Source of the DNA: Chloroflexota bacterium
GTDB lineage: Bacteria; Chloroflexota; Limnocylindria; Limnocylindrales; CSP1-4
Reading direction: 5' to 3'
Length of the DNA: 64,000 bases
Assembly (NCBI GenBank): GCA_005883615.1
Contig: VBEC01000014.1
Location: 48,497-112,496, forward strand
Positions 1 through 64,000 of this stretch are shown here, one piece after another. The notes under the pieces were generated by a model that saw nothing but the letters and a program-made list of their open reading frames with translations, was not told the DNA's origin and did no database searches. A program made the translations under genes and the position numbers. Within the stretch, counting starts at the first letter, position 1, and the number at the start of each line of letters is the position of its first letter.

Positions 1-491
1 TTGGTCATGCAGTACACCGATTCCGTCGGCAGCGCCACGAAGCCCGCCTGCGAGCTGAGGCTGATGATGCGACCGTAGCTCTGCCGGATCATCACCCGGC
101 CGGCTGCCTGGCTGGTGAAGAAGACGCCCTTCACGTTGACCGCGACTGTTAGGTCGAAGTTCTCCTCCGTCACATCCTCCGCGGCTGCCTCCGGGCCGAG
201 TCCGGCGTTGTTCACCAGGATGTCCAGTCGGCCGAATTCGGAGGTTACCGCGTCGATTGCGGCGGTGATCTGACCCAGGTTGGTGACGTCCATCTGCACG
301 GGCAGCGCGCGGCGTCCCATCGCCTCGATCTCGGCCGGAAGCGTTCGGGCGGTGGTCGCGTCGCGGAGCCCGAGGGCAACGTCGGCCCCCGCATGCGCCA
401 GGGCGAGGGCGATCGAGCTGCCCAGGCCTCGAGCCGCGCCGGTGACGAGGGCCACCTGGCCGGTCAGGTCGTAGCGGGGGTAGTCGTCCAC
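1..491 (-). CDS. SDR-family short-chain dehydrogenase/reductase, C-terminus runs off the window start
   Basis: Minus-strand frame read by eye. GTG start at 489-491 gives MDDYPRYDLTGQVALVTGAARGLG (Rossmann TGxxxGxG) and later NNAGL, typical SDR motifs. Its start overlaps the stop of the upstream LacI gene. Confidence 0.75.
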   Translation of the reverse strand, partial: MDDYPRYDLTGQVALVTGAARGLGSSIALALAHAGADVALGLRDATTARTLPAEIEAMGRRALPVQMDVTNLGQITAAIDAVTSEFGRLDILVNNAGLGPEAAAEDVTEENFDLTVAVNVKGVFFTSQAAGRVMIRQSYGRIISLSSQAGFVALPTESVYCMT

Positions 492-492
492 G

Positions 493-1545
493 CTAGGCCA
501 CCTCGAGAGCGGGTGCCGTCGACTGCCGGACGACGAGCTGCGGCCGGATGACGACGTCCTCGACTTCGAGGCCCGGCGTGCCATGCTCGATCATGTCGAG
601 GAGCATGTTCGCCGCGGTACGGCCCATGTGGACCCCCTCCTGGCTGATCGTGGTGAGGGGCGGCACCGTGAACCCGGCGATGTCGATGTTGTCGAAGCCC
701 ACGATCGATACCTGGCCGGGGACGGACACCCCCATCTGGAAGGCGGCCTGGATGAGCCCGAGAGCCAGGGTATCGGAGCCTGCGAAGATCGCCGTCGGCC
801 GGCTGGGGCGATCGAAGTGCGCAAACAGCTCACGCCCAAGGCGGTAGCTCGGGCCGGGATCGGGCTGTGTCACGAAATAGGTACGGGCCCGCTCGCCGAC
901 GCCGTGGTCCCGCATGAAGCGCTCGTACGTCCTCGCACGGAACGGTCCGTCGGCCATTCGCTCATCCGAAACGCACACGATGCTGCGGTGGCCCAGGCTC
1001 CACAGGTGCTCCATGGCCAGCTCGGTGCCGAGGGCGTTGTCGACATAAACACCGGGTACGCCCCGGCGCTCGATTCGGTCGCTCACGCCGACCACGTAGC
1101 GATGGCGTCGCGCCATGTCGTCCAGCGCAGCATCGCCACCCTGGATGTCGCCCATCAGCATGATTCCGTCGGCATGCGACTGCTCGAACATCGAGCCGTA
1201 AACCGCAGCGACATCGGGCCGGTAGTCGACATGGCCGAGGAACAGGCGAAAACCGCGCAGCCGCGCCACGTCGTTGATGCCGCGCAGCACCTGGAACAGA
1301 AAAGGGTCGGCGATGTCGCGCACGATCACGCCGAGCAGCGAGCTCTGGCTGCCGCGCAGCGCGCGGGCGAGGAGGTTGGGCTTGTAGCCCAGCTCCTCGG
1401 CGGCCGACATGATCCGCTCGCGGGTGGTGTCCCGCACGGGCACGCCAGTCTCGCGCCCGTTGAGGATGCGCGACACCGTGGTAATCGACACGCCGGCCTT
1501 CTCGGCAACGTGGCGTAGCGTCACGGCCGGCAACGCGTCCCTCAT
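493..1545 (-). CDS. LacI-family transcriptional regulator
   Basis: N-terminal HTH (VTLRHVAEKAGVSITTVSRILNG) followed by a periplasmic-binding-like sugar-binding fold; 350 aa. Confidence 0.9.
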   Translation of the reverse strand: MRDALPAVTLRHVAEKAGVSITTVSRILNGRETGVPVRDTTRERIMSAAEELGYKPNLLARALRGSQSSLLGVIVRDIADPFLFQVLRGINDVARLRGFRLFLGHVDYRPDVAAVYGSMFEQSHADGIMLMGDIQGGDAALDDMARRHRYVVGVSDRIERRGVPGVYVDNALGTELAMEHLWSLGHRSIVCVSDERMADGPFRARTYERFMRDHGVGERARTYFVTQPDPGPSYRLGRELFAHFDRPSRPTAIFAGSDTLALGLIQAAFQMGVSVPGQVSIVGFDNIDIAGFTVPPLTTISQEGVHMGRTAANMLLDMIEHGTPGLEVEDVVIRPQLVVRQSTAPALEVA

Positions 1546-1671
1546 CGGGCTCGATTCCCTCCTCTTGACAACCCGGACTATCGTTCACCCAGACTGCAAA
1601 CGTCAAGCCTCATCGTTGAGCCTCTCCGGGACGGGCTTCAACTGGAACCGCGCAGGCGGTGACAGGAGGAC

Positions 1672-2760
1672 ATGAGCGTCATCTCGGGCGACGTTGCCGA
1701 AGTGAGCAGCCCTCGCGTCACGGTCCGTCCGTCGACCGCTCCCGAGTTCCCAACGGTGTTCGGCCGCGAGCTCCTTGGCGAGCTGTCGAGCTTCGCCCAC
1801 CGGCCGTATCTGGTCGTGACCATGCCGGACCTGTGGCCGAGCCTTGAGCACTTCTTCGACTCGAACCTGGCCGGCGTGCACATGGTGTCATCGCTCGACC
1901 TCGAGACCCTCACCGCGCAGGTCGAAGGCTTGCCGACCTTCGCCAGCGTCATCGGGCTTGGCGGGGGGCAGGCCATGGACGTGGCCAAGTACATCTCATG
2001 GACCCGGCGGACACCACTTTTCCAGACACCAACTGCGATGACGACGAACGCCCCGTTCAGCCACCGAGCGCTGCTGCGAACCGGCGGCAAGGCCGTCGCC
2101 CTCGGCTGGGCCGTCCCGGAGGGGGTGTATGTCGACTTCGACGTAATCCGGACGGCGCCGGGGCTCCTCAATCGGAGTGGTGTCTGCGACGTGCTGTGCT
2201 ACCACACCGCTCACTACGACTGGAAGCTCGCACACGACATGGGCAAGGAGGAGCGCCGATGGCCCTATGACGAACATCTCGTCGCCGAGGCTCGCCTGCG
2301 CCTCGACTCTGTCCTGGCGAATCTCGACGAGATACGGGCGGTCAGCGACGAGGGCATTCGAACCCTCATGCTCGCCCATCGGTGGGGAGGCACCGCGTTT
2401 CACAACGCGGGCTGGAACGCGCGCCACATGGACGGCGTCGACCACTGCTACCTGTATTGCCTGGAGTACGTCACGGGCAAGCATTTCATCCACGGCCAGG
2501 CGGTGGGCCTGGGGATGTATGTCGGCGCCGAGCTGCAGCGCAACGAGCCCGACCTGGTGCTCGACGCTCTGCGCCGCACCGGGGTGGACATCCGGCCCGA
2601 AGCCATGGGCATCACCTGGGATGAGGCGGCAACAGCGATGCGCCAGCTCGCCTGGTACGTCCGCTTCGCCGACCTCTGGTACACCGTCGCCGATGCTCGA
2701 CCGGTGACCGATGAGCTGGTCGAGCGAATCCGCGAGAAGCTCTACGCCACGTTCGACTGA
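1672..2760 (+). CDS. Iron-containing alcohol dehydrogenase / glycerol-1-phosphate dehydrogenase-like (DHQS-like fold) protein
   Basis: GLGGGQAMDVAKY glycine-rich NAD(P) loop and conserved His/Asp metal ligands typical of the Fe-ADH/G1PDH/AraM superfamily; 362 aa. Confidence 0.65.
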   Translation: MSVISGDVAEVSSPRVTVRPSTAPEFPTVFGRELLGELSSFAHRPYLVVTMPDLWPSLEHFFDSNLAGVHMVSSLDLETLTAQVEGLPTFASVIGLGGGQAMDVAKYISWTRRTPLFQTPTAMTTNAPFSHRALLRTGGKAVALGWAVPEGVYVDFDVIRTAPGLLNRSGVCDVLCYHTAHYDWKLAHDMGKEERRWPYDEHLVAEARLRLDSVLANLDEIRAVSDEGIRTLMLAHRWGGTAFHNAGWNARHMDGVDHCYLYCLEYVTGKHFIHGQAVGLGMYVGAELQRNEPDLVLDALRRTGVDIRPEAMGITWDEAATAMRQLAWYVRFADLWYTVADARPVTDELVERIREKLYATFD

Positions 2761-2824
2761 CCGCGCGGCATGAGGCGGCCGGAGTGCCGGGCTCTCAGGC
2801 CGGCGCATAGAGGAGGAGGTCCAA

Positions 2825-4089
2825 TGGATTCTCGCAATCGGGGAATGTCGACGAGCCGTCTGGTGGCGGTAGCCATGACGGCCGTGCTGGTCCTTGGGGC
2901 GTGCCGTGCTGCTGCAACCCCCTCGCCGGCCGCCAGTCCCTCGACCGCCGGCTCGGCAAGCCAGTCCGCTGCCGCCAGCGCTGCGGCCGCGACAAAGCAC
3001 GTGTCGATCGTCAACAAGGACATGACGGACGATCAGATCAAGGCCGCGATCCAGGCGGAAGGCGGCGTCACGGTCGGCAACTGGACTTACGCAGCCACCG
3101 ACGAGATCGTCAAGCAGTTCCAGAAATACGTGAGCGACACGTACGGGGTCACGATCAAGCTGACCTACAAGGGGACGCAGTCCCCGAGCGAATACATCAC
3201 GGCATTGGCCGCCGCAAAGAAGGCCGGCAAGCCCGCGCCGTTCGACGTGATCGCGATCGAGGAGAACTACTGGTACGACGCGACGAGCCAGGACCTCGTT
3301 GACAACTACCTGCCGTCCGACCTGATCCCCAATCAGAAGCTGGTCCTGGACGCGTTCCAGCACGTTCCGACGTCGATTGCCTTCCAGTCCACCGCGTATC
3401 CCGGGGTCGTCTACAACAAGAAGACCGCTTCGTTCCTGAAGTCCCTCAAGGACCTCGCGGATCCACGTCTCAAAAACAGGATCACGCTGCCCCTGCCCGG
3501 CGACATCACGGCCGGGGGATTCCTGCTCGGCCTCGCGTCGGAGTTGGGCAAGGATTACAAGGACCCCAATCAGATGAAGGAGGTCGTGGACTGGGTCGCG
3601 ACGAACATCAAGCCCAATGTGGCCAAGTTCACGACGGACCAGGCGACGCTCCAGAAGCTGTTCGAATCAGGCGCGGTGGACGTGGTCACCTTCTGGAACA
3701 GCCTCGCCCGGCTGGAGTACCTCGGCGGCCACACCGATGCGACCTTGTTGGTCCCCTCGACCATCTATCCCGCAAACGGTTACCTGTGGATCCCGAAGGG
3801 TGCTCAACACCCGGTGCTCGCCCAGATCTTCATCAACTGGCGTCTCTCACCGGAGGTCCAGTTCCCGAACAGCTGGCCGATCGACCACGGCAAGTGGAGC
3901 GAGCTGAGCGAGGGATTCCTCGGCCCGGACTACGAGAGCCAGGTGCCGGACTGGTTCAAGAAGGACTACTTCACGTACTTCCCGACACTCGACCAGATCA
4001 AGAGCTCGTTCAAGCCCATTGACTGGAAGGCCTACACGGACAGCGCGAAGGTTTTCCAGGCCTACTACAAGCAGAAACTCGGCCTGTAA
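2825..4089 (+). CDS. ABC transporter substrate-binding lipoprotein (PotD/Fe3+-type family)
   Basis: GGAGGAGG RBS before the ATG. Signal peptide plus lipobox (LVLGAC), then an Ala/Ser-rich linker and a periplasmic-binding fold. First gene of a permease/ATPase operon. Confidence 0.8.
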
Positions 4090-4169
4090 ACGCGAAACCT
4101 TGCGGCCTCCTCTTCGGCGTACGCTGCGACTGAGGAGGAGGTCGTTCTCCTTCGTGAGGCAGCTGCGCG

Positions 4170-5072
4170 ATGGCGACTGATTCGGGCTCGCTGACGTCCT
4201 CCGTGCGGGCGCTGGCGCCCGAGTTGCGGCGACGACAACGCGCCGATCGGTTCAGAACCGCCATGTTCCTGGCGCCGGCGGCCCTGCTGGCGATCCTCTT
4301 CCTGTACTCGCCCCTCGCCTTCATCGTCCACATGAGCTTCACCATCGGGTCGTCGTTCCTGTCGCCCGCTGGACCCCAGTACACGGTCGACAACTACGGC
4401 CTGATGCTGGATCAGTACCTGCCGAACCTGTTGGTAACGATCCAGCTCGCGACGCTGGCGATGCTCGTCGACCTGGTCTTCGGGGTTCCATTCGCCTACC
4501 TCCTGGTCCGCAAGGTGCGCTATCGCGACGTCGTGCGGGCGGTCATGGTGTTCCCGATGTTCGGTGCGCTCTACGTCGCGTTCGGCCTGAGCTTCGCGCT
4601 GCTCCCGGGCGGCCTGCTCGATCCGGTGCTGCGTCTGCTCGGCATTCCGAACACGGCTCTCCTGTTCAGCCTGCCTGCTGTCGTCTTCGCAATGTCCATC
4701 TTCACGTTCCCGTTCATGGTCATGAACGTTGGCACCGCGCTCAGCAACGTCGATCCCACCCTCGAGGAGGCCGCCGCATGCCTTGGCGCGCGCCCGTGGC
4801 AGACTGCAACGCGCGTGATCCTGCCGCTGACTCGCGCCGGGATCGTGGCGGGAGCCCTGATGGTCTTCGGCTGGAGCATCGGCACCTTTGCCGAGCCGCT
4901 CCTGCTCGGCTCTCTCAACGAGCAGCGCTCGCTGGCCTGGACGGTCTACCAGAACGCGGTCGTCGAGAACGACTACGGCATCGCGTCGGCCATGGGCATC
5001 GTGCTGCTGGCGCTTGCCTTCGTGGTGACCTACTTCTCCCTCCGCTACTCCCGCGGCGCGCTCGTCGAATGA
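4170..5072 (+). CDS. ABC transporter permease (PotB-like)
   Basis: Six TM segments and an EAA loop (EEAAACLGARPWQT). Confidence 0.85.
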   Translation: MATDSGSLTSSVRALAPELRRRQRADRFRTAMFLAPAALLAILFLYSPLAFIVHMSFTIGSSFLSPAGPQYTVDNYGLMLDQYLPNLLVTIQLATLAMLVDLVFGVPFAYLLVRKVRYRDVVRAVMVFPMFGALYVAFGLSFALLPGGLLDPVLRLLGIPNTALLFSLPAVVFAMSIFTFPFMVMNVGTALSNVDPTLEEAAACLGARPWQTATRVILPLTRAGIVAGALMVFGWSIGTFAEPLLLGSLNEQRSLAWTVYQNAVVENDYGIASAMGIVLLALAFVVTYFSLRYSRGALVE

Positions 5073-5884
5073 CCGCCATGACGCTCCACCGACCGCGGCT
5101 CAAAGCCCGCCGACTGACGGACATCCTTAGTCACGGGTACATCTGGTTCTGTCTCGTCCTGTTCGTCCTGCCATTCGTGGCGCTCCTGACGCAGTCGCTC
5201 GGCGAGCGCGGCGGGACCTCCGGCATCGACAACTACGCCGACGTGTTCGGGAGCTTTGGAGACAACCTGCTGTGGAGCTTCAAGATCTCGGGGTTGGCGC
5301 TGCTGGTCGACCTCGCGGTGTGCTTGCCGGCGGCCTATGCACTTGTGCGCTACCCCGTGCCGGGCAAGCGAGTGATCTTCTCGCTGCTGCAACTCCCGCT
5401 GTACGTTCCGGGTGCTGTGATCGGCCTTTCCCTGTTGATGACGTACACCTTTGTCTATCCCATCGAGTTCATGTGGGGCCTGGTCCTGGCAATGTCGGTC
5501 GGGTCGTTTCCCCTCATGCTTACCCCGATCGTCGTGGCGCTCAAGGACCTGCCCCTCGTCTTCGAGGAGGCGGCCGAGTGCCTTGGGGCGACGAAGTGGC
5601 AGGCGTATCGGAAGATCGTCTTCCCGCTGATTGGGCCGGGAGTCTCGGCGGGGCTGCTCCTGTGCTTCATCATCGTGTTCAACGAGTACCTGGTCACGTT
5701 GTTCGTCGCGCCACCCGATCTGGAAACGGCACCACTGCGCGTGTTCAACCTGGTTCGGACGAACGGCCTCGCACCGTCCACCGCGGCTCTCGCGGTCACG
5801 ATGCAGCTGATCTCGTTCGTGGCGGTCCTGGCCTTCTTCCGGCTCTTCGGTACGCGGCACTTCAAGGGGACCTACATCCTCTGA
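5069..5884 (+). CDS. ABC transporter permease (PotC-like)
   Basis: ATGA overlap with the upstream permease. TM segments and EAA motif (EEAAECLGATKWQAYRKIVFPL). The longer track ORF 4778..5884 is a spurious N-extension. Confidence 0.85.
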   Translation: MTAMTLHRPRLKARRLTDILSHGYIWFCLVLFVLPFVALLTQSLGERGGTSGIDNYADVFGSFGDNLLWSFKISGLALLVDLAVCLPAAYALVRYPVPGKRVIFSLLQLPLYVPGAVIGLSLLMTYTFVYPIEFMWGLVLAMSVGSFPLMLTPIVVALKDLPLVFEEAAECLGATKWQAYRKIVFPLIGPGVSAGLLLCFIIVFNEYLVTLFVAPPDLETAPLRVFNLVRTNGLAPSTAALAVTMQLISFVAVLAFFRLFGTRHFKGTYIL

Positions 5885-6993
5885 TGGCAATCGTTCACCT
5901 CGTTTCGGTCAGCAAGCGCTACGGCGCGACGGTCGCCGTCGAGGATTTCAGCCTGGACATCGCGGACGGCGAGTTCGTCACGCTGCTGGGACCGTCCGGC
6001 TGCGGCAAGACGACGACATTGCGAATCGTCGCCGGGCTGGTCGAGCCGACCTCGGGCCGCATCCGCTTCGATGACCAGGACGTCACGGACCTGCCCCCGC
6101 GCAAGCGCAACATCGGTTTCGTCTTCCAGACGCCAGCCCTCTTTCCGCATCTTTCTGTGGCCGACAACATCGGCTTCGGGCTGTCGGTAAAGAAGGCCAG
6201 GAAGGACCAGATCGCGGCGCGCGTCGACGAGATGCTAACCATGGTCGGTCTCTCCGGTTACGGCGCCCGTCTCCCGGCCCAACTCTCGGGTGGCCAGCAA
6301 CAGCGCATCGCGCTGGCGCGAGTCCTCGCCACCGACCCTCGCGTGCTGCTCTTCGACGAGCCCCTCTCGGCGCTCGACAAGAACCTCCGCGATTCCCTGA
6401 AGTACTCGATCCTCGACCTGCAGCGCCGGACTCGCAAGACTGCGATCTATGTCACCCACGACCAATCCGAGGCCTTTGCCATCTCGGATCGGATCGTGGT
6501 CATGAATGCCGGCCATGCCGAACAGATCGGCACGCAGACCGACATCTACCTGCATCCCCAGACGCCATTCGTGGCCGAGTTCATCGGGGCCAACAATGGC
6601 CTGCCCGGGAAGGTCACCGGGACAGACGGGTCGGGGGACGATGAGCGCTCCGTGGTCTCGGCCGGCGGTCTCACGTTGCGAGCCCGCCCGCGCGCCGGCG
6701 TTGGGCCCGGCGACGAAGTGCTGGTATACCTCCGGCCCGAGAACCTCGTCGTGCTCCCCGATGGCGACGGCGCAGGCTATGACAACGTGGTGGATGGCAC
6801 GATCGAGCGGGTCATCTTCGAAGGCCCCACCGCCCAGCTGCGGGTGGACGTCGCCGGACGCGAGCTGCGGGTCGACGTGAGCGGCGGCCGCCGACTGGAG
6901 CTCATCCAGCGGCACGGCCGGGTGCGCCTCGGGTTCAACGATCTCACACTGATCCCCGTGACGGCCGCAGCCGCTCCGCCACCAACATCATGA
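5884..6993 (+). CDS. ABC transporter ATP-binding protein (PotA/FbpC-like with C-terminal TOBE domain)
   Basis: TGATG overlap start. Walker A GPSGCGKTT, signature [13 protein letters not shown], Walker B LLFDEPLSALD. Confidence 0.9.
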   Translation: MAIVHLVSVSKRYGATVAVEDFSLDIADGEFVTLLGPSGCGKTTTLRIVAGLVEPTSGRIRFDDQDVTDLPPRKRNIGFVFQTPALFPHLSVADNIGFGLSVKKARKDQIAARVDEMLTMVGLSGYGARLPAQLSGGQQQRIALARVLATDPRVLLFDEPLSALDKNLRDSLKYSILDLQRRTRKTAIYVTHDQSEAFAISDRIVVMNAGHAEQIGTQTDIYLHPQTPFVAEFIGANNGLPGKVTGTDGSGDDERSVVSAGGLTLRARPRAGVGPGDEVLVYLRPENLVVLPDGDGAGYDNVVDGTIERVIFEGPTAQLRVDVAGRELRVDVSGGRRLELIQRHGRVRLGFNDLTLIPVTAAAAPPPTS

Positions 6994-7508
6994 GCACCCG
7001 AAGGCCGGCCACGGGCCATCGGCATCCCGTGAATCGCAAGCTCTACGACGAAGCGCCACTCGGTTCTCGCGTCGCGGACCGGGTGACGAACTTCATGGGC
7101 AGCTGGACGTTCATCGTGATCCAGACCATCGTCGTGGCCATATGGGTCGCCGGGAACGCCTACCTCGTGCTCTTCCATTTCGACCCGTACCCGTTCATCT
7201 TCCTCAACCTGGCCTTCTCGACGCAGGCGGCCTACGCGGCGCCGCTGATCCTGCTGGCCAGCAATCGACAATCGGTCCGCGATCGCCTGACGCTCGAACA
7301 CGCAGCCGACCAGGCCGACGTTGAGGAAAAGCAGAACGAGCGCCTGCTGCAGGGCAATATCGAGATCCTCAAGCGTGTCGAGGGCCTGGAGCAGCAGATC
7401 CTCGAGCTGGAAAAACGGATCATGACAACGCTCGAGGACCACGTCGCGGCGGGTGCACAGCGCCCTGGCGCGAGCGGCGCGCCAGAGCCTGGGACCAAAC
7501 CGCCCTGA
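6990..7508 (+). CDS. DUF1003 family membrane protein
   Basis: ATGA overlap with the ATPase gene. Two TM helices and a C-terminal coiled coil; sequence pattern typical of DUF1003. Confidence 0.7.
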   Translation: MSTRRPATGHRHPVNRKLYDEAPLGSRVADRVTNFMGSWTFIVIQTIVVAIWVAGNAYLVLFHFDPYPFIFLNLAFSTQAAYAAPLILLASNRQSVRDRLTLEHAADQADVEEKQNERLLQGNIEILKRVEGLEQQILELEKRIMTTLEDHVAAGAQRPGASGAPEPGTKPP

Positions 7509-7540
7509 CGCAGGGCTCACGAGTCTGGTACAAACGCCCG

Positions 7541-8461
7541 GTGCGCAGCCACCTCGTCCGCACGACTGCCGCGCTGACCATCGCCGTCGGGCTGGGCGCG
7601 ACCCTGCCCGTTGTCCACGACCGTATCGATGCGCCACTGCCCGCCGCAGCGGTTCTCTCGGTCGAGACGGGACCATCTCCGTCGGCTGGCGCCTCCCCAG
7701 CACCCGCCCTCGACATCGCCAGGACAAGTGGTACGGTCGCCGATCGGGCCGGGGCCAACGACCCAAACCAAGGCCGGCTGGCAGACCCGGCCCTGCGCGG
7801 CCGAATCCCGCCGTCGCCCGCAGATCTCCTGGGCTATGTCTGGCCGCTCTCCCATGGCCGCCTCACCCAGCCGTTCGGCTTCAGCCCATGGGGGACCCTC
7901 GTCGTTGGCGGCCGGCCCTTTCACGATGGGCTCGATCTCGCGACCTTTTGCGGTGATCGGATCGTGGCCGCTCACGACGGTGTCGTCCTCGCCGCGGGCC
8001 GGCGCTCGGACGCCTTCGTCGGCTGGCTCGGCTCACTCGATGCGTATCGTGCGAAGCTCGACATGGAGCACCGCTGGGGCGTGCTGGCGATCATCGTCGT
8101 CATCGGCGACGGCAACGGATACCGCAGCCTGTACGTCCATCTCAGCCAGACGGTGGTTCGCCCTGGACAGAAGGTAAAGGCCGGCCAGCTGATCGGATAC
8201 GAGGGGGCGACCGGCTTTGCAACAGGTTGCCATCTGCACTACAGCCTGTTCAGTCCGTTCGAGACCGCCACGATGGAGCTCGATCCGAAGATCGCGAAGA
8301 CGACGCTCTTGCCGGCGGAGGAAATCGCCCGGATCGACCCTCTCCTCGTCCTGCCGCGTCCGTCGGCGCCGACGGCCGTCTCAGACGGAGGCGTCGACCA
8401 GTCGCCGGTAGCGCCGGCCGATCAGAGCATTCGCAGGGATCCGCGCGAGCGACCGACTTAG
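7541..8461 (+). CDS. M23 family metallopeptidase (LytM-like)
   Basis: HDGLDLA ... GATGFATGCHLHYSLF zinc-binding motifs of the M23/LytM domain. Its C-terminal tail overlaps the convergent HD gene by about 80 nt. Confidence 0.8.
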   Translation: MRSHLVRTTAALTIAVGLGATLPVVHDRIDAPLPAAAVLSVETGPSPSAGASPAPALDIARTSGTVADRAGANDPNQGRLADPALRGRIPPSPADLLGYVWPLSHGRLTQPFGFSPWGTLVVGGRPFHDGLDLATFCGDRIVAAHDGVVLAAGRRSDAFVGWLGSLDAYRAKLDMEHRWGVLAIIVVIGDGNGYRSLYVHLSQTVVRPGQKVKAGQLIGYEGATGFATGCHLHYSLFSPFETATMELDPKIAKTTLLPAEEIARIDPLLVLPRPSAPTAVSDGGVDQSPVAPADQSIRRDPRERPT

Positions 8462-9820
8462 GACGAGCGGCACGCCGCCGTTTCGCGCCTCGAGCGCCAG
8501 CAGGGAATCGGCCGCGGACGCGTCTGCCGGCCGGGCATCGACGATCGCAAGGTCGATCGCGATGCGGCCCGGCTCCGACTCTCCGAGCTCGGTGAGCCCG
8601 GCGACGGGCAGCTCGCCGTCGTACTCGAGCCGGACTTCCGCCTCCGCGCGCCAGCGGGGACGCCGGAGCAGGATCGCGCGCCAGCCATCAGCAACCTCCG
8701 GGGTCACCCGCCCGTCACCCGGCTGCGGGTCCCGCGAGATGAACTCACCGCGCGACCAGAGCGCCGCCTGGTGGAGCAGTGCGTACTCATCAAGGTCGGC
8801 GTAGTCCGACAGGCGGTCGGCCGGTGACCCGTCCCCGAAGATTGCCCGGATGGACGGCGCGAAGACCTCGGCCAGGTCGAGGTCGATGGCTCGCACCGTC
8901 CGGTGGAAATACACCTGCTGGTACATGAACCGACGTGCCGTGAGGAACATCTCCAGGGCACCCAGTCCGGGCTCGTAGAGAGTCAGGCCCTGATCGGAGA
9001 TGAATGTGTACCGCCGCAGCCGCTCCACGTCGACCGGCCCGACTGCCACTCCTGTGAAGTAGGCATCCCGCCGGACGTAGTCGAGGTTGTCGACGGTGAA
9101 TACGCCGGACAACAACGGCTGCAGCCATCTGACCCAGCGGGGCATGGCCGGATCGACCAGAGCCGGCTTGGAGACCAGGAACGAAACCCAGGATGGATCA
9201 ATCGTCTGTCCATCCGCGAAGACATCACGATCCCGCGCGGTTCCCGGCGCCCGGCGCAGCTTACGGATCAGAGGCCCAAGCTCGCGTTCGATGATCAGCT
9301 GGCTGAGGTCCTCATGGGAAAGCCGCTTGTCGACGCGCCGCCGGGTATCGGGAGGTGCCGGGAAGGCGGCCAGCACGTGGTTGTCGAAAAAATGGGCGAA
9401 CGGGCCGTGCCCGACATCATGCAGGAGCCCGGCGACGCGGAGAGTCTCGACGACCAGTCCCTCTGATGGCAGCGGCGCCTCGCCCGCCTCCGCCAGCGCG
9501 CTGCCCAAGCTCGGATAGAGGTGGCGTGCCCACAGGCCCGCCTCGTGCATGACGCCGAGACCGTGCGTGAAGCGTGAGTGCTCGGCGGTTGGGAATACCC
9601 AGCGCGCGCTCTGCAGCTGGCTGATCCGTCGCAACCGCTGGAGCCAGGCGGCGTCGAGGAGGTCCTCTTCGGCGGCCTCCTCGAGCGGCAGGCCGGCCAA
9701 CCGTGCTTCGTCTCTCGAGAGGCGTTTGGAGAGTTCGATGTAGCCGTGGATCGGGTCGCTGATGAGGTTCACGGCCGTGAAGGCGTGACGGCCCATCGAG
9801 ACCCTCGGGTCTGTTTCCAA
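8381..9820 (-). CDS. HD-domain dNTP triphosphohydrolase-like protein (Dgt/SAMHD1 family)
   Basis: HSRFTHGLGV ... LLHDVGHGPFAH motifs of the HD phosphohydrolase / dGTPase family; 479 aa. Confidence 0.8.
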   Translation of the reverse strand: METDPRVSMGRHAFTAVNLISDPIHGYIELSKRLSRDEARLAGLPLEEAAEEDLLDAAWLQRLRRISQLQSARWVFPTAEHSRFTHGLGVMHEAGLWARHLYPSLGSALAEAGEAPLPSEGLVVETLRVAGLLHDVGHGPFAHFFDNHVLAAFPAPPDTRRRVDKRLSHEDLSQLIIERELGPLIRKLRRAPGTARDRDVFADGQTIDPSWVSFLVSKPALVDPAMPRWVRWLQPLLSGVFTVDNLDYVRRDAYFTGVAVGPVDVERLRRYTFISDQGLTLYEPGLGALEMFLTARRFMYQQVYFHRTVRAIDLDLAEVFAPSIRAIFGDGSPADRLSDYADLDEYALLHQAALWSRGEFISRDPQPGDGRVTPEVADGWRAILLRRPRWRAEAEVRLEYDGELPVAGLTELGESEPGRIAIDLAIVDARPADASAADSLLALEARNGGVPLVLSRSLARIPANALIGRRYRRLVDASV

Positions 9821-9874
9821 CTGCTGCTTTCGATGCGACTCGGAGGCGTTGCCCGGATCAGGATCGTCGTCTGG

Positions 9875-10726
9875 TCAAGGCACCCAGACGCGCAGAGAGC
9901 TGCTCCAATAGGACAGGTTACCGCGGTTGTCGCGCGACCTGACGCGTACGGCGTAGCTGTGGCCGTGCGCTCGCCCGGCGAGGCTGATCGATCGGCCCGT
10001 CGTTCCGCTTCGGATCAGCCGCCAGGTCCCGCTGTCCACGCGGTAGAGGACGTCGAAGTTCCTGAGACCGGCGGTATGGGTCTGAAGCAGTGGGTCCCAG
10101 CCCCTCCACCCGAACCAGATCGTTGTGCCGCTTCGCCCCGAGCCCGTCATTCTGGCGCCGGGCCGCGTATGGTCCAGGGACTCGGTCAGAACGATCGACG
10201 CCCACGTGGTGCGGTTCGACGAGCGATAGGCGACTCCCACCCCCACGTAGTTGAAGGACGTGCTCATCAGGAGCGCCCAGTGCTCCGCGCTGTGCTTCCA
10301 CATTCCGTAGAGGTACCCGGCCGCCGTGGTCGTGTAGGGGTAACTGGTCATGCCGATCGCCTCACCCCAGCGATACCACTGCATTCCCCAGGCGCTCAGG
10401 GTCGTACCGATATTGCCGCCGGCGACCTGGTGGCTGAGCATGTTCGCCGCAGCAAGGTTGGCGGCTCTGGAGCCGGCGAGGTCATTCAGGCGGCCGTCCA
10501 TGCGTAGCGGACGAAGGCCCCGGGCGACCCGGTCCCGGTTGATCCAGCCGAAGAGAGTGTTTTCAAATGAGCTCGGCGCGCTCGCGGACGTCGAGCTTGC
10601 CGTTGCGCCGGATGTAGCCGCCAATGCCGGGGCTGCGAACCCCGCCCCGGCGATGGCCAGAAGGCCGGCCAGCGCCAGAGAGACGAGCAGGGCCAACGGG
10701 GACGTGGTGCGTTGGTAGTGGCTCAT
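9875..10726 (-). CDS. Secreted CAP (SCP/PR1-like) domain protein
   Basis: Start chosen at MSHYQRTT with a signal peptide (LLAIAGAGFAAPALA). CAP domain (WINRDRVARGLRPLRMDGRLNDLAGSRAANLAAANMLSHQ) followed by a beta-rich C-terminal domain. Confidence 0.7.
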   Translation of the reverse strand: MSHYQRTTSPLALLVSLALAGLLAIAGAGFAAPALAATSGATASSTSASAPSSFENTLFGWINRDRVARGLRPLRMDGRLNDLAGSRAANLAAANMLSHQVAGGNIGTTLSAWGMQWYRWGEAIGMTSYPYTTTAAGYLYGMWKHSAEHWALLMSTSFNYVGVGVAYRSSNRTTWASIVLTESLDHTRPGARMTGSGRSGTTIWFGWRGWDPLLQTHTAGLRNFDVLYRVDSGTWRLIRSGTTGRSISLAGRAHGHSYAVRVRSRDNRGNLSYWSSSLRVWVP

Positions 10727-10993
10727 GCGCGGAGGTACCTCCTTGCGGGGACGCGCGCCCACCCCACAGGGGCACGCGTCGGGCATCTGCCCGGAGGGTT
10801 CCGACCGCAGTAACGGAAGCGGCGTCGCCGGCGCCGGAAAGGCGGGCCCGGTCTGGGGGCTGGGGCACCACGGAAAGCCGGAACGACTCCGGAAAGGAGC
10901 GCTGCGCTCCGAGTCGCAGGCCTAGGGTATCGCAGGTCGCGACCCCAAAATGGACCAGACGCGCAGGCACCAGTGCGCGGGCAGGGTCGCGGG

Positions 10994-11983
10994 TCAGCGG
11001 TAGAGGTCGGCAGCAGTCCTCAGCCGCTGGGCGATCTCGGTCCGAAGATCCGCCGGCTCGAGGACCTCCACGTCGGGCCCCCACGACAAGATCCAGAAGC
11101 GGATCTCGATGGTCCCGGCAACCGACGCGCGCCAGATGAGGCTGCCGTCAGGCTGGCGCTCGAGCTCCTGGCTCGGGTGCCAGGTGGCCTCGGCCACGCG
11201 GGACGCGACCGAGGGCGCGAAGTGGAGTACCACCTCCGTCTCGGGTTGGTCCGCAATGATGTCCCAGGCGCGTGCGAAGGCGTCCTCGATGACATCGGGC
11301 GGCGCCTCGAAGATCTGCGGCGTCACGTCGACCGACAAGATGCGTTCGATCTTGAACGTCCGAATCGCCCCGCGGGCCTCGTCGAAACCGATCAGGTACA
11401 GAGCATGCGTCGTGGACGATGGCTCGATGAGATAGGGATGGACGCGGGCCTCCCGTGGCGGCCGCCCGGGATCATAAGCCGCGGGGTCGTAGCTGAGCCG
11501 GACGACCCGGCGATCTGCCCAGGCCTGGGTCAGCAGTCGGACGTGCCCACGGAGGCGCTCGTCGAGAGGCCGGCGGGCCATGACCTCCAGGGTCCTCGCG
11601 ACGTGCTCGGCCAGCACCGGCGGCAGCCCGACCGCAACCTTCTGGAAGGCCCCCGCAAGGTCGGGATCGTATTCGTCCGCGAAGCGGGCCATCAGGCGCG
11701 CCGACAGGAACACTGCCATCGCCTCGGCCAGGGTGAGCTTCAGGGGCGGCAGGAAGCCCTTCTCGGTGACACCCCAGCGTCCCTCGTCGCTCCAGAGCGG
11801 GACCTCCATCTCGCCTTGCAGCGATTGAAGATCCCGGTAGACCGTCCGTCGCGACATCCCGATGGCCGTGGCGATCTCTTCCGGTCGGGCACCCTGCTCG
11901 CCGCGCTCTTCGAGAAATCGGAGCTCGCGGTAATAGCGGCCTGCGCGATCCCGCTTTGCGTTAGCTCGCTCGCGAACGTCCAT
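10994..11983 (-). CDS. WYL-domain transcriptional regulator (HTH-WYL-WCX; PafBC/YafY-like)
   Basis: N-terminal HTH (IATAIGMSRRTVYRDLQSL), central WYL-like domain and C-terminal extension; 329 aa. Confidence 0.8.
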   Translation of the reverse strand: MDVRERANAKRDRAGRYYRELRFLEERGEQGARPEEIATAIGMSRRTVYRDLQSLQGEMEVPLWSDEGRWGVTEKGFLPPLKLTLAEAMAVFLSARLMARFADEYDPDLAGAFQKVAVGLPPVLAEHVARTLEVMARRPLDERLRGHVRLLTQAWADRRVVRLSYDPAAYDPGRPPREARVHPYLIEPSSTTHALYLIGFDEARGAIRTFKIERILSVDVTPQIFEAPPDVIEDAFARAWDIIADQPETEVVLHFAPSVASRVAEATWHPSQELERQPDGSLIWRASVAGTIEIRFWILSWGPDVEVLEPADLRTEIAQRLRTAADLYR

Positions 11984-11996
11984 GCAGGCTTTCCTG

Positions 11997-13181
11997 TCAG
12001 GTCGCCGGCGGCTCGATGACCACGACCTGGTCGCGATCGCTCGCCGTTATCGTGAGGCGGACCGTCCCCTGGATGCCGTTCGTGCCCAGACCTGCCGCCT
12101 CTCCGTTCAGGGCACCGGAGACCTGCCCGATCTCCGAGTCGGCGAAGACCCAGAAGTCGAGCTGACCGCGCCATCGATGCACGTCCGGCACCGGCGCGAA
12201 CCAGGCCAGCTCGGGGACGGCCGCCGCGAATGTTCGACCGTCCACTGCCACCCGGCAGTGGCGAGCCGGGGCACCCTCGACGAATTCCAGGCCGTGCTCC
12301 TCCGCGACGGCACGATTGCCGGCCGAGAGAGCAACTTCCATCAGCCGCCGATCGACCGTGCGATCGTCGAGACTCGCCGCGTCGGCGCGCTCCCAGGGGG
12401 CACCCGGGCGCTTCACCCAGGCCGCGTCGCCAACGCGCGCGGCGCCGAACTGCCCGAAGTTCCGGCTCGTGGCGACTTCCGCCATCCAGCGAAGGTCCCC
12501 TTCCGAGCGGATGCCCGAAAGCTCGACAGAGCCCAGCGATCGGCCATCGACGTCGGCCGACAGGCTGAGCGAGATGCGGGCGGTATGACCCGCGCGCACG
12601 GCGCCGTTGCACGCCGGCGGCTGGCGGTTGGGTCGGGTCGGCCCGAACGGCGAGGCGACGCTCGGCCGATCGCGCAGGGCCACCTCGTTGGCGATCGCGA
12701 CGCTCGTGAAGAACGACCCGCTGAAGGCCGTGAAAAGCACGGCGATCAGGGCGGCACGTCGCAGCCGGACGGCCCGCGGGGACCGTGGCCCGAGCGTTCT
12801 CTCGGCGAGACCCAGACCGGCATAGAGGCTCGTCCCGGCGAGCGCCAGAACCCACGGGTAGGCGCTCTCAGAGGACGGCAGCAGGGTCTGCCGCCCGCCA
12901 GCCAGCAGCTGGCTCAGGATCCCGGCGATGGATGGGATCAGCAGGAGCGTGCTGCCCAGCCCGAGCCAGACCATTCCGGCAAAGGCACGGATCCCCCGGG
13001 CGGTGGGCGGCCAGCGCAGCGCGCAGACGCTGATAACGATCGGAACGAGGCTGGCCAGACCGACCAGCTGGTCGACCGGGCCGCCCGGCTGATACACGAG
13101 CAACACGAGACCGGCGGTGAGCGTCCAAAGCGCCGTCAGCACCGCAGCGATGAGGCGGGATTCGAAGATCCGGACGCGCAT
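11997..13181 (-). CDS. Hypothetical polytopic membrane protein with large extracytoplasmic C-terminal domain
   Basis: Start placed at the internal ATG (MRVRIFESRL) at 13179-13181. About 6 TM helices then a roughly 230 aa soluble domain. The upstream in-frame extension to 13793 is Arg-rich non-coding-like sequence. Confidence 0.5.
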   Translation of the reverse strand: MRVRIFESRLIAAVLTALWTLTAGLVLLVYQPGGPVDQLVGLASLVPIVISVCALRWPPTARGIRAFAGMVWLGLGSTLLLIPSIAGILSQLLAGGRQTLLPSSESAYPWVLALAGTSLYAGLGLAERTLGPRSPRAVRLRRAALIAVLFTAFSGSFFTSVAIANEVALRDRPSVASPFGPTRPNRQPPACNGAVRAGHTARISLSLSADVDGRSLGSVELSGIRSEGDLRWMAEVATSRNFGQFGAARVGDAAWVKRPGAPWERADAASLDDRTVDRRLMEVALSAGNRAVAEEHGLEFVEGAPARHCRVAVDGRTFAAAVPELAWFAPVPDVHRWRGQLDFWVFADSEIGQVSGALNGEAAGLGTNGIQGTVRLTITASDRDQVVVIEPPAT

Positions 13182-13427
13182 CGGATGGAGTCTACGCGGC
13201 TGCCGGTCGCCGCACGACCGTAGCGCGGGCCCCATGCTTCGAACCACGTAGATGTGTACCGGAAGTACCAGGTGGCATAGGACCTGAGGGCTATCGATAG
13301 TCGCGGGGGGGAATCCGACAGTTGGCCCCTCAGCAACCGGATCGAAAGGTTCGGCCGGGTACAAGAAAGCCCTAGAAATCGACGGTCCGCGAGAGCGGTA
13401 CTGGGAGATAGGACAGGAACGTGAGCC

Positions 13428-13796
13428 ATGGCAGGCAAGGTGCGCAGTCGAGGTACACGGGGAACCGCGCGATCGTCTCGGGTCGCTCCGTCCTGGCCGG
13501 TGCTCGCGGGGGCCTCCGAGGACGTGTCTGGCTCCACAACCGGCACCCTGCCCCCGATGCGGGCCTCGTCGACGGAGCCGGCTCTTCGGGCCTTGCCGAC
13601 TCGTCCGACCTACCAGATGCTTCTGATGCGGGGGCTGGCGCCTGAAGAGGCAGCCAACCTGACCGCGTTCCTGTCGGGCATTCATGTCGGGGAGCAGAGC
13701 TGGAAGCTCAAGGAGATCAACCAGCTCCTCTTCCTGAGAAACCTCAATCGCGCAGGTCGCTTCGGGCCTGAAGACGGCAAGTCGCAGGTCCACTGA
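13428..13796 (+). CDS. Hypothetical small protein (Arg/Ser-rich disordered N-terminus, helical C-terminus)
   Basis: ORF preceded by AGGA RBS-like sequence inside a lower-GC intergenic region. C-terminal part YQMLLMRGLAPEEAANLTAFLSGIHVGEQSWKLKEINQLLFL has protein-like composition. Confidence 0.35.
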   Translation: MAGKVRSRGTRGTARSSRVAPSWPVLAGASEDVSGSTTGTLPPMRASSTEPALRALPTRPTYQMLLMRGLAPEEAANLTAFLSGIHVGEQSWKLKEINQLLFLRNLNRAGRFGPEDGKSQVH

Positions 13797-13982
13797 CTCA
13801 GACCCGCGGTCACCAATTGAATATCCAGCCTGCAGCGGCGTATCCCTAGCTACCCGCCACTGCAGTCAACCTACGAAGCGGCGCCGTACCTCCTCCCGGC
13901 GCCGCTTCGCTTTACCCATTCGTGGCACCCGATCCCGGCGGAGTCCCGGCACGAGGACCTAAGCGCCCGTACCATCCATCCC

Positions 13983-14819
13983 ATGAGCCGGCCGATGATC
14001 TCGCTGCTGACGGACTTCGGGCTGCGCGACCCTTCCGCGGCGATCTGCAAGGGCGTCATCCTGGGAATAACCCCGGACGCCCAGGTCATCGACATCAGCC
14101 ACGAGGTCCGGAAGTACGCGATCCGCGACGGTGCCCTCCTGCTGTGGTCGGCGCTGCCATACCTGCCCATCGGGATTCACGTGGCGGTCGTCGATCCTGG
14201 TGTGGGGACCGCACGCCGCGCGATCGCCATGCAGGTCGCGCGCGGGGACACGTTGATCGGCCCCGATAATGGTCTGCTGCTGCCCGGGGCGAACCGGTTG
14301 GGCGGCCCGACAGCCGTCAGGCAGCTCGAGAACGAGCGCTACCGGCTGACCCCCGTCAGTTCCAGCTTCCACGGCCGCGACGTCTTCGCGCCTGCGGCGG
14401 CTCATCTTGCGAAGGGAGCACGTTTCGAGGACCTCGGTCGAGCCGTGCCGCTCGACGAGATCGTTCGGCTGCCGTTTCTGGAAGCCACGGTGAAGCCCGG
14501 GATTCTCGAGTCGGCGGTCGTATACATCGACACCTTCGGCAACGTGAAGCTGGCCGGGACCCGCGTCGAGCTCGAGGAGGCTCTGGGCCCCGTCCGTGCG
14601 GGCGATCCGATCGAGGTCAGCATCGGTGGGCCGCACGGCCGTTCGCGTGCCACCGAGCACACGACGTTCGAGCTCACGTTCGGGACCGTGGCCGTCGGGC
14701 GATCGCTCCTCTACGAGGACTCGTACGGCCGCCTCTGCCTGGCCGACAACCAGGGCGACCTCGCGACACGCCTGGAACTGTCGGAGGACCAGCTGCTGGC
14801 GTTGAGCCGGCCCCGATAG
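13983..14819 (+). CDS. S-adenosyl-L-methionine hydroxide adenosyltransferase family protein (DUF62; SAM hydrolase/halogenase-like)
   Basis: MISLLTDFGLRDP ... VVDPGVGT ... FHGRDVFAPAAAHLA motifs characteristic of the DUF62 fluorinase/chlorinase/SAM hydrolase family. Confidence 0.8.
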   Translation: MSRPMISLLTDFGLRDPSAAICKGVILGITPDAQVIDISHEVRKYAIRDGALLLWSALPYLPIGIHVAVVDPGVGTARRAIAMQVARGDTLIGPDNGLLLPGANRLGGPTAVRQLENERYRLTPVSSSFHGRDVFAPAAAHLAKGARFEDLGRAVPLDEIVRLPFLEATVKPGILESAVVYIDTFGNVKLAGTRVELEEALGPVRAGDPIEVSIGGPHGRSRATEHTTFELTFGTVAVGRSLLYEDSYGRLCLADNQGDLATRLELSEDQLLALSRPR

Positions 14820-14905
14820 GAACGTCTCTGGAGGCGGCTCATCGCCTCGCGCGAAACCTCGGTTACACTCTCGGCCGTTCGTTCGGAGGAGGAGGCAAGC
14901 ACCCC

Positions 14906-15832
14906 ATGCGCAGCAGCACTCGCCCGATTGCCCTGGCCGTGATCGGGATCCTTCTGGCCGGCTGCACCGGCGCGGCGTCGCCAAGCCCGAGCCCGACTCC
15001 CACGCCGAACGCAGCGGCGAGCGCCTCCCCGGGTCCCAGCCCAAGTCCATCGCCTGAGGCCTGCGCCAAGGCGAACCTCCAGACGAAGACCTCCGGAAAG
15101 CTGACCATCGGAGCTGGAAACCCGGCCTACCCGCCGTATTTCCAGCCGGACCCGAAAGCTGCCGGGTGGGATCTCGGCAACCCGAACAATGGCAAGGGTC
15201 TCGAAAGTGCGACTGCCTACGCCGTTGCCCAGAAGCTCGGCTTTGCCCAGGCAGACGTCAGCTGGATCTCGGTGGCGTTCGACAACGCCGTGCAGCCAGG
15301 CGCGAAGAAGTTCGACGTCTACCTTTCCGAGGTGAGCTACAGCGCCGATCGGGCCAAGATCGTCGACCTGTCCGACGGATATTTCGACCTCAATCAGGCG
15401 GTCGTGGCGCTGAAGTCGAACGCGATCGCCCGAGTGACCGATGTTGCCGGGCTGAAGGCCTTCACGCTCGGAACCCAGGCCGGTACGTCGAGCTTCAAGT
15501 ACATCACCGATACGATCCAGCCGACCAAGACACCACGGTCCTACAACTCCCTGGACGCCGCGCTCGCCGCGCTAAAGGCCAGGCAAATCGACGGGATCGT
15601 GGCCGACCTGCCGACGACGTTCTACATGCGCGACGCGCAACTGACCAACGCCGTGATCGTTGGCTCCCTGCCGACGGTCGGCACGGTCGAGCATTACAGC
15701 ATCCTGCTGGCGAAGGGCAGTCCGCTGACGGCCTGCGTCAACGGGGCGCTCGCGGCTCTGAAGAGCGACGGGACACTGGCCGGAATCGTCCAGCAGTGGA
15801 TCACGAGCCAGGGTGCCCCAGCGCTGAAGTAA
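14906..15832 (+). CDS. Polar amino-acid ABC transporter substrate-binding lipoprotein
   Basis: Lipoprotein signal (ILLAGCTG) and a PBP type-II fold. Followed by the permease and ATPase genes. Confidence 0.85.
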   Translation: MRSSTRPIALAVIGILLAGCTGAASPSPSPTPTPNAAASASPGPSPSPSPEACAKANLQTKTSGKLTIGAGNPAYPPYFQPDPKAAGWDLGNPNNGKGLESATAYAVAQKLGFAQADVSWISVAFDNAVQPGAKKFDVYLSEVSYSADRAKIVDLSDGYFDLNQAVVALKSNAIARVTDVAGLKAFTLGTQAGTSSFKYITDTIQPTKTPRSYNSLDAALAALKARQIDGIVADLPTTFYMRDAQLTNAVIVGSLPTVGTVEHYSILLAKGSPLTACVNGALAALKSDGTLAGIVQQWITSQGAPALK

Positions 15833-15866
15833 CGGGCGGTCGCCGGCCGCGAAGGCGCCGCTCCCT

Positions 15867-16706
15867 GTGAGCGTCGATCGAGGGCCGTTCGCCAGGCGCC
15901 GCGGCCGTGAAGGCCCGGCACGAGCTGTTGCGATCGCCGTCCTGAGCTCGATCGTCCTGTTCGGGGCGGTGGGCTATGCGATCGTGCACGCGCCCAACTG
16001 GCCAGCGGTCCAGCAGTCGTTTCTTGATCCCGAGGTCTTCGCGGAATCGCTGCCGGAAATCGTCGCTGCCTTCGGCATCAATGTGCAGCTGTTCCTGATC
16101 GCCGAGGTCCTCATCCTCGTCCTCGGCCTGGTGATCGCGGTCCTCCGCAGCCTGCCGGGGCCGGTGTTCTTCCCGATCCGGGCCATGGCCACTGTCTACA
16201 CGGACCTGTTCCGCGCCGTGCCGGGCATTCTGGTCATCTACCTGCTTGGCTTCGGGATCCCCGGCCTGGACATGCCCGGAGTGCCCAACGATCCCTTCTT
16301 CTGGGCTGTCGTGGCCCTGACGCTGGTCTATTCGGCGTACGTGTCTGAGGTCTACCGAGCCGGCATCGAGTCGGTGCATCCCAGCCAGGAGGCCGCGGCT
16401 CGCTCGCTCGGCCTCAGCCGGTTCCAGGCGCTTCGCTACGTGATCGTGCCCCAAGCTGTGCGACGGGTGGTACCGCCCCTGCTCAACGACTTCATCGGCC
16501 TGCAGAAGGACACCGTCCTCGTGTCGTTCATCGGGGTCGTGGAGATCTTCCGCGTGTCGCAGAACAAGGAGAGTGCCCTCTTCAACTTCACTCCCTACCT
16601 GGCGACGGCCGTTGTCTTCCTCGCCGTGACGATCCCGCTGGCCCGGCTGACGGACTGGCTATCCGCCCGCGATCGTCGCCGCTACCTCGCCGGCGTCGCG
16701 CGTTGA
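15867..16706 (+). CDS. Amino-acid ABC transporter permease (His/Glu/Gln/Arg/opine family)
   Basis: TM helices and a conserved EAA-like loop ([23 protein letters not shown]). Start uncertain; it may lie further downstream. Confidence 0.8.
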
Positions 16707-17461
16707 CCAGCCCAGCGCCCGCCGCGTTGCGCGTCGAGGACCTGCACAAGTCCTTCGGGCCGCTCGAGGTCCTGCGCGGCATCGACCTGACCGTCTCCGA
16801 GCACGAGGTCGTCTGCCTCATCGGCGCATCTGGCTCGGGAAAATCCACGTTGCTCCGCTGCATCAACCTGCTCGAGCCGATCGATGCCGGGCGGGTCTCC
16901 GTGGAAGGCGAGGAGATCACCGCCGAAGGCGTCGACACCAACCGAATCCGTCGTCGCATCGGGATCGTGTTCCAGGCCTTCAACCTGTTTCCCCACATGA
17001 CCGTCCTCGACAACGTCACGCTCGCCCCACGCAAGGTGCTCCGACGCCCGGTCGCGACCGCCGAGGCAGAAGGGGTTGCGCTTCTCGAGCGGTTCGGTCT
17101 TGCAGACAAGCGGAACGAGTATCCCGACCGGCTCTCCGGGGGCCAGCAACAACGGGCGGCGATCGTCCGTGCTCTGGCGATGCAGCCGGACCTGATGCTG
17201 CTCGATGAAGTCACGAGCGCGCTCGACCCCGAGCTGGTCGGCGAGGTCCTCGGTGTGATCCGGAGCCTGGCCTCGGGTGGAATGACGATGCTCATCGCCA
17301 CGCACGAGATGGGTTTCGCCCGAGATATCGCCAGCCGCGTGTGCTTCCTCGACGCGGGCGTGATCCTCGAGGAGGGCCCCCCGGCTCAGATCTTCTCGGC
17401 GCCGCGAGAGGCGCGGACGCAGCAGTTCCTGCAGCGCATCATCGAAGCGGGCCGGCTCTAG
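16703..17461 (+). CDS. Amino-acid ABC transporter ATP-binding protein (GlnQ-like)
   Basis: TTG start overlapping the permease stop. Walker [25 protein letters not shown], Walker [13 protein letters not shown]. Confidence 0.9.
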
Positions 17462-18237
17462 CCGGGGACTCGCGCCCCAACGGCGCCGCGGCACGCATCG
17501 ACGAACACGCGGAACAGGCGCTCGAACGCCTCAGGGGTCGAATCGCGGCGCTCCGGATGACACTGGACGGCGAGGACGAGCGGTCCCGCGGTGCTCTCGA
17601 GCGCCTCGACCAGCTGCCCGTCAGGACTGGCCGCGTACCCACTGGCGATCAGGCCGGCTGCCAGGTCCTGGGATCGGACGGCTTGATGGTGGTAGCTGTT
17701 GACCGAGACGACGCCGCCGCGGACGTTGGTCGGTGAGAGGATTCGGGCAAGCCGGGTCCCGGGCACGAGCCGGAGCGGATGAACCGCGGGGCTGCCGCTG
17801 CCATATGGCCCACCGAGGTGCCCACTCACGTGCTGCAGCAGGGTCCCGCCGCTGAAGACGTTGATCGCCTGCAGGCCGCGGCAGATCCCGAGCACGGGCA
17901 GGCCCCGATCGCGCGCCGCTGACCAGGCCTCGGCCTCCATCGCGTCACGGTCGCGCTCCATCGCCTCGGAGCCGCCGGCACCCCCCGCGTACCGTGCGGG
18001 ATCCAGGTCGGCGCCGCCGCTCAGAAGCAGTCCGGCCATCGTCTCGAAGGCGCTTCGCCGCGCGTCCGGCGGCGTGGCGGCGTCGACCAGGAGAGGGTCG
18101 CCGCCGTGACGGCGGATGGCCTCCGCGTACAGCTCATTCTTGCGTGCCGCGAGCGCCGGATCTGCCGCCCGAGCGGCGTCGGCGACGCAAACGACGATGC
18201 TGGGGCCGATCCCGCCTCCTGCGCCTTTGATCACCAC
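17458..18237 (-). CDS. Class I glutamine amidotransferase / gamma-glutamyl hydrolase (peptidase C26) family
   Basis: GICRGLQ catalytic Cys motif, His (HHQ) and downstream Glu typical of C26/PuuD-like GATase. Confidence 0.8.
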
Positions 18238-18271
18238 GACAGGATAAGTGCCCGTGCGCTTCAGCCTGCGA

Positions 18272-19402
18272 TCAGCGCGGGAACCAGGCGTCCAGCGTCA
18301 CCGGCTCGAGTCCCAGCTGCGACACCGCGTCCAGGATGCCGGGCAAGGCGCCGAGGGTGTTGTATCCACCGAGGTGCATGAGCACGATCGAACCGCTCTG
18401 CGATCGCGAGGTCACCTTGGCGACAATGTCGTCGGTTGTCGGCCCGCCCTGCGATGTGGGCTCCCAGTCGATCGTGTCGACGTCCCAAAGGACCGTGTAT
18501 CGCCAGCCCGCGGCGCCGGCCGCGTTCCGGACGGCCAGGTTCTGGGCGCCGAACGGGGGTCGGAACCAGGGCTTCGTGGTCCGTCCCGCCAGGGGCGCGA
18601 TCGTGGCTTCCGCGCGAGTCAGCTGGCTGGTGACCTGGCTGGAAGTCAGCTTCGTAAGGTCGGGATGGTCATATGTGTGGTTGCCGAGGGCGAACAATTC
18701 CGGGTGGGATCGAACGAGTGCGAGCACCTGGCGCCCGATCGCCGTGGTGCCCATCTGCGCGGTGGGAAAGATCGTCGCCTTGACATCGTGTGCGATCAAC
18801 CAGTTCATGATCTGGACCGCCGGATCAAGGCGGCCGCCCATGTCGAACGTCAAGGCGATCTGCCCGGAATTGCGGGGGCCGTGGCTTAGCAGGACGCTCG
18901 CTCCGGTCGCCGTGCCTCCCGATGACGGGCTCGCCGAGGGACTGCGCGAGGCGGCGGGAGTCGGGCTCGGGCGGCTGCTCGGCGGGGCTGTCGGCAGCTC
19001 AGACGCGTCGACGGTCTCGCCCGGAATGAGGACGAGGACCCAGCCCACCTGGATCTGGTCGGGCCGGTAGGCGGGCGCATCGGGGTTGAGGCTCGGATAG
19101 GTGGCCCGATTCCAGTAGGCGATGCTGCGTCCGGTGGTCCCGTAGCGGCGGGCGATCCCTTCGAGCGTGTCGCCGGCTATAACGGCGTAGGCGAAGAAGG
19201 TCGGCGACGGCGCCGGGCTCGGAAGGACGAAACTGGGCATGCCGGGTGTTGCGGATGGACTCGGGCTTGCGGCCCCCACCGGACCGCTGGTGACAGGTGC
19301 GGGGGACGGAACGGAGGCGCAGGCCGCCACCAGGACACTCGCGACGACGAGCGCGATCTGAACGAGCGTTCGGCGTCTGGTACGCCGCGGCGGGGTATGC
19401 AT
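18272..19402 (-). CDS. LysM domain-containing polysaccharide deacetylase (NodB homology domain)
   Basis: Start placed at MHTPPRRT (ATG at 19400-19402) with a signal anchor. LysM (YAVIAGDTLEGIARRYG) then NodB motifs (TFDMG, HTYDHP). The track ORF N-extension to 19696 was rejected. Confidence 0.8.
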   Translation of the reverse strand: MHTPPRRTRRRTLVQIALVVASVLVAACASVPSPAPVTSGPVGAASPSPSATPGMPSFVLPSPAPSPTFFAYAVIAGDTLEGIARRYGTTGRSIAYWNRATYPSLNPDAPAYRPDQIQVGWVLVLIPGETVDASELPTAPPSSRPSPTPAASRSPSASPSSGGTATGASVLLSHGPRNSGQIALTFDMGGRLDPAVQIMNWLIAHDVKATIFPTAQMGTTAIGRQVLALVRSHPELFALGNHTYDHPDLTKLTSSQVTSQLTRAEATIAPLAGRTTKPWFRPPFGAQNLAVRNAAGAAGWRYTVLWDVDTIDWEPTSQGGPTTDDIVAKVTSRSQSGSIVLMHLGGYNTLGALPGILDAVSQLGLEPVTLDAWFPR

Positions 19403-19467
19403 GGCCGGCGCTGGGACGACGCTGCAGGCCGCCAGGTGACGTGGCGGTCCCGCTTCCACTCTGGTCC

Positions 19468-22434
19468 CTAGGGCAGTCGCACGCTGGGCGGATCGACTGG
19501 TGTCGGCTCCTGGAGCGAGAATTCCGCGGCAAGCGCGAGGCCTTCGGCGGCCGTGGCGATGCGATCCCGACCGGTCCGCTTCGCGACGAAGCAGGCGCGA
19601 TCCGCGGCCAGCAGCATCTGGGGCGCGCCGGCGCCGTCGGCGGGGTATGTCGCCACGCCGATCGAGGCTGTGACGCCCAGGCCTTCGCTCGCCCACTGCG
19701 TCCCAGGCCCGCCCACGCTGTGCACAGCCGCCCGAACCTTGCCGGCCACCTGGAGCGCGCCCGCGGCATCCGTGCCCGACAGGATCAGGGCAATCTCGTC
19801 GCCGCCATACCGGAAAACGTGATCCGAGTCGCGGCCCGCGGCCACGATCGAGCGCGAGATTTCGGACAGCAGCCGGTCGCCCGCCTGGTGGCCCAGGGCA
19901 TCGTTCACCGCCTTGAAGTCGTCGAGGTCCAGCATGATCAGGCTGAACACCTCGTCCGTCGCGACGCTGCGCTCGAGCCAGTCTCGGAAGCTTCCGTGAT
20001 TGAGCAGCCCCGTGAGGTCATCGGTCCTGGCGCGGACCTCGACCGCGCTGTGCGCCTCGGCGTTCTGGAGCGCGATCGAGACCTGTGCGGCGAACAGCTT
20101 CACCAGCTCGAACTCGCTGTCTTCGAACCGGTTGTTCACCCCCAGGCGCTCGAGGGTCAGCACCCCGGTGGCGCCTTCGCGGCCCCGCAGGGGTACGCAG
20201 ATGAGACTTCCGTGCTGTGGCTCGACATCGCGGAACAGGTTGACCCGCGGGTCCGCCAGCTGGTCGACGACCAATTGCGGCTCGTTGTGCTCGACGACCC
20301 ACGTCGCCAGTCCGGTCTCGCCCGGCTCCCATGGCTGCAGGTACTGAGCAGCGTGCATGCCGAGCGCCGTCAGCGGCTTGAGCAACCCCGCCCGGTCGAC
20401 GACCTCGATGGCGATGCTGTCGTACATCACGAGCTGCCCGAGTCGCTCCGTGATCTGGTCGAGGATGGCTCGCGGGTCGAGCGTCGCGAGGATGGATTCG
20501 GTGACTTCGAGCAGGTCGGCCTGTGAGCGGAGCTGCCGCTCGAGGGCTGCCGACTTCTGGCTCAGCCGCTCGGTCGCATCGGCATTGGCCATGGCCTGTG
20601 CGGCGAAGCTGGCGTAGATCACGAGCAGTCGCAGGTCGTCGTCGCTGAACTGGTGAAGGCCCAGCTTCGCGAGCACCAGGACGCCCAGCACCTGGTCCTC
20701 GAAGAGCATTGGGGCGAGGAGCATGGACTCCTCCAGGTTCTCCTCCGTCCCCGGGATGGTGCTGGCCCGCGGATCGCTGGCCGCGTCGGGAAGATTCTGG
20801 GCCTGCTTGTTCGCCGCCACCCAGCCGGTGATGCCGTGTCCCACCTTGATTCGTAGTTGCTCGGGCGTCTCATCCACGTACTCTCCCACCTGACCCTGCA
20901 TGGCAACCGGGATCAGGTCGTCCCCGTACAGGCGGTAGACACGGACGTTGTGGTAGTCGAGCAGCTGCCGCAGCTCGGTTGCGATCGCCAGCCCGATTTC
21001 GTGGACGCTGGTGAGCCGGTTGAGCCGCGCTCCGAGCTGTTGAATGGATTGGAGCTGGGCAGCCCACGTCGCCATCTGCGTGTAGTTCTGGGCGGTCTTG
21101 ATCGCCACGCCCGCCTGGGTTGCGAGCGCCGCCAGCGTGTCGAGCTCGTCGTCGGTCCACTCACGAGGCCGGTCGTGGTAGATGTTGAGCAGGCCCAGCA
21201 GCTCGGTGCCGTCGAAGAGCGGCGCCGTGCAGACCGTGTCGAAGCCCTCCTGCACGACGGCGGCGCGGACACCCGAGCCGCGCGGGTCATCCCGATAGTT
21301 CCTCGCGAACATCGGTCGCCGAGCCTTCACGGCCATGGCGGGCAAGGACGGCTCCGGGAAATCGCGAACGGAGGCCAGGTACCTGCCGGACAGGCGACGG
21401 GTGACCGCCGCCACGAGTTGGCCATCTCGCTGGCGGAGCATGATCGCGGCGCGGTCGCCCCCGAACAGCACCATCGCGTGGTCGACCAGGCCGGCCAGGA
21501 TCTGTTCGAGGTCCAGCTTGCTGCCGATGTCCTCGGCCACTCGACGCAGTGCATCAAGTCGGTGCACCTGCTGGATCGCCTCGTCGAGAAGGCGTGAGCG
21601 TTCGACAAGGCCGGCCAGCTGGCGGGCTGCCACGGACAGCAGCTCGACATCGTGCCCGCTCATCGTTGCCGGGCGATCGCCGATCGCGAGCAGCACGCCC
21701 CAGGTCCCGGTGCGGCCTTCGATCGGGATCGCGATCTCCGGACCGGCCACCGCCAGCATGGGTTGTGGCCGCGACGCGCCGGTCACCGCATCGGACCGGA
21801 CGGGTTGCCCGCTCGTCAGCGCAAGGCCGGCCGTCCCGAATCCAACAGGCAGGTCGGACAGCCTGGTGGTTGGGTTGGACGAGGCAACCGCCCGGGTCAC
21901 GAGAAGCTCGTCGCGGACTTCGAGCACGGCTACCAGGCTGTGCAGGTAGGCCTCCCTGAGCAGCCGTACCACCACATTCAGGGTGGAGTCGAGATCCGCG
22001 TCGTGGGTCGTGGCCTCGGCCAACTCCCCGAGGACCCGAAGGTCTAGTCGGTGTCGCTCGTCGTCGAAGAGCCCGGCGCCAGGATGCCCTCCCGCCGCGG
22101 ATGGACGATTGACGGTCCGACGCCGGGCCGCGGCGTGAAAGTCTGAGATGGTCGCTTTGTGCCGCGGTGTGCCTGCCGTCGCCGCCGCGAGCGAGCCGGA
22201 AGCGGCCTGGACGTCGTCCACGGCACCGCCTGCTGCGGACTCGAGAAATCGCTGCAGGTCGCCCAGGCGGTAGCGTCGATCGCCTCGCGGATTGATCCGG
22301 TAGTAGCGCAGGCGCCCTTGATCGCTCCAGGAGCGGATGGTGTTCGGGTGAACGCCGAGCAGTCGCGCCGCTTTCGTCACCGACAGCGTGGCATCGACCG
22401 GACGAATTGGCAGGATGGTCGTCACGACACTCAT
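19468..22434 (-). CDS. Multidomain signalling protein: N-terminal MerR/excisionase-type HTH, multiple GAF domains, C-terminal GGDEF diguanylate cyclase
   Basis: N-term LSVTKAARLLGVHPNTIRSWSDQGRLRYYR (HTH_17-like). Three to four GAF-like blocks. C-term GGDEF with the RYGGDEIA active motif and an upstream RxxD-like region. 988 aa. Confidence 0.85.
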   Translation of the reverse strand: MSVVTTILPIRPVDATLSVTKAARLLGVHPNTIRSWSDQGRLRYYRINPRGDRRYRLGDLQRFLESAAGGAVDDVQAASGSLAAATAGTPRHKATISDFHAAARRRTVNRPSAAGGHPGAGLFDDERHRLDLRVLGELAEATTHDADLDSTLNVVVRLLREAYLHSLVAVLEVRDELLVTRAVASSNPTTRLSDLPVGFGTAGLALTSGQPVRSDAVTGASRPQPMLAVAGPEIAIPIEGRTGTWGVLLAIGDRPATMSGHDVELLSVAARQLAGLVERSRLLDEAIQQVHRLDALRRVAEDIGSKLDLEQILAGLVDHAMVLFGGDRAAIMLRQRDGQLVAAVTRRLSGRYLASVRDFPEPSLPAMAVKARRPMFARNYRDDPRGSGVRAAVVQEGFDTVCTAPLFDGTELLGLLNIYHDRPREWTDDELDTLAALATQAGVAIKTAQNYTQMATWAAQLQSIQQLGARLNRLTSVHEIGLAIATELRQLLDYHNVRVYRLYGDDLIPVAMQGQVGEYVDETPEQLRIKVGHGITGWVAANKQAQNLPDAASDPRASTIPGTEENLEESMLLAPMLFEDQVLGVLVLAKLGLHQFSDDDLRLLVIYASFAAQAMANADATERLSQKSAALERQLRSQADLLEVTESILATLDPRAILDQITERLGQLVMYDSIAIEVVDRAGLLKPLTALGMHAAQYLQPWEPGETGLATWVVEHNEPQLVVDQLADPRVNLFRDVEPQHGSLICVPLRGREGATGVLTLERLGVNNRFEDSEFELVKLFAAQVSIALQNAEAHSAVEVRARTDDLTGLLNHGSFRDWLERSVATDEVFSLIMLDLDDFKAVNDALGHQAGDRLLSEISRSIVAAGRDSDHVFRYGGDEIALILSGTDAAGALQVAGKVRAAVHSVGGPGTQWASEGLGVTASIGVATYPADGAGAPQMLLAADRACFVAKRTGRDRIATAAEGLALAAEFSLQEPTPVDPPSVRLP

Positions 22435-22574
22435 GGAGGAAATGTGAAGTCGATCCCCGAGAGGCTAGGCAAGCTCACACTTCTTGCCAATAGGTCCAAA
22501 GTCCTGACGACGTTCGGTTCTGCTTTGGGATGCGAACCTCGCCGCTCGCCCCACCCGGTTCGGGGCGGCAGGAC

Positions 22575-23405
22575 TCAATGCAGTCGGGGATCGCACGCCC
22601 GAAGCGATGGCAAGGGATCGAAGGAGTCGAGGCGCCTTGTTCGCCCGCCGTAGCTGACGGCGATGAGGAATGGCGCACGCAACTCGAAATGAAGATGGGG
22701 GATCGTCTCGGCGGCGTTGCCCGATCGGCCGGTCCAGCCGACGACCTGGCCGCGGTGGACGACGTCGCCGACGGCGACCGCCAGGCGGGACAGGTGAGCG
22801 GCGATCGAGCGATAACCGAGGCTCGTGCCTTCGCTGCTCTGGATCACCACCACGTTGCCATAGCGGCTCGGCAGCCATGGCCGCCAGATGTGCGCGGGAT
22901 CGACCACGGTTCCATCGAACGAGGCGAGGACCGGCGTTCCGAGGGCGACCTGGAGGTCGACCCCGTCATGGGCGCGCAGCAAGACGCCCGTCGACGTCAC
23001 CCCCCGGATCTCGTTGTACCAGTAGGGTCTGTCGACCCGCGGAACGAGCCAGCCGTCGCCATACCGGTAACGCGCAGCCGCCGGGAGCGGAAAGACCATG
23101 GGCACAACCGTTGCCCGTGGACGGAATCCGATTGCAGACACCGGCGCCGAGCCTGGGCTGGGGTTGGCCGTCGGGCTCGGAGACGCGCTCGCCTCGGGAG
23201 TCGCCGAAGCACGCGGCGTCGCGGACACCGCCAAACCGGCTGAGGCTGCAGCCGAGGCGCTGGCGCTGCTCGCGCCGACGGCATTCGCTGGGCTACCGGT
23301 CGACCGCAGGTAGGCGAAGCCCCCTGCGCCGATCACGACTACCGCGACAACCAGCGACGCCACCCACAGGAGCCTCCTTCTGCGGGCTGGCCTTTGGAAC
23401 CTCAT
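22575..23405 (-). CDS. M23 family metallopeptidase
   Basis: HDGVDL ... GRSGNAAETIPHLHFEL LytM motifs and an N-terminal signal anchor. Confidence 0.8.
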   Translation of the reverse strand: MRFQRPARRRRLLWVASLVVAVVVIGAGGFAYLRSTGSPANAVGASSASASAAASAGLAVSATPRASATPEASASPSPTANPSPGSAPVSAIGFRPRATVVPMVFPLPAAARYRYGDGWLVPRVDRPYWYNEIRGVTSTGVLLRAHDGVDLQVALGTPVLASFDGTVVDPAHIWRPWLPSRYGNVVVIQSSEGTSLGYRSIAAHLSRLAVAVGDVVHRGQVVGWTGRSGNAAETIPHLHFELRAPFLIAVSYGGRTRRLDSFDPLPSLRACDPRLH

Positions 23406-23406
23406 G

Positions 23407-23670
23407 TCAGCCGGGCGGCCGGGATCGGCGGCCCCGATCCGAAAGACGCACGTAGCTCAGTGTCAGGAGCACCGTCAGGCCGGCCAGACCGATCACGCCG
23501 AGGACCGCCTGAAGAGGCCGGCCGACGAGACCCGGCCCCTCACCTGCGCTGCGGGTGTCGCCGCCGTTGGGGCTCGGAGAGGGACTCGCCGCGAGGGCCA
23601 CACCTGGCGCGAGCGGCAGGGGTCCCGCCGGATATGGTCGCGCCGCGAGGAGCACCACGACCACCGCCAT
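23407..23670 (-). CDS. Small membrane protein (hypothetical)
   Basis: Two predicted TM helices. Its stop (TGA) sits 1 nt before the ATG of the M23 peptidase (TGAcATG), suggesting translational coupling. Start chosen at the internal ATG (MAVVVVLL). Confidence 0.4.
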   Translation of the reverse strand: MAVVVVLLAARPYPAGPLPLAPGVALAASPSPSPNGGDTRSAGEGPGLVGRPLQAVLGVIGLAGLTVLLTLSYVRLSDRGRRSRPPG

Positions 23671-23705
23671 CAGCGCAGCCGGCAGGACTGCCCGGACCGG
23701 CCCGC

Positions 23706-24434
23706 TCAGCCGGGCGCTCCGCGGAAACTGGCGAGCAGCGCCCAGGCGAGACCGGTGCCGGCGACCAGCACGCCTGCGACCAGCAGCGACGAGGCCGTCC
23801 ACGACCGACGCCGATCGCCGCCGGCCAGGATGCGCATCGCCTCGGGCACCTCGAGCGTGGTCAGCACGAGGGGCCTGCCGTCACCAGCGCCGACTCTGGG
23901 TGTCCCATCGAGGTCGAGCCGCGGAACGCCCACCGCGATGGCGTGCTCGACCGACGACACTTGTTCGATGCGCAGGCGCACAGGCGTCTCGGGCGGCGTC
24001 CCGTCGGGCACTCGTTCCGGCGCTTCTGCGGCCGTCCCGATGGATTCCCGTGGCACGACCACGATCCCCTCGCCAAGGTCCCCAGTGGCGACAGCGATCG
24101 CAGCCAGCCCATCGCGGATCTCGAAGTCGACCGCCTCGACCTGCTCGTCGAGGGTTTGCCAGCGTCCCTCGCGCTGCATCTCGAGCACCTGGCGGCGCCA
24201 GACAAGGGGCCGGTGGTACTCATCCTCGAACTCATCCACCGAGTCGATCCGGCCCGCGATCCGGACCTGCACTGCGGCGCCGGACCGGGCATCGGCGAGG
24301 GCGCGGTCGATGGAGACAGCCGGTGCGGCCGCAAGAATCCGACCGATGCGATAGCCGGCGCCGAACGTGCGAAGGACCAGGATGCCGGCGCCGACCGAGC
24401 ACGCGCCGATCGCGATCAGAAGGATGGGGATCAC
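23706..24434 (-). CDS. Hypothetical bitopic membrane protein
   Basis: Putative GTG start immediately before TM1 (IPILLIAIGACSVGAGILVL), a soluble acidic middle domain and a C-terminal TM. No recognisable motif. Confidence 0.4.
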   Translation of the reverse strand: MIPILLIAIGACSVGAGILVLRTFGAGYRIGRILAAAPAVSIDRALADARSGAAVQVRIAGRIDSVDEFEDEYHRPLVWRRQVLEMQREGRWQTLDEQVEAVDFEIRDGLAAIAVATGDLGEGIVVVPRESIGTAAEAPERVPDGTPPETPVRLRIEQVSSVEHAIAVGVPRLDLDGTPRVGAGDGRPLVLTTLEVPEAMRILAGGDRRRSWTASSLLVAGVLVAGTGLAWALLASFRGAPG

Positions 24435-24607
24435 CCGGCGATCATAGTCCCGGGGCTCTCGAAGCCCGAATCGCGCGGGGCATGAAAGGGCCCGAAGGAA
24501 CCTCCACGAAGCGTGGGCGTTGATGCGATCTCCGCCGTTAGCATTCGCTCGGCCCCTCCGGGCTGGGAACCACGTTAGCGGGCGGGGCGACCACCCGTCA
24601 ATGCGGA

Positions 24608-24646
24608 TTGTCCACGAGATTCGTGGCCTCCGGCGAACTTGTCCAC
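24608..24646. promoter_or_regulatory. Candidate operator: 15-nt palindrome CCACGAgatTCGTGG embedded in two direct TTGTCCAC repeats
   Basis: Seen in the 245-nt intergenic region upstream of the membrane-protein / M23 peptidase operon (minus strand). Confidence 0.3.
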
Positions 24647-24679
24647 AACGCGTCCCCGTTGCTCCATGCATCCCGCTGG

Positions 24680-25250
24680 CTCAATCCGACGGGCGGCCGG
24701 TCCTGGCATCGAGCGCGACCCGGTCCCCGCGGTAGCTCGTCAGGATGAGCTGTCCCCCGACGAGCTGTGCTTCCGTCACCACATCGGAGTGAGCGACCCG
24801 CCAGACGACGTCGCCCGACGCGTCGATCGCAAACGTCTCGATCTCCGCCTGGATCAGAACGTGGTCCAGCCGAGGCGAGCCGAACACCGCCAGGATCGGA
24901 GTCCCGGATCGATGGCTCCACCGCAACGTTCCGATTCGGGCCTCGAGCCCATATGTCAGGAAGCCGTAGGCGACGACCAGCAGGCCGGCCGTGTCCCACG
25001 CGATGCCGGCCGGCTCATCGAAGATGGGCGAGGCGAAGCGAACCGTCCACGATCCGACCGGGCCGTCGGCGCGGAGCTCGGCGCGACACAGGGCGGAGGG
25101 CTCCGACGACACCAGCTCCCCCAGATCGGTCAGGATCCCGCCGGCCTCCGAAAGAGCGAAGACCTCAGCTTCGCGGCCACTGCCTGCCCACCGGAATCGG
25201 GCGCGAAGGCCCCCTGGATACTGGACCACGGCGTCGTGGGCTGATGTCAC
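24680..25250 (-). CDS. Hypothetical protein (beta-rich, possible PQQ/beta-propeller-like repeat fragment)
   Basis: Protein-like composition in contrast to the Arg-rich ORFs on the opposite strand. GTG start. Downstream of ybaK on the same strand. Confidence 0.45.
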
Positions 25251-25340
25251 GAAAGGAGCCGGAACGCGGGGTCGGGCACTGGCGGATGCCCCCCTCTGAT
25301 TCCCGAGGCCCGTCCGCGAAGCGCTGAGGCGCGCGTCAGG

Positions 25341-25955
25341 TCAGGCGCCCGCACCCTGCGCGGCGGCCGGGCCGCCATGCCCCACGCCGGCGGCCGACTC
25401 GCCGGTGGCAACGGGGTTGGCCTGAGCGACACGATTGGCCGCGACCTGCTCCGGTCGGTCCTCGGCGATGGGGGCGACGACGGCGTTGGCCAGGGTTCGG
25501 AGAGTAGCAGGAGGAACTGGAAATACCGCCGTCGCGGTTCCGGCAGCCGCCCATACGACTTCGAACCGCCCCAGGTCCGGATCCATGATCACGCGCAGAG
25601 GCCTGGAGTGGCCGATTGGCGGGATCCCACCGATGCTGAAGCCGGTCAACTCATGGGCTTCGCGCGCAGTCGCCCGGCGAACCTCCGGCTCGGCCGTCAC
25701 CGCTGCCAGACGGCCCAGATCCACACGGTTCGGTCCGGAGACCAGGCAGATGATTGGCTCGAGTCCGCCGTCCTCGCCAGGCGCCACGAATACCACGGAC
25801 TTGACGATCTGGCCGAGGTGCGCGCCAACCGCCGCAGCAGCCTCATGTGCCGTGTGGGTCGACTCATCGAAGAATCGAATCCTGAGCTCGACGCCCTTGC
25901 GAGCGGCTGCCTCCAGCACCCGTTCGATGGTGGGCTGAAGCGGGAGCTCGGGCAC
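25341..25955 (-). CDS. YbaK/EbsC-type aminoacyl-tRNA deacylase domain protein
   Basis: FSIGGIPPIGH and KSVVFV motifs of the YbaK / ProX editing domain. Confidence 0.8.
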   Translation of the reverse strand: MPELPLQPTIERVLEAAARKGVELRIRFFDESTHTAHEAAAAVGAHLGQIVKSVVFVAPGEDGGLEPIICLVSGPNRVDLGRLAAVTAEPEVRRATAREAHELTGFSIGGIPPIGHSRPLRVIMDPDLGRFEVVWAAAGTATAVFPVPPATLRTLANAVVAPIAEDRPEQVAANRVAQANPVATGESAAGVGHGGPAAAQGAGA

Positions 25956-26059
25956 GGCCCGAGTCTAGCATGGGCGACCCTTCGCTCCGCCGCCCGCCGC
26001 ACGCCGCACGCCTCACAGTCGAGGACGAGCCAGCGACGAGCGAGCGGTACGATCGGCCG

Positions 26060-26710
26060 ATGCAGGCGATCCTGTTCGACTGGGATGGCACCCTCGTCGA
26101 TTCCCTGGGTACGCTCTACGACGCGAACGCCGCGGTGATGCAGGCCTTCGGCGTGCCGTTCGATCCCGACCTCTACCGCACTCACTATGCGCCCGACTGG
26201 CGGCTGATGTATCGCCGCCTGGGGATCGCCGCCGAGCGGCTTGATGAAGCCAATGAGCTGTGGCTGGCGAGCTATGACCGCGGCGCCGGCGCCATCATGT
26301 TTGCCGGGGTGAAGCCCGCGCTGCGACGTCTGAAGCGAGCCGGCCATCGCCTCGGGCTCGTCACCGCGGGCGACCGCGACATCGTCCTCCCGCAGTTGGA
26401 GCGCTTCGGCCTCGCCAACTTGCTCGAGGTGCGGGTCTTCGGCGACGACCTGCCGGTCCACAAGCCGGATCCGGCTCCGCTCAGTCGAGCGCTGGCCGAC
26501 GTGGGCCTCGCGGCCAGCCCGGCGCAGGCGGCGTATGTCGGCGACGCCCCGGACGACATGCGGATGGCCCGAACGGTGGGCACCCATGCAGTCGGTATCG
26601 CATCGTCCCTTGGAGATCCGGCAGCCCTTCGGGCTGCCGGAGCGCTAGAGGTGGCCGCGTCGGTGCCTGAGTGGGTGGCGGGCTACCTCGCCGACAGCTC
26701 GGCCGCCTGA
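26060..26710 (+). CDS. HAD-superfamily hydrolase (phosphoglycolate phosphatase-like)
   Basis: DWDGTLVDS motif I at the N-terminus and a later VGDAPDD motif IV. Start at the internal ATG 26060. Confidence 0.8.
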   Translation: MQAILFDWDGTLVDSLGTLYDANAAVMQAFGVPFDPDLYRTHYAPDWRLMYRRLGIAAERLDEANELWLASYDRGAGAIMFAGVKPALRRLKRAGHRLGLVTAGDRDIVLPQLERFGLANLLEVRVFGDDLPVHKPDPAPLSRALADVGLAASPAQAAYVGDAPDDMRMARTVGTHAVGIASSLGDPAALRAAGALEVAASVPEWVAGYLADSSAA

Positions 26711-26712
26711 GC

Positions 26713-27402
26713 CGCCTTCCCGTGGTTCACGCGGTCGTGGTCGCGGACGGGCACACGCCGGACCGAGCGGCGCTCGACCGCGCGTGGCCCGATTGGCAGA
26801 ACGGCGTCGTCCTTGTCGTGGCCGCCGATGCAGGTGCCGTGGGAGCCGAGGCACTCGGCCTCGCGATCGACCTCGTCGTCGGCGACGGCGACTCGCTTGG
26901 GCCAGCGGGAGTTGCTCGCTTTCGGGCTGCTGGTGTGGAGGTCCGACTCAGCCCGGCGGAGAAGGACGAATCCGATACCGAGCTCGCCATGCTGGCATGC
27001 CTCGACCGAGGAGCGAGGCGCATCACCCTGCTCGGTGCTTTCGGAGGCGAACGGCTGGATCACGCCGTCGCGAACCTCTCACTGTTGGCGATGCCGGAGC
27101 TGGAAGCGCTCGACGTCAGCGCGCTCGACGAGCGGTCGAGGGTCCGACTACTCCAGGCCGCTGGCAAGCCCGCAAGCCTCGCTCTGCCCGGCAGGGTCGG
27201 GGACCTCGTCTCCCTTCTGCCCTTCGGGGCCGGGGCAGACGACATCACGACCGAAGGCCTGGCTTATGGGTTGGAGGGCGAGCCGCTTCCATTCGGGCAC
27301 GTCCGCGGGCTCTCCAATGTGCGCTTGGCCGAGGTCGCCCACGTCCGCCTCGGCCGGGGCCGCCTGCTGGTGATCGAGTCGCCTGCTACGCTCTCGGAAT
27401 GA
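26713..27402 (+). CDS. Thiamine diphosphokinase
   Basis: VGDGDSL ... LGAFGGERLDH motifs of the TPK family. GTG start assumed. Confidence 0.7.
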   Translation, partial: RLPVVHAVVVADGHTPDRAALDRAWPDWQNGVVLVVAADAGAVGAEALGLAIDLVVGDGDSLGPAGVARFRAAGVEVRLSPAEKDESDTELAMLACLDRGARRITLLGAFGGERLDHAVANLSLLAMPELEALDVSALDERSRVRLLQAAGKPASLALPGRVGDLVSLLPFGAGADDITTEGLAYGLEGEPLPFGHVRGLSNVRLAEVAHVRLGRGRLLVIESPATLSE

Positions 27403-27914
27403 GCGAGGCAACCGGCGAGATCGCCGAGCCGCGGGTCCCCGTCGTGGGCGAAACAGCGCCGCCGGTCGCCCTTCCGGACGATCGCGGAGTGATCCACCGC
27501 CTGGAGGACCAGCGCGGCGAGTGGGTCCTCTTGTACTTCTACCCTGAGGACGACACGCCGGGCTGCACCACTGAGGCGTGCCAGTTCCGGGACGCCAACG
27601 CCACCATCGAGCAGGAGGGCGCGGCGGTCTGGGGGATAAGCCCGGACGGTGCCGCCAGTCACGCCGCCTTCCGCGCCAAGTTCGGCCTGCCGTTCACCCT
27701 GCTCTCGGACGAAGACCACGACGTCTCGACGCGCTATGGAGCCTGGCGCCTGCGCCATAACTACGGGCGCCAATACATGGGCATCCAGCGCTCGAGCTTC
27801 CTGATCGACCCGGACGGCCGCATCGCATACGCGTGGCCAAAGGTCAAGGCCGACGGACACGCCGCGGACGTCCTGGCGACCCTGGAGACCGCCAGGGCAG
27901 CTCGCACGTCCTGA
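27399..27914 (+). CDS. bcp: Thioredoxin-dependent thiol peroxidase (Bcp-type peroxiredoxin)
   Basis: ATGA overlap with the upstream gene. YFYPEDDTPGCTTEACQFRD peroxidatic Cys motif. Confidence 0.9.
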   Translation: MSEATGEIAEPRVPVVGETAPPVALPDDRGVIHRLEDQRGEWVLLYFYPEDDTPGCTTEACQFRDANATIEQEGAAVWGISPDGAASHAAFRAKFGLPFTLLSDEDHDVSTRYGAWRLRHNYGRQYMGIQRSSFLIDPDGRIAYAWPKVKADGHAADVLATLETARAARTS

Positions 27915-27940
27915 ACGCCGCTCGGTTTGGCGCCTGAGCT

Positions 27941-28717
27941 GTGACTTCGGGCGACGTTTCGACGGCGGCGAACGTTCATCACGCGTGGCGGCCCGACCGG
28001 TTCATGGTGATCGTGGCTCATCCCGACGACGCGGATTTCGGACCCGCGGCGACGGCCGCGAGCTGGATCGACGCGGGATCGACGGGCTGGCTGGTCTGCT
28101 GTACGAGCGGTGACGCGGGCGGTGAGGACCCCGCTCTCGATCCGCTCGATCTGGCAGCGTTGCGTGAAGTCGAGCAAGGACGCGCCGCGGAGGTCGTCGG
28201 CTACTCGGGGGTCACGTTCCTGCACCAGCCCGACGGTGCCCTTGCGAACGAGCTGCCGCTTCGAGAGCAACTCGTCCGCGAGATCCGCACGTTCCGGCCG
28301 GACGCGGTGCTGACCCATGATCCGGAGATGGTGTTCTGGTCAGATGGTGGGGTGAACCACACGGACCACCGGACGGCCGGGATGGCAGCCGTCGACGCCG
28401 TCTATCCAGCTGCGCGAAATCCGATGGCGTTTCCGTGGCTTGCCCGGTCAGGTCTCGACGCCCACCGGGTCCGCCGGCTCTACCTCTTCTGGACTGAACG
28501 CGCGAACACGTGGATAGACGTGTCCGCGACGATCACGCGAAAGGTGGACGCGCTCCGGGCGCACGCAAGCCAGATCAAGGAGCCCGAGCGCCTCGAGGCT
28601 CGCATCCGCGAATGGGCAGGCGAAGAGGGCAGGAAGATCGGCGTGCCAGCCGCGGAGGCGCTCCGCCTCGTCGTCATCGACGAGGACGAGGAGCACGAGG
28701 GGCCGACCGACTCCTGA
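27941..28717 (+). CDS. PIG-L/LmbE-family N-acetylglucosaminyl deacetylase
   Basis: VIVAHPDDADFG and HxDH motifs (NHTDHRTAG) of the LmbE family. Confidence 0.8.
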   Translation: MTSGDVSTAANVHHAWRPDRFMVIVAHPDDADFGPAATAASWIDAGSTGWLVCCTSGDAGGEDPALDPLDLAALREVEQGRAAEVVGYSGVTFLHQPDGALANELPLREQLVREIRTFRPDAVLTHDPEMVFWSDGGVNHTDHRTAGMAAVDAVYPAARNPMAFPWLARSGLDAHRVRRLYLFWTERANTWIDVSATITRKVDALRAHASQIKEPERLEARIREWAGEEGRKIGVPAAEALRLVVIDEDEEHEGPTDS

Positions 28718-28752
28718 GGCGGCCGCCTGCCCCTATTGGGGGGCGACCAGAG

Positions 28753-30678
28753 TCAGAGCGGCTCGAGGAGTAGAGGGCGGACGCGGCCCCACGCGTTCCA
28801 CAGGTCGATCAGCGCGTCCGCGCGACGTCCCAGGAGGGACAGGAGCTCTCCCAGGGTCAAGCCCTCCGCGGCGTCCACGAGGTATTCGAAGGCCGCCACA
28901 TTGACGTCCCTGAAGAGCTCCGGCATGTCGGTTTCCGAAGGCCAATGGCGAACGCGCATCGGGTCGAGGCCGGCATAACCCGTCGCCAGCGAGAGATCGC
29001 GCTGGGCCGGCACGCGATCGTCCACAAATTCGCCCAGCCCGTCGTAGCGGAATCCGAGCGACGCCAGTGCAGTCGTGATCTCGCGGCACTGCTCCCGCGT
29101 AAACGCACCCCAGAATGGATGGTCGGTCGGGAAGTCGAGCGACGATGCCTCGATGGCGCGGGCCACGATGCCGTCGACCAGGTCAGTCAAGGCCCTGCGC
29201 CAGCGGCGGATCTCATCTGGGTTGTCGCTTGAGAGCTCGTCGACGACAGCGCCCAGGACGACTCGATCCCCGGCGAGCAAGTGGGCGATCGCCGGCTGCC
29301 TCTCGCCGCGGGCGGCAGCCGCAAGGCCGTCCGATTCCTCGGCCGCTGCCGTTGACCCGTTGGTGCCTACGGCGAGGCCGGCTTCCCCCGGCCGTGAACC
29401 CGCGCTCGCTGGAACTGCCCCGGACGGGACGCTCGTGCGACGTTCGGCGGGTCCCCGCGATGGCTGGGGCGGCATGCGCGGAGCACGCTTTCGGTCCTGC
29501 TCGGCCTCTTCGCAGGCGGCCAGCGCCTCACGCGCGGCTACGCACGTCTCGGCGGCGGACTCGGCCCCAATCCGCGCTGCGTCCGCTTCGAGGGCCAGCC
29601 GCTCGAGCGTCGCGACCATCCCGTTTGCCGCGTCGCGTTCGACCTGGAATGCGCTGGTTGCCTCACGGGCGGAGAGATTGATGCGGTTGATTTCCAGGAG
29701 CCAATCGCGAGCCGCCGCCTCAACCCCCTCCTGTGAGCCGGCTCCGTCCCGAGCGGCACGAAATGCGTGCTGGGCGGCCTCCTTGGCCGTCCGCAGGGAT
29801 CGCGGGTCCATCGTCGCGGCCGCCCTGTCGGCGCGGGCCAGATGGTCGTCGAAATCTCGCTGGGCCTGCCGGACGCCTCTTGCCCCAGCTTCCGCCTGCT
29901 CGCGCAGCCGGGCCGCCAGCGCGCAGCGTTCGTCGACGGCACGTCGCCGGTCGGAGCACGGTCCGGCGCGGTCGCCGTTGCCCTGGTCGCCGGCCGCGCT
30001 GGCAAGCGTTTCTCCGCCGGACGAAGCGGCGCTCTCGGGGGCAGCGGCTCCGCGGGCGCCAAGTCCCCGCCCTCCCGCGCTCGTCTGCTGCTCGCGGCCA
30101 CCTCCGCGCATCGCCAGGGCGACCGGCACCACGGCCGCCGCCGCCCCGACTCGAGCGAGTGCCGCCAACAATGGATCTGTACCACCGGCGATGGGGAAGC
30201 CGATCAACGGTCCACCTTCCAACGCCAGCGTCGAGCGCACGACGGAAAAGGCGCGAGGCTGCAGGCCCGCAGGCCCCTCCCATGGGCCACCGTCAGCCTG
30301 GTGCCGGGGAACAGGCGTTCGAATCGAATCGTCGGGGGGCCGGCGGGATGTCGCGATGGCCAATCGGGATTGCGGTGTCGGCAGATCTGCGGGACCGCCA
30401 CGGGCGCCCTCGCCGTCGGCACGCTGCGGACCCGTGGACGCCAGGGTCGCCGACTGTCGCCGGGGAACGCTGTCGGGAGTCACCGTGAGGCGAATCTCCC
30501 GTGGCGTGGTCGGCCGGGCGCGAAGGATGACCAGCAGGGCCGCCCCAGCGGGAACGCCCAAGATGAGTCCGAACGCAAGGAACGCGAACTCGCTCCCGCT
30601 CAATCCCGGTCCTCCTGCCGGCTCCGCCGGATCGGCCTGGTCCGTCGGCAGCGTAGCTGCCAGCAGCTGCCAGGTCAA
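28753..30678 (-). CDS. Hypothetical large membrane-anchored coiled-coil protein
   Basis: TTG start. One N-terminal TM helix (FAFLAFGLILGVPAGAALLVIL), a long Ala/Arg/Glu coiled-coil-like middle and a conserved-looking C-terminal domain. The opposite strand carries only an Ala/Ser/Arg-rich frame, typical of antisense to a GC-rich gene. Confidence 0.5.
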   Translation of the reverse strand: MTWQLLAATLPTDQADPAEPAGGPGLSGSEFAFLAFGLILGVPAGAALLVILRARPTTPREIRLTVTPDSVPRRQSATLASTGPQRADGEGARGGPADLPTPQSRLAIATSRRPPDDSIRTPVPRHQADGGPWEGPAGLQPRAFSVVRSTLALEGGPLIGFPIAGGTDPLLAALARVGAAAAVVPVALAMRGGGREQQTSAGGRGLGARGAAAPESAASSGGETLASAAGDQGNGDRAGPCSDRRRAVDERCALAARLREQAEAGARGVRQAQRDFDDHLARADRAAATMDPRSLRTAKEAAQHAFRAARDGAGSQEGVEAAARDWLLEINRINLSAREATSAFQVERDAANGMVATLERLALEADAARIGAESAAETCVAAREALAACEEAEQDRKRAPRMPPQPSRGPAERRTSVPSGAVPASAGSRPGEAGLAVGTNGSTAAAEESDGLAAAARGERQPAIAHLLAGDRVVLGAVVDELSSDNPDEIRRWRRALTDLVDGIVARAIEASSLDFPTDHPFWGAFTREQCREITTALASLGFRYDGLGEFVDDRVPAQRDLSLATGYAGLDPMRVRHWPSETDMPELFRDVNVAAFEYLVDAAEGLTLGELLSLLGRRADALIDLWNAWGRVRPLLLEPL

Positions 30679-30766
30679 ATCGAATCGGAGCGACGGAGCA
30701 CGACTCGCCCATCGATTCGAGCCGCCCGGCCGGGACCGCTCGCCTTTTGCAGGCGTTCCGATCCGG

Positions 30767-32686
30767 ATGGTAGATTCGACGTGTCGGCCGCGCCGATCCT
30801 CCCCAATTCCTGCCCGTCAGACGACCCCAGAGAGGCTCGACCCGCTCGTGGCGCTCGACCCCTACCAGGAATTCCTCGTCCAGCCCGTCGACGCGTCCTG
30901 GCTCCAGTGCAACATTGAGTGCCAGGAAGCCTGCCCGGTCGGCACCAATTGCCGGGGCTACCTCAACCTCGCCGCCGAGGGCCGCTTCGAGGAGGGCTAC
31001 ATCCTCTCGCGCGAGCCCAACCCCGTGGCGGCGATGTGCTCCTACGTCTGCTCGGCTCCGTGCGAGCGCGCCTGCCGGCGGGGTGACATCGACCGGCCCC
31101 TGGCCATCCGCGCGATGAAGCGCTTCCTCGTGGAATGGCACGAGGCGTCCGGAATCCCCGACGTGATGCCCCAGATCACCCCACGCGAGGAGCGTGTCGC
31201 CGTCGTCGGTGCAGGACCAGCCGGTCTGTCGGTCGCTCGCGAGCTGGCCATGAAGGGCATACGAGTCACGGTTTTCGACAGCCTGCCCTACGGCGGTGGC
31301 ACGATGCTGATCGGGGTGCCCGCGTTCCGTCTCCCGCGGGAGGCGATCGAGATGGACGTCCGCCTGATCGAGCGCCTCGGCGTGACTTTCGTCTACAACA
31401 CGACGATCGGCGTGGACATCACCTTCGATCAGCTCCAGCGCGACTTCGATGCGGTCGCGATCACGGCGGGCGCGATGAACCCGGTCATCCTCGACGTCCC
31501 CGGCCACGAGCTCGACGGGGTGCAGTACGGCGTCGACTTCATGAAGATCGCCAACCTCGGCGAGCAGCTCACCGTGGGCAACGACGTGGTCGTGATCGGC
31601 GGTGGCTACACGGCCATGGACTGCTCGCGCACGAGCCTCCGTCACGGTGCGGAAAACGTCGCGATCGTCTACCGGCGCACGCGCTCGGAACTCGTCGTCG
31701 ACGAAGAGGAGCTTGGCGAGACCGAGCGCGAGGGCGTTCGGATGGAGTTCCTGGCCAGCCCGGTCGAGGTGCTCGGGGAGGACGGTCACGTCACGGGCGT
31801 CAGGTTCATCCGCAACAAGCTGGGCGAGCCAGATGCATCGGGCCGCCGCTCACCGATCCCCATCCCCGGCTCGGAGTTCATGATCAAGGCCGACAGCGTG
31901 ATCCCCGCTGTGTCCCAGGCGGCGGATCTGACGTTCCTGCCCGTCGAGGCGAATTTCGAGATCGGCCGCGGTCGCGTGCGCGTCGACCCGGCGACCTACG
32001 CGAGCAACGTGCGGGGTGTGTTCGCATGCGGCGACTTCGTGACCGGTCCGACCACCCTCATCGAGGCTGCCGGCCATGGCAAGAAGTGCGCCTATGCAAT
32101 CGATCGCTACCTTGCCGCACAGGGCGACGTGACAGTGGACGCGAACGTCAAGATCACCAGCTCGTGGCGCCATGACATGCCCGAGATGTACGACGTCCTG
32201 CCTCGCCAGCACATCCCCATGGCCCCGCTCGCCGCGCGCATGGCCTCGACAGACCCCGAGGTGAACTTCACGACACCCGTCGAGCTCGGCTACGACGCCA
32301 CTCAGGCCGTCGCCGAGTCGACCCGCTGTCTCATGTGCAACTTCAACATCTGGTTCGACCCCTTCCGCTGCGTGTTGTGCGGCGCGTGCGCCGACGTCTG
32401 TCCCGAAGGCGTCATCCATATGGTCGACGTCAACCAGCTCAAGACCGAGGGCCTGCTGCCCGAAATCGAGGAGGCGTACGGCTGGGAAAACGGGGCGGCC
32501 ATGATCCTCGACGAGGAGCGCTGCATCCGCTGCGCGTTGTGCGTCAAGCGTTGCCCGTTCGACGCCATTACGATGGAGCGGTTCGAGCTGCAGGAGGTCT
32601 CGACTGACGGCCGGCTCTACAAGGAGTCGTACCGTGATGCGCAACTCGCCGGCACGCCCGGCGTGGCAGGAGGAGCCGTTCGGTGA
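30767..32686 (+). CDS. GltD-like FAD/NAD(P)H-dependent oxidoreductase fused to a C-terminal 2x[4Fe-4S] ferredoxin domain
   Basis: N-terminal Cys cluster (CNIECQEACPVGTNC ... CSYVCSAPCERAC). FAD GxGxxG VAVVGAGPAGL and NAD(P) GxGxxA VVVIGGGYTAMD. C-terminal CLMCN ... CVLCGACADVCP and CIRCALCVKRCP. Start uncertain (ATG 30767 or GTG 30848). Its stop overlaps the GTG start of cytochrome b6 (GTGA). Confidence 0.75.
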   Translation: MVDSTCRPRRSSPIPARQTTPERLDPLVALDPYQEFLVQPVDASWLQCNIECQEACPVGTNCRGYLNLAAEGRFEEGYILSREPNPVAAMCSYVCSAPCERACRRGDIDRPLAIRAMKRFLVEWHEASGIPDVMPQITPREERVAVVGAGPAGLSVARELAMKGIRVTVFDSLPYGGGTMLIGVPAFRLPREAIEMDVRLIERLGVTFVYNTTIGVDITFDQLQRDFDAVAITAGAMNPVILDVPGHELDGVQYGVDFMKIANLGEQLTVGNDVVVIGGGYTAMDCSRTSLRHGAENVAIVYRRTRSELVVDEEELGETEREGVRMEFLASPVEVLGEDGHVTGVRFIRNKLGEPDASGRRSPIPIPGSEFMIKADSVIPAVSQAADLTFLPVEANFEIGRGRVRVDPATYASNVRGVFACGDFVTGPTTLIEAAGHGKKCAYAIDRYLAAQGDVTVDANVKITSSWRHDMPEMYDVLPRQHIPMAPLAARMASTDPEVNFTTPVELGYDATQAVAESTRCLMCNFNIWFDPFRCVLCGACADVCPEGVIHMVDVNQLKTEGLLPEIEEAYGWENGAAMILDEERCIRCALCVKRCPFDAITMERFELQEVSTDGRLYKESYRDAQLAGTPGVAGGAVR

Positions 32687-33411
32687 GTTTCCTCGAGCGG
32701 GTGGACAACGCCATCCGCCGAAGCTCCGCTTGGCGCTCGCTGTTCCGTCAGCCGTACCCCTCGGACGAGCGTTCCCGGGCGTATGCGGTGATGAACAACG
32801 TCTTCCTGCATATCCATCCCGTCCGGGTGCGGCAGCACGCGGTGAAATTCGCCTACACCTTCTGCCTCGGCGGGCTGTCGTTCTTCCTGTTCCTGGTGCT
32901 GACGGTGACCGGCGTCTACCTGATGTTCTTCTACATCCCGTCGACGACCCAGGCGTACAGCAACATCCTGGACATCCAGGCACATCAGCCCTTCGGCCTG
33001 CTCACGCGAAACGTCCATCGTTGGGCCGCGCACCTGATGGTGTTCTTCGTCTTCCTGCACATGATGCGTGTCTTCTACCACGGTGCCTACAAGCCGCCAC
33101 GCGAGTTCAACTGGGTCGTTGGGATCATCCTTCTCTTCACGACCATCTTGCTGAGCTTCACGGGCTACCTGCTGCCGTGGGACCAGATCGCCTACTGGGC
33201 GATCACCATCGGCACGAACTTCGCCACCTACGTGCCTGTCTTCAACACCCCGACCCAGATCCTGTTGCTCGGTGGCCTGGAGGTTGGCCAGAACACGCTC
33301 CTGCGGTTCTACGTGCTCCACATCATGGTCCTGCCCCTGGTCGCGGCGATCTTCCTGGCGGTCCACTTCTGGCGAATTAGAAAGGACGGGGGCATTAGCG
33401 GACCGCTATGA
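32683..33411 (+). CDS. petB: Cytochrome b6 (b6f-type, N-terminal haem-binding half of cytochrome b)
   Basis: Four TM helices with conserved His pairs (HIHPV, HRWAAHLMVFFVFLHMMRV, HIMVLP). 242 aa, the typical split-b length. Confidence 0.9.
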   Translation: MSFLERVDNAIRRSSAWRSLFRQPYPSDERSRAYAVMNNVFLHIHPVRVRQHAVKFAYTFCLGGLSFFLFLVLTVTGVYLMFFYIPSTTQAYSNILDIQAHQPFGLLTRNVHRWAAHLMVFFVFLHMMRVFYHGAYKPPREFNWVVGIILLFTTILLSFTGYLLPWDQIAYWAITIGTNFATYVPVFNTPTQILLLGGLEVGQNTLLRFYVLHIMVLPLVAAIFLAVHFWRIRKDGGISGPL

Positions 33412-33545
33412 CAGCCATCTGCCGCGTTGCCGCCGCCGCTCCTTACTCATGCAAACCTCGGGCCGATGGCTTCGCGGAGCTCAGCCTCGGACCTCGGTGG
33501 GCGAACGCCAGCTCGCCATTGAGGGTGCTTACTCGTGATTGATCG

Positions 33546-34148
33546 ATGACTGATACCAAGAAGCCGTCCGAGCGGCGCGTCGTGCTGCCCGTCGATCCGT
33601 CGCGGCGAACGGAGATCGACAAGCAGCGCGTGCCGATGTCGGCGCGGCCGTACCGGCTCCTGGCGCTGGTCAAGCAGGACGCCGTCGTCCGCGTCCAGAA
33701 AGAGCCGGACGACACCGTGATGACCTGGCCGCATCTCCTGTCGATCGAGTTTCTGGCCGCCGGCATGATGAGCATCTTCGTGCTGCTCTTGGGGCTGTTC
33801 GTCAACGCGCCCCTGGAAGCGCTGGCAAACGGCAACTTGACACCGGCGGTGGCCAAGGCACCGTGGTACTTCCTCGGCCTCCAGGAGCTCCTGGCGTACG
33901 TCCACCCAACCGTTGCGGGCGTTTTGACGCCCACGTTTGTATTCGTTGGCGGAATCCTGCTCCCCTACGTCGACCGCGAAAATATCGATGAGCATCGGCC
34001 GTCGAATCGCAAGACTGCGGTCATGCTCTTCACCCTGCTGCTCGGCATGGGCCTGGTCGTCACGTTCGTTGGCATCTTCTTCCGGGGCGCGGGGTACACC
34101 TTCGTGCTCCCGTACATCGACTCACCCGGCCTCCATTTCAACCTCTGA
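33546..34148 (+). CDS. petD: Cytochrome b6f complex subunit IV (cytochrome b C-terminal half)
   Basis: PEWY-like region (APWYFLGLQELLAYVHP) and 3 TM helices. Confidence 0.85.
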   Translation: MTDTKKPSERRVVLPVDPSRRTEIDKQRVPMSARPYRLLALVKQDAVVRVQKEPDDTVMTWPHLLSIEFLAAGMMSIFVLLLGLFVNAPLEALANGNLTPAVAKAPWYFLGLQELLAYVHPTVAGVLTPTFVFVGGILLPYVDRENIDEHRPSNRKTAVMLFTLLLGMGLVVTFVGIFFRGAGYTFVLPYIDSPGLHFNL

Positions 34149-34181
34149 CCGCAGTCCAACGGTCTCCCCGGAAGTTTCCTG

Positions 34182-34856
34182 ATGAGCAACTATCAAGTCG
34201 AGCCGGTCGACCAACCGAAGGCCCTGACGCGCGAAGCCATCAAGGCACTGCGCAACGAGCAGGTCCAGGGCCTGTCAAGACGTCAGATGCTGCGCCGGTC
34301 AGTGGGCGGCGCGGTCCTCCTGTGGCTCGGGGAGGTCAGCCTTGGTACGGTCGGCTTCCTGTGGCCGAACCTGAGCGGTGGATTCGGAGCGAAGGTCAAG
34401 ATCGGCACCTACAACGACATCAAGCTGGCCAACAGCAACCTGCCTATCAATGAGGGATTTCCGGCCTACTACCCGGAGGCGCGGGCATTCGTCATCCTGA
34501 TCGACCCCGCCCGCCAGGAGTTCATCCCCGGGACCGACACGACCGGCGACGGCCACCCGCTCAACGTGCGCGGCCTGTACCAGCGTTGCCCGCACCTGGG
34601 TTGCCGGCCGAACCCGTGCCTCAAGAACTTCTGGTTCGAGTGCCCCTGCCACGGGTCCCGCTACGACCGGCTCGGCATCAAGGCAGATGGTGCGCGCTTT
34701 GGCCCGGCGCCCCGGAGCATGGACCGATTCTCAGCCACGGTCGACAGCGGGGGCGTGCTGACGCTCGACACCGGCAAGATCACGAAGGGGCCACTGCCGG
34801 TCGCGCTCGGTCAGCCAGGATTGATCCCGCCCAAGTCTCCGACCGGGTGCATTTAG
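34182..34856 (+). CDS. petC: Rieske [2Fe-2S] iron-sulfur subunit
   Basis: Tat signal (SRRQMLRR) and Rieske boxes CPHLGC ... CPCHGS. Confidence 0.9.
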   Translation: MSNYQVEPVDQPKALTREAIKALRNEQVQGLSRRQMLRRSVGGAVLLWLGEVSLGTVGFLWPNLSGGFGAKVKIGTYNDIKLANSNLPINEGFPAYYPEARAFVILIDPARQEFIPGTDTTGDGHPLNVRGLYQRCPHLGCRPNPCLKNFWFECPCHGSRYDRLGIKADGARFGPAPRSMDRFSATVDSGGVLTLDTGKITKGPLPVALGQPGLIPPKSPTGCI

Positions 34857-34890
34857 TGCAGCGGACGGCCGACGTCACCCGAGGATCGGC

Positions 34891-35961
34891 ATGACCGACG
34901 AGTCCGGAGGCGGACCGGAGCAGCGTCTGCCCGTGCCCCGGCCGGAAGCGGTCCCGGCGCCGGCAGAGCGTTTCAGCGCGCCACCCTCGGCTCACGCATT
35001 CGAGCTGACACCGGAGCGGGCGGCGGGCATCGTCCGCCAGTCGGCCAGCGCTCGATCGGTCGGGCTCCTCGCCGTGCTCGTCGTGTCGCTCTTCGTGGCT
35101 ATTTACTACTTCTACGACCTCGGCGTTCCCGGCATCTCCGGCACCGCGCGTCTGGCCGCCGAGGCCAGCGCCCAGCAGGTGACAGCGGTCGAGAATGGCC
35201 ACAACATCTTCGAGGCCAACTGCGCGCGCTGCCACGGAGCCAATGGCGAAGGCGGGATCGGCCCGGTCCTCCACGATCAGACCAAGCTCTTCCAGCACCT
35301 GAACGCGACCTACATCGCGGCCGTCCTGCGCGAGGGGGGCCGGCTCGTGTGTGGCAATGCCAAGAGCCTGATGCCGGTCTGGTCGAATGAAGGCAACCCA
35401 CCGGGGCCACTCAACTACATCGAGATCCAGGACCTGATCGCATTCATTCGAGCCCCGCAGACGCAGACCTTCCTGGTTCGGGACCCGACCACCAATGAAC
35501 CCGTCAAGGACGCCACCGGCAAGGACGAAACCTTCAACGGCTGGCTGGATCCGAACTACAAGCCGGCCGCGGATGCCACCCCGTTCCCGGACTGCTGGCA
35601 GGATGCCTTCAAGAGCAGCAGTTCACCGTCCGCTTCGGGATCTCCGTCAGCCTCGGCCACGGCTGCAGCGTCGTCCGGGGGGACCACCCTCAAGGAGACC
35701 GCCCAAGGCGTGGCTTTCCAGCAGACAGAGCTGACCGCGCCGGCCGGCCAGGGCTTCGTGATCCAGTTCACCAACAACGATGCCGGGACGTCGCACAACA
35801 TCGAGATCAAGAGCCCCGATGGGTCGGACGCGTTCAAGGGCGAGATCTTCGCGGGCCCCGGCGAGCGGACCTACAACGTGCCGCCCCTCGCGGCCGGGAC
35901 ATACCCGTTCATGTGCACCGTGCATCCGACCACGATGACCGGCACCCTCACGGTCAAGTGA
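34891..35961 (+). CDS. Membrane-anchored monoheme cytochrome c fused to a C-terminal type-1 copper cupredoxin domain
   Basis: N-terminal TM, CxxCH (CARCHGANGEGG), Ala/Ser linker, then cupredoxin ligands H (SHNIEI), C and H (FMCTVHP) and M (TTMTG). Confidence 0.8.
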   Translation: MTDESGGGPEQRLPVPRPEAVPAPAERFSAPPSAHAFELTPERAAGIVRQSASARSVGLLAVLVVSLFVAIYYFYDLGVPGISGTARLAAEASAQQVTAVENGHNIFEANCARCHGANGEGGIGPVLHDQTKLFQHLNATYIAAVLREGGRLVCGNAKSLMPVWSNEGNPPGPLNYIEIQDLIAFIRAPQTQTFLVRDPTTNEPVKDATGKDETFNGWLDPNYKPAADATPFPDCWQDAFKSSSSPSASGSPSASATAAASSGGTTLKETAQGVAFQQTELTAPAGQGFVIQFTNNDAGTSHNIEIKSPDGSDAFKGEIFAGPGERTYNVPPLAAGTYPFMCTVHPTTMTGTLTVK

Positions 35962-36007
35962 GCACACGTCCGGCGCGCGGACGCGTTTGGCGACAGGTGG
36001 GAGGACG

Positions 36008-37477
36008 ATGACGGAGGCGCTCGGTCCGGGACACAGGCAGCGGGGTCGACCGGTCTTCGGCCTGCTCGACGCCGACGGCTGGGGCTGGGCATTCCTCAAA
36101 GCCTTCTTCTGGTTCATCGTGATCCTGTTCCTTCTGGGCTATCTACCCGACCGCGCGTACTACTTCACGGTCAATCCCACCATCGACCTCGGGATCAACG
36201 CCGTTTCGCCGGTGAACTTCTGCCCGCCCGAGAACGCTGGCCTCCCCTGTCCCGCCCCGCCCGGAGGGGTCCTGCCGTGGCAGTCCTCCCCGGCCCAGCT
36301 GAAGCTGCCCGAGGCACGCCGCGACGGAGCGGCGGTGCAGGTCGGCACCAACCTGCTGTACATCGGCGGCAGCGACGGCAAGGCCCCCAGCGCGAAGGTC
36401 TACGTGACGGACCTGTTCGGCGACGGCAACTATGCGCCGTGGCGCGCGGGGCCGGACCTGCCCGAACCGCGCACCAAGGCCGCCGCCGTCTTCTTCAGCG
36501 GCTCGATCTTCGTCGCCGGCGGCGACGACGCGTCGGGCAAGCCGACCACCACCATGTGGATCCTGACGCCAGACGCCCAGACCGGCAGCCTCGGAACCTG
36601 GAAGCCCGCCGCCGACACGACCGGCAAGAACGACCCGAAACTCGACCTGAAGCTGCTGGAGGCCCGCGACGGAGCCTCGCTGGCGGCGGCGGCGGACGGA
36701 TTGTTCCTGGTCGGCGGTCGTAACGCCTCGGGCCCCGTCAATACGGTCTGGAAGTCGACCATCGACACGAAAGGTGTCCTCCACGCCTGGCAGCCAACCA
36801 CCGCGGGAACCATGCCCGGCACTCGCGCGGACGGCCTGGCCTTCCTTAACGGGAACTTCCTGTACGTGTACGGCGGCGTGGACGGCGGCTCTCCCACCAC
36901 CGCGGTCTGGGTTGCCCAGGTCGGCAAGGACAAGGACGGCGCGAGCCAGCTGACCGCGTGGGCCAGCAACATCCAGTCCTTGCCGGCGGCGCGCACGAAC
37001 GCCTCGGGTTTCGTGGCCAACCAGGCTATCTACCTGGTCGGCGGCTCGGACGGCAGCAAGGCACATACCGAGCTCTACTGGGCGATCCCGAGCAGCAACG
37101 GGGCGATCACGGAGTGGAAGCATCTATCGAACTCCGATCTGCCCGCCGGCGGTCTCCTCGGGTCGGCGGCCGCGGTCAGCGGCAGTCACGCCTTCCTGAT
37201 CGGGGGCCAGTCGGGGAACGGCCTGACCGGCTCGACGCTGCGCACGAACCTGGCACCAAAGCCGCCCTTCTTCCAGCTCGGCCTCGTGGGTGCGACGGTG
37301 CCCGGGCTCAAGATCGAGGGCGACATCGGGCCGCAGCTGGGGCTCCTCGCGGCCGCCGGCGTGGGCACGGGCAACTTCGTCATCCTGCTGCTGATCGCCT
37401 ACCTGTTCGCACACAAGGCACAGGTTCGGGCGTGGTTCTACCGAATGCGAGAGCGTCGCCGCGCGCGAGAAACCTGA
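36008..37477 (+). CDS. Kelch-repeat (beta-propeller) membrane protein
   Basis: GGAGG RBS before the ATG at 36008. N-terminal TM, 5-6 Kelch-like repeats (LYIGGSDG, IFVAGGDD, LFLVGGRN, LYVYGGVDG, IYLVGGSDG, AFLIGGQSG) and a C-terminal TM. Located 47 nt after the cyt c-cupredoxin gene. Confidence 0.7.
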   Translation: MTEALGPGHRQRGRPVFGLLDADGWGWAFLKAFFWFIVILFLLGYLPDRAYYFTVNPTIDLGINAVSPVNFCPPENAGLPCPAPPGGVLPWQSSPAQLKLPEARRDGAAVQVGTNLLYIGGSDGKAPSAKVYVTDLFGDGNYAPWRAGPDLPEPRTKAAAVFFSGSIFVAGGDDASGKPTTTMWILTPDAQTGSLGTWKPAADTTGKNDPKLDLKLLEARDGASLAAAADGLFLVGGRNASGPVNTVWKSTIDTKGVLHAWQPTTAGTMPGTRADGLAFLNGNFLYVYGGVDGGSPTTAVWVAQVGKDKDGASQLTAWASNIQSLPAARTNASGFVANQAIYLVGGSDGSKAHTELYWAIPSSNGAITEWKHLSNSDLPAGGLLGSAAAVSGSHAFLIGGQSGNGLTGSTLRTNLAPKPPFFQLGLVGATVPGLKIEGDIGPQLGLLAAAGVGTGNFVILLLIAYLFAHKAQVRAWFYRMRERRRARET

Positions 37478-37480
37478 CGG

Positions 37481-37858
37481 TTAGCGGGCGGGGAGCTTGC
37501 CCTCGTCCGGAGCCGGTTGCCCATGCCGAACGGGCAGGCCCGCCTTCTGCCAGGCGATGATGCCGCCGACGACATTGACGGCGTCGTAGCCGCTTCGCAC
37601 AAGGTGCCCGGTCGCGGCCAGGGAGCGACTGCCCGCCGCGCACATGACGAGCAACGGCCGGTCCCGTGGCAGCTCGGCGAAGCGTTCCGCGAATTCGGAC
37701 ATCGGCAGCAGGACCGCGTCAGGCACACGCACGTCTTCGAATTCGTCACGCTCGCGCACGTCGAGGAGTAGCGGCCCCCGGCCTTGCGTGCCGGCGGCGC
37801 GACGGGCATCGGCTTCGATGACGCCGATGGACGGTAGCGGCGCGGCTGCCGGGTTCAT
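37481..37858 (-). CDS. Rhodanese-domain sulfurtransferase
   Basis: LLLDVRERDEF ... CAAGSRS active-site Cys loop. ATGA overlap with the upstream DUF309 gene. Confidence 0.8.
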   Translation of the reverse strand: MNPAAAPLPSIGVIEADARRAAGTQGRGPLLLDVRERDEFEDVRVPDAVLLPMSEFAERFAELPRDRPLLVMCAAGSRSLAATGHLVRSGYDAVNVVGGIIAWQKAGLPVRHGQPAPDEGKLPAR

Positions 37859-38253
37859 ATCGTGGGCGGCCCGAGGCGGACACTCGCGCTTCCGGCCTCC
37901 AGTTGGGCCAGGCGTTCATCGATCGCCCGGACGATGGCCGACAAGTCGAGGGTCTCGGCACCCTGGCCTGGCGCGCGGCGGCGGGTCGGGGTCCCGGGCC
38001 GGGAGGAGTCGGCGGCCGCAGATAACCGCCGGCGAGCTCCGAGGAGGTTCTTGGCGATGCCCAGGGGGTTGCCTCGGACCTCGTGGACGTACGCCGCGGC
38101 CAGCTTGATCAGACCCTGGTAGAGGTCGCGCTCGGCCGGGTCATCGGTACCCATCCAGGCAGGCTCCAGCAGCTCGTGTGCCTCGAAGAAGTCTCCTCGC
38201 CGGTACGCCGCGAGCCCGGCTGCGAAGGCACGGCGTCGCGCCGCTGCCGGCAT
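37855..38253 (-). CDS. DUF309 domain protein
   Basis: FFEAHELLEPAW ... LYQGLIKLAAAYVH signature of DUF309. Start placed at the internal ATG 38251-38253; the long N-extension in the track was rejected. Confidence 0.7.
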   Translation of the reverse strand: MPAAARRRAFAAGLAAYRRGDFFEAHELLEPAWMGTDDPAERDLYQGLIKLAAAYVHEVRGNPLGIAKNLLGARRRLSAAADSSRPGTPTRRRAPGQGAETLDLSAIVRAIDERLAQLEAGSASVRLGPPTI

Positions 38254-38327
38254 CGGCCGATAGGCCTTGGCACGGCCGTCCTGGAGAACCGTCCGGCGCG
38301 CACCACGAGTCGCGGCGACGTCCGAGG

Positions 38328-38828
38328 TCACGCCAGCTCGCTCAGCGGACGGCGCCCCGGGAAGCCATCGGTCAGCTCGTGCCACCAGTCCACGCTCTCC
38401 TCGCCGAGGCGCCAGCACAGGCAGACCTGGCGGCCCGTGACCAACGCGGGAAAGTCGACCAGGCCGGTCTTGATGTCGCGCAGGGTGATCGAAAGCTCCT
38501 CGAGGCGAGCAACCGACGCCTGCATCTGGTCGATGATGCCCTGCATCCGCAGCCGCAGGCGGGTCTCGTCGGCGACCGCCACGTCCGACCGCCCGAGGGG
38601 TTCGCCGTCGGCAGTCTTTCCTGGATCGCCGCCACTCCCGCGACTCGCCTCCGAGCCGAGGCGCTCGCCCTCCGGGCTGCTCGGCCCGAGGGCCTGCTCG
38701 GATTGGAGCTCGAGAAGCCGATCCCGGAGCCGGATCAGCTCGAGGCGATGGCCCGCCAGCTGGGTCGCGATCTCGCGGACCTCGGGCAGCGCCGCATTGG
38801 CGGCATCGATGTCGTAAAAGCGGGTCAC
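38328..38828 (-). CDS. Hypothetical protein (DUF2203-like)
   Basis: N-terminal FYDIDAANAALPEV and C-terminal IKTGLVDFPA ... CWRLGE ... WWHE pattern. Protein-like composition. Confidence 0.5.
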   Translation of the reverse strand: MTRFYDIDAANAALPEVREIATQLAGHRLELIRLRDRLLELQSEQALGPSSPEGERLGSEASRGSGGDPGKTADGEPLGRSDVAVADETRLRLRMQGIIDQMQASVARLEELSITLRDIKTGLVDFPALVTGRQVCLCWRLGEESVDWWHELTDGFPGRRPLSELA

Positions 38829-38898
38829 CCACCGATTCTACGCGCGCGTCGCGCAGCTGCGGTCAACCGAGATCAGGGCGCGATGACCGGCTGCTAGG

Positions 38899-40122
38899 AT
38901 GCGGCGCATGCGACTGGCCGGCCGGATGGAGCGCCTCGGGACGGAGACGGCGTTCGAGGCCGCGGCCCGCGCACGAGCTCTCGAGCTGACCGGCCGGGAT
39001 GTGATCCACCTGGAGATCGGCGAGCCCGATTTCGATACGCCGGCGAACATCCGCTCGGCCGCGAAACGTGCTCTGGACGAGGGCTATACGCACTATCCGC
39101 CGGCACCCGGCCTGCCCGAGCTCCGCCGCGCGATCGCCGAAGACGCGGCCAGACGCAAGCGTTTCAACGTCGACCCCGAGCTGGTTGTCGTCACGCCCGG
39201 CGCGAAGCCGATCATGTTCTACGCGATCCTGGCGCTGGCGGACAGCGGCGACGAGGTCATCTATCCGGATCCCGGCTTCCCCATCTACGAGTCGATGACG
39301 CGCTTCGTTGGAGCAACCGCGGTGCCCCTGCCCATCCGCCAGGAGAACAACTTCCGGCTTGACCCCGACGAGCTGGCCTCGCTGGTGACCCCGCGGACTC
39401 GGCTGATCATCTTCAACTCGCCGGCGAACCCGACTGGTGGTGTCCTGGATCGCGGCGACATCGAGGCGATCGCCGCGCTGGCCAGAGAGCATGACCTCAT
39501 CGTGCTCGCCGACGAGATCTACGGACGCATCATCTATGAAGGGGAGCATGTCTCGATCGCCTCGTTGCCGGAAATGGCCGAGCGCACGATCGTGCTCGAC
39601 GGCTTCTCCAAGACCTATGCCATGACCGGCTGGCGCCTCGGCTATGCGATCCTGCCCGAACCGCTCGTGCTGCCCTTCAGCCGCCTGATCATCAACTCGG
39701 TGAGCGGCACGAGCGCCCACTCCCAGATGGCCGCGGTCGAGGCCTTGACCGGGCCGCAGCACGAGGTGGAGGCGATGGTCGCCGAGTTTCGCGCGCGACG
39801 CGACCTGGTTGTAGCCGGGCTGAACGAGATCCCCGGGTTCGGCTGCCTTAAGCCATCGGGCGCGTTCTACGTCTTCCCGAACGTGTCTGGGACGGGCCTG
39901 TCCGGCTCCGAGCTCGCGGGTCGGCTGCTCGACGAAGAGGGCATCTCGGTTCTCTCGGGAACGGCATTCGGGCGGGTCGGTCGCGATCACATCCGCATCA
40001 GCTACGCCAATTCGCAGGCCAATATCCGCACGGCCCTCGGCCGGATCCGGACGCTCGCCGAAAAGCTCATTCCGGCCGCGGGCGTCTCGGGTGCTGCCGG
40101 CTCCCGGGCTCCCTCGCGCTGA
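38899..40122 (+). CDS. Pyridoxal-phosphate-dependent aminotransferase class I/II (aspartate aminotransferase-like)
   Basis: [13 protein letters not shown] with the PLP lysine, and an N-terminal substrate-binding region. Confidence 0.9.
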
Positions 40123-41126
40123 TGCCTCCTCGACCGCGGGTCTTCGTGGCGCGCCGCATCCCGGACGACGGGCTGCGCCCGATCCGTGAAGCGTGCGAAG
40201 CCGAGATCTGGCCGGACGAGCTGCCTCCCCCGCGCGACGACCTGCTGCGGGCGATCGCCGCGTGCGAGGGCGTACTGACGCTGCTGACAGACCGCGTCGA
40301 CGCAGAGTTCTTCGAGCGGGCGGGCCCGCAGCTGAAGGTCATCAGCAACTACGCGGTCGGGTTCGACAACGTGGACGTCCCTGAGGCGACGCGGCGCGGA
40401 ATCCCCGTCGGGAACACGCCGGGAGTCCTGACCGAGACGACCGCTGATCTTGCCTTCGCCCTGCTCATGGCCGCGGCGCGCCGTGTGGCCGAGGGCGACC
40501 GATACGTCCGCGCTGGACGCTGGAAGACCTGGGGCCCCCTCCTCCTCATGGGACCAGACATCCATGACGCGACGCTGGGCATCATCGGCTTCGGCCGCAT
40601 CGGGCAGGCACTCGCGCGGCGGGCGGGGGGCTTTGGGATGAAGGTCCTCTACCACGACGTCAATCGGCTGCCGGCGGAGGTGGAGGAGCCACTCCGGGCG
40701 ACGTTCGTCCCCCTCGACGAGCTGCTCGCCGCCTCCGACTTCGTCTCTCTGCACGTGAACCTCACCGACGAGACGCGCCACCTGATCGATCGCGATCGGC
40801 TGAGGCTGATGAAGTCCACGGCCGTTCTCGTCAATACCTCGCGCGGCCCCGTGGTCGACCACGGGGCTCTGTACGAGGCCCTGCGCGACGGCGTCATCTG
40901 GGCCGCCGCGCTCGACGTGACCGACCCGGAGCCGCTGCCCGCGTCCGACCCGCTCCTCACGCTGGAGAATTGCCTGGTCGTGCCCCACATCGCATCCGCT
41001 TCGGGGGCAACGCGCGGCAAGATGGCCGAGATGGCTGCTGCGAACCTTCTGGCGGGTGTGCGCGGCGAACGCCTGCCCACACCGATCAATCCCGAGGTGT
41101 ACGAGTCGCCCGCGGAGACCCGCTAG
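40122..41126 (+). CDS. D-isomer-specific 2-hydroxyacid dehydrogenase (glyoxylate/hydroxypyruvate reductase-like)
   Basis: [19 protein letters not shown]-binding motif and catalytic R/E/H triad region. TGATG overlap with the upstream gene. Confidence 0.9.
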
Positions 41127-41262
41127 CGCAGGGTCGCGCAGCCTGCAGGCTGCCTCGAGACGGTCGGCGTCGAGGTGGACCCCGAACGACTCGCGTAGAC
41201 TCGTGAGAGCGGCGACACGCGACCTCCCGTCGTTCTGGCGTGAGCCGAGCCAGTGAACGCAT

Positions 41263-41337
41263 GGGCCGGTAGCTCAACGGCAGAGCAGGCGCCTTTTAAG
41301 CGCTTGGTTGTGGGTTCGAGTCCCACCCGGCTCACCA
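41263..41337 (+). tRNA. tRNA-Lys (anticodon UUU)
   Basis: Cloverleaf folded by hand: acceptor GGGCCGG/CCGGCTC, D-arm GCTC/GAGC, anticodon stem GGCGC/GCGCT with loop CTTTTAA, T-arm GTGGG/CCCAC with TTCGAGT loop, encoded CCA. Confidence 0.85.
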
Positions 41338-41342
41338 ACTAG

Positions 41343-41900
41343 ATGAACCACGACGACCACGTTCGGCTGCTGCGCTACGCGGTCCCGGCCGTTCCCGGGA
41401 TCTGGGCCGACCTCGGATCGGGTTCGGGCGCGTTCACCCTCGCCCTGGCCGACATCCTGGGGCCGTCGGGACGGATCGTGTCCGTCGATCGAGATGGCGG
41501 CGCGTTGCGCGAGCAAGAGCGCGCCTTGCACGACCGGTTCCCCAATGTGGCGGTCGAGGTTCGCCAGGCCGACTTCACCGCCGGTCTGGAGCTGCCGGCG
41601 CTGGACGGCCTGCTGATGGCCAATTCGCTGCACTTCGTACGGGACAAGCCACCCGCGCTTCGGCCCCTTCTGCGCTCCGTTCGGCCGGGCGGCCGATTCG
41701 TCCTGGTCGAATACGATGCGGACCGCGGCTATCCGTGGGTACCATTCCCGCTCTCGTTCGAGACCTGGCGAGCGATGGCCGGCGACCTCGGCCTCGAAGG
41801 GACCAGGCTCTCCGGACGTGTCCCGAGCCGGTTTCTCGGCGCGATCTACTCTGCCGTCAGCATCGTTTCGGTTCGGAGGCCGGCCTCAGCGAGCGAGTAG
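41343..41900 (+). CDS. Class I SAM-dependent methyltransferase
   Basis: Motif I ADLGSGSGAFT and motif post-I VSVDRD. Starts 5 nt after the tRNA-Lys 3' end. Confidence 0.75.
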   Translation: MNHDDHVRLLRYAVPAVPGIWADLGSGSGAFTLALADILGPSGRIVSVDRDGGALREQERALHDRFPNVAVEVRQADFTAGLELPALDGLLMANSLHFVRDKPPALRPLLRSVRPGGRFVLVEYDADRGYPWVPFPLSFETWRAMAGDLGLEGTRLSGRVPSRFLGAIYSAVSIVSVRRPASASE

Positions 41901-43112
41901 CTCGAGCAGCGCCTCCGCCAGTCGGCGGTATTGCTCGATGCTGTTGTAACGCTGCGCCGAAACCCGGAGCACCTGAGCTTGCGGAGCCTCGCCCGACGCG
42001 CGCGCGGCGTCCACCGGCCAACGTCCTGCCGCGACCTCGATGCCATACCCGTCGAACAGCATCTGCCCGAGGTTCGGTGGCGTGTCCAAGGGCAAGGGCA
42101 GCGCTGCCATCGACCCGAGCATCGACTCCGGTGCGGGTGGCTCGAGCCCCAGCGCGCTGCACAACACCCGCCGCCCTTCGATCGCGACGTCCCGATTCGT
42201 CGCCATGTGGCCAGGCCAGCCGTCGGACTCCCGGTCGGTGACGAATCGCAGGGCCGCCGGGATCGAGAGATACGAGGTCGGGTCGACTGTGCCGGGCCAG
42301 TCGAACTCGAGATGAAGCCTCGAGCGCTCCGTCCGCGGATCGTTCAAGCCGTGGCTGATCGTTAGCGGGTGGATCGAAGCCTGCCGGTCGGGGCGGACCT
42401 GGAGAAAGGCTCCGGTCTTCGGCGAGCACAACCACTTGTGCGTATCTCCGGTGACGTAGGCCGCGTCGAGTGAGCGAAGGTCGATCGGCAGCATGCCGGC
42501 AACGTGGGCAGCGTCCACGAGACAGTCAATCCCGCGGCCTTCGAGGTCGGCCACCAGCTGGGCGATCGGGAACACCAGCGCTGTGGGGCTCGTGACCGCG
42601 CTCACCATGGCGAGGCGCGTTCGAGGGGTCACGCGCTCCAGGATCGCGGCGAGCACGTCGTCCGGTCCGTCAACCGGAAAGGGCACCCTCGCAACGACAA
42701 CGCGTGCGCTATCGCGGTCGGCGGCGAATCGCAGCGCATTGATGGTTGCGTTGTACTCGTGGTTCGTCGTCAGCAGCTCGTCACCGGTCGCGAAACGCAG
42801 CGAGCGGAGCACGGTGTTGACGCCGGTCGTGGCGTTCTGGACGAACGCGAGGTTCTCCGGGTCTCCACCAAGGAACGCAGCAAGCTCGGAGCGAGCGCCA
42901 TCGAGAAGTCCTTCCAGGTCATCGTCGAAGAAGCGGCCGGGCCTGCGCTCGAGACGATCGCGCAGCTCCCGCTGGGCGCGAAGGACGACCCTCGGGCAGG
43001 CTCCAAACGAGCCGTGATTGAGGAAGGTGATCGCAGGGTCCAGCATCCATTCGTCGGCCCAGGTCGACGTCATCCCCGAAACCATAGCCTTCAAATCGGG
43101 TCGGATCGCCAC
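41886..43112 (-). CDS. Aminotransferase class V (cysteine desulfurase / isopenicillin-N epimerase-like)
   Basis: NHGSFGACP N-terminus and the THKWL PLP-lysine motif. Convergent 15-nt overlap with the methyltransferase gene. Confidence 0.85.
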   Translation of the reverse strand: MAIRPDLKAMVSGMTSTWADEWMLDPAITFLNHGSFGACPRVVLRAQRELRDRLERRPGRFFDDDLEGLLDGARSELAAFLGGDPENLAFVQNATTGVNTVLRSLRFATGDELLTTNHEYNATINALRFAADRDSARVVVARVPFPVDGPDDVLAAILERVTPRTRLAMVSAVTSPTALVFPIAQLVADLEGRGIDCLVDAAHVAGMLPIDLRSLDAAYVTGDTHKWLCSPKTGAFLQVRPDRQASIHPLTISHGLNDPRTERSRLHLEFDWPGTVDPTSYLSIPAALRFVTDRESDGWPGHMATNRDVAIEGRRVLCSALGLEPPAPESMLGSMAALPLPLDTPPNLGQMLFDGYGIEVAAGRWPVDAARASGEAPQAQVLRVSAQRYNSIEQYRRLAEALLELLAR

Positions 43113-43168
43113 CGAATCAGGGCGGACCGGCCAGATGCCGGCCCGTCCGCAGGGCGCTGCCTATGCGG

Positions 43169-43675
43169 TCACCCCGCTTTGGGAACGACGATCCGATCGG
43201 CAGTTGCCGTTCCTCCTTGGAGCTCGCTCACGACGAACACCTGATCGCCCGCCTTGAGGTCAGAGAGCTTTGCCAGCGCGCCATTCTTGCGGACTCGAGT
43301 CTTGTCGCCCGTGGCGATCGTGACGCTCGTGTTGCCGGCTTCCGAGATCGTGATGCTGCTGGCTCCTACCGTGCTGACCGTGCCGTGATCCAGCTGGACC
43401 GTGATCAAGCCTTTCCGGGGAAGATCAAGGGTGACGGTCCCGTGCACGAGCGCACGGCCGAGGCGGCGCGGCCGAAGCAGTGCGGCGTCCGAGCCATTGC
43501 CACTGGCCGTGCCCGGATTCGCCAGGAGTCCGTCCGTGACGGCCGCGGCGGCCTGATCGGTTGCGGGACGAGCGTCAGACCCGGCGCTCACAACGCTCAG
43601 CCCGACGGTCGCCAGCAGGAGCATGGCGCCGGCAAGGAGGGCGAAGCGCCGGCGAGGGATGGTGAGTGCCTGCAT
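43169..43675 (-). CDS. Secreted hypothetical protein
   Basis: Signal peptide (LLAGAMLLLATVGLSVVSAG), then a Ser/Thr/Val-rich beta domain. Confidence 0.5.
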   Translation of the reverse strand: MQALTIPRRRFALLAGAMLLLATVGLSVVSAGSDARPATDQAAAAVTDGLLANPGTASGNGSDAALLRPRRLGRALVHGTVTLDLPRKGLITVQLDHGTVSTVGASSITISEAGNTSVTIATGDKTRVRKNGALAKLSDLKAGDQVFVVSELQGGTATADRIVVPKAG

Positions 43676-43832
43676 GTCGGTCTCCTGTGATCGGGATCGA
43701 GATCCATTGGCCCTGGGGCGCGATGTCCATCGCGTTTGGCGCAGGTTCAGCTGATCAAGAGAAGCTCTGCAGCAGCCGACGTAAGACGAACGTAAGGGTC
43801 ACTCGAAGGCAGGTCCGCAGTAGCATCGTTAC

Positions 43833-44723
43833 GTGCCCTCGAGGAACGCGCGGCCGAGCGGCTGGCTGTCCGATCCGGATGCGGTGCGCCCAACGGTGCT
43901 CATTATCGGCGGGTTCCTGACCGTGCCGGCGATGTACCTGCGCTTGCGTCGGCGGCTCCTCGATCGGGGCGCAGCGGAGGTCCTGATCGCCGACGTCTAC
44001 ACCCCTGACTGGTTGCTCGCAGTCGGGCGCGGCGGTGGCGCCGTCGCCACCCGAGCATTGCGCGCGCTCATCAGGGCTATCGATGCCTCTGCGTCAAGCT
44101 CGTCGAGCCAGGGTGCACCGTTGCTCGTCGTCGGGCACTCGGCGGGCGGGATGGTCGCACGCCTGCTCACGACCTCCGAGCCGTTCGCGGGGCGTCGCCT
44201 GGGCGCCTCCGACGCCGTCGGGGGCATCGTCACCCTGGGCTCGCCACACCGGACCGGTCGGGTGGGAGACCTGGGCCGTCGGCTGGGCGTCGCCGTTGGG
44301 CAATTCGCCGATCGCGTCGTTCCTGGTGCCTTCTATGCGCCCCGGGTGGGTTATGTCGCGGTTGCCGGTCGAGCGATTCCCGGCGCTCGCTCGGGGATCG
44401 GGCGCTCCCGCGTTGCGCAGCGCTTCTACGATGGCTTGCTCCCGAATGCGGACGGCGCGACGGCCGAGGGCGACGGGCTCGTCCCTGTCGGGGCGGCGCT
44501 CCTGGAGGGCGCCCGACACGTAGTCCTCGACGGGGTCACGCACGGCCAGCTTTCAGGCCGTCCGTGGTACGGGTCGCCACAGGCCGTGGATGTCTGGTGG
44601 CCCATTGCCGTCGAAACCTGGCATGAAGCCCTGCGAGTGCGGGCCGTGCCTCCTGGGAGCGGAGGCGCCAGCGGAGCTCGTCATGGTCCCGCGCGTTTGA
44701 CGGGCGATGTGACATACCGGTAG
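43833..44723 (+). CDS. Alpha/beta-hydrolase (lipase/esterase-like)
   Basis: GHSAGG nucleophile elbow, and later Asp/His candidates. Confidence 0.7.
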   Translation: MPSRNARPSGWLSDPDAVRPTVLIIGGFLTVPAMYLRLRRRLLDRGAAEVLIADVYTPDWLLAVGRGGGAVATRALRALIRAIDASASSSSSQGAPLLVVGHSAGGMVARLLTTSEPFAGRRLGASDAVGGIVTLGSPHRTGRVGDLGRRLGVAVGQFADRVVPGAFYAPRVGYVAVAGRAIPGARSGIGRSRVAQRFYDGLLPNADGATAEGDGLVPVGAALLEGARHVVLDGVTHGQLSGRPWYGSPQAVDVWWPIAVETWHEALRVRAVPPGSGGASGARHGPARLTGDVTYR

Positions 44724-44732
44724 CATTCGAGG

Positions 44733-44808
44733 TCGCGGGGTGGAGCAGCGGCAGCTCGTCGGGCTCATAACCCGAAGGTCGGAGGTTCGAATCCTTCCCC
44801 CGCAACCA
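44733..44808 (+). tRNA. Initiator tRNA-fMet (anticodon CAU)
   Basis: Near-identical in pattern to bacterial initiator tRNA: C1xA72 mismatch, three consecutive G-C pairs in the anticodon stem (TCGGG/CCCGA), loop CTCATAA, encoded CCA. Confidence 0.9.
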
Positions 44809-44821
44809 ATTCGTATATACC

Positions 44822-44853
44822 TGAACCCCGGGCCCCGACCACCCGGGGTTCGT
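44822..44853. terminator. GC-rich stem-loop (10-bp stem) between tRNA-fMet and the convergent ABC-2 operon; candidate bidirectional terminator
   Basis: GAACCCCGGG-ccccgaccac-CCCGGGGTTC perfect inverted repeat, flanked on one side by an unusual AT-rich run (TTCGTATATAC). Confidence 0.5.
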
Positions 44854-44864
44854 CCTTCTCCGGA

Positions 44865-45617
44865 CTATTCCCAGCGGAACGTGAGGATGGCGAGAGCGGA
44901 GGCTCCGATCGCCCAGACGGCCAGGAGCACGAGTGGTGGCGTGAAGTCGCCGGCCGAGCTCCCGAGGGCGATCCGCAACAGATCCGAGAGCGCGCTCGCC
45001 GGCAGCAGCCTGGCAACCGCAGCCACTGCGGCCGGAAGCTGGTCGAGCGGGACGACGATGCCGCCGAGCAGCAGCAGCGCCAGGAACAGGCCGTTGGCGC
45101 CGGCGAGCGTGGCCTCCGCTCTCAGGGACCCGGCCATGGCCAGCCCGATTCCCGCGAACGCCAGCGTCCCGAGGAGCAACCCGACGACGACGAGCGCTGT
45201 GCCGGAGCCAGCCGGCGGTCGCCATCCGAGGAACGCCAGCGCCACCGCGAAGAGCACGGCGAACTGAACGATCTCGACGACCAGGACGGCGAGCATCTTC
45301 GCGCCGATCAGGCCGGCTCGTGGAAGCGGCGAGCCGCCGAGGAGCTTCAACACCCCGTAGTAGCGTTCATAGGCCGTTGCGATTCCGAGGTTGACGAGCG
45401 ACGTCGAGATGACGGCCAGCGCCAGGACGCCGGGCAACAGGAAGTCGACAGGCCGACCGGCCGTTACCGGCACGATTGACGTCGAGGCGAAGAACAGCAG
45501 CACCACGACGGGCAGGACGATGATGACGAGCACGTTTTCGCCACGACGTGCCGTCAAGCGCAGCTCCATGCCCGTCTGGGCGAGAGTCGATCGCCAGGCC
45601 GTTGCGGGAGCGCTCAC
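44865..45617 (-). CDS. ABC-2 type transporter permease
   Basis: Six TM helices. Downstream of and overlapping the DrrA-like ATPase gene. Confidence 0.8.
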   Translation of the reverse strand: MSAPATAWRSTLAQTGMELRLTARRGENVLVIIVLPVVVLLFFASTSIVPVTAGRPVDFLLPGVLALAVISTSLVNLGIATAYERYYGVLKLLGGSPLPRAGLIGAKMLAVLVVEIVQFAVLFAVALAFLGWRPPAGSGTALVVVGLLLGTLAFAGIGLAMAGSLRAEATLAGANGLFLALLLLGGIVVPLDQLPAAVAAVARLLPASALSDLLRIALGSSAGDFTPPLVLLAVWAIGASALAILTFRWE

Positions 45618-46585
45618 GCGTCTGCCTCCCCGCGCGGCGCGCCGGGCTCGCCTTCTGCGCCCGCAACGAGCTCCAGGTAGCGCTCCTCCAGCGACCCGCG
45701 GCCCGTCGTCAGCTCCGCAATGAGAAGTCCGCGCTCCGCACTCCAGCGCGCAAGCCTGGCGAGCACGTCCGGCTCCGCCGTGACTCCGTCGAGCCGGTAG
45801 CGGCCTCCTCCCTCATCGGTCAGACTGCCTGGTGCGCCATCGAGCAGTGTGCCGCTCAGTTCCTCTCGGTCGGCGACCTCGAGGGGATGAGGCAATCGGA
45901 AACGCAGCCGGGGGGATGCCGAGGAGGCGAGCTCGTCAGGGGATCCAGCGGCGACCAGCCGGCCGTGGTCGATCAGGGCGACGTGGTCGGCCAATCGTTC
46001 GACATCGGCGAGGTCGTGTGTCGTCAACAGGATCGCGACGCCGGTCCCGCGCAGCTCGGCGATGAGGGTCCGGGTCGCGGCACGGCCTTCGGGATCCATG
46101 CCCGCGGTCGGCTCGTCCAGGATCAGGACCTCTGGATCGCCCACCAAGGCGACCGCCAGAGCCAGCCGCTGCTTCTCGCCCCCCGAAAGGCGGCGGTAAG
46201 GCGTTCGAGCGCTGGTCCGCAACCCAACGAGATCGATCAGCTTCTGCGGGCCTCGCCCGCCGGCGTGGAAGTTCGCATACAGCCGCAGGATTTCATCGGG
46301 CCGTGCCTGTGGATAGATGCCGCCGCCGCCCTGGAGCATCAGGCCGACCCGGGCCTTCAGGTTCCGGCCGCCTGTCCCTGGGTCCGTGCCCAGCACGCGG
46401 ACCGAGCCTCCATCGGCGGTTCGGTAACCCTCCACGATCTCGACCGTGGTCGTCTTTCCGGCGCCATTCGGACCCAGGAGCGTGAACACCTCGCCGCGCG
46501 ACACGCTGAAGGTCAGGCCATCGACCACCGGTCGAGCTCCGTATCGCTTGGTGAGGTCGTCGACGACGATTGCCGGGTCGGTCAC
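45614..46585 (-). CDS. ABC transporter ATP-binding protein (DrrA/ABC-2 exporter type)
   Basis: Walker A GPNGAGKTT, LSGGEKQRLALAVAL, Walker B ILDEPTAGMD. Confidence 0.9.
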   Translation of the reverse strand: MTDPAIVVDDLTKRYGARPVVDGLTFSVSRGEVFTLLGPNGAGKTTTVEIVEGYRTADGGSVRVLGTDPGTGGRNLKARVGLMLQGGGGIYPQARPDEILRLYANFHAGGRGPQKLIDLVGLRTSARTPYRRLSGGEKQRLALAVALVGDPEVLILDEPTAGMDPEGRAATRTLIAELRGTGVAILLTTHDLADVERLADHVALIDHGRLVAAGSPDELASSASPRLRFRLPHPLEVADREELSGTLLDGAPGSLTDEGGGRYRLDGVTAEPDVLARLARWSAERGLLIAELTTGRGSLEERYLELVAGAEGEPGAPRGEADA

Positions 46586-47049
46586 CGCAGGATGGCGGCG
46601 AGCTGGCGGTCGAGATCGGCCGCGGTCAGCTCGCCGATCTGGCGCGATAGGATGACGCCCTTCCGATCGATGAAGTAGGACTGCGGCGGCGCGACGGCCT
46701 GATACGTTGCCTTGGCCGAACCGTCCGGATCCGGAAGGCTGGGCCAGCTGGCGCTGTGGTTCATCATGAAGTCACGGGCCGGTCCCGGGCTGTCGTTCCA
46801 GAGGACGCCCACGATCTCGAGGCCCTCGGCCTGGTGGTCGGCGTTGTACCGCTCGAGGAGCAACGGGAACTCCCGGGTGCACGGCACGCACCATGAGGCC
46901 CAGAAGTTCACCAGGACTGGGTGCCCTCGCAGGCTCGAAAGGCTCACCGCCCTGCCATCGATCGCAGTGCCGGCCAGCTCAGGGGCCAGCTGGCCGACCG
47001 TAGCAACCGGCTTGCTCGTGGCGCAGCCCCCGACGGCAGACAGGAGCAA
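46582..47049 (-). CDS. TlpA/ResA-family thiol-disulfide oxidoreductase (redoxin)
   Basis: WASWCVPC thioredoxin motif. Annotated TTG start. The in-frame upstream sequence encodes a lipoprotein-like signal (RLLAAALLLSAVGGC) with no canonical start codon, so the true start is uncertain. Confidence 0.75.
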   Translation of the reverse strand: MLLSAVGGCATSKPVATVGQLAPELAGTAIDGRAVSLSSLRGHPVLVNFWASWCVPCTREFPLLLERYNADHQAEGLEIVGVLWNDSPGPARDFMMNHSASWPSLPDPDGSAKATYQAVAPPQSYFIDRKGVILSRQIGELTAADLDRQLAAILR

Positions 47050-47110
47050 GGCGGCCGCGAGCAGGCGCGGAATGGGGAGTCGTGCGAGGCGGGGGACAGG
47101 CGTTGTGGAC

Positions 47111-48202
47111 CTACTTGATCGTCAGTGTCCCCGTCATCGTCGGGTGGACGGAGCAGGTGAAGGGATACGCGCCCGCGGCGAGCGCGGGGACGTTGTAGAC
47201 GGTCGAAATGGGGCCGGTCACGATCTCGCCCTTGAACACATCCTTGCCGGAAGCGTCCTTGATGTCCACGTTGTGCATGGTGGCCTGGTCTTTGTTCTGG
47301 AAGGCGATCGTGAACGGCTTGCCGGCGGGACCGGCCACATCGGGCGTGGTGAACTGGGTTGCTTCGGCAACGATCGAGACATCGCCCTTTGGCGCCGGGG
47401 CGTTCGACGGAGCCGAACCCCCCGATCCACTACCCGGGCCGGCCGCAGCGCCGGGAGCCGGCGAGCCGGCCGCGGCGGTCGTGGAGGTCTTGGGCGGCAG
47501 CACCCCCGACTGGATGACGACTGCGGCGCCTACAAGGATCACGAAGAGCGCGAGCGTGCCCATCGGGAAGGCCGGCGCCGGCGGTGGCGGCTGATGCCCC
47601 CTCCGATCGGCCTCCTCTACCAGCCGATATTCGTGCCGCGCGTCGCGCAGCCAGCCGAGCAGCGAGATGGCGAGCGTGACGATCCCGACGAGCAGCAGCG
47701 CCGGCCCGAACACAAGCCCGAAGAAGATGATCGCCAGGGCGATCGAAGCAAGGATCGGCTGGAATGATGGCACCGGGGCGTGGACACCCGGTGGCGGCTC
47801 CTCGCGCACGACCACGAGCGCGGTGTCCCGCCCCAGGAGGTGGTCGTGCTCGCGCATCGCCTCGCGGCCCCAGTACAGCAACGCCAGGGCCATCCCGATC
47901 GCGGCCAGGGGAATGGCCATGCCACCCGCCACCAGAGCGAACAGGACGAGGAAGGTCGCGATCGCACCAAAGAACGGAGCAAACGACGGCACCGGTGGGT
48001 GAACGCCGGGCGGCGGGGCCGGCGTAAGGCGGGTGCGGCCGCGTCGCCGCGGACCTACGCGAGTGAACGACCAGCCCAGCCACAGTATGTAAAGGACGAC
48101 CAGGCCCAGGATGGCCAAGGGCAGCAGTGCGATCAGCGAGCCCCAGTCGGGGGTGATGATCTGCGAGAGGATGTTGAGGATCTGGTCCCAGACGGCCTGC
48201 AT
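47111..48202 (-). CDS. Polytopic membrane protein with internal tandem duplication and C-terminal type-1 copper cupredoxin domain
   Basis: Two repeats of a 2-TM unit containing PPGVH(P/A)PVPSF. Ala/Pro/Gly linker. Cupredoxin ligands H (TMHNVDI), C and H (FTCSVHP) and M (TMTG). Its C-terminus is paralogous to the tails at 35961 and 50672. Confidence 0.7.
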   Translation of the reverse strand: MQAVWDQILNILSQIITPDWGSLIALLPLAILGLVVLYILWLGWSFTRVGPRRRGRTRLTPAPPPGVHPPVPSFAPFFGAIATFLVLFALVAGGMAIPLAAIGMALALLYWGREAMREHDHLLGRDTALVVVREEPPPGVHAPVPSFQPILASIALAIIFFGLVFGPALLLVGIVTLAISLLGWLRDARHEYRLVEEADRRGHQPPPPAPAFPMGTLALFVILVGAAVVIQSGVLPPKTSTTAAAGSPAPGAAAGPGSGSGGSAPSNAPAPKGDVSIVAEATQFTTPDVAGPAGKPFTIAFQNKDQATMHNVDIKDASGKDVFKGEIVTGPISTVYNVPALAAGAYPFTCSVHPTMTGTLTIK

Positions 48203-48214
48203 CGGGCGGCTCGG

Positions 48215-48409
48215 TCAGTCCCGGGGCGAGCCGGAGATCAGGACGTAGGCCATCAGACCCATCGCGATGCCCAGCGCACCGAGCATCGTCACCCCGGCGT
48301 AGTCAAGCTGCCACTTGCCGAAGTAGGGGACGGCCCAATAGATCACGCCGATGACGACGAAGATCACTCCCACGAGGAAGGCGTTCCGAGGATGGCGCAG
48401 CGGATGCAT
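48215..48409 (-). CDS. Putative small cytochrome c oxidase subunit IV-like membrane protein
   Basis: 64 aa with two TM helices, directly downstream of ctaE. Start at the internal ATG (MHPLRHP) chosen to avoid overlapping ctaE. Confidence 0.35.
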   Translation of the reverse strand: MHPLRHPRNAFLVGVIFVVIGVIYWAVPYFGKWQLDYAGVTMLGALGIAMGLMAYVLISGSPRD

Positions 48410-48420
48410 GACGCCGCCCG

Positions 48421-49044
48421 CTACAGGATGTAGAGGGTCGAGAAGAGGGCAACCCACACCACGTCGACGAAGTGCCAGTACAGGGAGGTTGCTTCGACGG
48501 CATCGTGGTGGCGGGCGGTGAACTGCCCGGCCAGCGCCCGGTAGAGGATCACGCTGAGCATGATCGTGCCGCCCAGGACGTGGGCGCCGTGGAAGCCGGT
48601 CAGCGTGAAGAACGTGGTCCCGAAGGTGCCGTCGGTCAGCCCGAAGCCGAGCTGGCTGTAGTCATACGCCTGGCCGAGCAGGAAGGCGATCCCCAGCACG
48701 AGCGTGACCGCAATGCCGCGCACTAGTCCGCGCCGGTCGTCGCGGCGGATGGCCCAGATGCCGAGCTGGCACGTGAACGAGCTGGTGACAAGGATGACCG
48801 TGAGGATGGCGGCCTTCCAGGGGTCTTCATGGAGGTTGAAGTGCGGGTTGTCCGCCGGCGGCCACGGGCGCGTCGACGCGCGGACCGTGAAGTAGGCGCC
48901 AAAGAGCCCGGCGAAGAACATGACCTCGCTGGTGATGAACAGCAGCATCCCGAGGACGGGGTTGCTGATTCCACCGCGCTGGTCGTGCGCCAGCCCGGCG
49001 ACGAGGCTGTGCTCGGTGGTGAGTGCGTGAGAGTCGGCTGTCAC
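48421..49044 (-). CDS. ctaE: Cytochrome c oxidase subunit III
   Basis: Five TM helices with conserved GFHGAHV and YWHFVDVVW motifs. Confidence 0.9.
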   Translation of the reverse strand: MTADSHALTTEHSLVAGLAHDQRGGISNPVLGMLLFITSEVMFFAGLFGAYFTVRASTRPWPPADNPHFNLHEDPWKAAILTVILVTSSFTCQLGIWAIRRDDRRGLVRGIAVTLVLGIAFLLGQAYDYSQLGFGLTDGTFGTTFFTLTGFHGAHVLGGTIMLSVILYRALAGQFTARHHDAVEATSLYWHFVDVVWVALFSTLYIL

Positions 49045-50663
49045 GCGTGGTTACCGGCACGACCGTGACGCAAGTCGAACAGCGGACGCTCGGAGCGGAT
49101 CTCAGGAAGATGGTCGAAGTTGTAGGGCGGCGGCGGGGAGCTCGTGGCCCATTCGAGGGTGTTGGCCTCCCACGGATCGTCGCCCGCCGGCTCGCCGTTG
49201 CGGAGCGAGATCATCACGTTCCACAGGAACGGCAGCATGCTCGTGGCAATCGTGAAGCCGCCGATCGTCGCCAGCAGGTTCAGCTCGCTCCAGCCGGCGG
49301 CTGCGCTGTAGTCGGCCACCCGCCGGGGCATGCCCATCAGTCCCAGCATGTGCATCGGGAAGAAGGTCAGGTTGAAGCCCACGAACATGAGCACGAAATG
49401 GATCTTGCCCAGGGTTTCGTCGAGCAGCCGGCCGGTCATCTTGGGGAACCAGTAGTACAGGCCGGCGAACATTCCGAACACCGACCCGCCGAAGAGCACG
49501 TAGTGGAGATGGGCGACCACCCAGTACGTGTCATGCAGGGCGAAATCCACGGGAACGGCCGCGCTGAAGGCGCCGTTGATGCCCCCGATCAGGAACATGG
49601 TCAGGAAGCCCAACGCGAACAGCATCGGCGTGCTGAAGATCAGCTGGCCTCGGAACAGCGTCGCGACCCAGTTGAACATCTTGACGCCCGTCGGCACCGC
49701 GATGAGGAACGTCATCAGTGAGAAGAACGGCAGGAACACCGAACCCGTCGTGAACATGTGGTGGGCCCACACGGAGAAGCCCAGGGCACCGATGCCCGCG
49801 GTGGCGAACACGAACGCCTTGTACCCGAACAGTGGCTTGCGCGAGAACACGGGCAGGATCTCGCTGACCATACCCATCGCGGGCAGGACCATGACGTACA
49901 CCGCGGGGTGCGAGTAGAACCAGAACACGTTCTGCCAGAGGATGGCGTTGCCGCCGGTGGCCGGATCGAAGAAGTGGCCGCCGTAGTTGCGGTCGATGAA
50001 CAGCATGATCAAGGCGCTGGTGAACACGGGCGTGGCCATCAGCACGAGCACACTCGTGACGAGGACTGTCCAGACGAGGATCGGCAGCCGGAACATGGTC
50101 AGTCCCGGAGCGCGCATCTTGAAGATGGTGGTCAGGAAGTTGACCGCCCCCAGGATGGAACTCGTCCCGATGAGGATCAGGCCCACTGCCCAGAGGTCGG
50201 TGCCCGTGCCGGAATAGGCGCGTTGGGCCAGCGGGCTGTAGCCCGTCCAGCCCTCGGCCGCCGCGCCGCCCGTGAAGAAGCCGGTGAACATCAGGATGCC
50301 GCCCAACGGCAGCATCCAGAAGGACAGCGCATTGATGCGCGGGAAGGCCATGTCCGGGGCGCCGATCTGGAGGGGGACGACGTAGTTTGCGAAGCCGGCC
50401 AGGATGGGGATGATGAACAGGAAGATCATCACAGTCCCGTGCATCGTGAACAGCTGGTTGTAGACGTCCGGGGCGAAGAACTGGATCTTCGGCTGAGCGA
50501 GTTCGGCGCGCACGCCGAGCGCCAGGAGCCCCGCCAGGAAGAAGAACAGCAACGAGTTGACGACGTACAGGATGCCGATCTTCTTGTGGTCGGTCGTCGT
50601 GATCCACTCGTACAGCCCGCTCCGGTAGGCGGGGACGGCGGGGTGTAGCGCAGTCGTCGCCAT
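49041..50663 (-). CDS. ctaD: Cytochrome c oxidase subunit I (haem-copper oxidase, aa3 type)
   Basis: TTDHKKIG, the full set of haem a / CuB His ligands (WAHHMF, HHMFT etc.) and a GGAG RBS 8 nt before the ATG at 50663. The track ORF N-extension to 50720 was rejected. Confidence 0.95.
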   Translation of the reverse strand: MATTALHPAVPAYRSGLYEWITTTDHKKIGILYVVNSLLFFFLAGLLALGVRAELAQPKIQFFAPDVYNQLFTMHGTVMIFLFIIPILAGFANYVVPLQIGAPDMAFPRINALSFWMLPLGGILMFTGFFTGGAAAEGWTGYSPLAQRAYSGTGTDLWAVGLILIGTSSILGAVNFLTTIFKMRAPGLTMFRLPILVWTVLVTSVLVLMATPVFTSALIMLFIDRNYGGHFFDPATGGNAILWQNVFWFYSHPAVYVMVLPAMGMVSEILPVFSRKPLFGYKAFVFATAGIGALGFSVWAHHMFTTGSVFLPFFSLMTFLIAVPTGVKMFNWVATLFRGQLIFSTPMLFALGFLTMFLIGGINGAFSAAVPVDFALHDTYWVVAHLHYVLFGGSVFGMFAGLYYWFPKMTGRLLDETLGKIHFVLMFVGFNLTFFPMHMLGLMGMPRRVADYSAAAGWSELNLLATIGGFTIATSMLPFLWNVMISLRNGEPAGDDPWEANTLEWATSSPPPPYNFDHLPEIRSERPLFDLRHGRAGNHA

Positions 50664-50671
50664 GCTGCTCC

Positions 50672-51820
50672 TTACCTGACGGTCAGCGTTCCGATCATGG
50701 TCGTGGGATGCACCTTGCAAACGAAGCTGTATTTGCCGGCAGGCAGGGGATTGACCGCGTAAAGCCGCGAGTCGGGACCGGTGATGACCTCACCGTCGAA
50801 GACCACCGCGCCGGTCGGCGAGTCCTTGTGGATGTCGACGTTGTGCTGGGTCGCCTGGTCGGCGTTGGTGAATTTGATGTCGAAGGGCTGGTTGGCGGGT
50901 GCCTCGAGGCTGTCCTTGTCGAAGGCCACGTTCTTGGCGGTCAGATCGAGCGTGACCTGAGCGCTCGGCGGCCCGCTCGCGGTGACCGAGCTGGCGCCCG
51001 GCGAGCCACTCGGCGATGGCGCGCCGCTGGCCGCCGGTGCGGGCGTGGCCTTCGCCTGCGTGATCTGCTGCTGAAGCCAGGCGTCGAATTCCGTCGGCGT
51101 CTTGGCCTGCACCTCGAACGACATGCCCTGGTGACCGATCCCGCACAGCTCCGCGCATTGGCCACGGAAGGTCTGGCCGGCGTCGGTCGCGTCGACCATG
51201 AAGTCGAACGTGTTCTCCTTGCCCGGAACCACGTCGCGCTTGAACAGGAATTGAGGGACGTAGAAGGCATGGATCACGTCGGGGCTGTGCAGCGACAGGT
51301 GAACGGTCTGGCCGGCCGGGACGACCATCGTGCCGGGCAACGAGACCGCCTTGCCGTCGGGACCCCTGATCAGGGACTGCCCATCCGGGCCGAGGTACTG
51401 GAAGCTCCAATCGAACCGCCGTGCGATCGCCACCACGTGGACCTGTGGGTTGGGCGAGGTGGCCTCGACGGTGTTGAGCGTCTGCCATGAGATGACGAAT
51501 AGGTAGGCGACGATGACCGTCGGGATGATCGTCCAGATGATCTCGATCAGGTTGTTCCCGTGGATCTGCGGCGGCAGCTCCGTGTCGGTGGGGTGCCGTC
51601 GATAGCGGATGACCGCATAGACGATAAGGCCCTCGACGACGAAGAAGATCGCCGCGGCGATCAGGAACACGATGTCGTACAGGTTCCTGATGTCGTGGCC
51701 CTGCGCCGTGGCCGCCTTGGGCGGATAGAAGCTGTCGATCACGGAGCAACCTGTGACGGCGGCGGCGACGCCCGCGAGCGCGAGCACCCGCGCGAGGCGC
51801 GTCGGCGTCGTCCGGAACAT
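50672..51820 (-). CDS. ctaC: Cytochrome c oxidase subunit II (CuA) with extra C-terminal cupredoxin (type-1 Cu) domain
   Basis: Lipoprotein signal (AAAVTGCS), two TM helices, CuA site H ... CAELCGIGHQGM, then Ala/Ser/Pro linker and a cupredoxin with H (TQHNVDI), C and H (FVCKVHP) and M (TTMIG). Confidence 0.9.
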   Translation of the reverse strand: MFRTTPTRLARVLALAGVAAAVTGCSVIDSFYPPKAATAQGHDIRNLYDIVFLIAAAIFFVVEGLIVYAVIRYRRHPTDTELPPQIHGNNLIEIIWTIIPTVIVAYLFVISWQTLNTVEATSPNPQVHVVAIARRFDWSFQYLGPDGQSLIRGPDGKAVSLPGTMVVPAGQTVHLSLHSPDVIHAFYVPQFLFKRDVVPGKENTFDFMVDATDAGQTFRGQCAELCGIGHQGMSFEVQAKTPTEFDAWLQQQITQAKATPAPAASGAPSPSGSPGASSVTASGPPSAQVTLDLTAKNVAFDKDSLEAPANQPFDIKFTNADQATQHNVDIHKDSPTGAVVFDGEVITGPDSRLYAVNPLPAGKYSFVCKVHPTTMIGTLTVR

Positions 51821-52005
51821 CGGCAAGGGTGTCTCCGAAGTCGATCGGTCAGCGGTCGCGGTCAGCGCCCGGGACGAGACGCGACCGGCGGAGTCGGCAA
51901 CGTGGCCCGACCTCGGCCGGACCGCTCCAATCATACCCGCAGACTTCGGGCATGTGTCGGGTGCCGGCCGGCCGCCCGAGGGTGCCGATCGTCATTCGGG
52001 GCACA

Positions 52006-53121
52006 ATGCAGCCCATGGTGCCGAGGAGGACGGCGAGGGGCCACACGGCTGGCTCCGGCGTGTTCGGATCGAGCCTGATCGCCTCGTCGGGTGCCGCGGC
52101 GCTCCTCGGACTGACCTGGTTGGCCGTTGCCAGTCCCGTCCTCGCTCACGCGGGCCAGATTGCCCCAGAACCCAGCTATCCGCAGGTGCTCCTGGCCTGG
52201 TCGTTCGACCCGACCATTCAGGTGCCGCTCTTGCTGGCCGCGCTCGGCTGGATCTGGGCGGTTCGGCGGGTCGACCGGTTCCACCCGGCGAGCCCTGTCC
52301 CGTTCGCACGAACGGTCGCCTTCCTGGGGGGCCTAGCAGTCATCGAGGTGGCCCTCCAATCGCCGATCGCGCTGTACGACGACACCCTCTTCGCCGCGCA
52401 CATGGTCCAGCACGTGATGCTGACCCTGTTCGCCCCGCCACTGATCGCGCTCGGAGGGCCGGTGACGCTGCTCCTGCGAGTTGCCCGGCCGGACCTCCGG
52501 CGGCGCCTCATCCTGCCGGTCCTCCACTCGCGGGTCTTCCGCGCCGTGAGCCACCCGGTGGTGGCATGGGTCCTGTTCGCGGGCACGATGTGGGCTACCC
52601 ATTTCTCGCCAATCTTCGAGCAGGCCCTGCAGGACGACCTCGTTCACGATCTCGAACACGTCGCCTACCTCGTGACGGGGATGCTCTTCTGGTGGCCCGC
52701 AGTCGGCCTCGATCCGAGCCCATGGCGGATTCCGCACCCGTTGCGCGTGCTGTATGTCTTCCTGCAGATGCCCCAGAACACGTTCCTGGCACTCGCGATC
52801 TACAGCGCCTCCGCGCCGCTCTATCCGACCTACGCCAACATGCAGCGCGGCTGGGGGCCCAGCCCCCTGGCGGACCAGCAGCTGGCGGGAGGGCTGATGT
52901 GGGTCATCGGCGACCTCACGTTCCTCGTTGGGATCCTCGCCCTCGTCGTCGCCTGGATGCGCGCGGATGAGCGTGCCGGCGCACGACACGACGCGCGCCT
53001 CGACGCCGAACGTGCGGAGATCCATGCGCGCGAGCTGCGGCTGGCTGAGCGATTGGCCCGCGAGTCCCCGAGCGGATGGCGTGGCGGAGGTCCCCCTCCA
53101 ACCTCGGAGCACAAGAAGTGA
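52006..53121 (+). CDS. ctaG: Cytochrome c oxidase assembly factor CtaG (Caa3_CtaG family)
   Basis: Polytopic membrane protein with HMVQHVML and LFWWP motifs. Divergent from ctaC. Confidence 0.75.
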   Translation: MQPMVPRRTARGHTAGSGVFGSSLIASSGAAALLGLTWLAVASPVLAHAGQIAPEPSYPQVLLAWSFDPTIQVPLLLAALGWIWAVRRVDRFHPASPVPFARTVAFLGGLAVIEVALQSPIALYDDTLFAAHMVQHVMLTLFAPPLIALGGPVTLLLRVARPDLRRRLILPVLHSRVFRAVSHPVVAWVLFAGTMWATHFSPIFEQALQDDLVHDLEHVAYLVTGMLFWWPAVGLDPSPWRIPHPLRVLYVFLQMPQNTFLALAIYSASAPLYPTYANMQRGWGPSPLADQQLAGGLMWVIGDLTFLVGILALVVAWMRADERAGARHDARLDAERAEIHARELRLAERLARESPSGWRGGGPPPTSEHKK

Positions 53122-53140
53122 CGTGTTGGCGCGGCTGCCG

Positions 53141-54184
53141 TCAGGGCAGGGGCGTGGCCAGGTATTCCAGGTAGCGCTCGGGCTCGATGTTGCCGCCACT
53201 GGCCACGGCAACGATCGGCCCAGCCCGGCCCTGGAGACCGGCTTCGCGCGCCCGATAGGTCAGGGCAGCGATGGCCAGGGCACCGGACGGCTCCACGACC
53301 AGGTGCGACTGCTCCGCTGCCAGTCTCACTCCCGCGATGATCTCCAGCTCGGAGACGGTCACGATGGCGTCGAGGAGCGCCGAGAGGTGGGCGAACGTCC
53401 TGTTGCCGAGGGCCTGGGTCCGCGTCCCGTCGGAGATGGTCCTCCCCACGAGCTCCGCGGGCCAGAAGATGATGTGGCCTGCGGCCAGCGAGTCTCGGGC
53501 ATCCGCCGCAAGTTCGGGCTCCACGCCCACGATCCTGGCCGAGGGAGCCAGCGCTCGGACGGCGGCAGCGACCCCGCTGGCCAGCCCGCCGCCACCGATC
53601 GGCACCAGAACCGCTGCGACGTCCGGCAACTCCTCCACGATCTCCAGTCCGCAGGTGCCCTGCCCGGCGATGATCCGGTCGTCGTCGAATGGCGGGATCA
53701 CGGTCAGGCCGCGCTCGCGCGCGAGCCGCTCGGCGACCTGCTGACGCTCGTCGCTCGACGGCCCGACCACGACGATCTCCGCGCCATCCTGCTCGACCCG
53801 AGCTCGCTTGATCGGCGGGGCGTCGGACGGCATGACGATGACTGCGTGGACGCCGAGCAGGCGAGCGGCGCGCGCCACCCCCTGCGCGTGATTTCCTGAC
53901 GAGTAGGTGATCACGCCACGAGCGCGATCGCGGTGATCGAGCGTCGCCATGGTGTTGTACGCACCGCGCAGCTTGAAGGCTCCAATCGGCTGGAGACTCT
54001 CGGCCTTCAGGAAGTGGGGGCGTTCGGGCGGTCCGTACGCGACCAATGGGGTCCGCAGGGTGACGCCCTGGAGTCGCCCGGCGGCTTCGCGGATCTGAGC
54101 GAGGCTGACGAGCCGTTCGGACGATGCCGGCCGGTCTGGAGCGGCGGAGTCTCCAGCCGGCCCGGTCGCGGAGCGCGCCGTCAT
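53141..54184 (-). CDS. Threonine ammonia-lyase / threonine dehydratase (PLP-dependent fold type II)
   Basis: PLP-lysine region (ESLQPIGAFKLRGAYN), SSGNHAQGVA and GGGGL glycine loop. Confidence 0.85.
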   Translation of the reverse strand: MTARSATGPAGDSAAPDRPASSERLVSLAQIREAAGRLQGVTLRTPLVAYGPPERPHFLKAESLQPIGAFKLRGAYNTMATLDHRDRARGVITYSSGNHAQGVARAARLLGVHAVIVMPSDAPPIKRARVEQDGAEIVVVGPSSDERQQVAERLARERGLTVIPPFDDDRIIAGQGTCGLEIVEELPDVAAVLVPIGGGGLASGVAAAVRALAPSARIVGVEPELAADARDSLAAGHIIFWPAELVGRTISDGTRTQALGNRTFAHLSALLDAIVTVSELEIIAGVRLAAEQSHLVVEPSGALAIAALTYRAREAGLQGRAGPIVAVASGGNIEPERYLEYLATPLP

Positions 54185-54657
54185 CCGCGGCTACCCGATC
54201 TGAGCCGGGCACAGTCGATGCAGTGCTCCGCCCAGGGCAGGGCTTCCAGTCGCTCGGGGGCGACCGGCTGGCCGCAGCGGACGCACGCCCCAAACCGGCC
54301 GTCGTCGATGCGCGCCAGGGCCGCCTCCACGAGAGCCAGCTGGTTCTCGGAACGACCCCGCAGGGCGAGGTCGCGTTGCTGCTCGAACACGTGCGTGGCG
54401 GCGGCGGCCTGGGAGCCGTAGGTCATCTGGCCCGGCGCTTCAATCGCGATCGCCAGCTCGTCGCGCAAACGCGATCGCTCCTCCAGCAGTGCCTTCCGTG
54501 CCGCCGCCACTCCCGCCGCCTCCATCTCCGGATCGTACGCCGGGCGATACGCCCTGGTGATGCGGCTGGCTGCTCGCCCAGAACTTCGTCCGACGGTCGG
54601 AGATAAGCCGCAGCTAAGGGCCTCGTGCGAGACTGCCTGCGGGTCCATCGGCGGCAT
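54181..54657 (-). CDS. DksA/TraR-family C4-type zinc-finger protein
   Basis: Coiled-coil N-terminus and C-terminal CVRCGQPV ... CIDC zinc finger. ATGA-type overlap with the downstream gene. Confidence 0.75.
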   Translation of the reverse strand: MPPMDPQAVSHEALSCGLSPTVGRSSGRAASRITRAYRPAYDPEMEAAGVAAARKALLEERSRLRDELAIAIEAPGQMTYGSQAAAATHVFEQQRDLALRGRSENQLALVEAALARIDDGRFGACVRCGQPVAPERLEALPWAEHCIDCARLRSGSRG

Positions 54658-54927
54658 CCCGTTGCCCGGGACTCGTCAAGGGCACGCGGAGGCTGAAACG
54701 TGCGACGAGCCAGGATCCTGCTGTCCGTAGCGGGCATCATCGTGACGCTGGCGCTGACCATGCTCGCGGGCAGCGCCGCGATGACGGCGCGCCATCCAAG
54801 CTTCAACCCCGGCGTCGATCCAGAATCTGCCGGATCGCGCTGGCACTTCGCCACCCTGGAGGCCAAAGGCCGGCGCTGGTAGCCGGCCGAACGCCCGTTC
54901 GGAGTCTTCGCCCGCCGTCGTACCGCG

Positions 54928-55719
54928 TCAGAGCCGTCCTGCGGCACCCGACGATGTGTCGGTGGTCAGCCGATTCGCAAGATAGACCGGCAGCGTCGAA
55001 AGGAGGATCAGGAAGAGGGCGACGACGTTCACGATCGAGCGCTGGTTCGGCTGATGGAGGTGGTTGAGGATCCAGATCGGGATCGTCTCCTGCGTCCCCG
55101 CGGTGAACTGCGTGACGATGATCTCGTCAAACGACAGGGCGAAGGCAAGCATGCCTCCGGCGAGAAGAGCAGTCCGGATCACCGGAAACGTCACGTAGCG
55201 GAAGGTTTGCCATGTGTCGGCGCCCAGGTCCATCGACGCTTCCTCGATCGAGGCCGAGGTCCGTCGGAGCCGCGCGACGACGTTGTTGTAGACCACGACC
55301 ACGCAGAACGTTGCGTGCCCAACCACGATCGTCAGCGTCCCGAACTGCACGTCCAGCGCGTGCACCGAGCTGTTCAACGCTATCGCGGTCACGATTCCAG
55401 GCAAGGCGATCGGCAGGATGAGCGCGAACGAGAGTGCGTCGCGACCGAAGAAGCGGTAGCGATGCACGGCCAGCGCTGCGAGGCTGCCCAGCACCAGCGC
55501 GGTCGCCATCGCCCAGAACGCCACCGTCAGCGATAGCCCGAATGCCGCACGAACCCCCTCGTTGTCGAGGGCCGCCGCGAACCAGTCCGTCGTGTACTTG
55601 GTGATGGGCCACGTCTGCGCGCGGTTCGCATTGAACGCATACAGCGCGATGATGCCAATCGGGACATACAGGAAGACGAGCACGGCGATCGTCGCGAGGC
55701 GTAGAGCGCCGCGGCCCAT
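54928..55719 (-). CDS. ABC transporter permease (PotC-like)
   Basis: EAA loop (EEASMDLGADTWQTFRYVTFPV) and 6 TM helices. Start at the internal ATG 55719. Confidence 0.85.
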   Translation of the reverse strand: MGRGALRLATIAVLVFLYVPIGIIALYAFNANRAQTWPITKYTTDWFAAALDNEGVRAAFGLSLTVAFWAMATALVLGSLAALAVHRYRFFGRDALSFALILPIALPGIVTAIALNSSVHALDVQFGTLTIVVGHATFCVVVVYNNVVARLRRTSASIEEASMDLGADTWQTFRYVTFPVIRTALLAGGMLAFALSFDEIIVTQFTAGTQETIPIWILNHLHQPNQRSIVNVVALFLILLSTLPVYLANRLTTDTSSGAAGRL

Positions 55720-55727
55720 CCCGCCTC

Positions 55728-56519
55728 CTATAGTGCTTCGAAGGCGCCGAGACGGCGCGCGACGAGCACATACACGGCGATGATCGCGATCGGGACGAGT
55801 GAAAGGGCGGCCGCGAAGGGCACGTTGCCGGCGACCCCGACGCTCTCCGCGATCGACGTGCCGATGAAGCGGCTGTTCGAGGTCAGCTGTGGCGTGATGT
55901 AGTCGCCGAGGGTCAGCGAGAAGGTGAAGATCGAGCCCGCAACCAGGGCCGGCAGCGCAAGCGGCAGGACGACGCGCCGGAACGTCGTGGCAGCACCCGC
56001 GCCGAGATCGGCGGACGCATCGAAAAACGATTGCGGGATGCGCTCGAGCCCGGCGTACAGGGGCAGGATCATGTACGGCAGCCACAGGTAGCAGAAGACG
56101 ACGGTCATCGAAACGTCGGAAACGCCGAACACGGAGGACAAGCCACCCAGCCCAATCAGGTTGAGGACCGAGCTGAGGAAGCCGTTCTCGGACAGGATCA
56201 CGCTCCACGCATAGACCCGCACCAGGTAGCTCGCCCACAACGGCAGCAGGACAGCCATGAAGAGAGCCGCGCGGACCCTGGGGCCTGCCACCCGGGCCAT
56301 GTAGTACGCGATCGGGAAGGCGATGATGCCGTCAACGATCGTCACCGCGACCGCCACAACCAGCGTCCGCAGGACGATCGTGCGGAATACTGGCTGCCCG
56401 ATCAGGTCCGCGAAGTTCTTGAAGCTCAGGGACCGGACGATGGTGTTTGTCGCGGGATCGAGGTACCAGAAGGCACTGACGAGCAGCAGCGCCAGGGCCC
56501 CGAAATAGACGACTGCCAT
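55728..56519 (-). CDS. ABC transporter permease (PotB-like); true start possibly further upstream
   Basis: EAA loop (FDASADLGAGAATTFRRVVLPL). The upstream in-frame sequence (RRRRRVLSW ... LLAPPLGW) looks like a conserved PotB N-terminus but has no ATG, GTG or TTG. Confidence 0.75.
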   Translation of the reverse strand: MAVVYFGALALLLVSAFWYLDPATNTIVRSLSFKNFADLIGQPVFRTIVLRTLVVAVAVTIVDGIIAFPIAYYMARVAGPRVRAALFMAVLLPLWASYLVRVYAWSVILSENGFLSSVLNLIGLGGLSSVFGVSDVSMTVVFCYLWLPYMILPLYAGLERIPQSFFDASADLGAGAATTFRRVVLPLALPALVAGSIFTFSLTLGDYITPQLTSNSRFIGTSIAESVGVAGNVPFAAALSLVPIAIIAVYVLVARRLGAFEAL

Positions 56520-56668
56520 CCAGCCGAGCGGCGGAGCGAGCAGCGCCCCGAGCTGGACGCGTGGGTGGCGGTACAGCCAGCTCAGGACGCGCCGTCGGCG
56601 GCGGTATGGCGCGGCGGTCGGCTCCGCGACGGTCGTCGTTATTGCCTTGCTCCCGCGGTTACGTGAGG

Positions 56669-56700
56669 AAGGGCCGGCCCGTCTCCGGGGGCCGGCCCTT
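56669..56700. terminator. 12-bp perfect GC-rich stem-loop between potD-like and potB-like genes (intercistronic hairpin/attenuator)
   Basis: AAGGGCCGGCCC-gtctccgg-GGGCCGGCCCTT, 24 nt after the SBP stop codon on the transcribed (minus) strand. No clear U-tract. Confidence 0.5.
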
Positions 56701-56723
56701 CGATCAGGTGGTTGGCGGCCGTA

Positions 56724-58001
56724 TCAGCCCTTGACGTCCGTATACGCCTTCAGCCACTGGTCGTACCCGATGCATGTGTTGCCGCGGGTATCGCCGCAGT
56801 TGCTCGACGGTGTCTTCCAGAATGCCAGCGAGTTGTAGAAGCCCTGATCGGTGGCATGGAACACGTCGCAGAAGTTTGCGACCTTATACGGTCCGTGACC
56901 CTTGTTGAGGGCATCGCATGCCTTCGGGTTCGCCGGCGCTTCACCGAAGTACTCGGCGACCTGCGTCTGGACCTCTGGGCGGACCATGTACGCCTGCCAC
57001 TTCATCATGCAGTTGGGATGCTTGGCGTACTTGGAGAGCATCCAGGTATCCGACCAGCCCGTCATGCCCTCGGTGGGGATCACGTTCTTCACGGGAACCG
57101 GGGGACTCGCGATGAGCAGCGAGTTCGTCTGGTATTGCCAGGTCGTCCCGATCGTCGAGGTTCCGTTCGTGAAGTTGTCGATCTCCTCCGTGTATGAGGC
57201 CCAGTACTTGCCCACGTATGGACGTTGCGCCTTCAAGAGCGCGACGGCCGCGTCGAACTGCGTCTGGGTCAGCTCGTAGGGATCGGTGATCGCCAGCTCA
57301 GGCCGCTTCGTCTTGAGATAGAGCGCCGCGTCGGCCATGTAGATCGTGCCGTTGTACGCGGTGACCTTGCCCTTGTAGGCATCCATCTTGGCCGGGTCGA
57401 AGACGGCGTCCCAGCTTGTTGGCGCCGTCGTGATCTTGTCCGTCCGGTACATCAGGAGGTTGCCGCCCCAGCCGTGCGACACCCCATAGTGGACGCCGTT
57501 CACGGTGTTGGCGGAGATGTTCTGCAGGAATGGCGTGATGTCGTTCCAGTTTGGGACGAGGGCCGGGTTGATGGGTGCGATCTCGCCCGAATCGATGAGG
57601 CGGTTCGACGCGTCGCCGGACGCCGACACGCCGTCGTAGAGTCCGTGGTTCTGCGTCATCAGGGTGAACATGTCGTCCGAAGTGTCGGCGACCTTCGACT
57701 TGACCTTGCACGCCGTTTCCCTCTCGAACGGATGAACCCAGTCGTACTCCTTGGCGTTCGAGCCATCCTCGGCGTAGCCGGGCCATATGACGATGTCGAG
57801 CTCACCCTCGCCCGCCCCGATTGCAGTGGGCAGGCTCGGCGTAGGGCTGGGATTCGGGCTTGGGCTGCCGGACGGTGATGGGGAACCCGCCGCCGGGCTA
57901 GGGGACGCGGGCGCCGTGCTTGGTGTCGGCGACGCCGCTCCCGTACACGCGGCCATGATGCTGACGACGCTCGCAAGCGCGAGCAACGACCGGGACCTCA
58001 T
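56724..58001 (-). CDS. ABC transporter substrate-binding lipoprotein (PotD/PotF-like)
   Basis: Lipobox (IMAACTG), Ala/Ser/Pro linker and a PBP fold with conserved Trp/Tyr/Asp polyamine-type residues. Confidence 0.85.
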   Translation of the reverse strand: MRSRSLLALASVVSIMAACTGAASPTPSTAPASPSPAAGSPSPSGSPSPNPSPTPSLPTAIGAGEGELDIVIWPGYAEDGSNAKEYDWVHPFERETACKVKSKVADTSDDMFTLMTQNHGLYDGVSASGDASNRLIDSGEIAPINPALVPNWNDITPFLQNISANTVNGVHYGVSHGWGGNLLMYRTDKITTAPTSWDAVFDPAKMDAYKGKVTAYNGTIYMADAALYLKTKRPELAITDPYELTQTQFDAAVALLKAQRPYVGKYWASYTEEIDNFTNGTSTIGTTWQYQTNSLLIASPPVPVKNVIPTEGMTGWSDTWMLSKYAKHPNCMMKWQAYMVRPEVQTQVAEYFGEAPANPKACDALNKGHGPYKVANFCDVFHATDQGFYNSLAFWKTPSSNCGDTRGNTCIGYDQWLKAYTDVKG

Positions 58002-58047
58002 GCTCTGCTCCTCCTCCTCGATGTTCCAACGAGACGCGTTGGATCCG

Positions 58048-59136
58048 CTACTCCTCGACCGGCAGATTGTGCTGCCGCTTCCAGATGAGCCGCACAGCCT
58101 TGCCGCGTGTGGCGAGGGCCTCCATGGAGGAAGTCCTCAGGTTCTGCTGGGTGACCATGAGCTCGCCGCCGGCATCGAGCGCGACCTGGTACCGGGTGTC
58201 GGGGCCGAGGTAGACGACCCCCCGAATCCGTCCGAGGGCCGAGCACTCGTCGGGGTCGATCGAGGCTTCATCGTCCGCCAGGCGGATCTTTTCCGGGCGG
58301 ACGGTGAACGTACCGGACCGTCCGATGATCGCCTCGGCGGCGGCCCCGGACAGCAGATTGGAGGTGCCGACGAAGCCCGCGACGAACGCCGTGTCCGGCC
58401 GCTCGTAGACGTCAGCCGGGCTGCCGATCTGCTCGATGCGTCCCTGATTGAAGACGGCCAGGCGGTCGCTCATCGTGAGCGCCTCCTCCTGGTCGTGGGT
58501 CACATAAATGAAGGTGATGCCGACCTCGAGCTGGATCGCCTTCAGCTCGAGCTGCATCTCCTGCCTAAGCTTGAGGTCAAGGGCGCCCAGCGGCTCGTCG
58601 AGGAGCAGGACGCGCGGTCGATTGATGAGCGCCCGCGCGAGGGCGACTCGCTGGCGCTGGCCACCTGACAACTGCGAGGGCCGGCGTTTCTCGAAGCCTT
58701 CAAGGCGAACCATCCGCAGCGCTTCGGCAACGCGCTCGGCGCGCCGTGCCTTCGGAACCTTGCGCACCATCAAGCCATAGCCGACGTTGTCGGCCACGTT
58801 CATATGCGGGAAAAGTGCGTAATCCTGGAAGACGGTGTTCACGTCCCGCTCGAACGGTGCCTGGTTCGTAACGTCACGACCATGGAGGATGACTCGGCCC
58901 GCACTCGGTAGCTCGAAGCCCGCGATCATGCGCAGCGTCGTCGTCTTGCCTGAGCCGGATGGGCCGAGCATCGAGAAAAACTCACCATCGTGTACCGCGA
59001 GATCGATGCCGGCGACTGCTTCGACGTCTCCGAAACGCTTGCTGACGCCCACCAGTCGAACCGCCTCCGCGACCCCCGTCGAGGGCTCCGTCTGACGCCC
59101 GATCCCCGGCGCTTCGCGAATGTCGGTCGTGGTCAA
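58048..59136 (-). CDS. ABC transporter ATP-binding protein (PotA-like with TOBE domain)
   Basis: Walker A GPSGSGKTT, LSGGQRQRVALARAL, Walker B LLLDEPLGALD. Confidence 0.9.
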   Translation of the reverse strand: MTTTDIREAPGIGRQTEPSTGVAEAVRLVGVSKRFGDVEAVAGIDLAVHDGEFFSMLGPSGSGKTTTLRMIAGFELPSAGRVILHGRDVTNQAPFERDVNTVFQDYALFPHMNVADNVGYGLMVRKVPKARRAERVAEALRMVRLEGFEKRRPSQLSGGQRQRVALARALINRPRVLLLDEPLGALDLKLRQEMQLELKAIQLEVGITFIYVTHDQEEALTMSDRLAVFNQGRIEQIGSPADVYERPDTAFVAGFVGTSNLLSGAAAEAIIGRSGTFTVRPEKIRLADDEASIDPDECSALGRIRGVVYLGPDTRYQVALDAGGELMVTQQNLRTSSMEALATRGKAVRLIWKRQHNLPVEE

Positions 59137-59446
59137 GCGGTTCCTCTGCCCAACGGCAGGCGATCCAGCACGGCGATCCCGCGGCTCGGCGGCCGCCCCG
59201 GCGCTCGAGGGTGACGGGCGCCAGCGGACTGGCGCGCACTGTGCGGGGTTGAGCGCGAGGGTGTCAAGCTGGAGTCGCCACGTGGATCAGCTGACATGGC
59301 GACTTGCAACGGGCCCCGAGGGTCCCGGCCCCCGGCGCCCGCGATCAGTCGGGAGTGATACGCTCAGGCCCCGGCGCCACCACTGCGCGGCGCTCGAGAA
59401 CGATCACTGTCTGGGCGTGCGGAGCGACCCGAGGAGAGAACTCGAA

Positions 59447-59734
59447 ATGGCCTACGTGATTGCCGAGCCCTGCATCGATGTGCTCGACATTTCCTGCGTC
59501 TCCGTGTGCCCGGTCGACTGCATCCACTACGAAGAGGGCGTCGACCGCAAGCTGTTCATCGATCCGAACGAGTGCATCGACTGCGGTGCCTGCGAGCCGG
59601 AGTGCCCGGTGAATGCCATCTTCCCCGAAGAGTCGCTGCCCCCGGAGTGGGCGAACTACACGGCAATCGATGCGATCTGGTACACGGACAAGGCTGCGGC
59701 CCGGGCGGAGGTCGACGCACTCAAACCGCGCTGA
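59447..59734 (+). CDS. fdxA: 7Fe ferredoxin (FdxA-type, [3Fe-4S][4Fe-4S])
   Basis: MAYVIAEPCIDVLDISCVSVCPVDCIH ... CIDCGACEPECP, close to the actinobacterial/Azotobacter FdxA pattern. GAGGAGAG RBS. Confidence 0.85.
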   Translation: MAYVIAEPCIDVLDISCVSVCPVDCIHYEEGVDRKLFIDPNECIDCGACEPECPVNAIFPEESLPPEWANYTAIDAIWYTDKAAARAEVDALKPR

Positions 59735-59823
59735 CGTCCGACTATGCCGGCCTCCCCGGTCCGGTGGCCCCTCCGAAATCGCGAAGAGTGGGGTGCGTGA
59801 CCTCTCGCCGGTAGACTCGAAGC

Positions 59824-60753
59824 GTGCGCATCGTTTCCTTGCTTCCGTCGGCCACGGAGATCGTGTGCGCCCTCGGTCTGGCCGATCAGCTCGTGGGAAT
59901 CACGCATGAATGCGATTTCCCCGCGGAGGTCGTCGGCAAGCGGGTCCTGACACGTTCCGCGCAGCCCGCAACCGGCGCGACGAGCCGTGAGATCCACCGC
60001 CGAGTGACCGACGCCGTTCATGGCGGTTCGTCGATCTACGAGCTGGATGAAACGGCGCTCGCCGAGTTGAAACCGGACCTGATCCTTACCCAGGAACTGT
60101 GTCAGGTGTGTGCGGTCAGCTATCGCGAGGTCAACGAGGCTGCCCGGTCGATCGCGGGCGACGTGACGGTGGTCTCGCTGGAGCCGACCAGCCTCGAAGG
60201 GATCTTCAACACGATCTCGACAGTCGGGGCGATGACGTCGAAGGAGACTCGGGCCGTGCGCCTCCTCGAGAGGCTGCGCGGCCGCCTCGGTCGGTTCGAA
60301 AGCAGAGTGCAGAAGCGCCGCGAACAGGGGTACACGGCCCCGAGGGTCGTGGGGCTGGAATGGCTGGACCCGCCCTTCGCGGTCGGGCATTGGGTCCCCG
60401 AACAGATCCGCCGGGCGGGCGGCTGGGATCTCCTGGGCTCCGAGGGTGAACGCTCCGTCGAGACGACATGGGAGGCAGTTCGCGACGTCGACCCCGAGAT
60501 GATCGTCCTGATGCCGTGCGGCTTCCATCTTGAGGACACCGTCACGGAGTGGGCGCGGACACCACGGCCGGGCTTCTGGACGCAGATCGAGGCAGTCCGC
60601 CGCGGCAGTGTCTTCGCCGTTGACGGGTCGGCCTACTTCAGCCGGCCGGGCCCGCGAGCCATCGACGGGATCGCCATGCTGGCCGAGATCTTCGATCCGA
60701 ACGCTTTCGTCGACACCTCGCCAGCGGGGAGCTGGACGCCGCTCCAATCCTGA
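59824..60753 (+). CDS. BtuF-like periplasmic-binding-protein fold (cobalamin/iron-siderophore binding) protein, apparently without signal peptide
   Basis: MRIVSLLPSATEIVCALG ... ITHECDFP N-terminus typical of class III PBP cobalamin-binding proteins. Confidence 0.65.
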   Translation: MRIVSLLPSATEIVCALGLADQLVGITHECDFPAEVVGKRVLTRSAQPATGATSREIHRRVTDAVHGGSSIYELDETALAELKPDLILTQELCQVCAVSYREVNEAARSIAGDVTVVSLEPTSLEGIFNTISTVGAMTSKETRAVRLLERLRGRLGRFESRVQKRREQGYTAPRVVGLEWLDPPFAVGHWVPEQIRRAGGWDLLGSEGERSVETTWEAVRDVDPEMIVLMPCGFHLEDTVTEWARTPRPGFWTQIEAVRRGSVFAVDGSAYFSRPGPRAIDGIAMLAEIFDPNAFVDTSPAGSWTPLQS

Positions 60754-61661
60754 TGCCCTTTCGACGATCGTTCGACTGCCTCTGGTGTGGGCGGCCCTAC
60801 TCCACCCGCGATCAAGACGCCCTGGAGGGCTGGGCGCAACTCTGCCCCGACTGCGTCGGAAGGGCGGACGAAAATCCATTCATCCGGTTTCGGCTGCACG
60901 CCGCGCTCCACGAACGAGCCACCGGTGCACCGCCGACCGAGGTGCGTCGAGAGACGAACGCCGCGACGGAAGGGCCCCCGACCGAGGGATCGGAAATGGT
61001 CGCCTACTACGAGGCCCGGGCGGCCGAATACGACGATTGGTATCTGCGCCGCGGCCGCTATGAACGAGGGCCGGTCCACGACGTCGCGTGGGCGGCGGAG
61101 CTTGACGAGGCCGGGCGCTGGCTGGACGCGCTGCCGATCGGGGGCCAGATCGTCGAGCTCGCGGCGGGGACGGGATGGTGGTCGCCGCTGCTCGCCGTCA
61201 AGGGCGAGCTTTCCCTGTACGACGCTGCGAGCGCTCCACTGGAACTTGCGCGTGAACGACTGCTCGCCCACCGATTGCGCGCCCATCTCCACATACGCGA
61301 TGCCTGGGCCGAACCGGACCGCCAGGTGGACGCCCTGTTCTGCGGTTTCTGGCTCAGCCACGTGCCGCGCTCGCGGCTTGCGTCCTTCTTCGAGCTGGCC
61401 CGGCACTGGCTGAGGCCGGGGGGGCTCTTTGCCTTCATCGATTCGCGATTCGATCCGCAGTCGAGCGCCGTCGACCACGCTCCGCAAGCGGATCAGGAGA
61501 CGATGCATCGTCGCCTGGACGACGGTCGCGAGTTTACGATCCCCAAGGTCTACTACCAGCCCGCGGAACTCGAGGCGGGGCTTCTGGCCGCCGGCTTCGC
61601 GAACGTAACCGTCGCCACGACCGCCCGCTTCTTCCTGCTCGGCGAAGCTCGCGCCGGGTGA
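60753..61661 (+). CDS. Zinc-ribbon plus class I SAM-dependent methyltransferase
   Basis: N-terminal CLWCGRP ... CPDC zinc ribbon, then a VELAAGTGWWS methyltransferase motif I. TGATG overlap with the upstream gene. Confidence 0.7.
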   Translation: MPFRRSFDCLWCGRPYSTRDQDALEGWAQLCPDCVGRADENPFIRFRLHAALHERATGAPPTEVRRETNAATEGPPTEGSEMVAYYEARAAEYDDWYLRRGRYERGPVHDVAWAAELDEAGRWLDALPIGGQIVELAAGTGWWSPLLAVKGELSLYDAASAPLELARERLLAHRLRAHLHIRDAWAEPDRQVDALFCGFWLSHVPRSRLASFFELARHWLRPGGLFAFIDSRFDPQSSAVDHAPQADQETMHRRLDDGREFTIPKVYYQPAELEAGLLAAGFANVTVATTARFFLLGEARAG

Positions 61662-61840
61662 GATAACCGCGAAACAAGGACCCCAGTTCACACTCGGGCG
61701 ATGGATGACGCTCGGGTCGGAGCAGCCTTCCGTGCGATCCGTCTTGGGCGGGGGATGGCGGCAACACGACCCGTGGCGAGCACGCCCGAGCAGAGTCGAG
61801 TCCGGCCGGACGCCACGGGGGCTGGGGTAGACTCGCCGCC

Positions 61841-62791
61841 ATGTCGCCGCTGACGCAGCGCACCATTTCGACGGTCGGGTCCGGAGTGATGGCCGAGGCC
61901 ATGATTGCCGGGCTGCTTCGGGGTGGCATCGTCAGCCCTGAGAGGATCGTGGCCAGCCACCCACGTCCGGAGCGCCGCGCGGAGTTGGAGGCGACCTACC
62001 GGATCAGGACCGTGGCGGGCAACGTGGATGCCGTTGCCGGCGCCGACGTGGTGCTGCTAGCCATCAAGCCGCAGATGCTCGCGCGCGTCGGGCCCGAGCT
62101 GGCCTCGGTGCTCAGGCCCGGTCAATTGGTCCTGTCGATCCTTGCCGGGGCGACCACTGCTGCGCTGACAGGCGCTCTCCGCCATCGCCAGGTCATCCGC
62201 AGCATGCCCAATACGCCGGCGCGGCTTGGCAAGGGCATGACCGTTTGGTACGCGACGCCCGAGACCAGCGCAGATCAGCGGACCCAGGCGAGCGCCATCC
62301 TTCAGGCACTTGGCCACGAGATCGAGGTCGACGACGAGCGACTCGTCGCCATGGCCACGGCCGTCAGCGGCACGGGTCCGACGTACGTGTTCCTCTTCAT
62401 GGAGGCACTCATCGACGCGGCTGTCCATCTCGGCTTCCCGCGTCACGTGGCACACGACCTCGTGATCGAGACGCTAGAGGGCAGCACCCTGTTCGCGAAG
62501 CAGTCGGGCGACCATCCGGCGGTTCTGCGGAACATGGTGACGTCGCCCGGTGGAACGAGCGCAGCGGCCCTCCACGAGCTCGAGTCGGGCCGGCTTCGTA
62601 CGGTTCTGAGCGAAGCCGTCTGGGCGGCCTTCCGCCGAACGGTCGAACTTGGCGAGCAGCTCGAGGCCGACCTGGGAGCCGCCGACGCCCGGAAGTCGAC
62701 CTCCGCGGACGCGGGCGCATCGCGCAAGGCCGGATCGAACGGGCAGGCCAAGCACGGTAGCCGTACCCGGGAGCGGTCTCGCAAGGCGTGA
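61841..62791 (+). CDS. proC: Pyrroline-5-carboxylate reductase with basic C-terminal extension
   Basis: N-terminal Rossmann fold (ISTVGSGVMAEAMIAGL), conserved ILAG and NTPA ... G motifs and a C-terminal dimerisation domain. About 45 aa Lys/Arg/Ser-rich tail. Confidence 0.85.
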   Translation: MSPLTQRTISTVGSGVMAEAMIAGLLRGGIVSPERIVASHPRPERRAELEATYRIRTVAGNVDAVAGADVVLLAIKPQMLARVGPELASVLRPGQLVLSILAGATTAALTGALRHRQVIRSMPNTPARLGKGMTVWYATPETSADQRTQASAILQALGHEIEVDDERLVAMATAVSGTGPTYVFLFMEALIDAAVHLGFPRHVAHDLVIETLEGSTLFAKQSGDHPAVLRNMVTSPGGTSAAALHELESGRLRTVLSEAVWAAFRRTVELGEQLEADLGAADARKSTSADAGASRKAGSNGQAKHGSRTRERSRKA

Positions 62792-62886
62792 CGTCCCTGG
62801 GGTCCGGGCCGGGGGCGCGCCAGGCTGTCCCCCTTCGCACCGTTCCGATGCCGACGAGGCGACCCCGTGTATGAAGCCGGAATCGA

Positions 62887-62912
62887 AAGGACCGCCGTGA
62901 CGGGCGGTCCTT
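62887..62912. terminator. 10-bp stem-loop after proC (candidate bidirectional terminator)
   Basis: AAGGACCGCC-gtgacg-GGCGGTCCTT, followed by TTCAAGGATTGTAAGG. Confidence 0.45.
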
Positions 62913-62941
62913 CAAGGATTGTAAGGGCGCGTGGCCTCAGG

Positions 62942-63040
62942 TCAGCCCCAGCGGCGGCCGGCCTCGAGCACGATGGCCATGGCTCCGATGGTCGAGAGGG
63001 CGGTCACGAGGCGGAAGGCTTGCCACTTGATAGCGCGCAT
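62942..63040 (-). CDS. Candidate small ORF (32 aa, single TM helix)
   Basis: MRAIKWQAFRLVTALSTIGAMAIVLEAGRRWG with a GAGG about 9 nt upstream. Below the 60-aa cutoff of the ORF track. Sits between a hairpin and a lower-GC spacer. Confidence 0.25.
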   Translation of the reverse strand: MRAIKWQAFRLVTALSTIGAMAIVLEAGRRWG

Positions 63041-63291
63041 TGGGGGAACCTCGAGCGATCAGGGATGAGAGCGGAGGCTCAGATGCCTCGACCAGAAACT
63101 ATTCGCTCGGATGAGGCAGGTGCCATAGCCCGTTCGTCCTAGTACCCCGGAATTCACCCATTCCTGTCGCCTGCACGCACCAAAATGAGCTCCACCCCGG
63201 GTTCCTGGACAGCTTCAGGTCGGCCTGGGCAGTGTCAGGCCGCATGGGGAGCATCAGGCCCCCTGAAAGCCGTCTGCCCGCCTCAACAGAG

Positions 63292-63840
63292 TCACCCCGT
63301 ACGCAGGGACGCCCGAAGCTGTTCGACGTGGTCCTCGAGATGCCCCGTCACGAAGCGCTCGAGGATGGCCGGGATCGCCAGGTCGCCACGTGTCGGGTGC
63401 AGCCCGCGCCTGCTCAATTCGGCCTCGCTCAGCTGGGTGAGTCGGCGGCGATAGCGAGCGATATCCGTGGCGATTCGATCGAACAGCTCGCGGGCGGGGA
63501 CGGTACGGTCGCGCTCGATCACCGCCACCCTGATCTCGTTGCTGGCAACGCGCCCGAACGGGACCGGCTCGGGTGAGCCGGCCAGGACGCGTTCGATCTC
63601 GCCCAGCCAGAACGGGAGCATCTCGGCGAGGTGGGCGAGCACCTCTGGCGGGCCCCAGTGGGCCTCCGGCTCGACGCCGATCGAGGCGCTCAACGGCCAC
63701 GGCTCACCGGCGCGGACCGCAGGTTCCAGCGCCGCCAGCGCGCGACCGGCGTGATCGAGTCGATCGAGCAACCCATCGATCACCTGCCGCAGGTTGCTGG
63801 TGTCTGTCACGACGACGCCTCCGTTGGTTGCTTGACGCAA
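63292..63840 (-). CDS. DinB/YfiT-like (DinB_2, mycothiol-dependent transferase-like) family protein
   Basis: Four-helix-bundle-like pattern with conserved His positions (HWGPPEVLAHLAE ... HLEDHVEQL). Confidence 0.55.
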   Translation of the reverse strand: MRQATNGGVVVTDTSNLRQVIDGLLDRLDHAGRALAALEPAVRAGEPWPLSASIGVEPEAHWGPPEVLAHLAEMLPFWLGEIERVLAGSPEPVPFGRVASNEIRVAVIERDRTVPARELFDRIATDIARYRRRLTQLSEAELSRRGLHPTRGDLAIPAILERFVTGHLEDHVEQLRASLRTG

Positions 63841-63942
63841 TAGGGGGCCGTTCCATACTGGCTGGAACGCCTGAGCGCGTGCGTCACCCAGTCTGGCACG
63901 CGCGATCCTGCGCTTCGCGCCGCTGCAAGGAGCCCCACGGCC

Positions 63943-64000
63943 ATGACCGAAACGATCAGCAAGGGCGTCGCAAACCAGACCGGCGCCGTGATCAACAAGG
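63943..64000 (+). CDS. Start of a hypothetical protein that runs off the window end
   Basis: AAGGAG RBS 7 nt before the ATG. MTETISKGVANQTGAVINK continues beyond the window. Confidence 0.3.
   Translation, partial: MTETISKGVANQTGAVINK

Follow-up and report, generated by a model that had tools for sequence, protein, structure and literature searches.

A gene within the aa3-type oxidase cluster of a Chloroflexota bacterium encodes a 363-residue membrane protein, here called the hairpin-cupredoxin protein, in which two tandem copies of a two-helix unit resembling the N-terminal hairpin of oxidase subunit III are followed by a tethered, amicyanin-like cupredoxin domain. The reading that we favor, with moderate confidence, is that this protein is an integral oxidase subunit of the subunit III/IV type, whose tethered blue-copper domain would relay electrons from the bc complex to CuA. 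The features that bear on this reading are collected in Table 1; "the window" refers to the whole stretch of 64,000 nucleotides that was analyzed.

Table 1. Coordinates of the oxidase cluster, of the segments of the hairpin-cupredoxin protein and of the bc/b6-type complex genes, counted from the first nucleotide of the window.
Feature	Coordinates	Strand	Description
ctaC	50672..51934	-	Subunit II: CuA site and C-terminal paralogous cupredoxin (residues ~323-420); Pfam COX2_TM, COX2, Cupredoxin_1
ctaD	49041..50720	-	Subunit I; TIGR02891, 717 bits over residues 39-540
ctaE	48421..49044	-	Short five-helix subunit III without TM1-2; PF00510 positions 78-255 of 258 only
Small ORF	48215..48409	-	Conserved; 64 aa with two TM helices; lies between ctaE and the hairpin-cupredoxin gene
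Hairpin-cupredoxin gene, whole	47111..48202	-	363 aa, ATG start; N-terminal helix and TM1, two subunit III-type hairpins, TM6, linker, type-1 copper cupredoxin
Residues 1-48	48059..48202	-	Amphipathic helix, invariant PDWG motif (P18 D19 W20), TM1; AF2 helices 2-16 and 20-48
Repeat unit 1, residues 63-119	47846..48016	-	Motif PPGVHPPVPSFAP, then two-helix hairpin; self-alignment, unit-1 HMM
Repeat unit 2, residues 136-192	47627..47797	-	Motif PPGVHAPVPSFQP, two-helix hairpin, then WLRDARHE
Residues 193-238	47489..47626	-	Charged cytoplasmic loop, then PAPxxP and TM6, taking the chain to the outer face; AF2 helix 214-231
Flexible tether, residues 239-267	47402..47488	-	Pro/Ala/Gly/Ser-rich; pLDDT <50
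Cupredoxin, residues 268-363	47114..47401	-	Amicyanin/auracyanin-like; ligands H310, C350, H353, M356; loop C-x2-H-x2-M
tlpA	46582..47049	-	TlpA/ResA-like thiol-disulfide oxidoreductase; Pfam AhpC-TSA, Redoxin; NCBIfam ResA
ABC-2 type transporter	44865..46585	-	ATPase and permease, DrrAB-like; Pfam, NCBIfam; last in cluster
tRNA-Met	44734..44808		Just past the last cluster gene
Cytochrome b6-like	32683..33411	+	bc/b6-type complex
Subunit IV-like protein	33546..34148	+	bc/b6-type complex
Rieske protein	34182..34856	+	bc/b6-type complex
Cytochrome c-cupredoxin subunit	34891..35961	+	356 aa: TM anchor, monohaem cytochrome c (CARCH), Ser/Ala/Pro linker, third cupredoxin; Pfam Cytochrom_C, Cupredoxin_1

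The reading frame shows strong coding periodicity, with G+C of 0.68, 0.52 and 0.85 at the three codon positions. The genome as a whole is 68% G+C, and this positional pattern is typical of a real gene there. An AF2 model built from 119 homologues (mean pLDDT 81.6) places helices at residues 2-16, 20-48, 75-92, 96-124, 148-165, 167-201 and 214-231, followed by a disordered stretch at 239-267 and a confident beta-sandwich at 275-362, the cupredoxin having pLDDT above 93. Six transmembrane helices are predicted: one N-terminal, two hairpins and one C-terminal. Six arginines follow TM1, with neither lysine nor arginine before it; four follow TM3 and five follow TM5, and none occurs in the N-terminus or in the hairpin turns. 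Because of this distribution of arginine among the loops, both repeat motifs are predicted to be cytoplasmic, and both ends of the protein, together with the cupredoxin, to lie outside; the predicted topology gives the hairpins the same orientation in the membrane as that of COX3. Conservation extends beyond the hairpins. The columns of the PDWG motif ahead of TM1 are invariant in the family alignment of 119 sequences, and in the charged loop that follows the second unit D199 and G202 are invariant and A198 and H203 nearly so. The tether differs in both length and sequence between homologues.

A tandem repeat of two-TM units bearing a PPGVH-type motif had been claimed in the original prediction, and it is borne out by the hairpins of the AF2 model and by self-alignment: BLASTP of the two halves of the protein aligns residues 63-119 with 136-192, ungapped, at 44% identity over 57 amino acids (E 4e-14). 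The motifs begin at residue 64 (PPGVHPPVPSFAP) and residue 137 (PPGVHAPVPSFQP), which sets the period at 73 amino acids and not at the roughly 80 first proposed; the N-terminal TM helix and the sixth TM helix (214-231) had gone unlisted. Both copies are kept in 119 homologues, where the identity of unit 1 to unit 2 averages 43% (range 34-53%), and across species the unit 1 copies are closer to each other than to the unit 2 copies. In a six-frame scan of the whole window with the unit HMM, the unit occurs in this gene only, and exactly twice. We conclude that the repeat most plausibly represents a detached subunit III hairpin that was duplicated before the family diversified. None of the three findings that had been named in advance as fatal to the prediction was made: the repeat has homologues, third-position G+C is 0.85 where poor codon periodicity might have been seen, and the cupredoxin is in frame in 79 of 80 assemblies.

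The relationship of the repeat to subunit III emerges from a profile of 34 repeat units that was searched against all PDB sequences. It matches subunit III of R. sphaeroides (1m56_C, residues 10-65, E 7e-5), mitochondrial COX3 (residues 9-64, E 4e-4 to 3e-3), TM13-14 of subunit I of the B. subtilis aa3-600 quinol oxidase (QoxB, residues 580-622, E 0.003) and the beginning of the subunit III portion of the T. thermophilus caa3 I+III fusion (E 0.056), values to be read with the caveat that composition can inflate matches between transmembrane segments. All of these PDB matches are one structural module in its known places. In the alignments the invariant histidine of GVH pairs with His10 of R. 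sphaeroides subunit III, P-S..P pairs with PS.WP, and the W-L-R-D-A-R-x-E stretch after helix 2 pairs with WWSDVVTE or WWRDVIRE; divergent relatives read PPGVHLPGPSPWPF, the canonical COX3 PSPWP motif. By profile and by motifs, the repeat units belong to the COX3 N-terminal hairpin module. Searched singly against that hairpin, the unit-1 HMM scores 20.0-21.5 bits and the unit-2 HMM 29 bits, and by this measure unit 2 is the copy nearest to canonical COX3 TM1-2. On these comparisons we regard homology of the repeat units to the COX3/CtaF hairpin as very probable.

The canonical seven-helix COX3 of R. sphaeroides and mitochondria shares with the new protein the H-x3-PS-x2-P motif, the two-helix hairpin and the W(W/L)RDxxxE stretch. 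There, however, the hairpin is single and covalently joined to helices 3-7, whereas here it is detached, duplicated and fused elsewhere. The two-helix N-terminal module of subunit III is known to move, turning up on CtaF and at the end of subunit I. QoxB TM13-14 and the T. thermophilus caa3 I+III protein likewise carry it on a different polypeptide, but as a single copy fused to subunit I and without a redox domain, unlike the hairpin-cupredoxin protein.

CtaF of the Actinobacteria offers the closest parallel in gene context. CtaE and CtaF together correspond to a canonical subunit III, TM1-2 of which come from CtaF (PMC8361435). CtaF is encoded with a short five-helix CtaE and supplies the equivalents of subunit III TM1-2 (PMC8361435), as is proposed here for the hairpin-cupredoxin protein, which here stands beside a short CtaE in the cluster of an aa3 oxidase, a synteny kept in 79 of 80 loci. 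A link of the repeat to Pfam Cyt_c_ox_IV (PF12270, the family of actinobacterial CtaF) had been suggested at the outset, and it holds for homologues of the protein, although the protein itself scores 18.1 bits (E 0.003), below the gathering cut-off of 26.9. Among six homologues scanned, four score 30-43 bits and two 25.8 and 26.5 bits; the matches are confined to positions ~78-125, in the C-terminal half of the profile, three of the six show two matching stretches, and the best stretch falls in unit 2. Compared by hhalign with mycobacterial CtaF, the family gives a weak match (E 1.4e-3, probability 17%), the CtaF alignment being shallow because its sequences are 85-99% identical. A suggested relationship to DUF420 (PF04238) and CtaM found no backing, the protein giving no DUF420 match at E up to 0.1. 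The sole weak DUF420 match in the cluster is CtaE.

The differences from CtaF are nonetheless considerable. Mycobacterial CtaF is a protein of 139 amino acids with four helices, a single hairpin that bears the motif and no domain outside the membrane, whereas the hairpin-cupredoxin protein has two motif-bearing hairpins, two more helices and a cupredoxin in its 363 amino acids, and thus falls outside the CtaF architecture of ~130-140 amino acids, four TM helices and a single domain. Given these differences in size, helix number and domains, and a Pfam score below the cut-off, the protein should not be classified as an ordinary CtaF.

The gene had been described as lying directly downstream of the oxidase operon; the adjacency is correct, but the gene in fact sits inside a tightly packed cluster in the order ctaC-ctaD-ctaE-small ORF-hairpin-cupredoxin gene-tlpA-ABC transporter, all on the minus strand, with 12 nt separating it from the small ORF and 61 nt from tlpA downstream. 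The TlpA-like identity of that downstream neighbor, also foreseen, is supported by its Pfam and NCBIfam matches. Intergenic distances in the cluster range from -4 to +61 nt, except that the listed ORFs of ctaC and ctaD overlap by 49 nt; the true ctaD start may lie further downstream than the start of the listed ORF. A scan of the cluster for promoters and terminators gave nothing above chance. A Caa3_CtaG assembly gene lies upstream of the cluster in divergent orientation. The arrangement is strongly conserved among the 80 loci compared, the neighbors being ctaE in 79, ctaD, the small ORF and tlpA in 78 each, and the ABC genes in 73-74; for ctaC there is a match in every one of the 80, although in roughly a dozen that are cut off upstream it falls on the cupredoxin of the hairpin-cupredoxin protein itself.

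Within this cluster subunit III is short. The best NCBIfam match of CtaE is aa3_CtaE_Actin, at 168.5 bits and below the cut-off of 190. The TM1-2 hairpin that it lacks was found neither elsewhere in the window, by six-frame scan with the unit HMM, nor in CtaD, which has no extra C-terminal helices and gives no match to the unit HMM. Because the repeat is the subunit III hairpin that the neighboring CtaE lacks, the membrane part is probably a structural subunit of the oxidase and not a mere anchor; that the protein is a structural member of the enzyme we consider likely. Subunit III would then be split, with helices 3-7 on CtaE and the missing hairpin supplied by the hairpin-cupredoxin protein, as by CtaF in Actinobacteria.

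The small two-helix ORF between the two genes may be a counterpart of the N-terminal half of CtaF. Its hhalign comparison to CtaF residues 6-55 is colinear (E 4.8e-4, with a probability of only 32%), its HMMER score, 4.9 bits, differs from shuffled controls by no more than ~2.3 sd, a search of its profile against the PDB gave no relevant match, and a Pfam scan of 30 members returned one weak PF12270 match only.

The C-terminal domain qualifies, by fold and by ligands, as a type-1 cupredoxin and is predicted to bind copper. A Pro/Ala/Gly linker leading to such a domain had been predicted, and both elements are present, the tether in the low-confidence part of the model (pLDDT <50) and the domain as a Cupredoxin_1 match of 42.5 bits (cut-off 27). 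Among known structures it comes closest to Cupredoxin_1/EfeO-type domains, auracyanins, amicyanin, a Nitrosopumilus cupredoxin and AcoP. Direct alignment with P. versutus amicyanin (E 4e-7) sets MHNV on PHNV and FTCSVHPTMTG on YFCTPHPFMRG, and so brings the four type-1 ligands, together with the short C-x2-H-x2-M loop, into register with a solved blue-copper protein. H310, C350, H353 and M356 are invariant in 119 sequences.

Two further domains of the same kind are encoded in the window. The cupredoxin at the C-terminus of CtaC is 48% identical to that of the hairpin-cupredoxin protein (E 2e-28), and a third, on the cytochrome c subunit of a bc/b6-type complex, is 55% identical to it (E 4e-33) and 54% identical to that of CtaC. 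This complex is encoded 11 kb away on the plus strand, and in four other loci with sufficiently long fetched flanks (L016, L039, L046 and L062) bc genes are found near the oxidase cluster. At least 119 clusters hold the cytochrome c-cupredoxin fusion at full length, and the few with names come from Chloroflexota/Limnocylindrales MAGs. The three types of cupredoxin mostly form separate groups, and the four ligands are present in at least 90% of the members of each. The cytochrome c subunit of the bc complex is the likely electron donor, and a role of the hairpin-cupredoxin domain as a redox relay is, in our estimation, slightly more probable than our favored reading taken as a whole.

A quite different role, as a copper chaperone or CuA-assembly factor working with the adjacent TlpA-like protein, was among the original suggestions, and the TlpA neighbor would suit it. 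We regard it as very improbable. The ligands, which are invariant, are exactly those of the redox type-1 site of amicyanin and sit in an amicyanin-type loop; CtaC and the bc-complex cytochrome c, both of them structural redox subunits, carry related domains; the membrane part has its match in a structural subunit; and Pfam and NCBIfam gave no match to PCuAC, to Sco or to any other chaperone family. The companion suggestion, of a membrane-tethered blue-copper protein tied to the oxidase, is by contrast supported.

A membrane-tethered carrier need not be an oxidase subunit. The protein might be a free-standing, auracyanin-like carrier diffusing between the bc complex and the oxidase, its six helices an anchor only; the nearness of its cupredoxin to auracyanin and amicyanin agrees with such a role, and the long flexible tether and the paralogous domains on both complexes would suit a shuttle. 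A simple anchor, however, needs neither six helices nor near-invariant cytoplasmic motifs, the motifs are homologous to the very subunit III module that is absent from the adjacent CtaE, and the position of the gene between ctaE and tlpA is conserved (79 and 78 of 80 loci, respectively), all of which makes a free carrier unlikely in our estimation.

If the protein is instead an integral oxidase subunit with a tethered relay, as we favor, its parts can be given provisional places. One hairpin, probably unit 2, would complete the split subunit III beside CtaE. The histidine of its GVH motif, the one aligned with His10, and the charged loop would then lie on the cytoplasmic side near the entrance of the D proton pathway, which subunit III borders (PMC8361435). 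The N-terminal helix and the sixth helix would bring both ends of the protein to the outer face, where the flexible tether, ~30 to 60 residues long, would hold the amicyanin-like type-1 copper domain. That domain would probably act as a tethered one-electron relay or as an entry site, taking an electron from the tethered cupredoxin or the haem of the bc complex and giving it to CuA, either directly or via the CtaC cupredoxin.

The presence of two hairpins in the protein, set against one canonical site, counts against this explanation. The second hairpin would perhaps occupy the site equivalent to TM1-2 of CtaF, or an interface with complex III or a second oxidase. In an extension of the favored reading, and not a replacement for it, the protein would act as a supercomplex clamp, one hairpin completing subunit III and the other docking either on the bc/b6-type complex or on another oxidase monomer, so that complexes III and IV would be hard-wired. 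The III-IV interface of Actinobacteria is made by CtaE and CtaF (PMC8361435). Also in keeping with a clamp are the ancient duplication with both copies conserved, the linkage of bc and oxidase operons in several genomes and the observation that all of the carriers seen in the window (the cytochrome c-cupredoxin subunit and the cupredoxins of CtaC and of the hairpin-cupredoxin protein) are membrane-tethered. Yet the cytoplasmic linker between the hairpins is only ~25 residues long, and the second hairpin could simply fill the CtaF TM1-2 site; we regard a clamp as a tentative proposal. Equally speculative is the broader picture of a hard-wired respiratory chain in the Limnocylindria, running from the bc/b6 complex to the aa3 oxidase without a diffusible carrier, in which electrons would pass from the haem of the complex III cytochrome c subunit to CuA by way of three paralogous, tethered blue-copper domains (those of that subunit, of the hairpin-cupredoxin protein and of CtaC) and the duplicated hairpin would form the interface of an obligate III-IV supercomplex or of an oxidase dimer.

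The family is small and lineage-restricted. With one genome taken per species, relatives are encoded in 362 species representatives, and when the membrane part by itself was run in an exhaustive HMMER search of 1.84 billion proteins, only 367 cluster representatives were recovered. A protein search returned hundreds of relatives; the best 120 are almost all full length, four being close (73-99% identical) and the rest 45-53% identical to the query. Where relatives are named, they are called "plastocyanin" or "cupredoxin domain-containing protein" and come from MAGs of Chloroflexota or Candidatus Limnocylindrales, and all 80 loci compared are from Chloroflexota/Limnocylindria-type MAGs, the lineage being known from MAGs alone. 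In 79 of 80 other assemblies the match spans query residues 1-363 or falls short by only the last 1-3. The recurrence of the full-length architecture in 80 independent assemblies rules out both mis-assembly and a chance fusion of genes. Divergent members of 419-448 amino acids keep the same gene order: short COX3, small ORF, hairpin-cupredoxin homologue, TlpA.

Electron carriers joined to oxidases have precedents. In caa3-type oxidases a cytochrome c is fused to subunit II; the likeness is that a carrier at the point of electron entry is covalently tethered to an oxidase subunit, and the difference that the caa3 carrier is haem, while here it would be copper, on two subunits (CtaC and the hairpin-cupredoxin protein). 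AcoP, a protein with a green copper site, belongs to an iron-oxidation chain. To our knowledge neither AcoP nor the auracyanins of Chloroflexus and Roseiflexus have more than a simple anchor, and none has a subunit III-type membrane domain. AcoP is a cupredoxin bound to the oxidase of Acidithiobacillus ferrooxidans (PMC4059628). A search of the literature (open-access papers and preprints) found no published account of a fusion of a subunit III/IV-type protein with a cupredoxin or of this three-cupredoxin arrangement, and the literature on Limnocylindria/Ellin6529 respiration, searched in the same sources, contained no description of the fusion. The protein appears to be an undescribed variant of a known respiratory enzyme, so far seen only in uncultured, Limnocylindria-type Chloroflexota.

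For annotation, the names "plastocyanin" and "cupredoxin domain-containing protein" hide the part of the protein that resembles an oxidase subunit, and should be corrected. Of the core subunits of the haem-copper oxidases, subunit III is the least understood, and the hairpin-cupredoxin protein would represent a further solution for its mobile two-helix module, here duplicated and joined to a redox domain; because of that union, copper would be present on a subunit generally considered free of cofactors, an unexpected architecture for subunit III/IV. The parts are familiar, and the mechanism, which we infer from MAGs, is a testable hint that electrons in these bacteria may reach the oxidase through a tethered copper relay.

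Subunit II (CtaC) of the oxidase retains an intact CuA motif and bears a type-1 cupredoxin at its C-terminus where caa3 oxidases instead have cytochrome c. At the other end of the cluster, the TlpA-like gene is translationally coupled to the ABC-2 transporter, which closes the oxidase cluster in 73-74 of the 80 homologous loci that were fetched. The small 64-aa two-helix ORF that follows ctaE is likewise conserved, being found in 78 of these 80 loci, and no entry in Pfam or PDB matched it. Comparison by hhalign with the N-terminal half of CtaF, the four-helix actinobacterial oxidase subunit, gave a colinear but weak match that was without confirmation in the HMMER control.

P0343, a protein encoded at locus L082 of another assembly, consists of two complete four-helix units resembling CtaF with a soluble stretch between them, and it has no cupredoxin. 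This duplication of the CtaF-type module differs from the duplication of the same module in the 363-aa protein of the oxidase cluster.

Positions of features in the window and of P0343
Feature	Location	Strand	Remarks
Multidomain signalling protein, 988 aa	window 19468..22434	-	C-terminal GGDEF diguanylate cyclase domain
tRNA-Leu(GAG) gene	window 25117..25197	-	
GltD-like oxidoreductase	window about 30800..32686	+	Fer4_20, Pyr_redox_2, two 4Fe-4S motifs
bc/b6-type complex III operon	window 32683..35961	+	
Kelch beta-propeller protein, 496 aa	window 35987..37477	+	directly 3' of cytochrome c-cupredoxin gene
tRNA-Lys(TTT) gene	window 41263..41337	+	
tRNA-Met(CAT) gene	window 44734..44808	+	just past oxidase cluster end
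ABC-2 type transporter	window 44865..46585	-	DrrA/DrrB-like ATPase + permease
Small ORF, 64 aa, two helices	window 48215..48409	-	between ctaE and 363-aa ORF; MHPLRHPRN...DYAGVTML...GSPRD
CtaC linker + type-1 cupredoxin	window 50672..50980	-	C-terminal
P0343, 413 aa	L082 565..1806		unrelated metagenome contig

In the bc/b6-type operon cytochrome b is split into b6-like and subunit IV-like proteins, and a Rieske protein is also encoded. The end of the GltD-like oxidoreductase gene shares 4 nt with the beginning of the cytochrome b6 gene, and because of this overlap it may belong to the same transcript as the bc complex genes; its ORF is listed at 1203 aa, with coding-type codon bias starting only at about 30.8 kb. 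At the 3' side, the Kelch gene also adjoins the cytochrome c-cupredoxin gene in five loci from other assemblies (L010, L016, L039, L046 and L062) and partly in a sixth (L001). In the 356-aa product of the cytochrome c-cupredoxin gene, a TM anchor is joined to a monohaem cytochrome c with a CARCH motif, and a type-1 cupredoxin forms the C-terminal part; this fusion is kept full-length in at least 119 protein clusters. The cupredoxins of this complex III subunit, of CtaC and of the 363-aa protein are paralogous.

Follow-up and report, generated by a model that had tools for sequence, protein, structure and literature searches.

In a soil bacterium of the Limnocylindria that has not been cultured, the 64,000-nucleotide stretch of DNA analysed here (the window) encodes a respiratory oxidase subunit II that carries a predicted blue-copper domain where related oxidases have a cytochrome c. 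The gene, ctaC, and the parts of its product are located as follows.

50672..51820, reverse strand: ctaC, subunit II of a haem-copper oxidase with a fused, predicted type-1 cupredoxin, 382 amino acids plus stop (gene call, Pfam, TIGR02866)
51485..51721, reverse strand: COX2_TM region, residues 34-112 (Pfam PF02790, E 1.3e-15)
51050..51463, reverse strand: CuA cupredoxin domain, residues 120-257 (Pfam PF00116)
50960..51049, reverse strand: flexible linker rich in Ala, Ser and Pro, residues 258-287 (pLDDT <50 at residues 264-285)
50675..50959, reverse strand: C-terminal predicted type-1 (blue) copper domain, residues 288-382 (PF13473, predicted structure, ligand conservation)

The enclosing open reading frame spans 50672..51934, and the called 382-residue product starts at 51820 with MFRTTP. 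From the N terminus it comprises a lipoprotein-type signal (..AVTGC, residues 1-25, the lipobox being read directly from the sequence), the COX2_TM region, an intact CuA domain, a linker of about 30 residues and an amicyanin/auracyanin-like cupredoxin; the AF2 model places helices at residues 7-31, 39-72 and 90-117. Of the Pfam families that the initial annotation had named as a check, COX2_TM, COX2 (residues 163-238, E 7.3e-14) and Cupredoxin_1 (PF13473, residues 285-381, E 2.8e-15, scoring 56.6 bits where the cutoff is 27) match the protein. PF02790 and PF00116 both score above their cutoffs and the H...CxExCx3Hx2M ligand set of CuA is present, as is characteristic of subunit II (CoxB/CtaC); the CoxB model TIGR02866, at 171.2, likewise exceeds its cutoff of 147.7. 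The best-scoring model is NF050117, for actinobacterial aa3 CtaC, at 198.9 bits, below its cutoff of 250. Gene calling recovers an identical protein from 24 or more independently assembled contigs of several samples, which, with the gene call and the domain search, bears out the earlier claim that the cupredoxin is fused to CtaC in one open reading frame. The source is a metagenome, and nothing was found in favour of an artefact; an error of assembly, frameshift or gene calling, a missed stop, a chimera or a decaying remnant domain is excluded by those contigs, and also by an architecture and ligand set common to all 120 listed homologues and a pLDDT of 93-98 across the domain.

Both copper sites are strongly conserved. 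The CuA ligands are H184, C222, E224, C226, H230 and M233, read from the motif CAELCGIGHQGM together with H184, and the CuA pattern is matched in 119 of the 120 listed CtaC homologues; the best fold matches of this domain are mycobacterial CtaC and the Thermus caa3 subunit II, 2yev_B among them. In the C-terminal domain the type-1 ligands are H326 (within HNVDI) and C368-K-V-H371-P-T-T-M375, so that the H/C/H/M cupredoxin described in the initial annotation as following an Ala/Ser/Pro linker is indeed present, and C-x2-H-x2/3-M with its upstream His is kept in every one of the 120. No CuA ligand and none of the four type-1 ligands changes across 39 aligned homologues (53-85% identity); the linker varies in length and sequence. 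The C-terminal domain is modelled by AF2 as an eight-stranded beta-sandwich, the single-chain AlphaFold model giving no confident pose of it relative to CuA (pTM 0.60, linker disordered). A PDB profile search returns amicyanin as the best match (E 5.8e-10), with H326 and C368-x2-H371-x3-M375 aligned to the amicyanin ligands in PHNV and CTPHPFM, and the best fold matches are auracyanin (6kol/2aan) and amicyanin (1id2); plastocyanin is also among the fold and profile matches. The plastocyanin/azurin family PF00127 falls just under its cutoff on this domain (20.9 against 21.2), and many homologues have a precomputed PF00127 match. By fold and ligand set, this is a predicted type-1 copper domain. 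Its closest solved relatives, amicyanin and, by fold, the auracyanins, are electron-transfer cupredoxins.

The cupredoxin stands where other lineages have a haem. A motif scan finds no CxxCH in the CtaC open reading frame, and Pfam returns no cytochrome c family match; CtaC thus lacks the monohaem CxxCH domain after CuA that marks a caa3-type subunit II. In the same scan, CtaC of Thermomicrobiales, Thermoflexales, Ardenticatenales, Dehalococcoidia, Gaiellales and Bacillota has a tail of 104-202 residues after the CuA motif with exactly one CxxCH, and a type-1 loop replaces that tail in Limnocylindria and in one metagenome-assembled genome labelled Frankiaceae. The single-CxxCH tails at the same position directly support the statement of the initial annotation that the cupredoxin takes the place of the cytochrome c domain of caa3 oxidases. 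The accompanying statement that the architecture is uncommon holds among characterised oxidases but not in Limnocylindria metagenomes, where it is common (thousands of sequences, about 22 clusters at 50% identity). The searchable full-text literature, a body that leaves key subscription-journal reviews outside it, yielded no account of subunit II fused to a cupredoxin in bacteria, or of a complex III subunit joining cytochrome c to cupredoxin.

Around ctaC lie the remaining oxidase genes and a divergent assembly gene.

51952..53121, forward strand: ctaG, Caa3_CtaG-type assembly factor, divergent (PF09678, E 1.9e-77)
49041..50663, reverse strand: ctaD, subunit I, 540 amino acids (PF00115, E 2.6e-161; TIGR02891 above cutoff)
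48421..49044, reverse strand: ctaE, short subunit III of 207 amino acids without the N-terminal two-helix hairpin (PF00510 match)
48215..48409, reverse strand: 64-residue two-helix protein, probably a small oxidase subunit (gene call)
47111..48202, reverse strand: 363-residue six-helix protein with a predicted type-1 cupredoxin, directly after the 64-residue gene in the cta operon (PF13473, E 6.8e-11)
46582..47049, reverse strand: TlpA/ResA-like membrane-side thioredoxin, downstream of the oxidase genes (PF00578/PF08534)

The order ctaC-ctaD-ctaE followed by the 64-residue gene, with a divergent Caa3-type ctaG, is as first reported; the operon does not end there, and the next gene encodes another cupredoxin-bearing subunit. 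FWFYSHPAVYVMV is read in the CtaD translation, with YSHPAVY where GHPEVY would be expected. We take YSHPxV in helix VI, replacing the glutamate of GHPEV, to be the mark of an A2-type haem-copper oxidase, which would make CtaD an A2 enzyme. CtaC, CtaD and CtaE give their best scores against actinobacterial aa3 models, yet all actinobacterial NCBIfam models remain below their cutoffs. For CtaE, the PF00510 match covers only profile positions 78-255 of 258. The 64-residue protein matches no family in Pfam or NCBIfam. All 15 Limnocylindria loci compared retain its gene and the divergent placement of ctaG; the thioredoxin gene, on which the ResA-like model NF002854 scores below cutoff, is present in 14 of the 15, the fifteenth contig ending before it.

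The 363-residue accessory subunit consists of two hairpin repeats resembling the COX3 N terminus and CtaF (PPPGVHxPxPSFxP), one further helix, a linker and a cupredoxin (residues 271-363; ligands H310, C350, H353 and M356) that is 48% identical to that of CtaC. AF2 models six helices and a beta-sandwich, and the top 50 matches in a fold search are all cupredoxins. The actinobacterial subunit IV family PF12270 (CtaF) matches weakly (18.1 bits against a cutoff of 26.9), with most homologues having a precomputed PF12270 match and many combining PF12270 with PF13473; the repeats match the COX3 N-terminal hairpin weakly as well (E 3.6e-4 and 4.2e-3). This subunit appears to supply, in duplicate, the N-terminal hairpin of subunit III that the short CtaE is without. 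Each of the 15 species-level loci has a paralogous cupredoxin of this type in the operon of ctaC, and the type-1 loop is found in 119 of 120 homologues, the one without it being truncated or chimeric. TIGR02657, the equivalog model for amicyanin, does not match CtaC and scores only 20.6 on the accessory cupredoxin against a cutoff of 110.2, indicating that the domain is amicyanin-like and not an amicyanin orthologue.

A third cupredoxin is encoded at 32.7-36.0 kb in the window, about 11 kb from the oxidase genes, in an operon for a b6c-type complex III.

32683..33411, forward strand: cytochrome b6-type subunit of a split cytochrome b (PF00033, E 2.7e-45)
33546..34148, forward strand: subunit IV, the C-terminal part of cytochrome b (PF00032, E 1.6e-6)
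34182..34856, forward strand: Rieske iron-sulfur subunit with CPHLGC..CPCHGS (PF00355, E 4.3e-6; motifs read in the sequence)
34891..35961, forward strand: membrane-anchored monohaem cytochrome c with a Ser/Ala-rich linker and a predicted type-1 cupredoxin (PF00034/PF13442, PF13473 and PF00127)

A split cytochrome b, a Rieske protein and a c-type subunit on consecutive genes are the arrangement of b6c/b6f-type complexes. The cytochrome c subunit has a CARCH haem domain at about 35185-35451 and a cupredoxin at about 35677-35958 (ligands C342, H345 and M349), which scores above the PF00127 cutoff (29.4 bits against 21.2) and is 54% identical to that of CtaC. Exactly one CxxCH is present in all 120 of its homologues and the type-1 loop in 119, the exception again being truncated or chimeric. 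Two distant relatives (L085 and L086) retain the operon. In 15 other loci it does not lie within 10 kb of ctaC, so that the link between the complex III and oxidase operons rests on domain paralogy and not on synteny. That paralogy is close, with 51-56% identity between the three cupredoxin families against 56-61% within each, and all three linkers are low-complexity, length-variable segments of about 25-38 residues that are predicted to be disordered. The same cupredoxin subfamily also occurs in poly-cupredoxin proteins with three to five tandem copies.

Predicted topology places all three cupredoxins outside the membrane: that of CtaC because it follows the CuA domain, that of the complex III subunit because it follows the haem c domain, and that of the accessory subunit because it follows six helices whose Arg-rich loops are on the cytoplasmic side. 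We propose, with moderate confidence, that this is an A2-type A-family oxidase in which a tethered type-1 domain takes the place of the caa3 haem c domain, and that the three paralogous cupredoxins would relay electrons from complex III to complex IV without a diffusible carrier. Electrons would pass from quinol through the Rieske centre and haem c to the type-1 copper of the complex III subunit, then to type-1 copper on the oxidase (on subunit II, the accessory subunit or both), and from there to CuA, haem a and the haem a3-CuB centre. Every carrier in such a chain would be membrane-tethered, which would fit a lineage reported to be without outer-membrane synthesis genes (bioRxiv 10.1101/2021.08.23.457424). 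The architecture, the conserved ligands and operons, the paralogy and the replacement of the cytochrome c domain by position are seen in the data; we infer that copper fills these sites and that the steps run in this direction and order, with domains that would either swing on their linkers or be fixed in a III-IV supercomplex. The suggestion in the initial annotation that electrons enter CuA from blue copper gains strength from the two further paralogous cupredoxins, carried by the accessory subunit of the oxidase and by the cytochrome c subunit of complex III. Against the relay count the low confidence with which AlphaFold places the type-1 domain relative to CuA and the distance of more than 10 kb between the complex III operon and ctaC in the 15 other loci. 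Other donors (soluble or anchored cytochromes c, or other cupredoxins) may be the real partners instead, and three copper domains exceed the minimal need, any of which may be the one that reduces CuA. A further-reaching proposal, which we offer as a tentative possibility, is that Limnocylindria may link complexes III and IV by tethered carriers alone, with three co-evolving cupredoxins exchanging electrons from haem c to copper, to copper and on to CuA.

Several known systems resemble parts of this arrangement, among which the caa3 oxidases, the haloarchaeal fusions of halocyanin to subunit IIa and the actinobacterial bcc-aa3 come closest. The caa3 oxidases (Thermus thermophilus, 2YEV; Bacillus subtilis CtaC) are likewise A-family enzymes whose subunit II bears one more redox domain at its C terminus, facing outward and feeding CuA, as is proposed here, and the Caa3_CtaG assembly factor is shared. 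Subunit I of Thermus caa3 has the same YS motif and A2 type as CtaD. The extra domain of these enzymes is a monohaem cytochrome c, whereas here it is a predicted type-1 cupredoxin without CxxCH. The B. subtilis CtaC is a lipoprotein (PMC9145763), and the signal of the CtaC described here suggests the same. In haloarchaea, halocyanin has been proposed as the donor to the ba3 oxidase of Natronomonas pharaonis, and halocyanin is fused to subunit IIa in Halobacterium and Haloarcula (PMC3128077). These systems share with the relay proposed here a blue-copper donor that in some species is fused to a membrane subunit of the oxidase, but they are archaeal B-family enzymes in which the partner is the one-helix subunit IIa, rather than bacterial A-family enzymes with the fusion at the C terminus of subunit II, and here a second fusion is found on an accessory subunit. 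The SoxM supercomplex of Sulfolobus has the sulfocyanin SoxE built into its complex III/IV assembly, passing electrons to the CuA subunit. This system differs in being archaeal and in having sulfocyanin as a separate subunit of unrelated sequence family; the sulfocyanin family PF06525 has no Pfam match among the window proteins. The auracyanins of Chloroflexus and Roseiflexus, membrane-tethered carriers from the same phylum, and the amicyanin of Paracoccus also have a single type-1 domain with His/Cys/His/Met ligands, although theirs are separate proteins.

The actinobacterial bcc-aa3 system (QcrC, CtaF) offers a parallel of a different kind, being a monoderm route without a diffusible carrier (PMC9145763). 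Its subunit IV, CtaF, has a possible counterpart in the 363-residue accessory subunit with its weak CtaF match. It too has tandem redox centres on the c-type subunit of complex III, which are haem-haem in Actinobacteria and would be haem-copper here. The window differs from bcc-aa3 in that cytochrome b is encoded in two pieces, b6 and subunit IV, an arrangement shared with Bacillota and cyanobacteria. The motif of subunit I is A2 rather than A1, and predicted copper domains take the place of the second haem and occur on the oxidase as well.

One alternative is that electrons enter the oxidase at the type-1 domain but come from donors other than complex III, such as periplasmic-side dehydrogenases, or that the domain is a branch point to other acceptors, the paralogy then reflecting common ancestry only. 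Amicyanin, the closest solved relative, is the dedicated acceptor of a dehydrogenase (methylamine dehydrogenase), the three- to five-copy proteins imply that the subfamily is used beyond the III-IV link, and the complex III and cta operons are not syntenic in other genomes. We nonetheless regard this reading as unlikely: a paralogue placed directly after the haem c of a Rieske/cytochrome b complex makes little sense except as a carrier that passes complex III electrons on, and no dehydrogenase gene is conserved beside the cta operon in the window and the 15 loci.

The linkers bear on a mechanistic variant of the proposed relay, in which the three cupredoxins would be fixed parts of an obligate III-IV supercomplex and form a rigid copper bridge comparable to the two haems of actinobacterial QcrC. 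Long, variable and predicted to be disordered, they fit mobility better, and the shortfall of every actinobacterial NCBIfam model also counts against the variant. That CtaC, CtaD and CtaE score best with actinobacterial aa3 models, that the best fold matches of CtaC are chains of the mycobacterial supercomplex, that the accessory subunit appears CtaF-like and that identity between the cupredoxin families nearly equals identity within them, as expected if the domains must fit each other, are points in favour of the rigid bridge, which we consider improbable on balance.

A role as an in-cis copper chaperone or store that metallates CuA, CuB or both, and not as an electron carrier, is very unlikely. 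The CuA chaperone PCuAC does use a cupredoxin-like fold, but its motif is the Cys-free H(M)X10MX21HXM (PMC9145763), as against the canonical type-1 His...Cys-x2-His-x2/3-Met found here, which aligns with amicyanin residue by residue and includes Cys. Pfam and NCBIfam searches with the CtaC cupredoxin gave no match to PCuAC (PF04314) or the Sco family, and the same domain sits on the complex III cytochrome c, where no copper site needs assembly. The lack of any Sco or PCuAC annotated within 10 kb of the cta operon could leave room for such a role; a TlpA/ResA-like thioredoxin and CtaG are present.

If correct, the more tentative proposal, of a III-IV link made by tethered carriers alone, would be a third monoderm solution to the missing free periplasmic carrier, beside the caa3 and anchored cytochromes of Bacillota and the dihaem QcrC supercomplex of Actinobacteria, and the first case of respiratory current carried by copper-to-copper hops between homologous domains; the poly-cupredoxin proteins would become copper counterparts of multihaem cytochromes. 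The main proposal, if correct, would have implications at several levels. It bears on how complexes III and IV are connected in cells without an outer membrane. It would show that, inside one phylum, subunit II of the oxidase can exchange a haem c module for a blue-copper one. The final stages of aerobic respiration in a lineage widespread in soil and fresh water would depend largely on copper carriers, which bears on the copper and iron demand of abundant uncultured bacteria. The small size and solubility of the domains make the central claim inexpensive to test. Finally, current annotation conceals the system, since the genes carry only the labels 'cytochrome c oxidase subunit II', 'plastocyanin' or 'cupredoxin domain-containing protein', and papers on Limnocylindria mention only a 'cytochrome c terminal oxidase'.

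The initial annotation located the ctaC gene correctly, its coordinates coinciding exactly with one minus-strand gene. In translation, the longest open reading frame at the locus is 50672..51934 (-), from which public assemblies call a 382-aa protein that starts at 51820 with MFRTTP. Pfam matches all three expected domains, namely COX2_TM at residues 34-112 (E 1.3e-15), COX2 at 163-238 (E 7.3e-14) and Cupredoxin_1 at 285-381 (E 2.8e-15; 56.6 bits vs a cutoff of 27), and the protein passes the NCBIfam CoxB equivalog cutoff (171.2 vs 147.7). The CuA signature is intact (H184, then C222-A-E-L-C226-G-I-G-H230-Q-G-M233). Behind an Ala/Ser/Pro-rich stretch, the C-terminus holds a second cupredoxin with the H/C/H/M ligands that had been claimed for it: H326 (in HNVDI) and C368-K-V-H371-P-T-T-M375. 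A motif scan of the reading frame found no CxxCH. For the N-terminal 250 residues, the closest resemblance is to mycobacterial CtaC and to subunit II of Thermus caa3.

A missed stop or lost copper ligands could have undone this fusion, and neither was borne out. Gene calls on at least 24 contigs from several samples, the longest of them 147 kb, give exactly this protein. Each of the 120 top-ranked database relatives (53-100% identity) has the precomputed architecture PF02790+PF00116+PF13473 as well as C-x2-H-x2/3-M with an upstream His (120/120), and across an alignment of 39 sequences neither the CuA ligands nor the four type-1 ligands vary. Together these findings rule out an artefact. An AlphaFold2 model built on the same alignment averages pLDDT 82.8; values are 93-98 in the C-terminal beta-sandwich and below 50 at residues 264-285, so the linker is predicted to be flexible.

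By fold and ligand set, the C-terminal domain is an amicyanin/auracyanin-like type-1 copper domain. This assignment draws on a search of the family profile against all PDB sequences, in which amicyanin is the top match (E 5.8e-10, whole domain covered), with PHNV and C-x-x-H-x-x-M aligned on amicyanin MPHNV and CTPHPFM, followed by auracyanin A, plastocyanins, pseudoazurin and azurin. It also draws on the paralogous cupredoxin of the 363-aa accessory oxidase subunit, whose fold matches are auracyanin (Roseiflexus, Chloroflexus), amicyanin and plastocyanin. Amicyanin orthology was rejected because the TIGR02657 score is far under cutoff, and a PCuAC-like identity was rejected because the PCuAC chaperone motif, H(M)X10MX21HXM, is Cys-free (PMC9145763).

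Scanning one genome per species (GTDB) for CtaC gave 80 loci, whose tails after the CuA motif were inspected:

Thermomicrobiales, Thermoflexales, Ardenticatenales, Dehalococcoidia, Gaiellales, Sericytochromatia and Bacillota: 104-202 residues, exactly one CxxCH, caa3 type
Thermoleophilia/Conexibacter and one Tepidiformaceae: 31-44 residues, plain aa3 type
15 Limnocylindria loci: match along the full length, cupredoxin domain included
One metagenome-assembled genome (MAG) labelled Frankiaceae (L020): ~130 residues, type-1 loop, no CxxCH

The cupredoxin thus stands where caa3-type lineages have their haem domain, with its one CxxCH, which agrees with the proposal that it stands there instead of cytochrome c. 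The architecture had also been called uncommon. That holds among characterised oxidases, but in sequence space the fusion is widespread: 4308 relatives have E <1e-5 among the scored candidates, and ~22 clusters at 50% identity match it full-length (34-59% identity), several confirmed by Pfam. The fusion in L020 ('uncultured Frankiaceae') is 38% identical, with a CQVHPQM loop, and its locus also encodes a protein of 409 aa that has two CtaF-like modules (LHLPGPSWMP) but lacks a cupredoxin (9905-11038 and 13265-14494, respectively); either the fusion is present outside Limnocylindria or this contig is mis-binned. Domains of the same cupredoxin subfamily also make up poly-cupredoxin proteins, with 3, 4 or 5 of them in tandem (P0401, P0445, P0472), and the CtaC-like P0386 (499 aa) has two Copper-bind stretches behind COX2; these are possibly copper counterparts of multihaem cytochromes.

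The gene order ctaC-ctaD-ctaE-64-aa gene with a divergent ctaG stood as first described, but the end point did not: the operon runs on past the 64-aa gene into a second cupredoxin gene, encoding the 363-aa protein, with further genes behind it:

47111-48202 (-), 363-aa protein
46582-47049 (-), TlpA/ResA-like thioredoxin
44865-46528 (-), ABC transporter, ATPase and ABC-2 permease

The order divergent ctaG, ctaC-cupredoxin, ctaD, ctaE, 64-aa gene, CtaF-like-cupredoxin gene, thioredoxin and ABC transporter is kept in 15 Limnocylindria loci, the last two genes in 14/15, as the L005 contig stops after the cupredoxin subunit. The thioredoxin and transporter may keep the CuA and type-1 cysteines reduced or serve maturation. 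A complete operon of this type also occurs in L012 (DATNFQ010000138.1), labelled 'Patescibacteria group bacterium', and a homologue of the 363-aa protein (P0197) is labelled 'Verrucomicrobiae bacterium'; both labels probably reflect mistakes in the binning or labelling of public records.

The C-terminal 93 residues of the 363-aa protein match Cupredoxin_1 (Pfam, E 6.8e-11) and share 48% identity with the cupredoxin of CtaC (E 2e-28), with H310, C350, H353 and M356 invariant in 36 homologues. The membrane part, predicted to form six helices, contains two PPPGVHxPxPSFxP repeats, each leading into a helical hairpin. Many homologues match the family of actinobacterial CtaF (PF12270); the window protein itself is below cutoff. 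The repeat matches the canonical subunit III N-terminal hairpin (Rhodobacter 1m56_C residues 10-65, E 3.6e-4) and, in hhalign, bovine COX3 (E 0.004; GVHPPVPSFAP...YWGREAMRE on AYHMVNPSPWP...QWWRDVIRE). As window CtaE covers COX3 profile positions 78-255 only, it lacks exactly this hairpin. We therefore read the 363-aa protein as a putative integral subunit of the oxidase, which would anchor a second cupredoxin, although its COX3/CtaF homology is weak and the case suggestive, not firm.

A third copy lies only ~11 kb from the oxidase operon, in a complex III operon at 32683-35961 (+), where a motif scan of the window had flagged 34-36 kb:

within 32683-35961 (+), cytochrome b6 (PF00033, E 2.7e-45)
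within 32683-35961 (+), subunit IV (PF00032)
within 32683-35961 (+), Rieske protein (PF00355)
within 32683-35961 (+), 356-aa protein: N-terminal helix, one cytochrome c domain (CARCH), Ser/Ala-rich linker, C-terminal Cupredoxin_1/Copper-bind

The cupredoxin of the 356-aa protein is 54% identical to the CtaC domain, and its best 120 relatives have exactly one CxxCH in 120/120 and a type-1 loop in 119/120. The operon is identical in layout in two relatives at 58-64% identity (L085, L086). Directly upstream, a GltD/SudA-like flavoprotein of ~611-660 aa (30701-32686 (+); Fer4_20, Pyr_redox_2 and two 4Fe-4S motifs) overlaps the cytochrome b6 start (32683) by 4 nt (GTGA), an overlap and gene order shared by both relatives; it is unusual for a cytoplasmic iron-sulfur flavoprotein of the NAD(P)H type to be translationally coupled to a Rieske/cytochrome b operon. 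Directly 3' of the cytochrome c-cupredoxin gene, also in both relatives, lies a gene for a 496-aa Kelch-repeat beta-propeller protein (35987-37477 (+)) with hydrophobic segments at both ends, which may be an additional partner of complex III or act in assembly. From 37481-37858 (-) to ~41 kb follow rhodanese, DUF309/DUF2203-type, aminotransferase and 2-hydroxyacid dehydrogenase genes, in an order that appears the same in L085.

These three proteins hold the only copies of the domain in the window. In a domain alignment (P0001-P0360), identity is 56-61% within families vs 51-56% between them, and only 110/120 domains lie closest to a member of their own family. This points to a constraint common to the families, for instance that they dock with one another, or to gene conversion between copies.

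All three cupredoxins are predicted on the outer face of the membrane on linkers of 25-38 residues: after the CuA domain in CtaC, after haem c in the 356-aa protein, and after six helices in the 363-aa protein, where the cytoplasmic side is marked by loops rich in Arg. Outer-membrane genes are reportedly missing from the lineage, and a diffusible carrier would be lost from a cell without an outer membrane. The corresponding solutions are caa3 in Bacillota and the dihaem QcrC in Actinobacteria (PMC9145763). Taken together, the simplest reading is a tethered relay, in which an electron would leave the Rieske centre for haem c, pass to the type-1 copper of the complex III subunit, then to a type-1 copper on the oxidase and finally to CuA. 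We infer its copper occupancy, the order of its steps, the oxidase domain that reduces CuA and its mobile or supercomplex-locked state. That the domains instead form a rigid supercomplex bridge seems unlikely, and we give similarly little weight to their accepting electrons from donors other than complex III. A copper-chaperone role for the CtaC domain is more improbable still.

By analogy, the Limnocylindria enzyme would work like a caa3 oxidase with copper replacing haem, although the defining CxxCH on subunit II is absent. Comparison with halocyanin-fused oxidases, as first suggested, gives the nearest precedent for blue copper tethered to an oxidase: in haloarchaeal B-type oxidases halocyanin, the proposed ba3 donor, can be fused to subunit IIa (PMC3128077). 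For a tandem-centre complex III subunit that feeds an oxidase without a free carrier, the nearest precedent is actinobacterial bcc-aa3. We found no description of this bacterial architecture in the searchable literature, although subscription-only reviews may mention it; source annotations go no further than "cytochrome c oxidase subunit II", "plastocyanin" or "cupredoxin domain-containing protein". What makes the system interesting is chiefly the set of three tethered copper domains, and tests of it would cost little. Actinobacterial NCBIfam models score best on the window oxidase proteins, yet all below cutoffs, and the CtaD translation contains YSHPAVY, the A2-type motif of subunit I.
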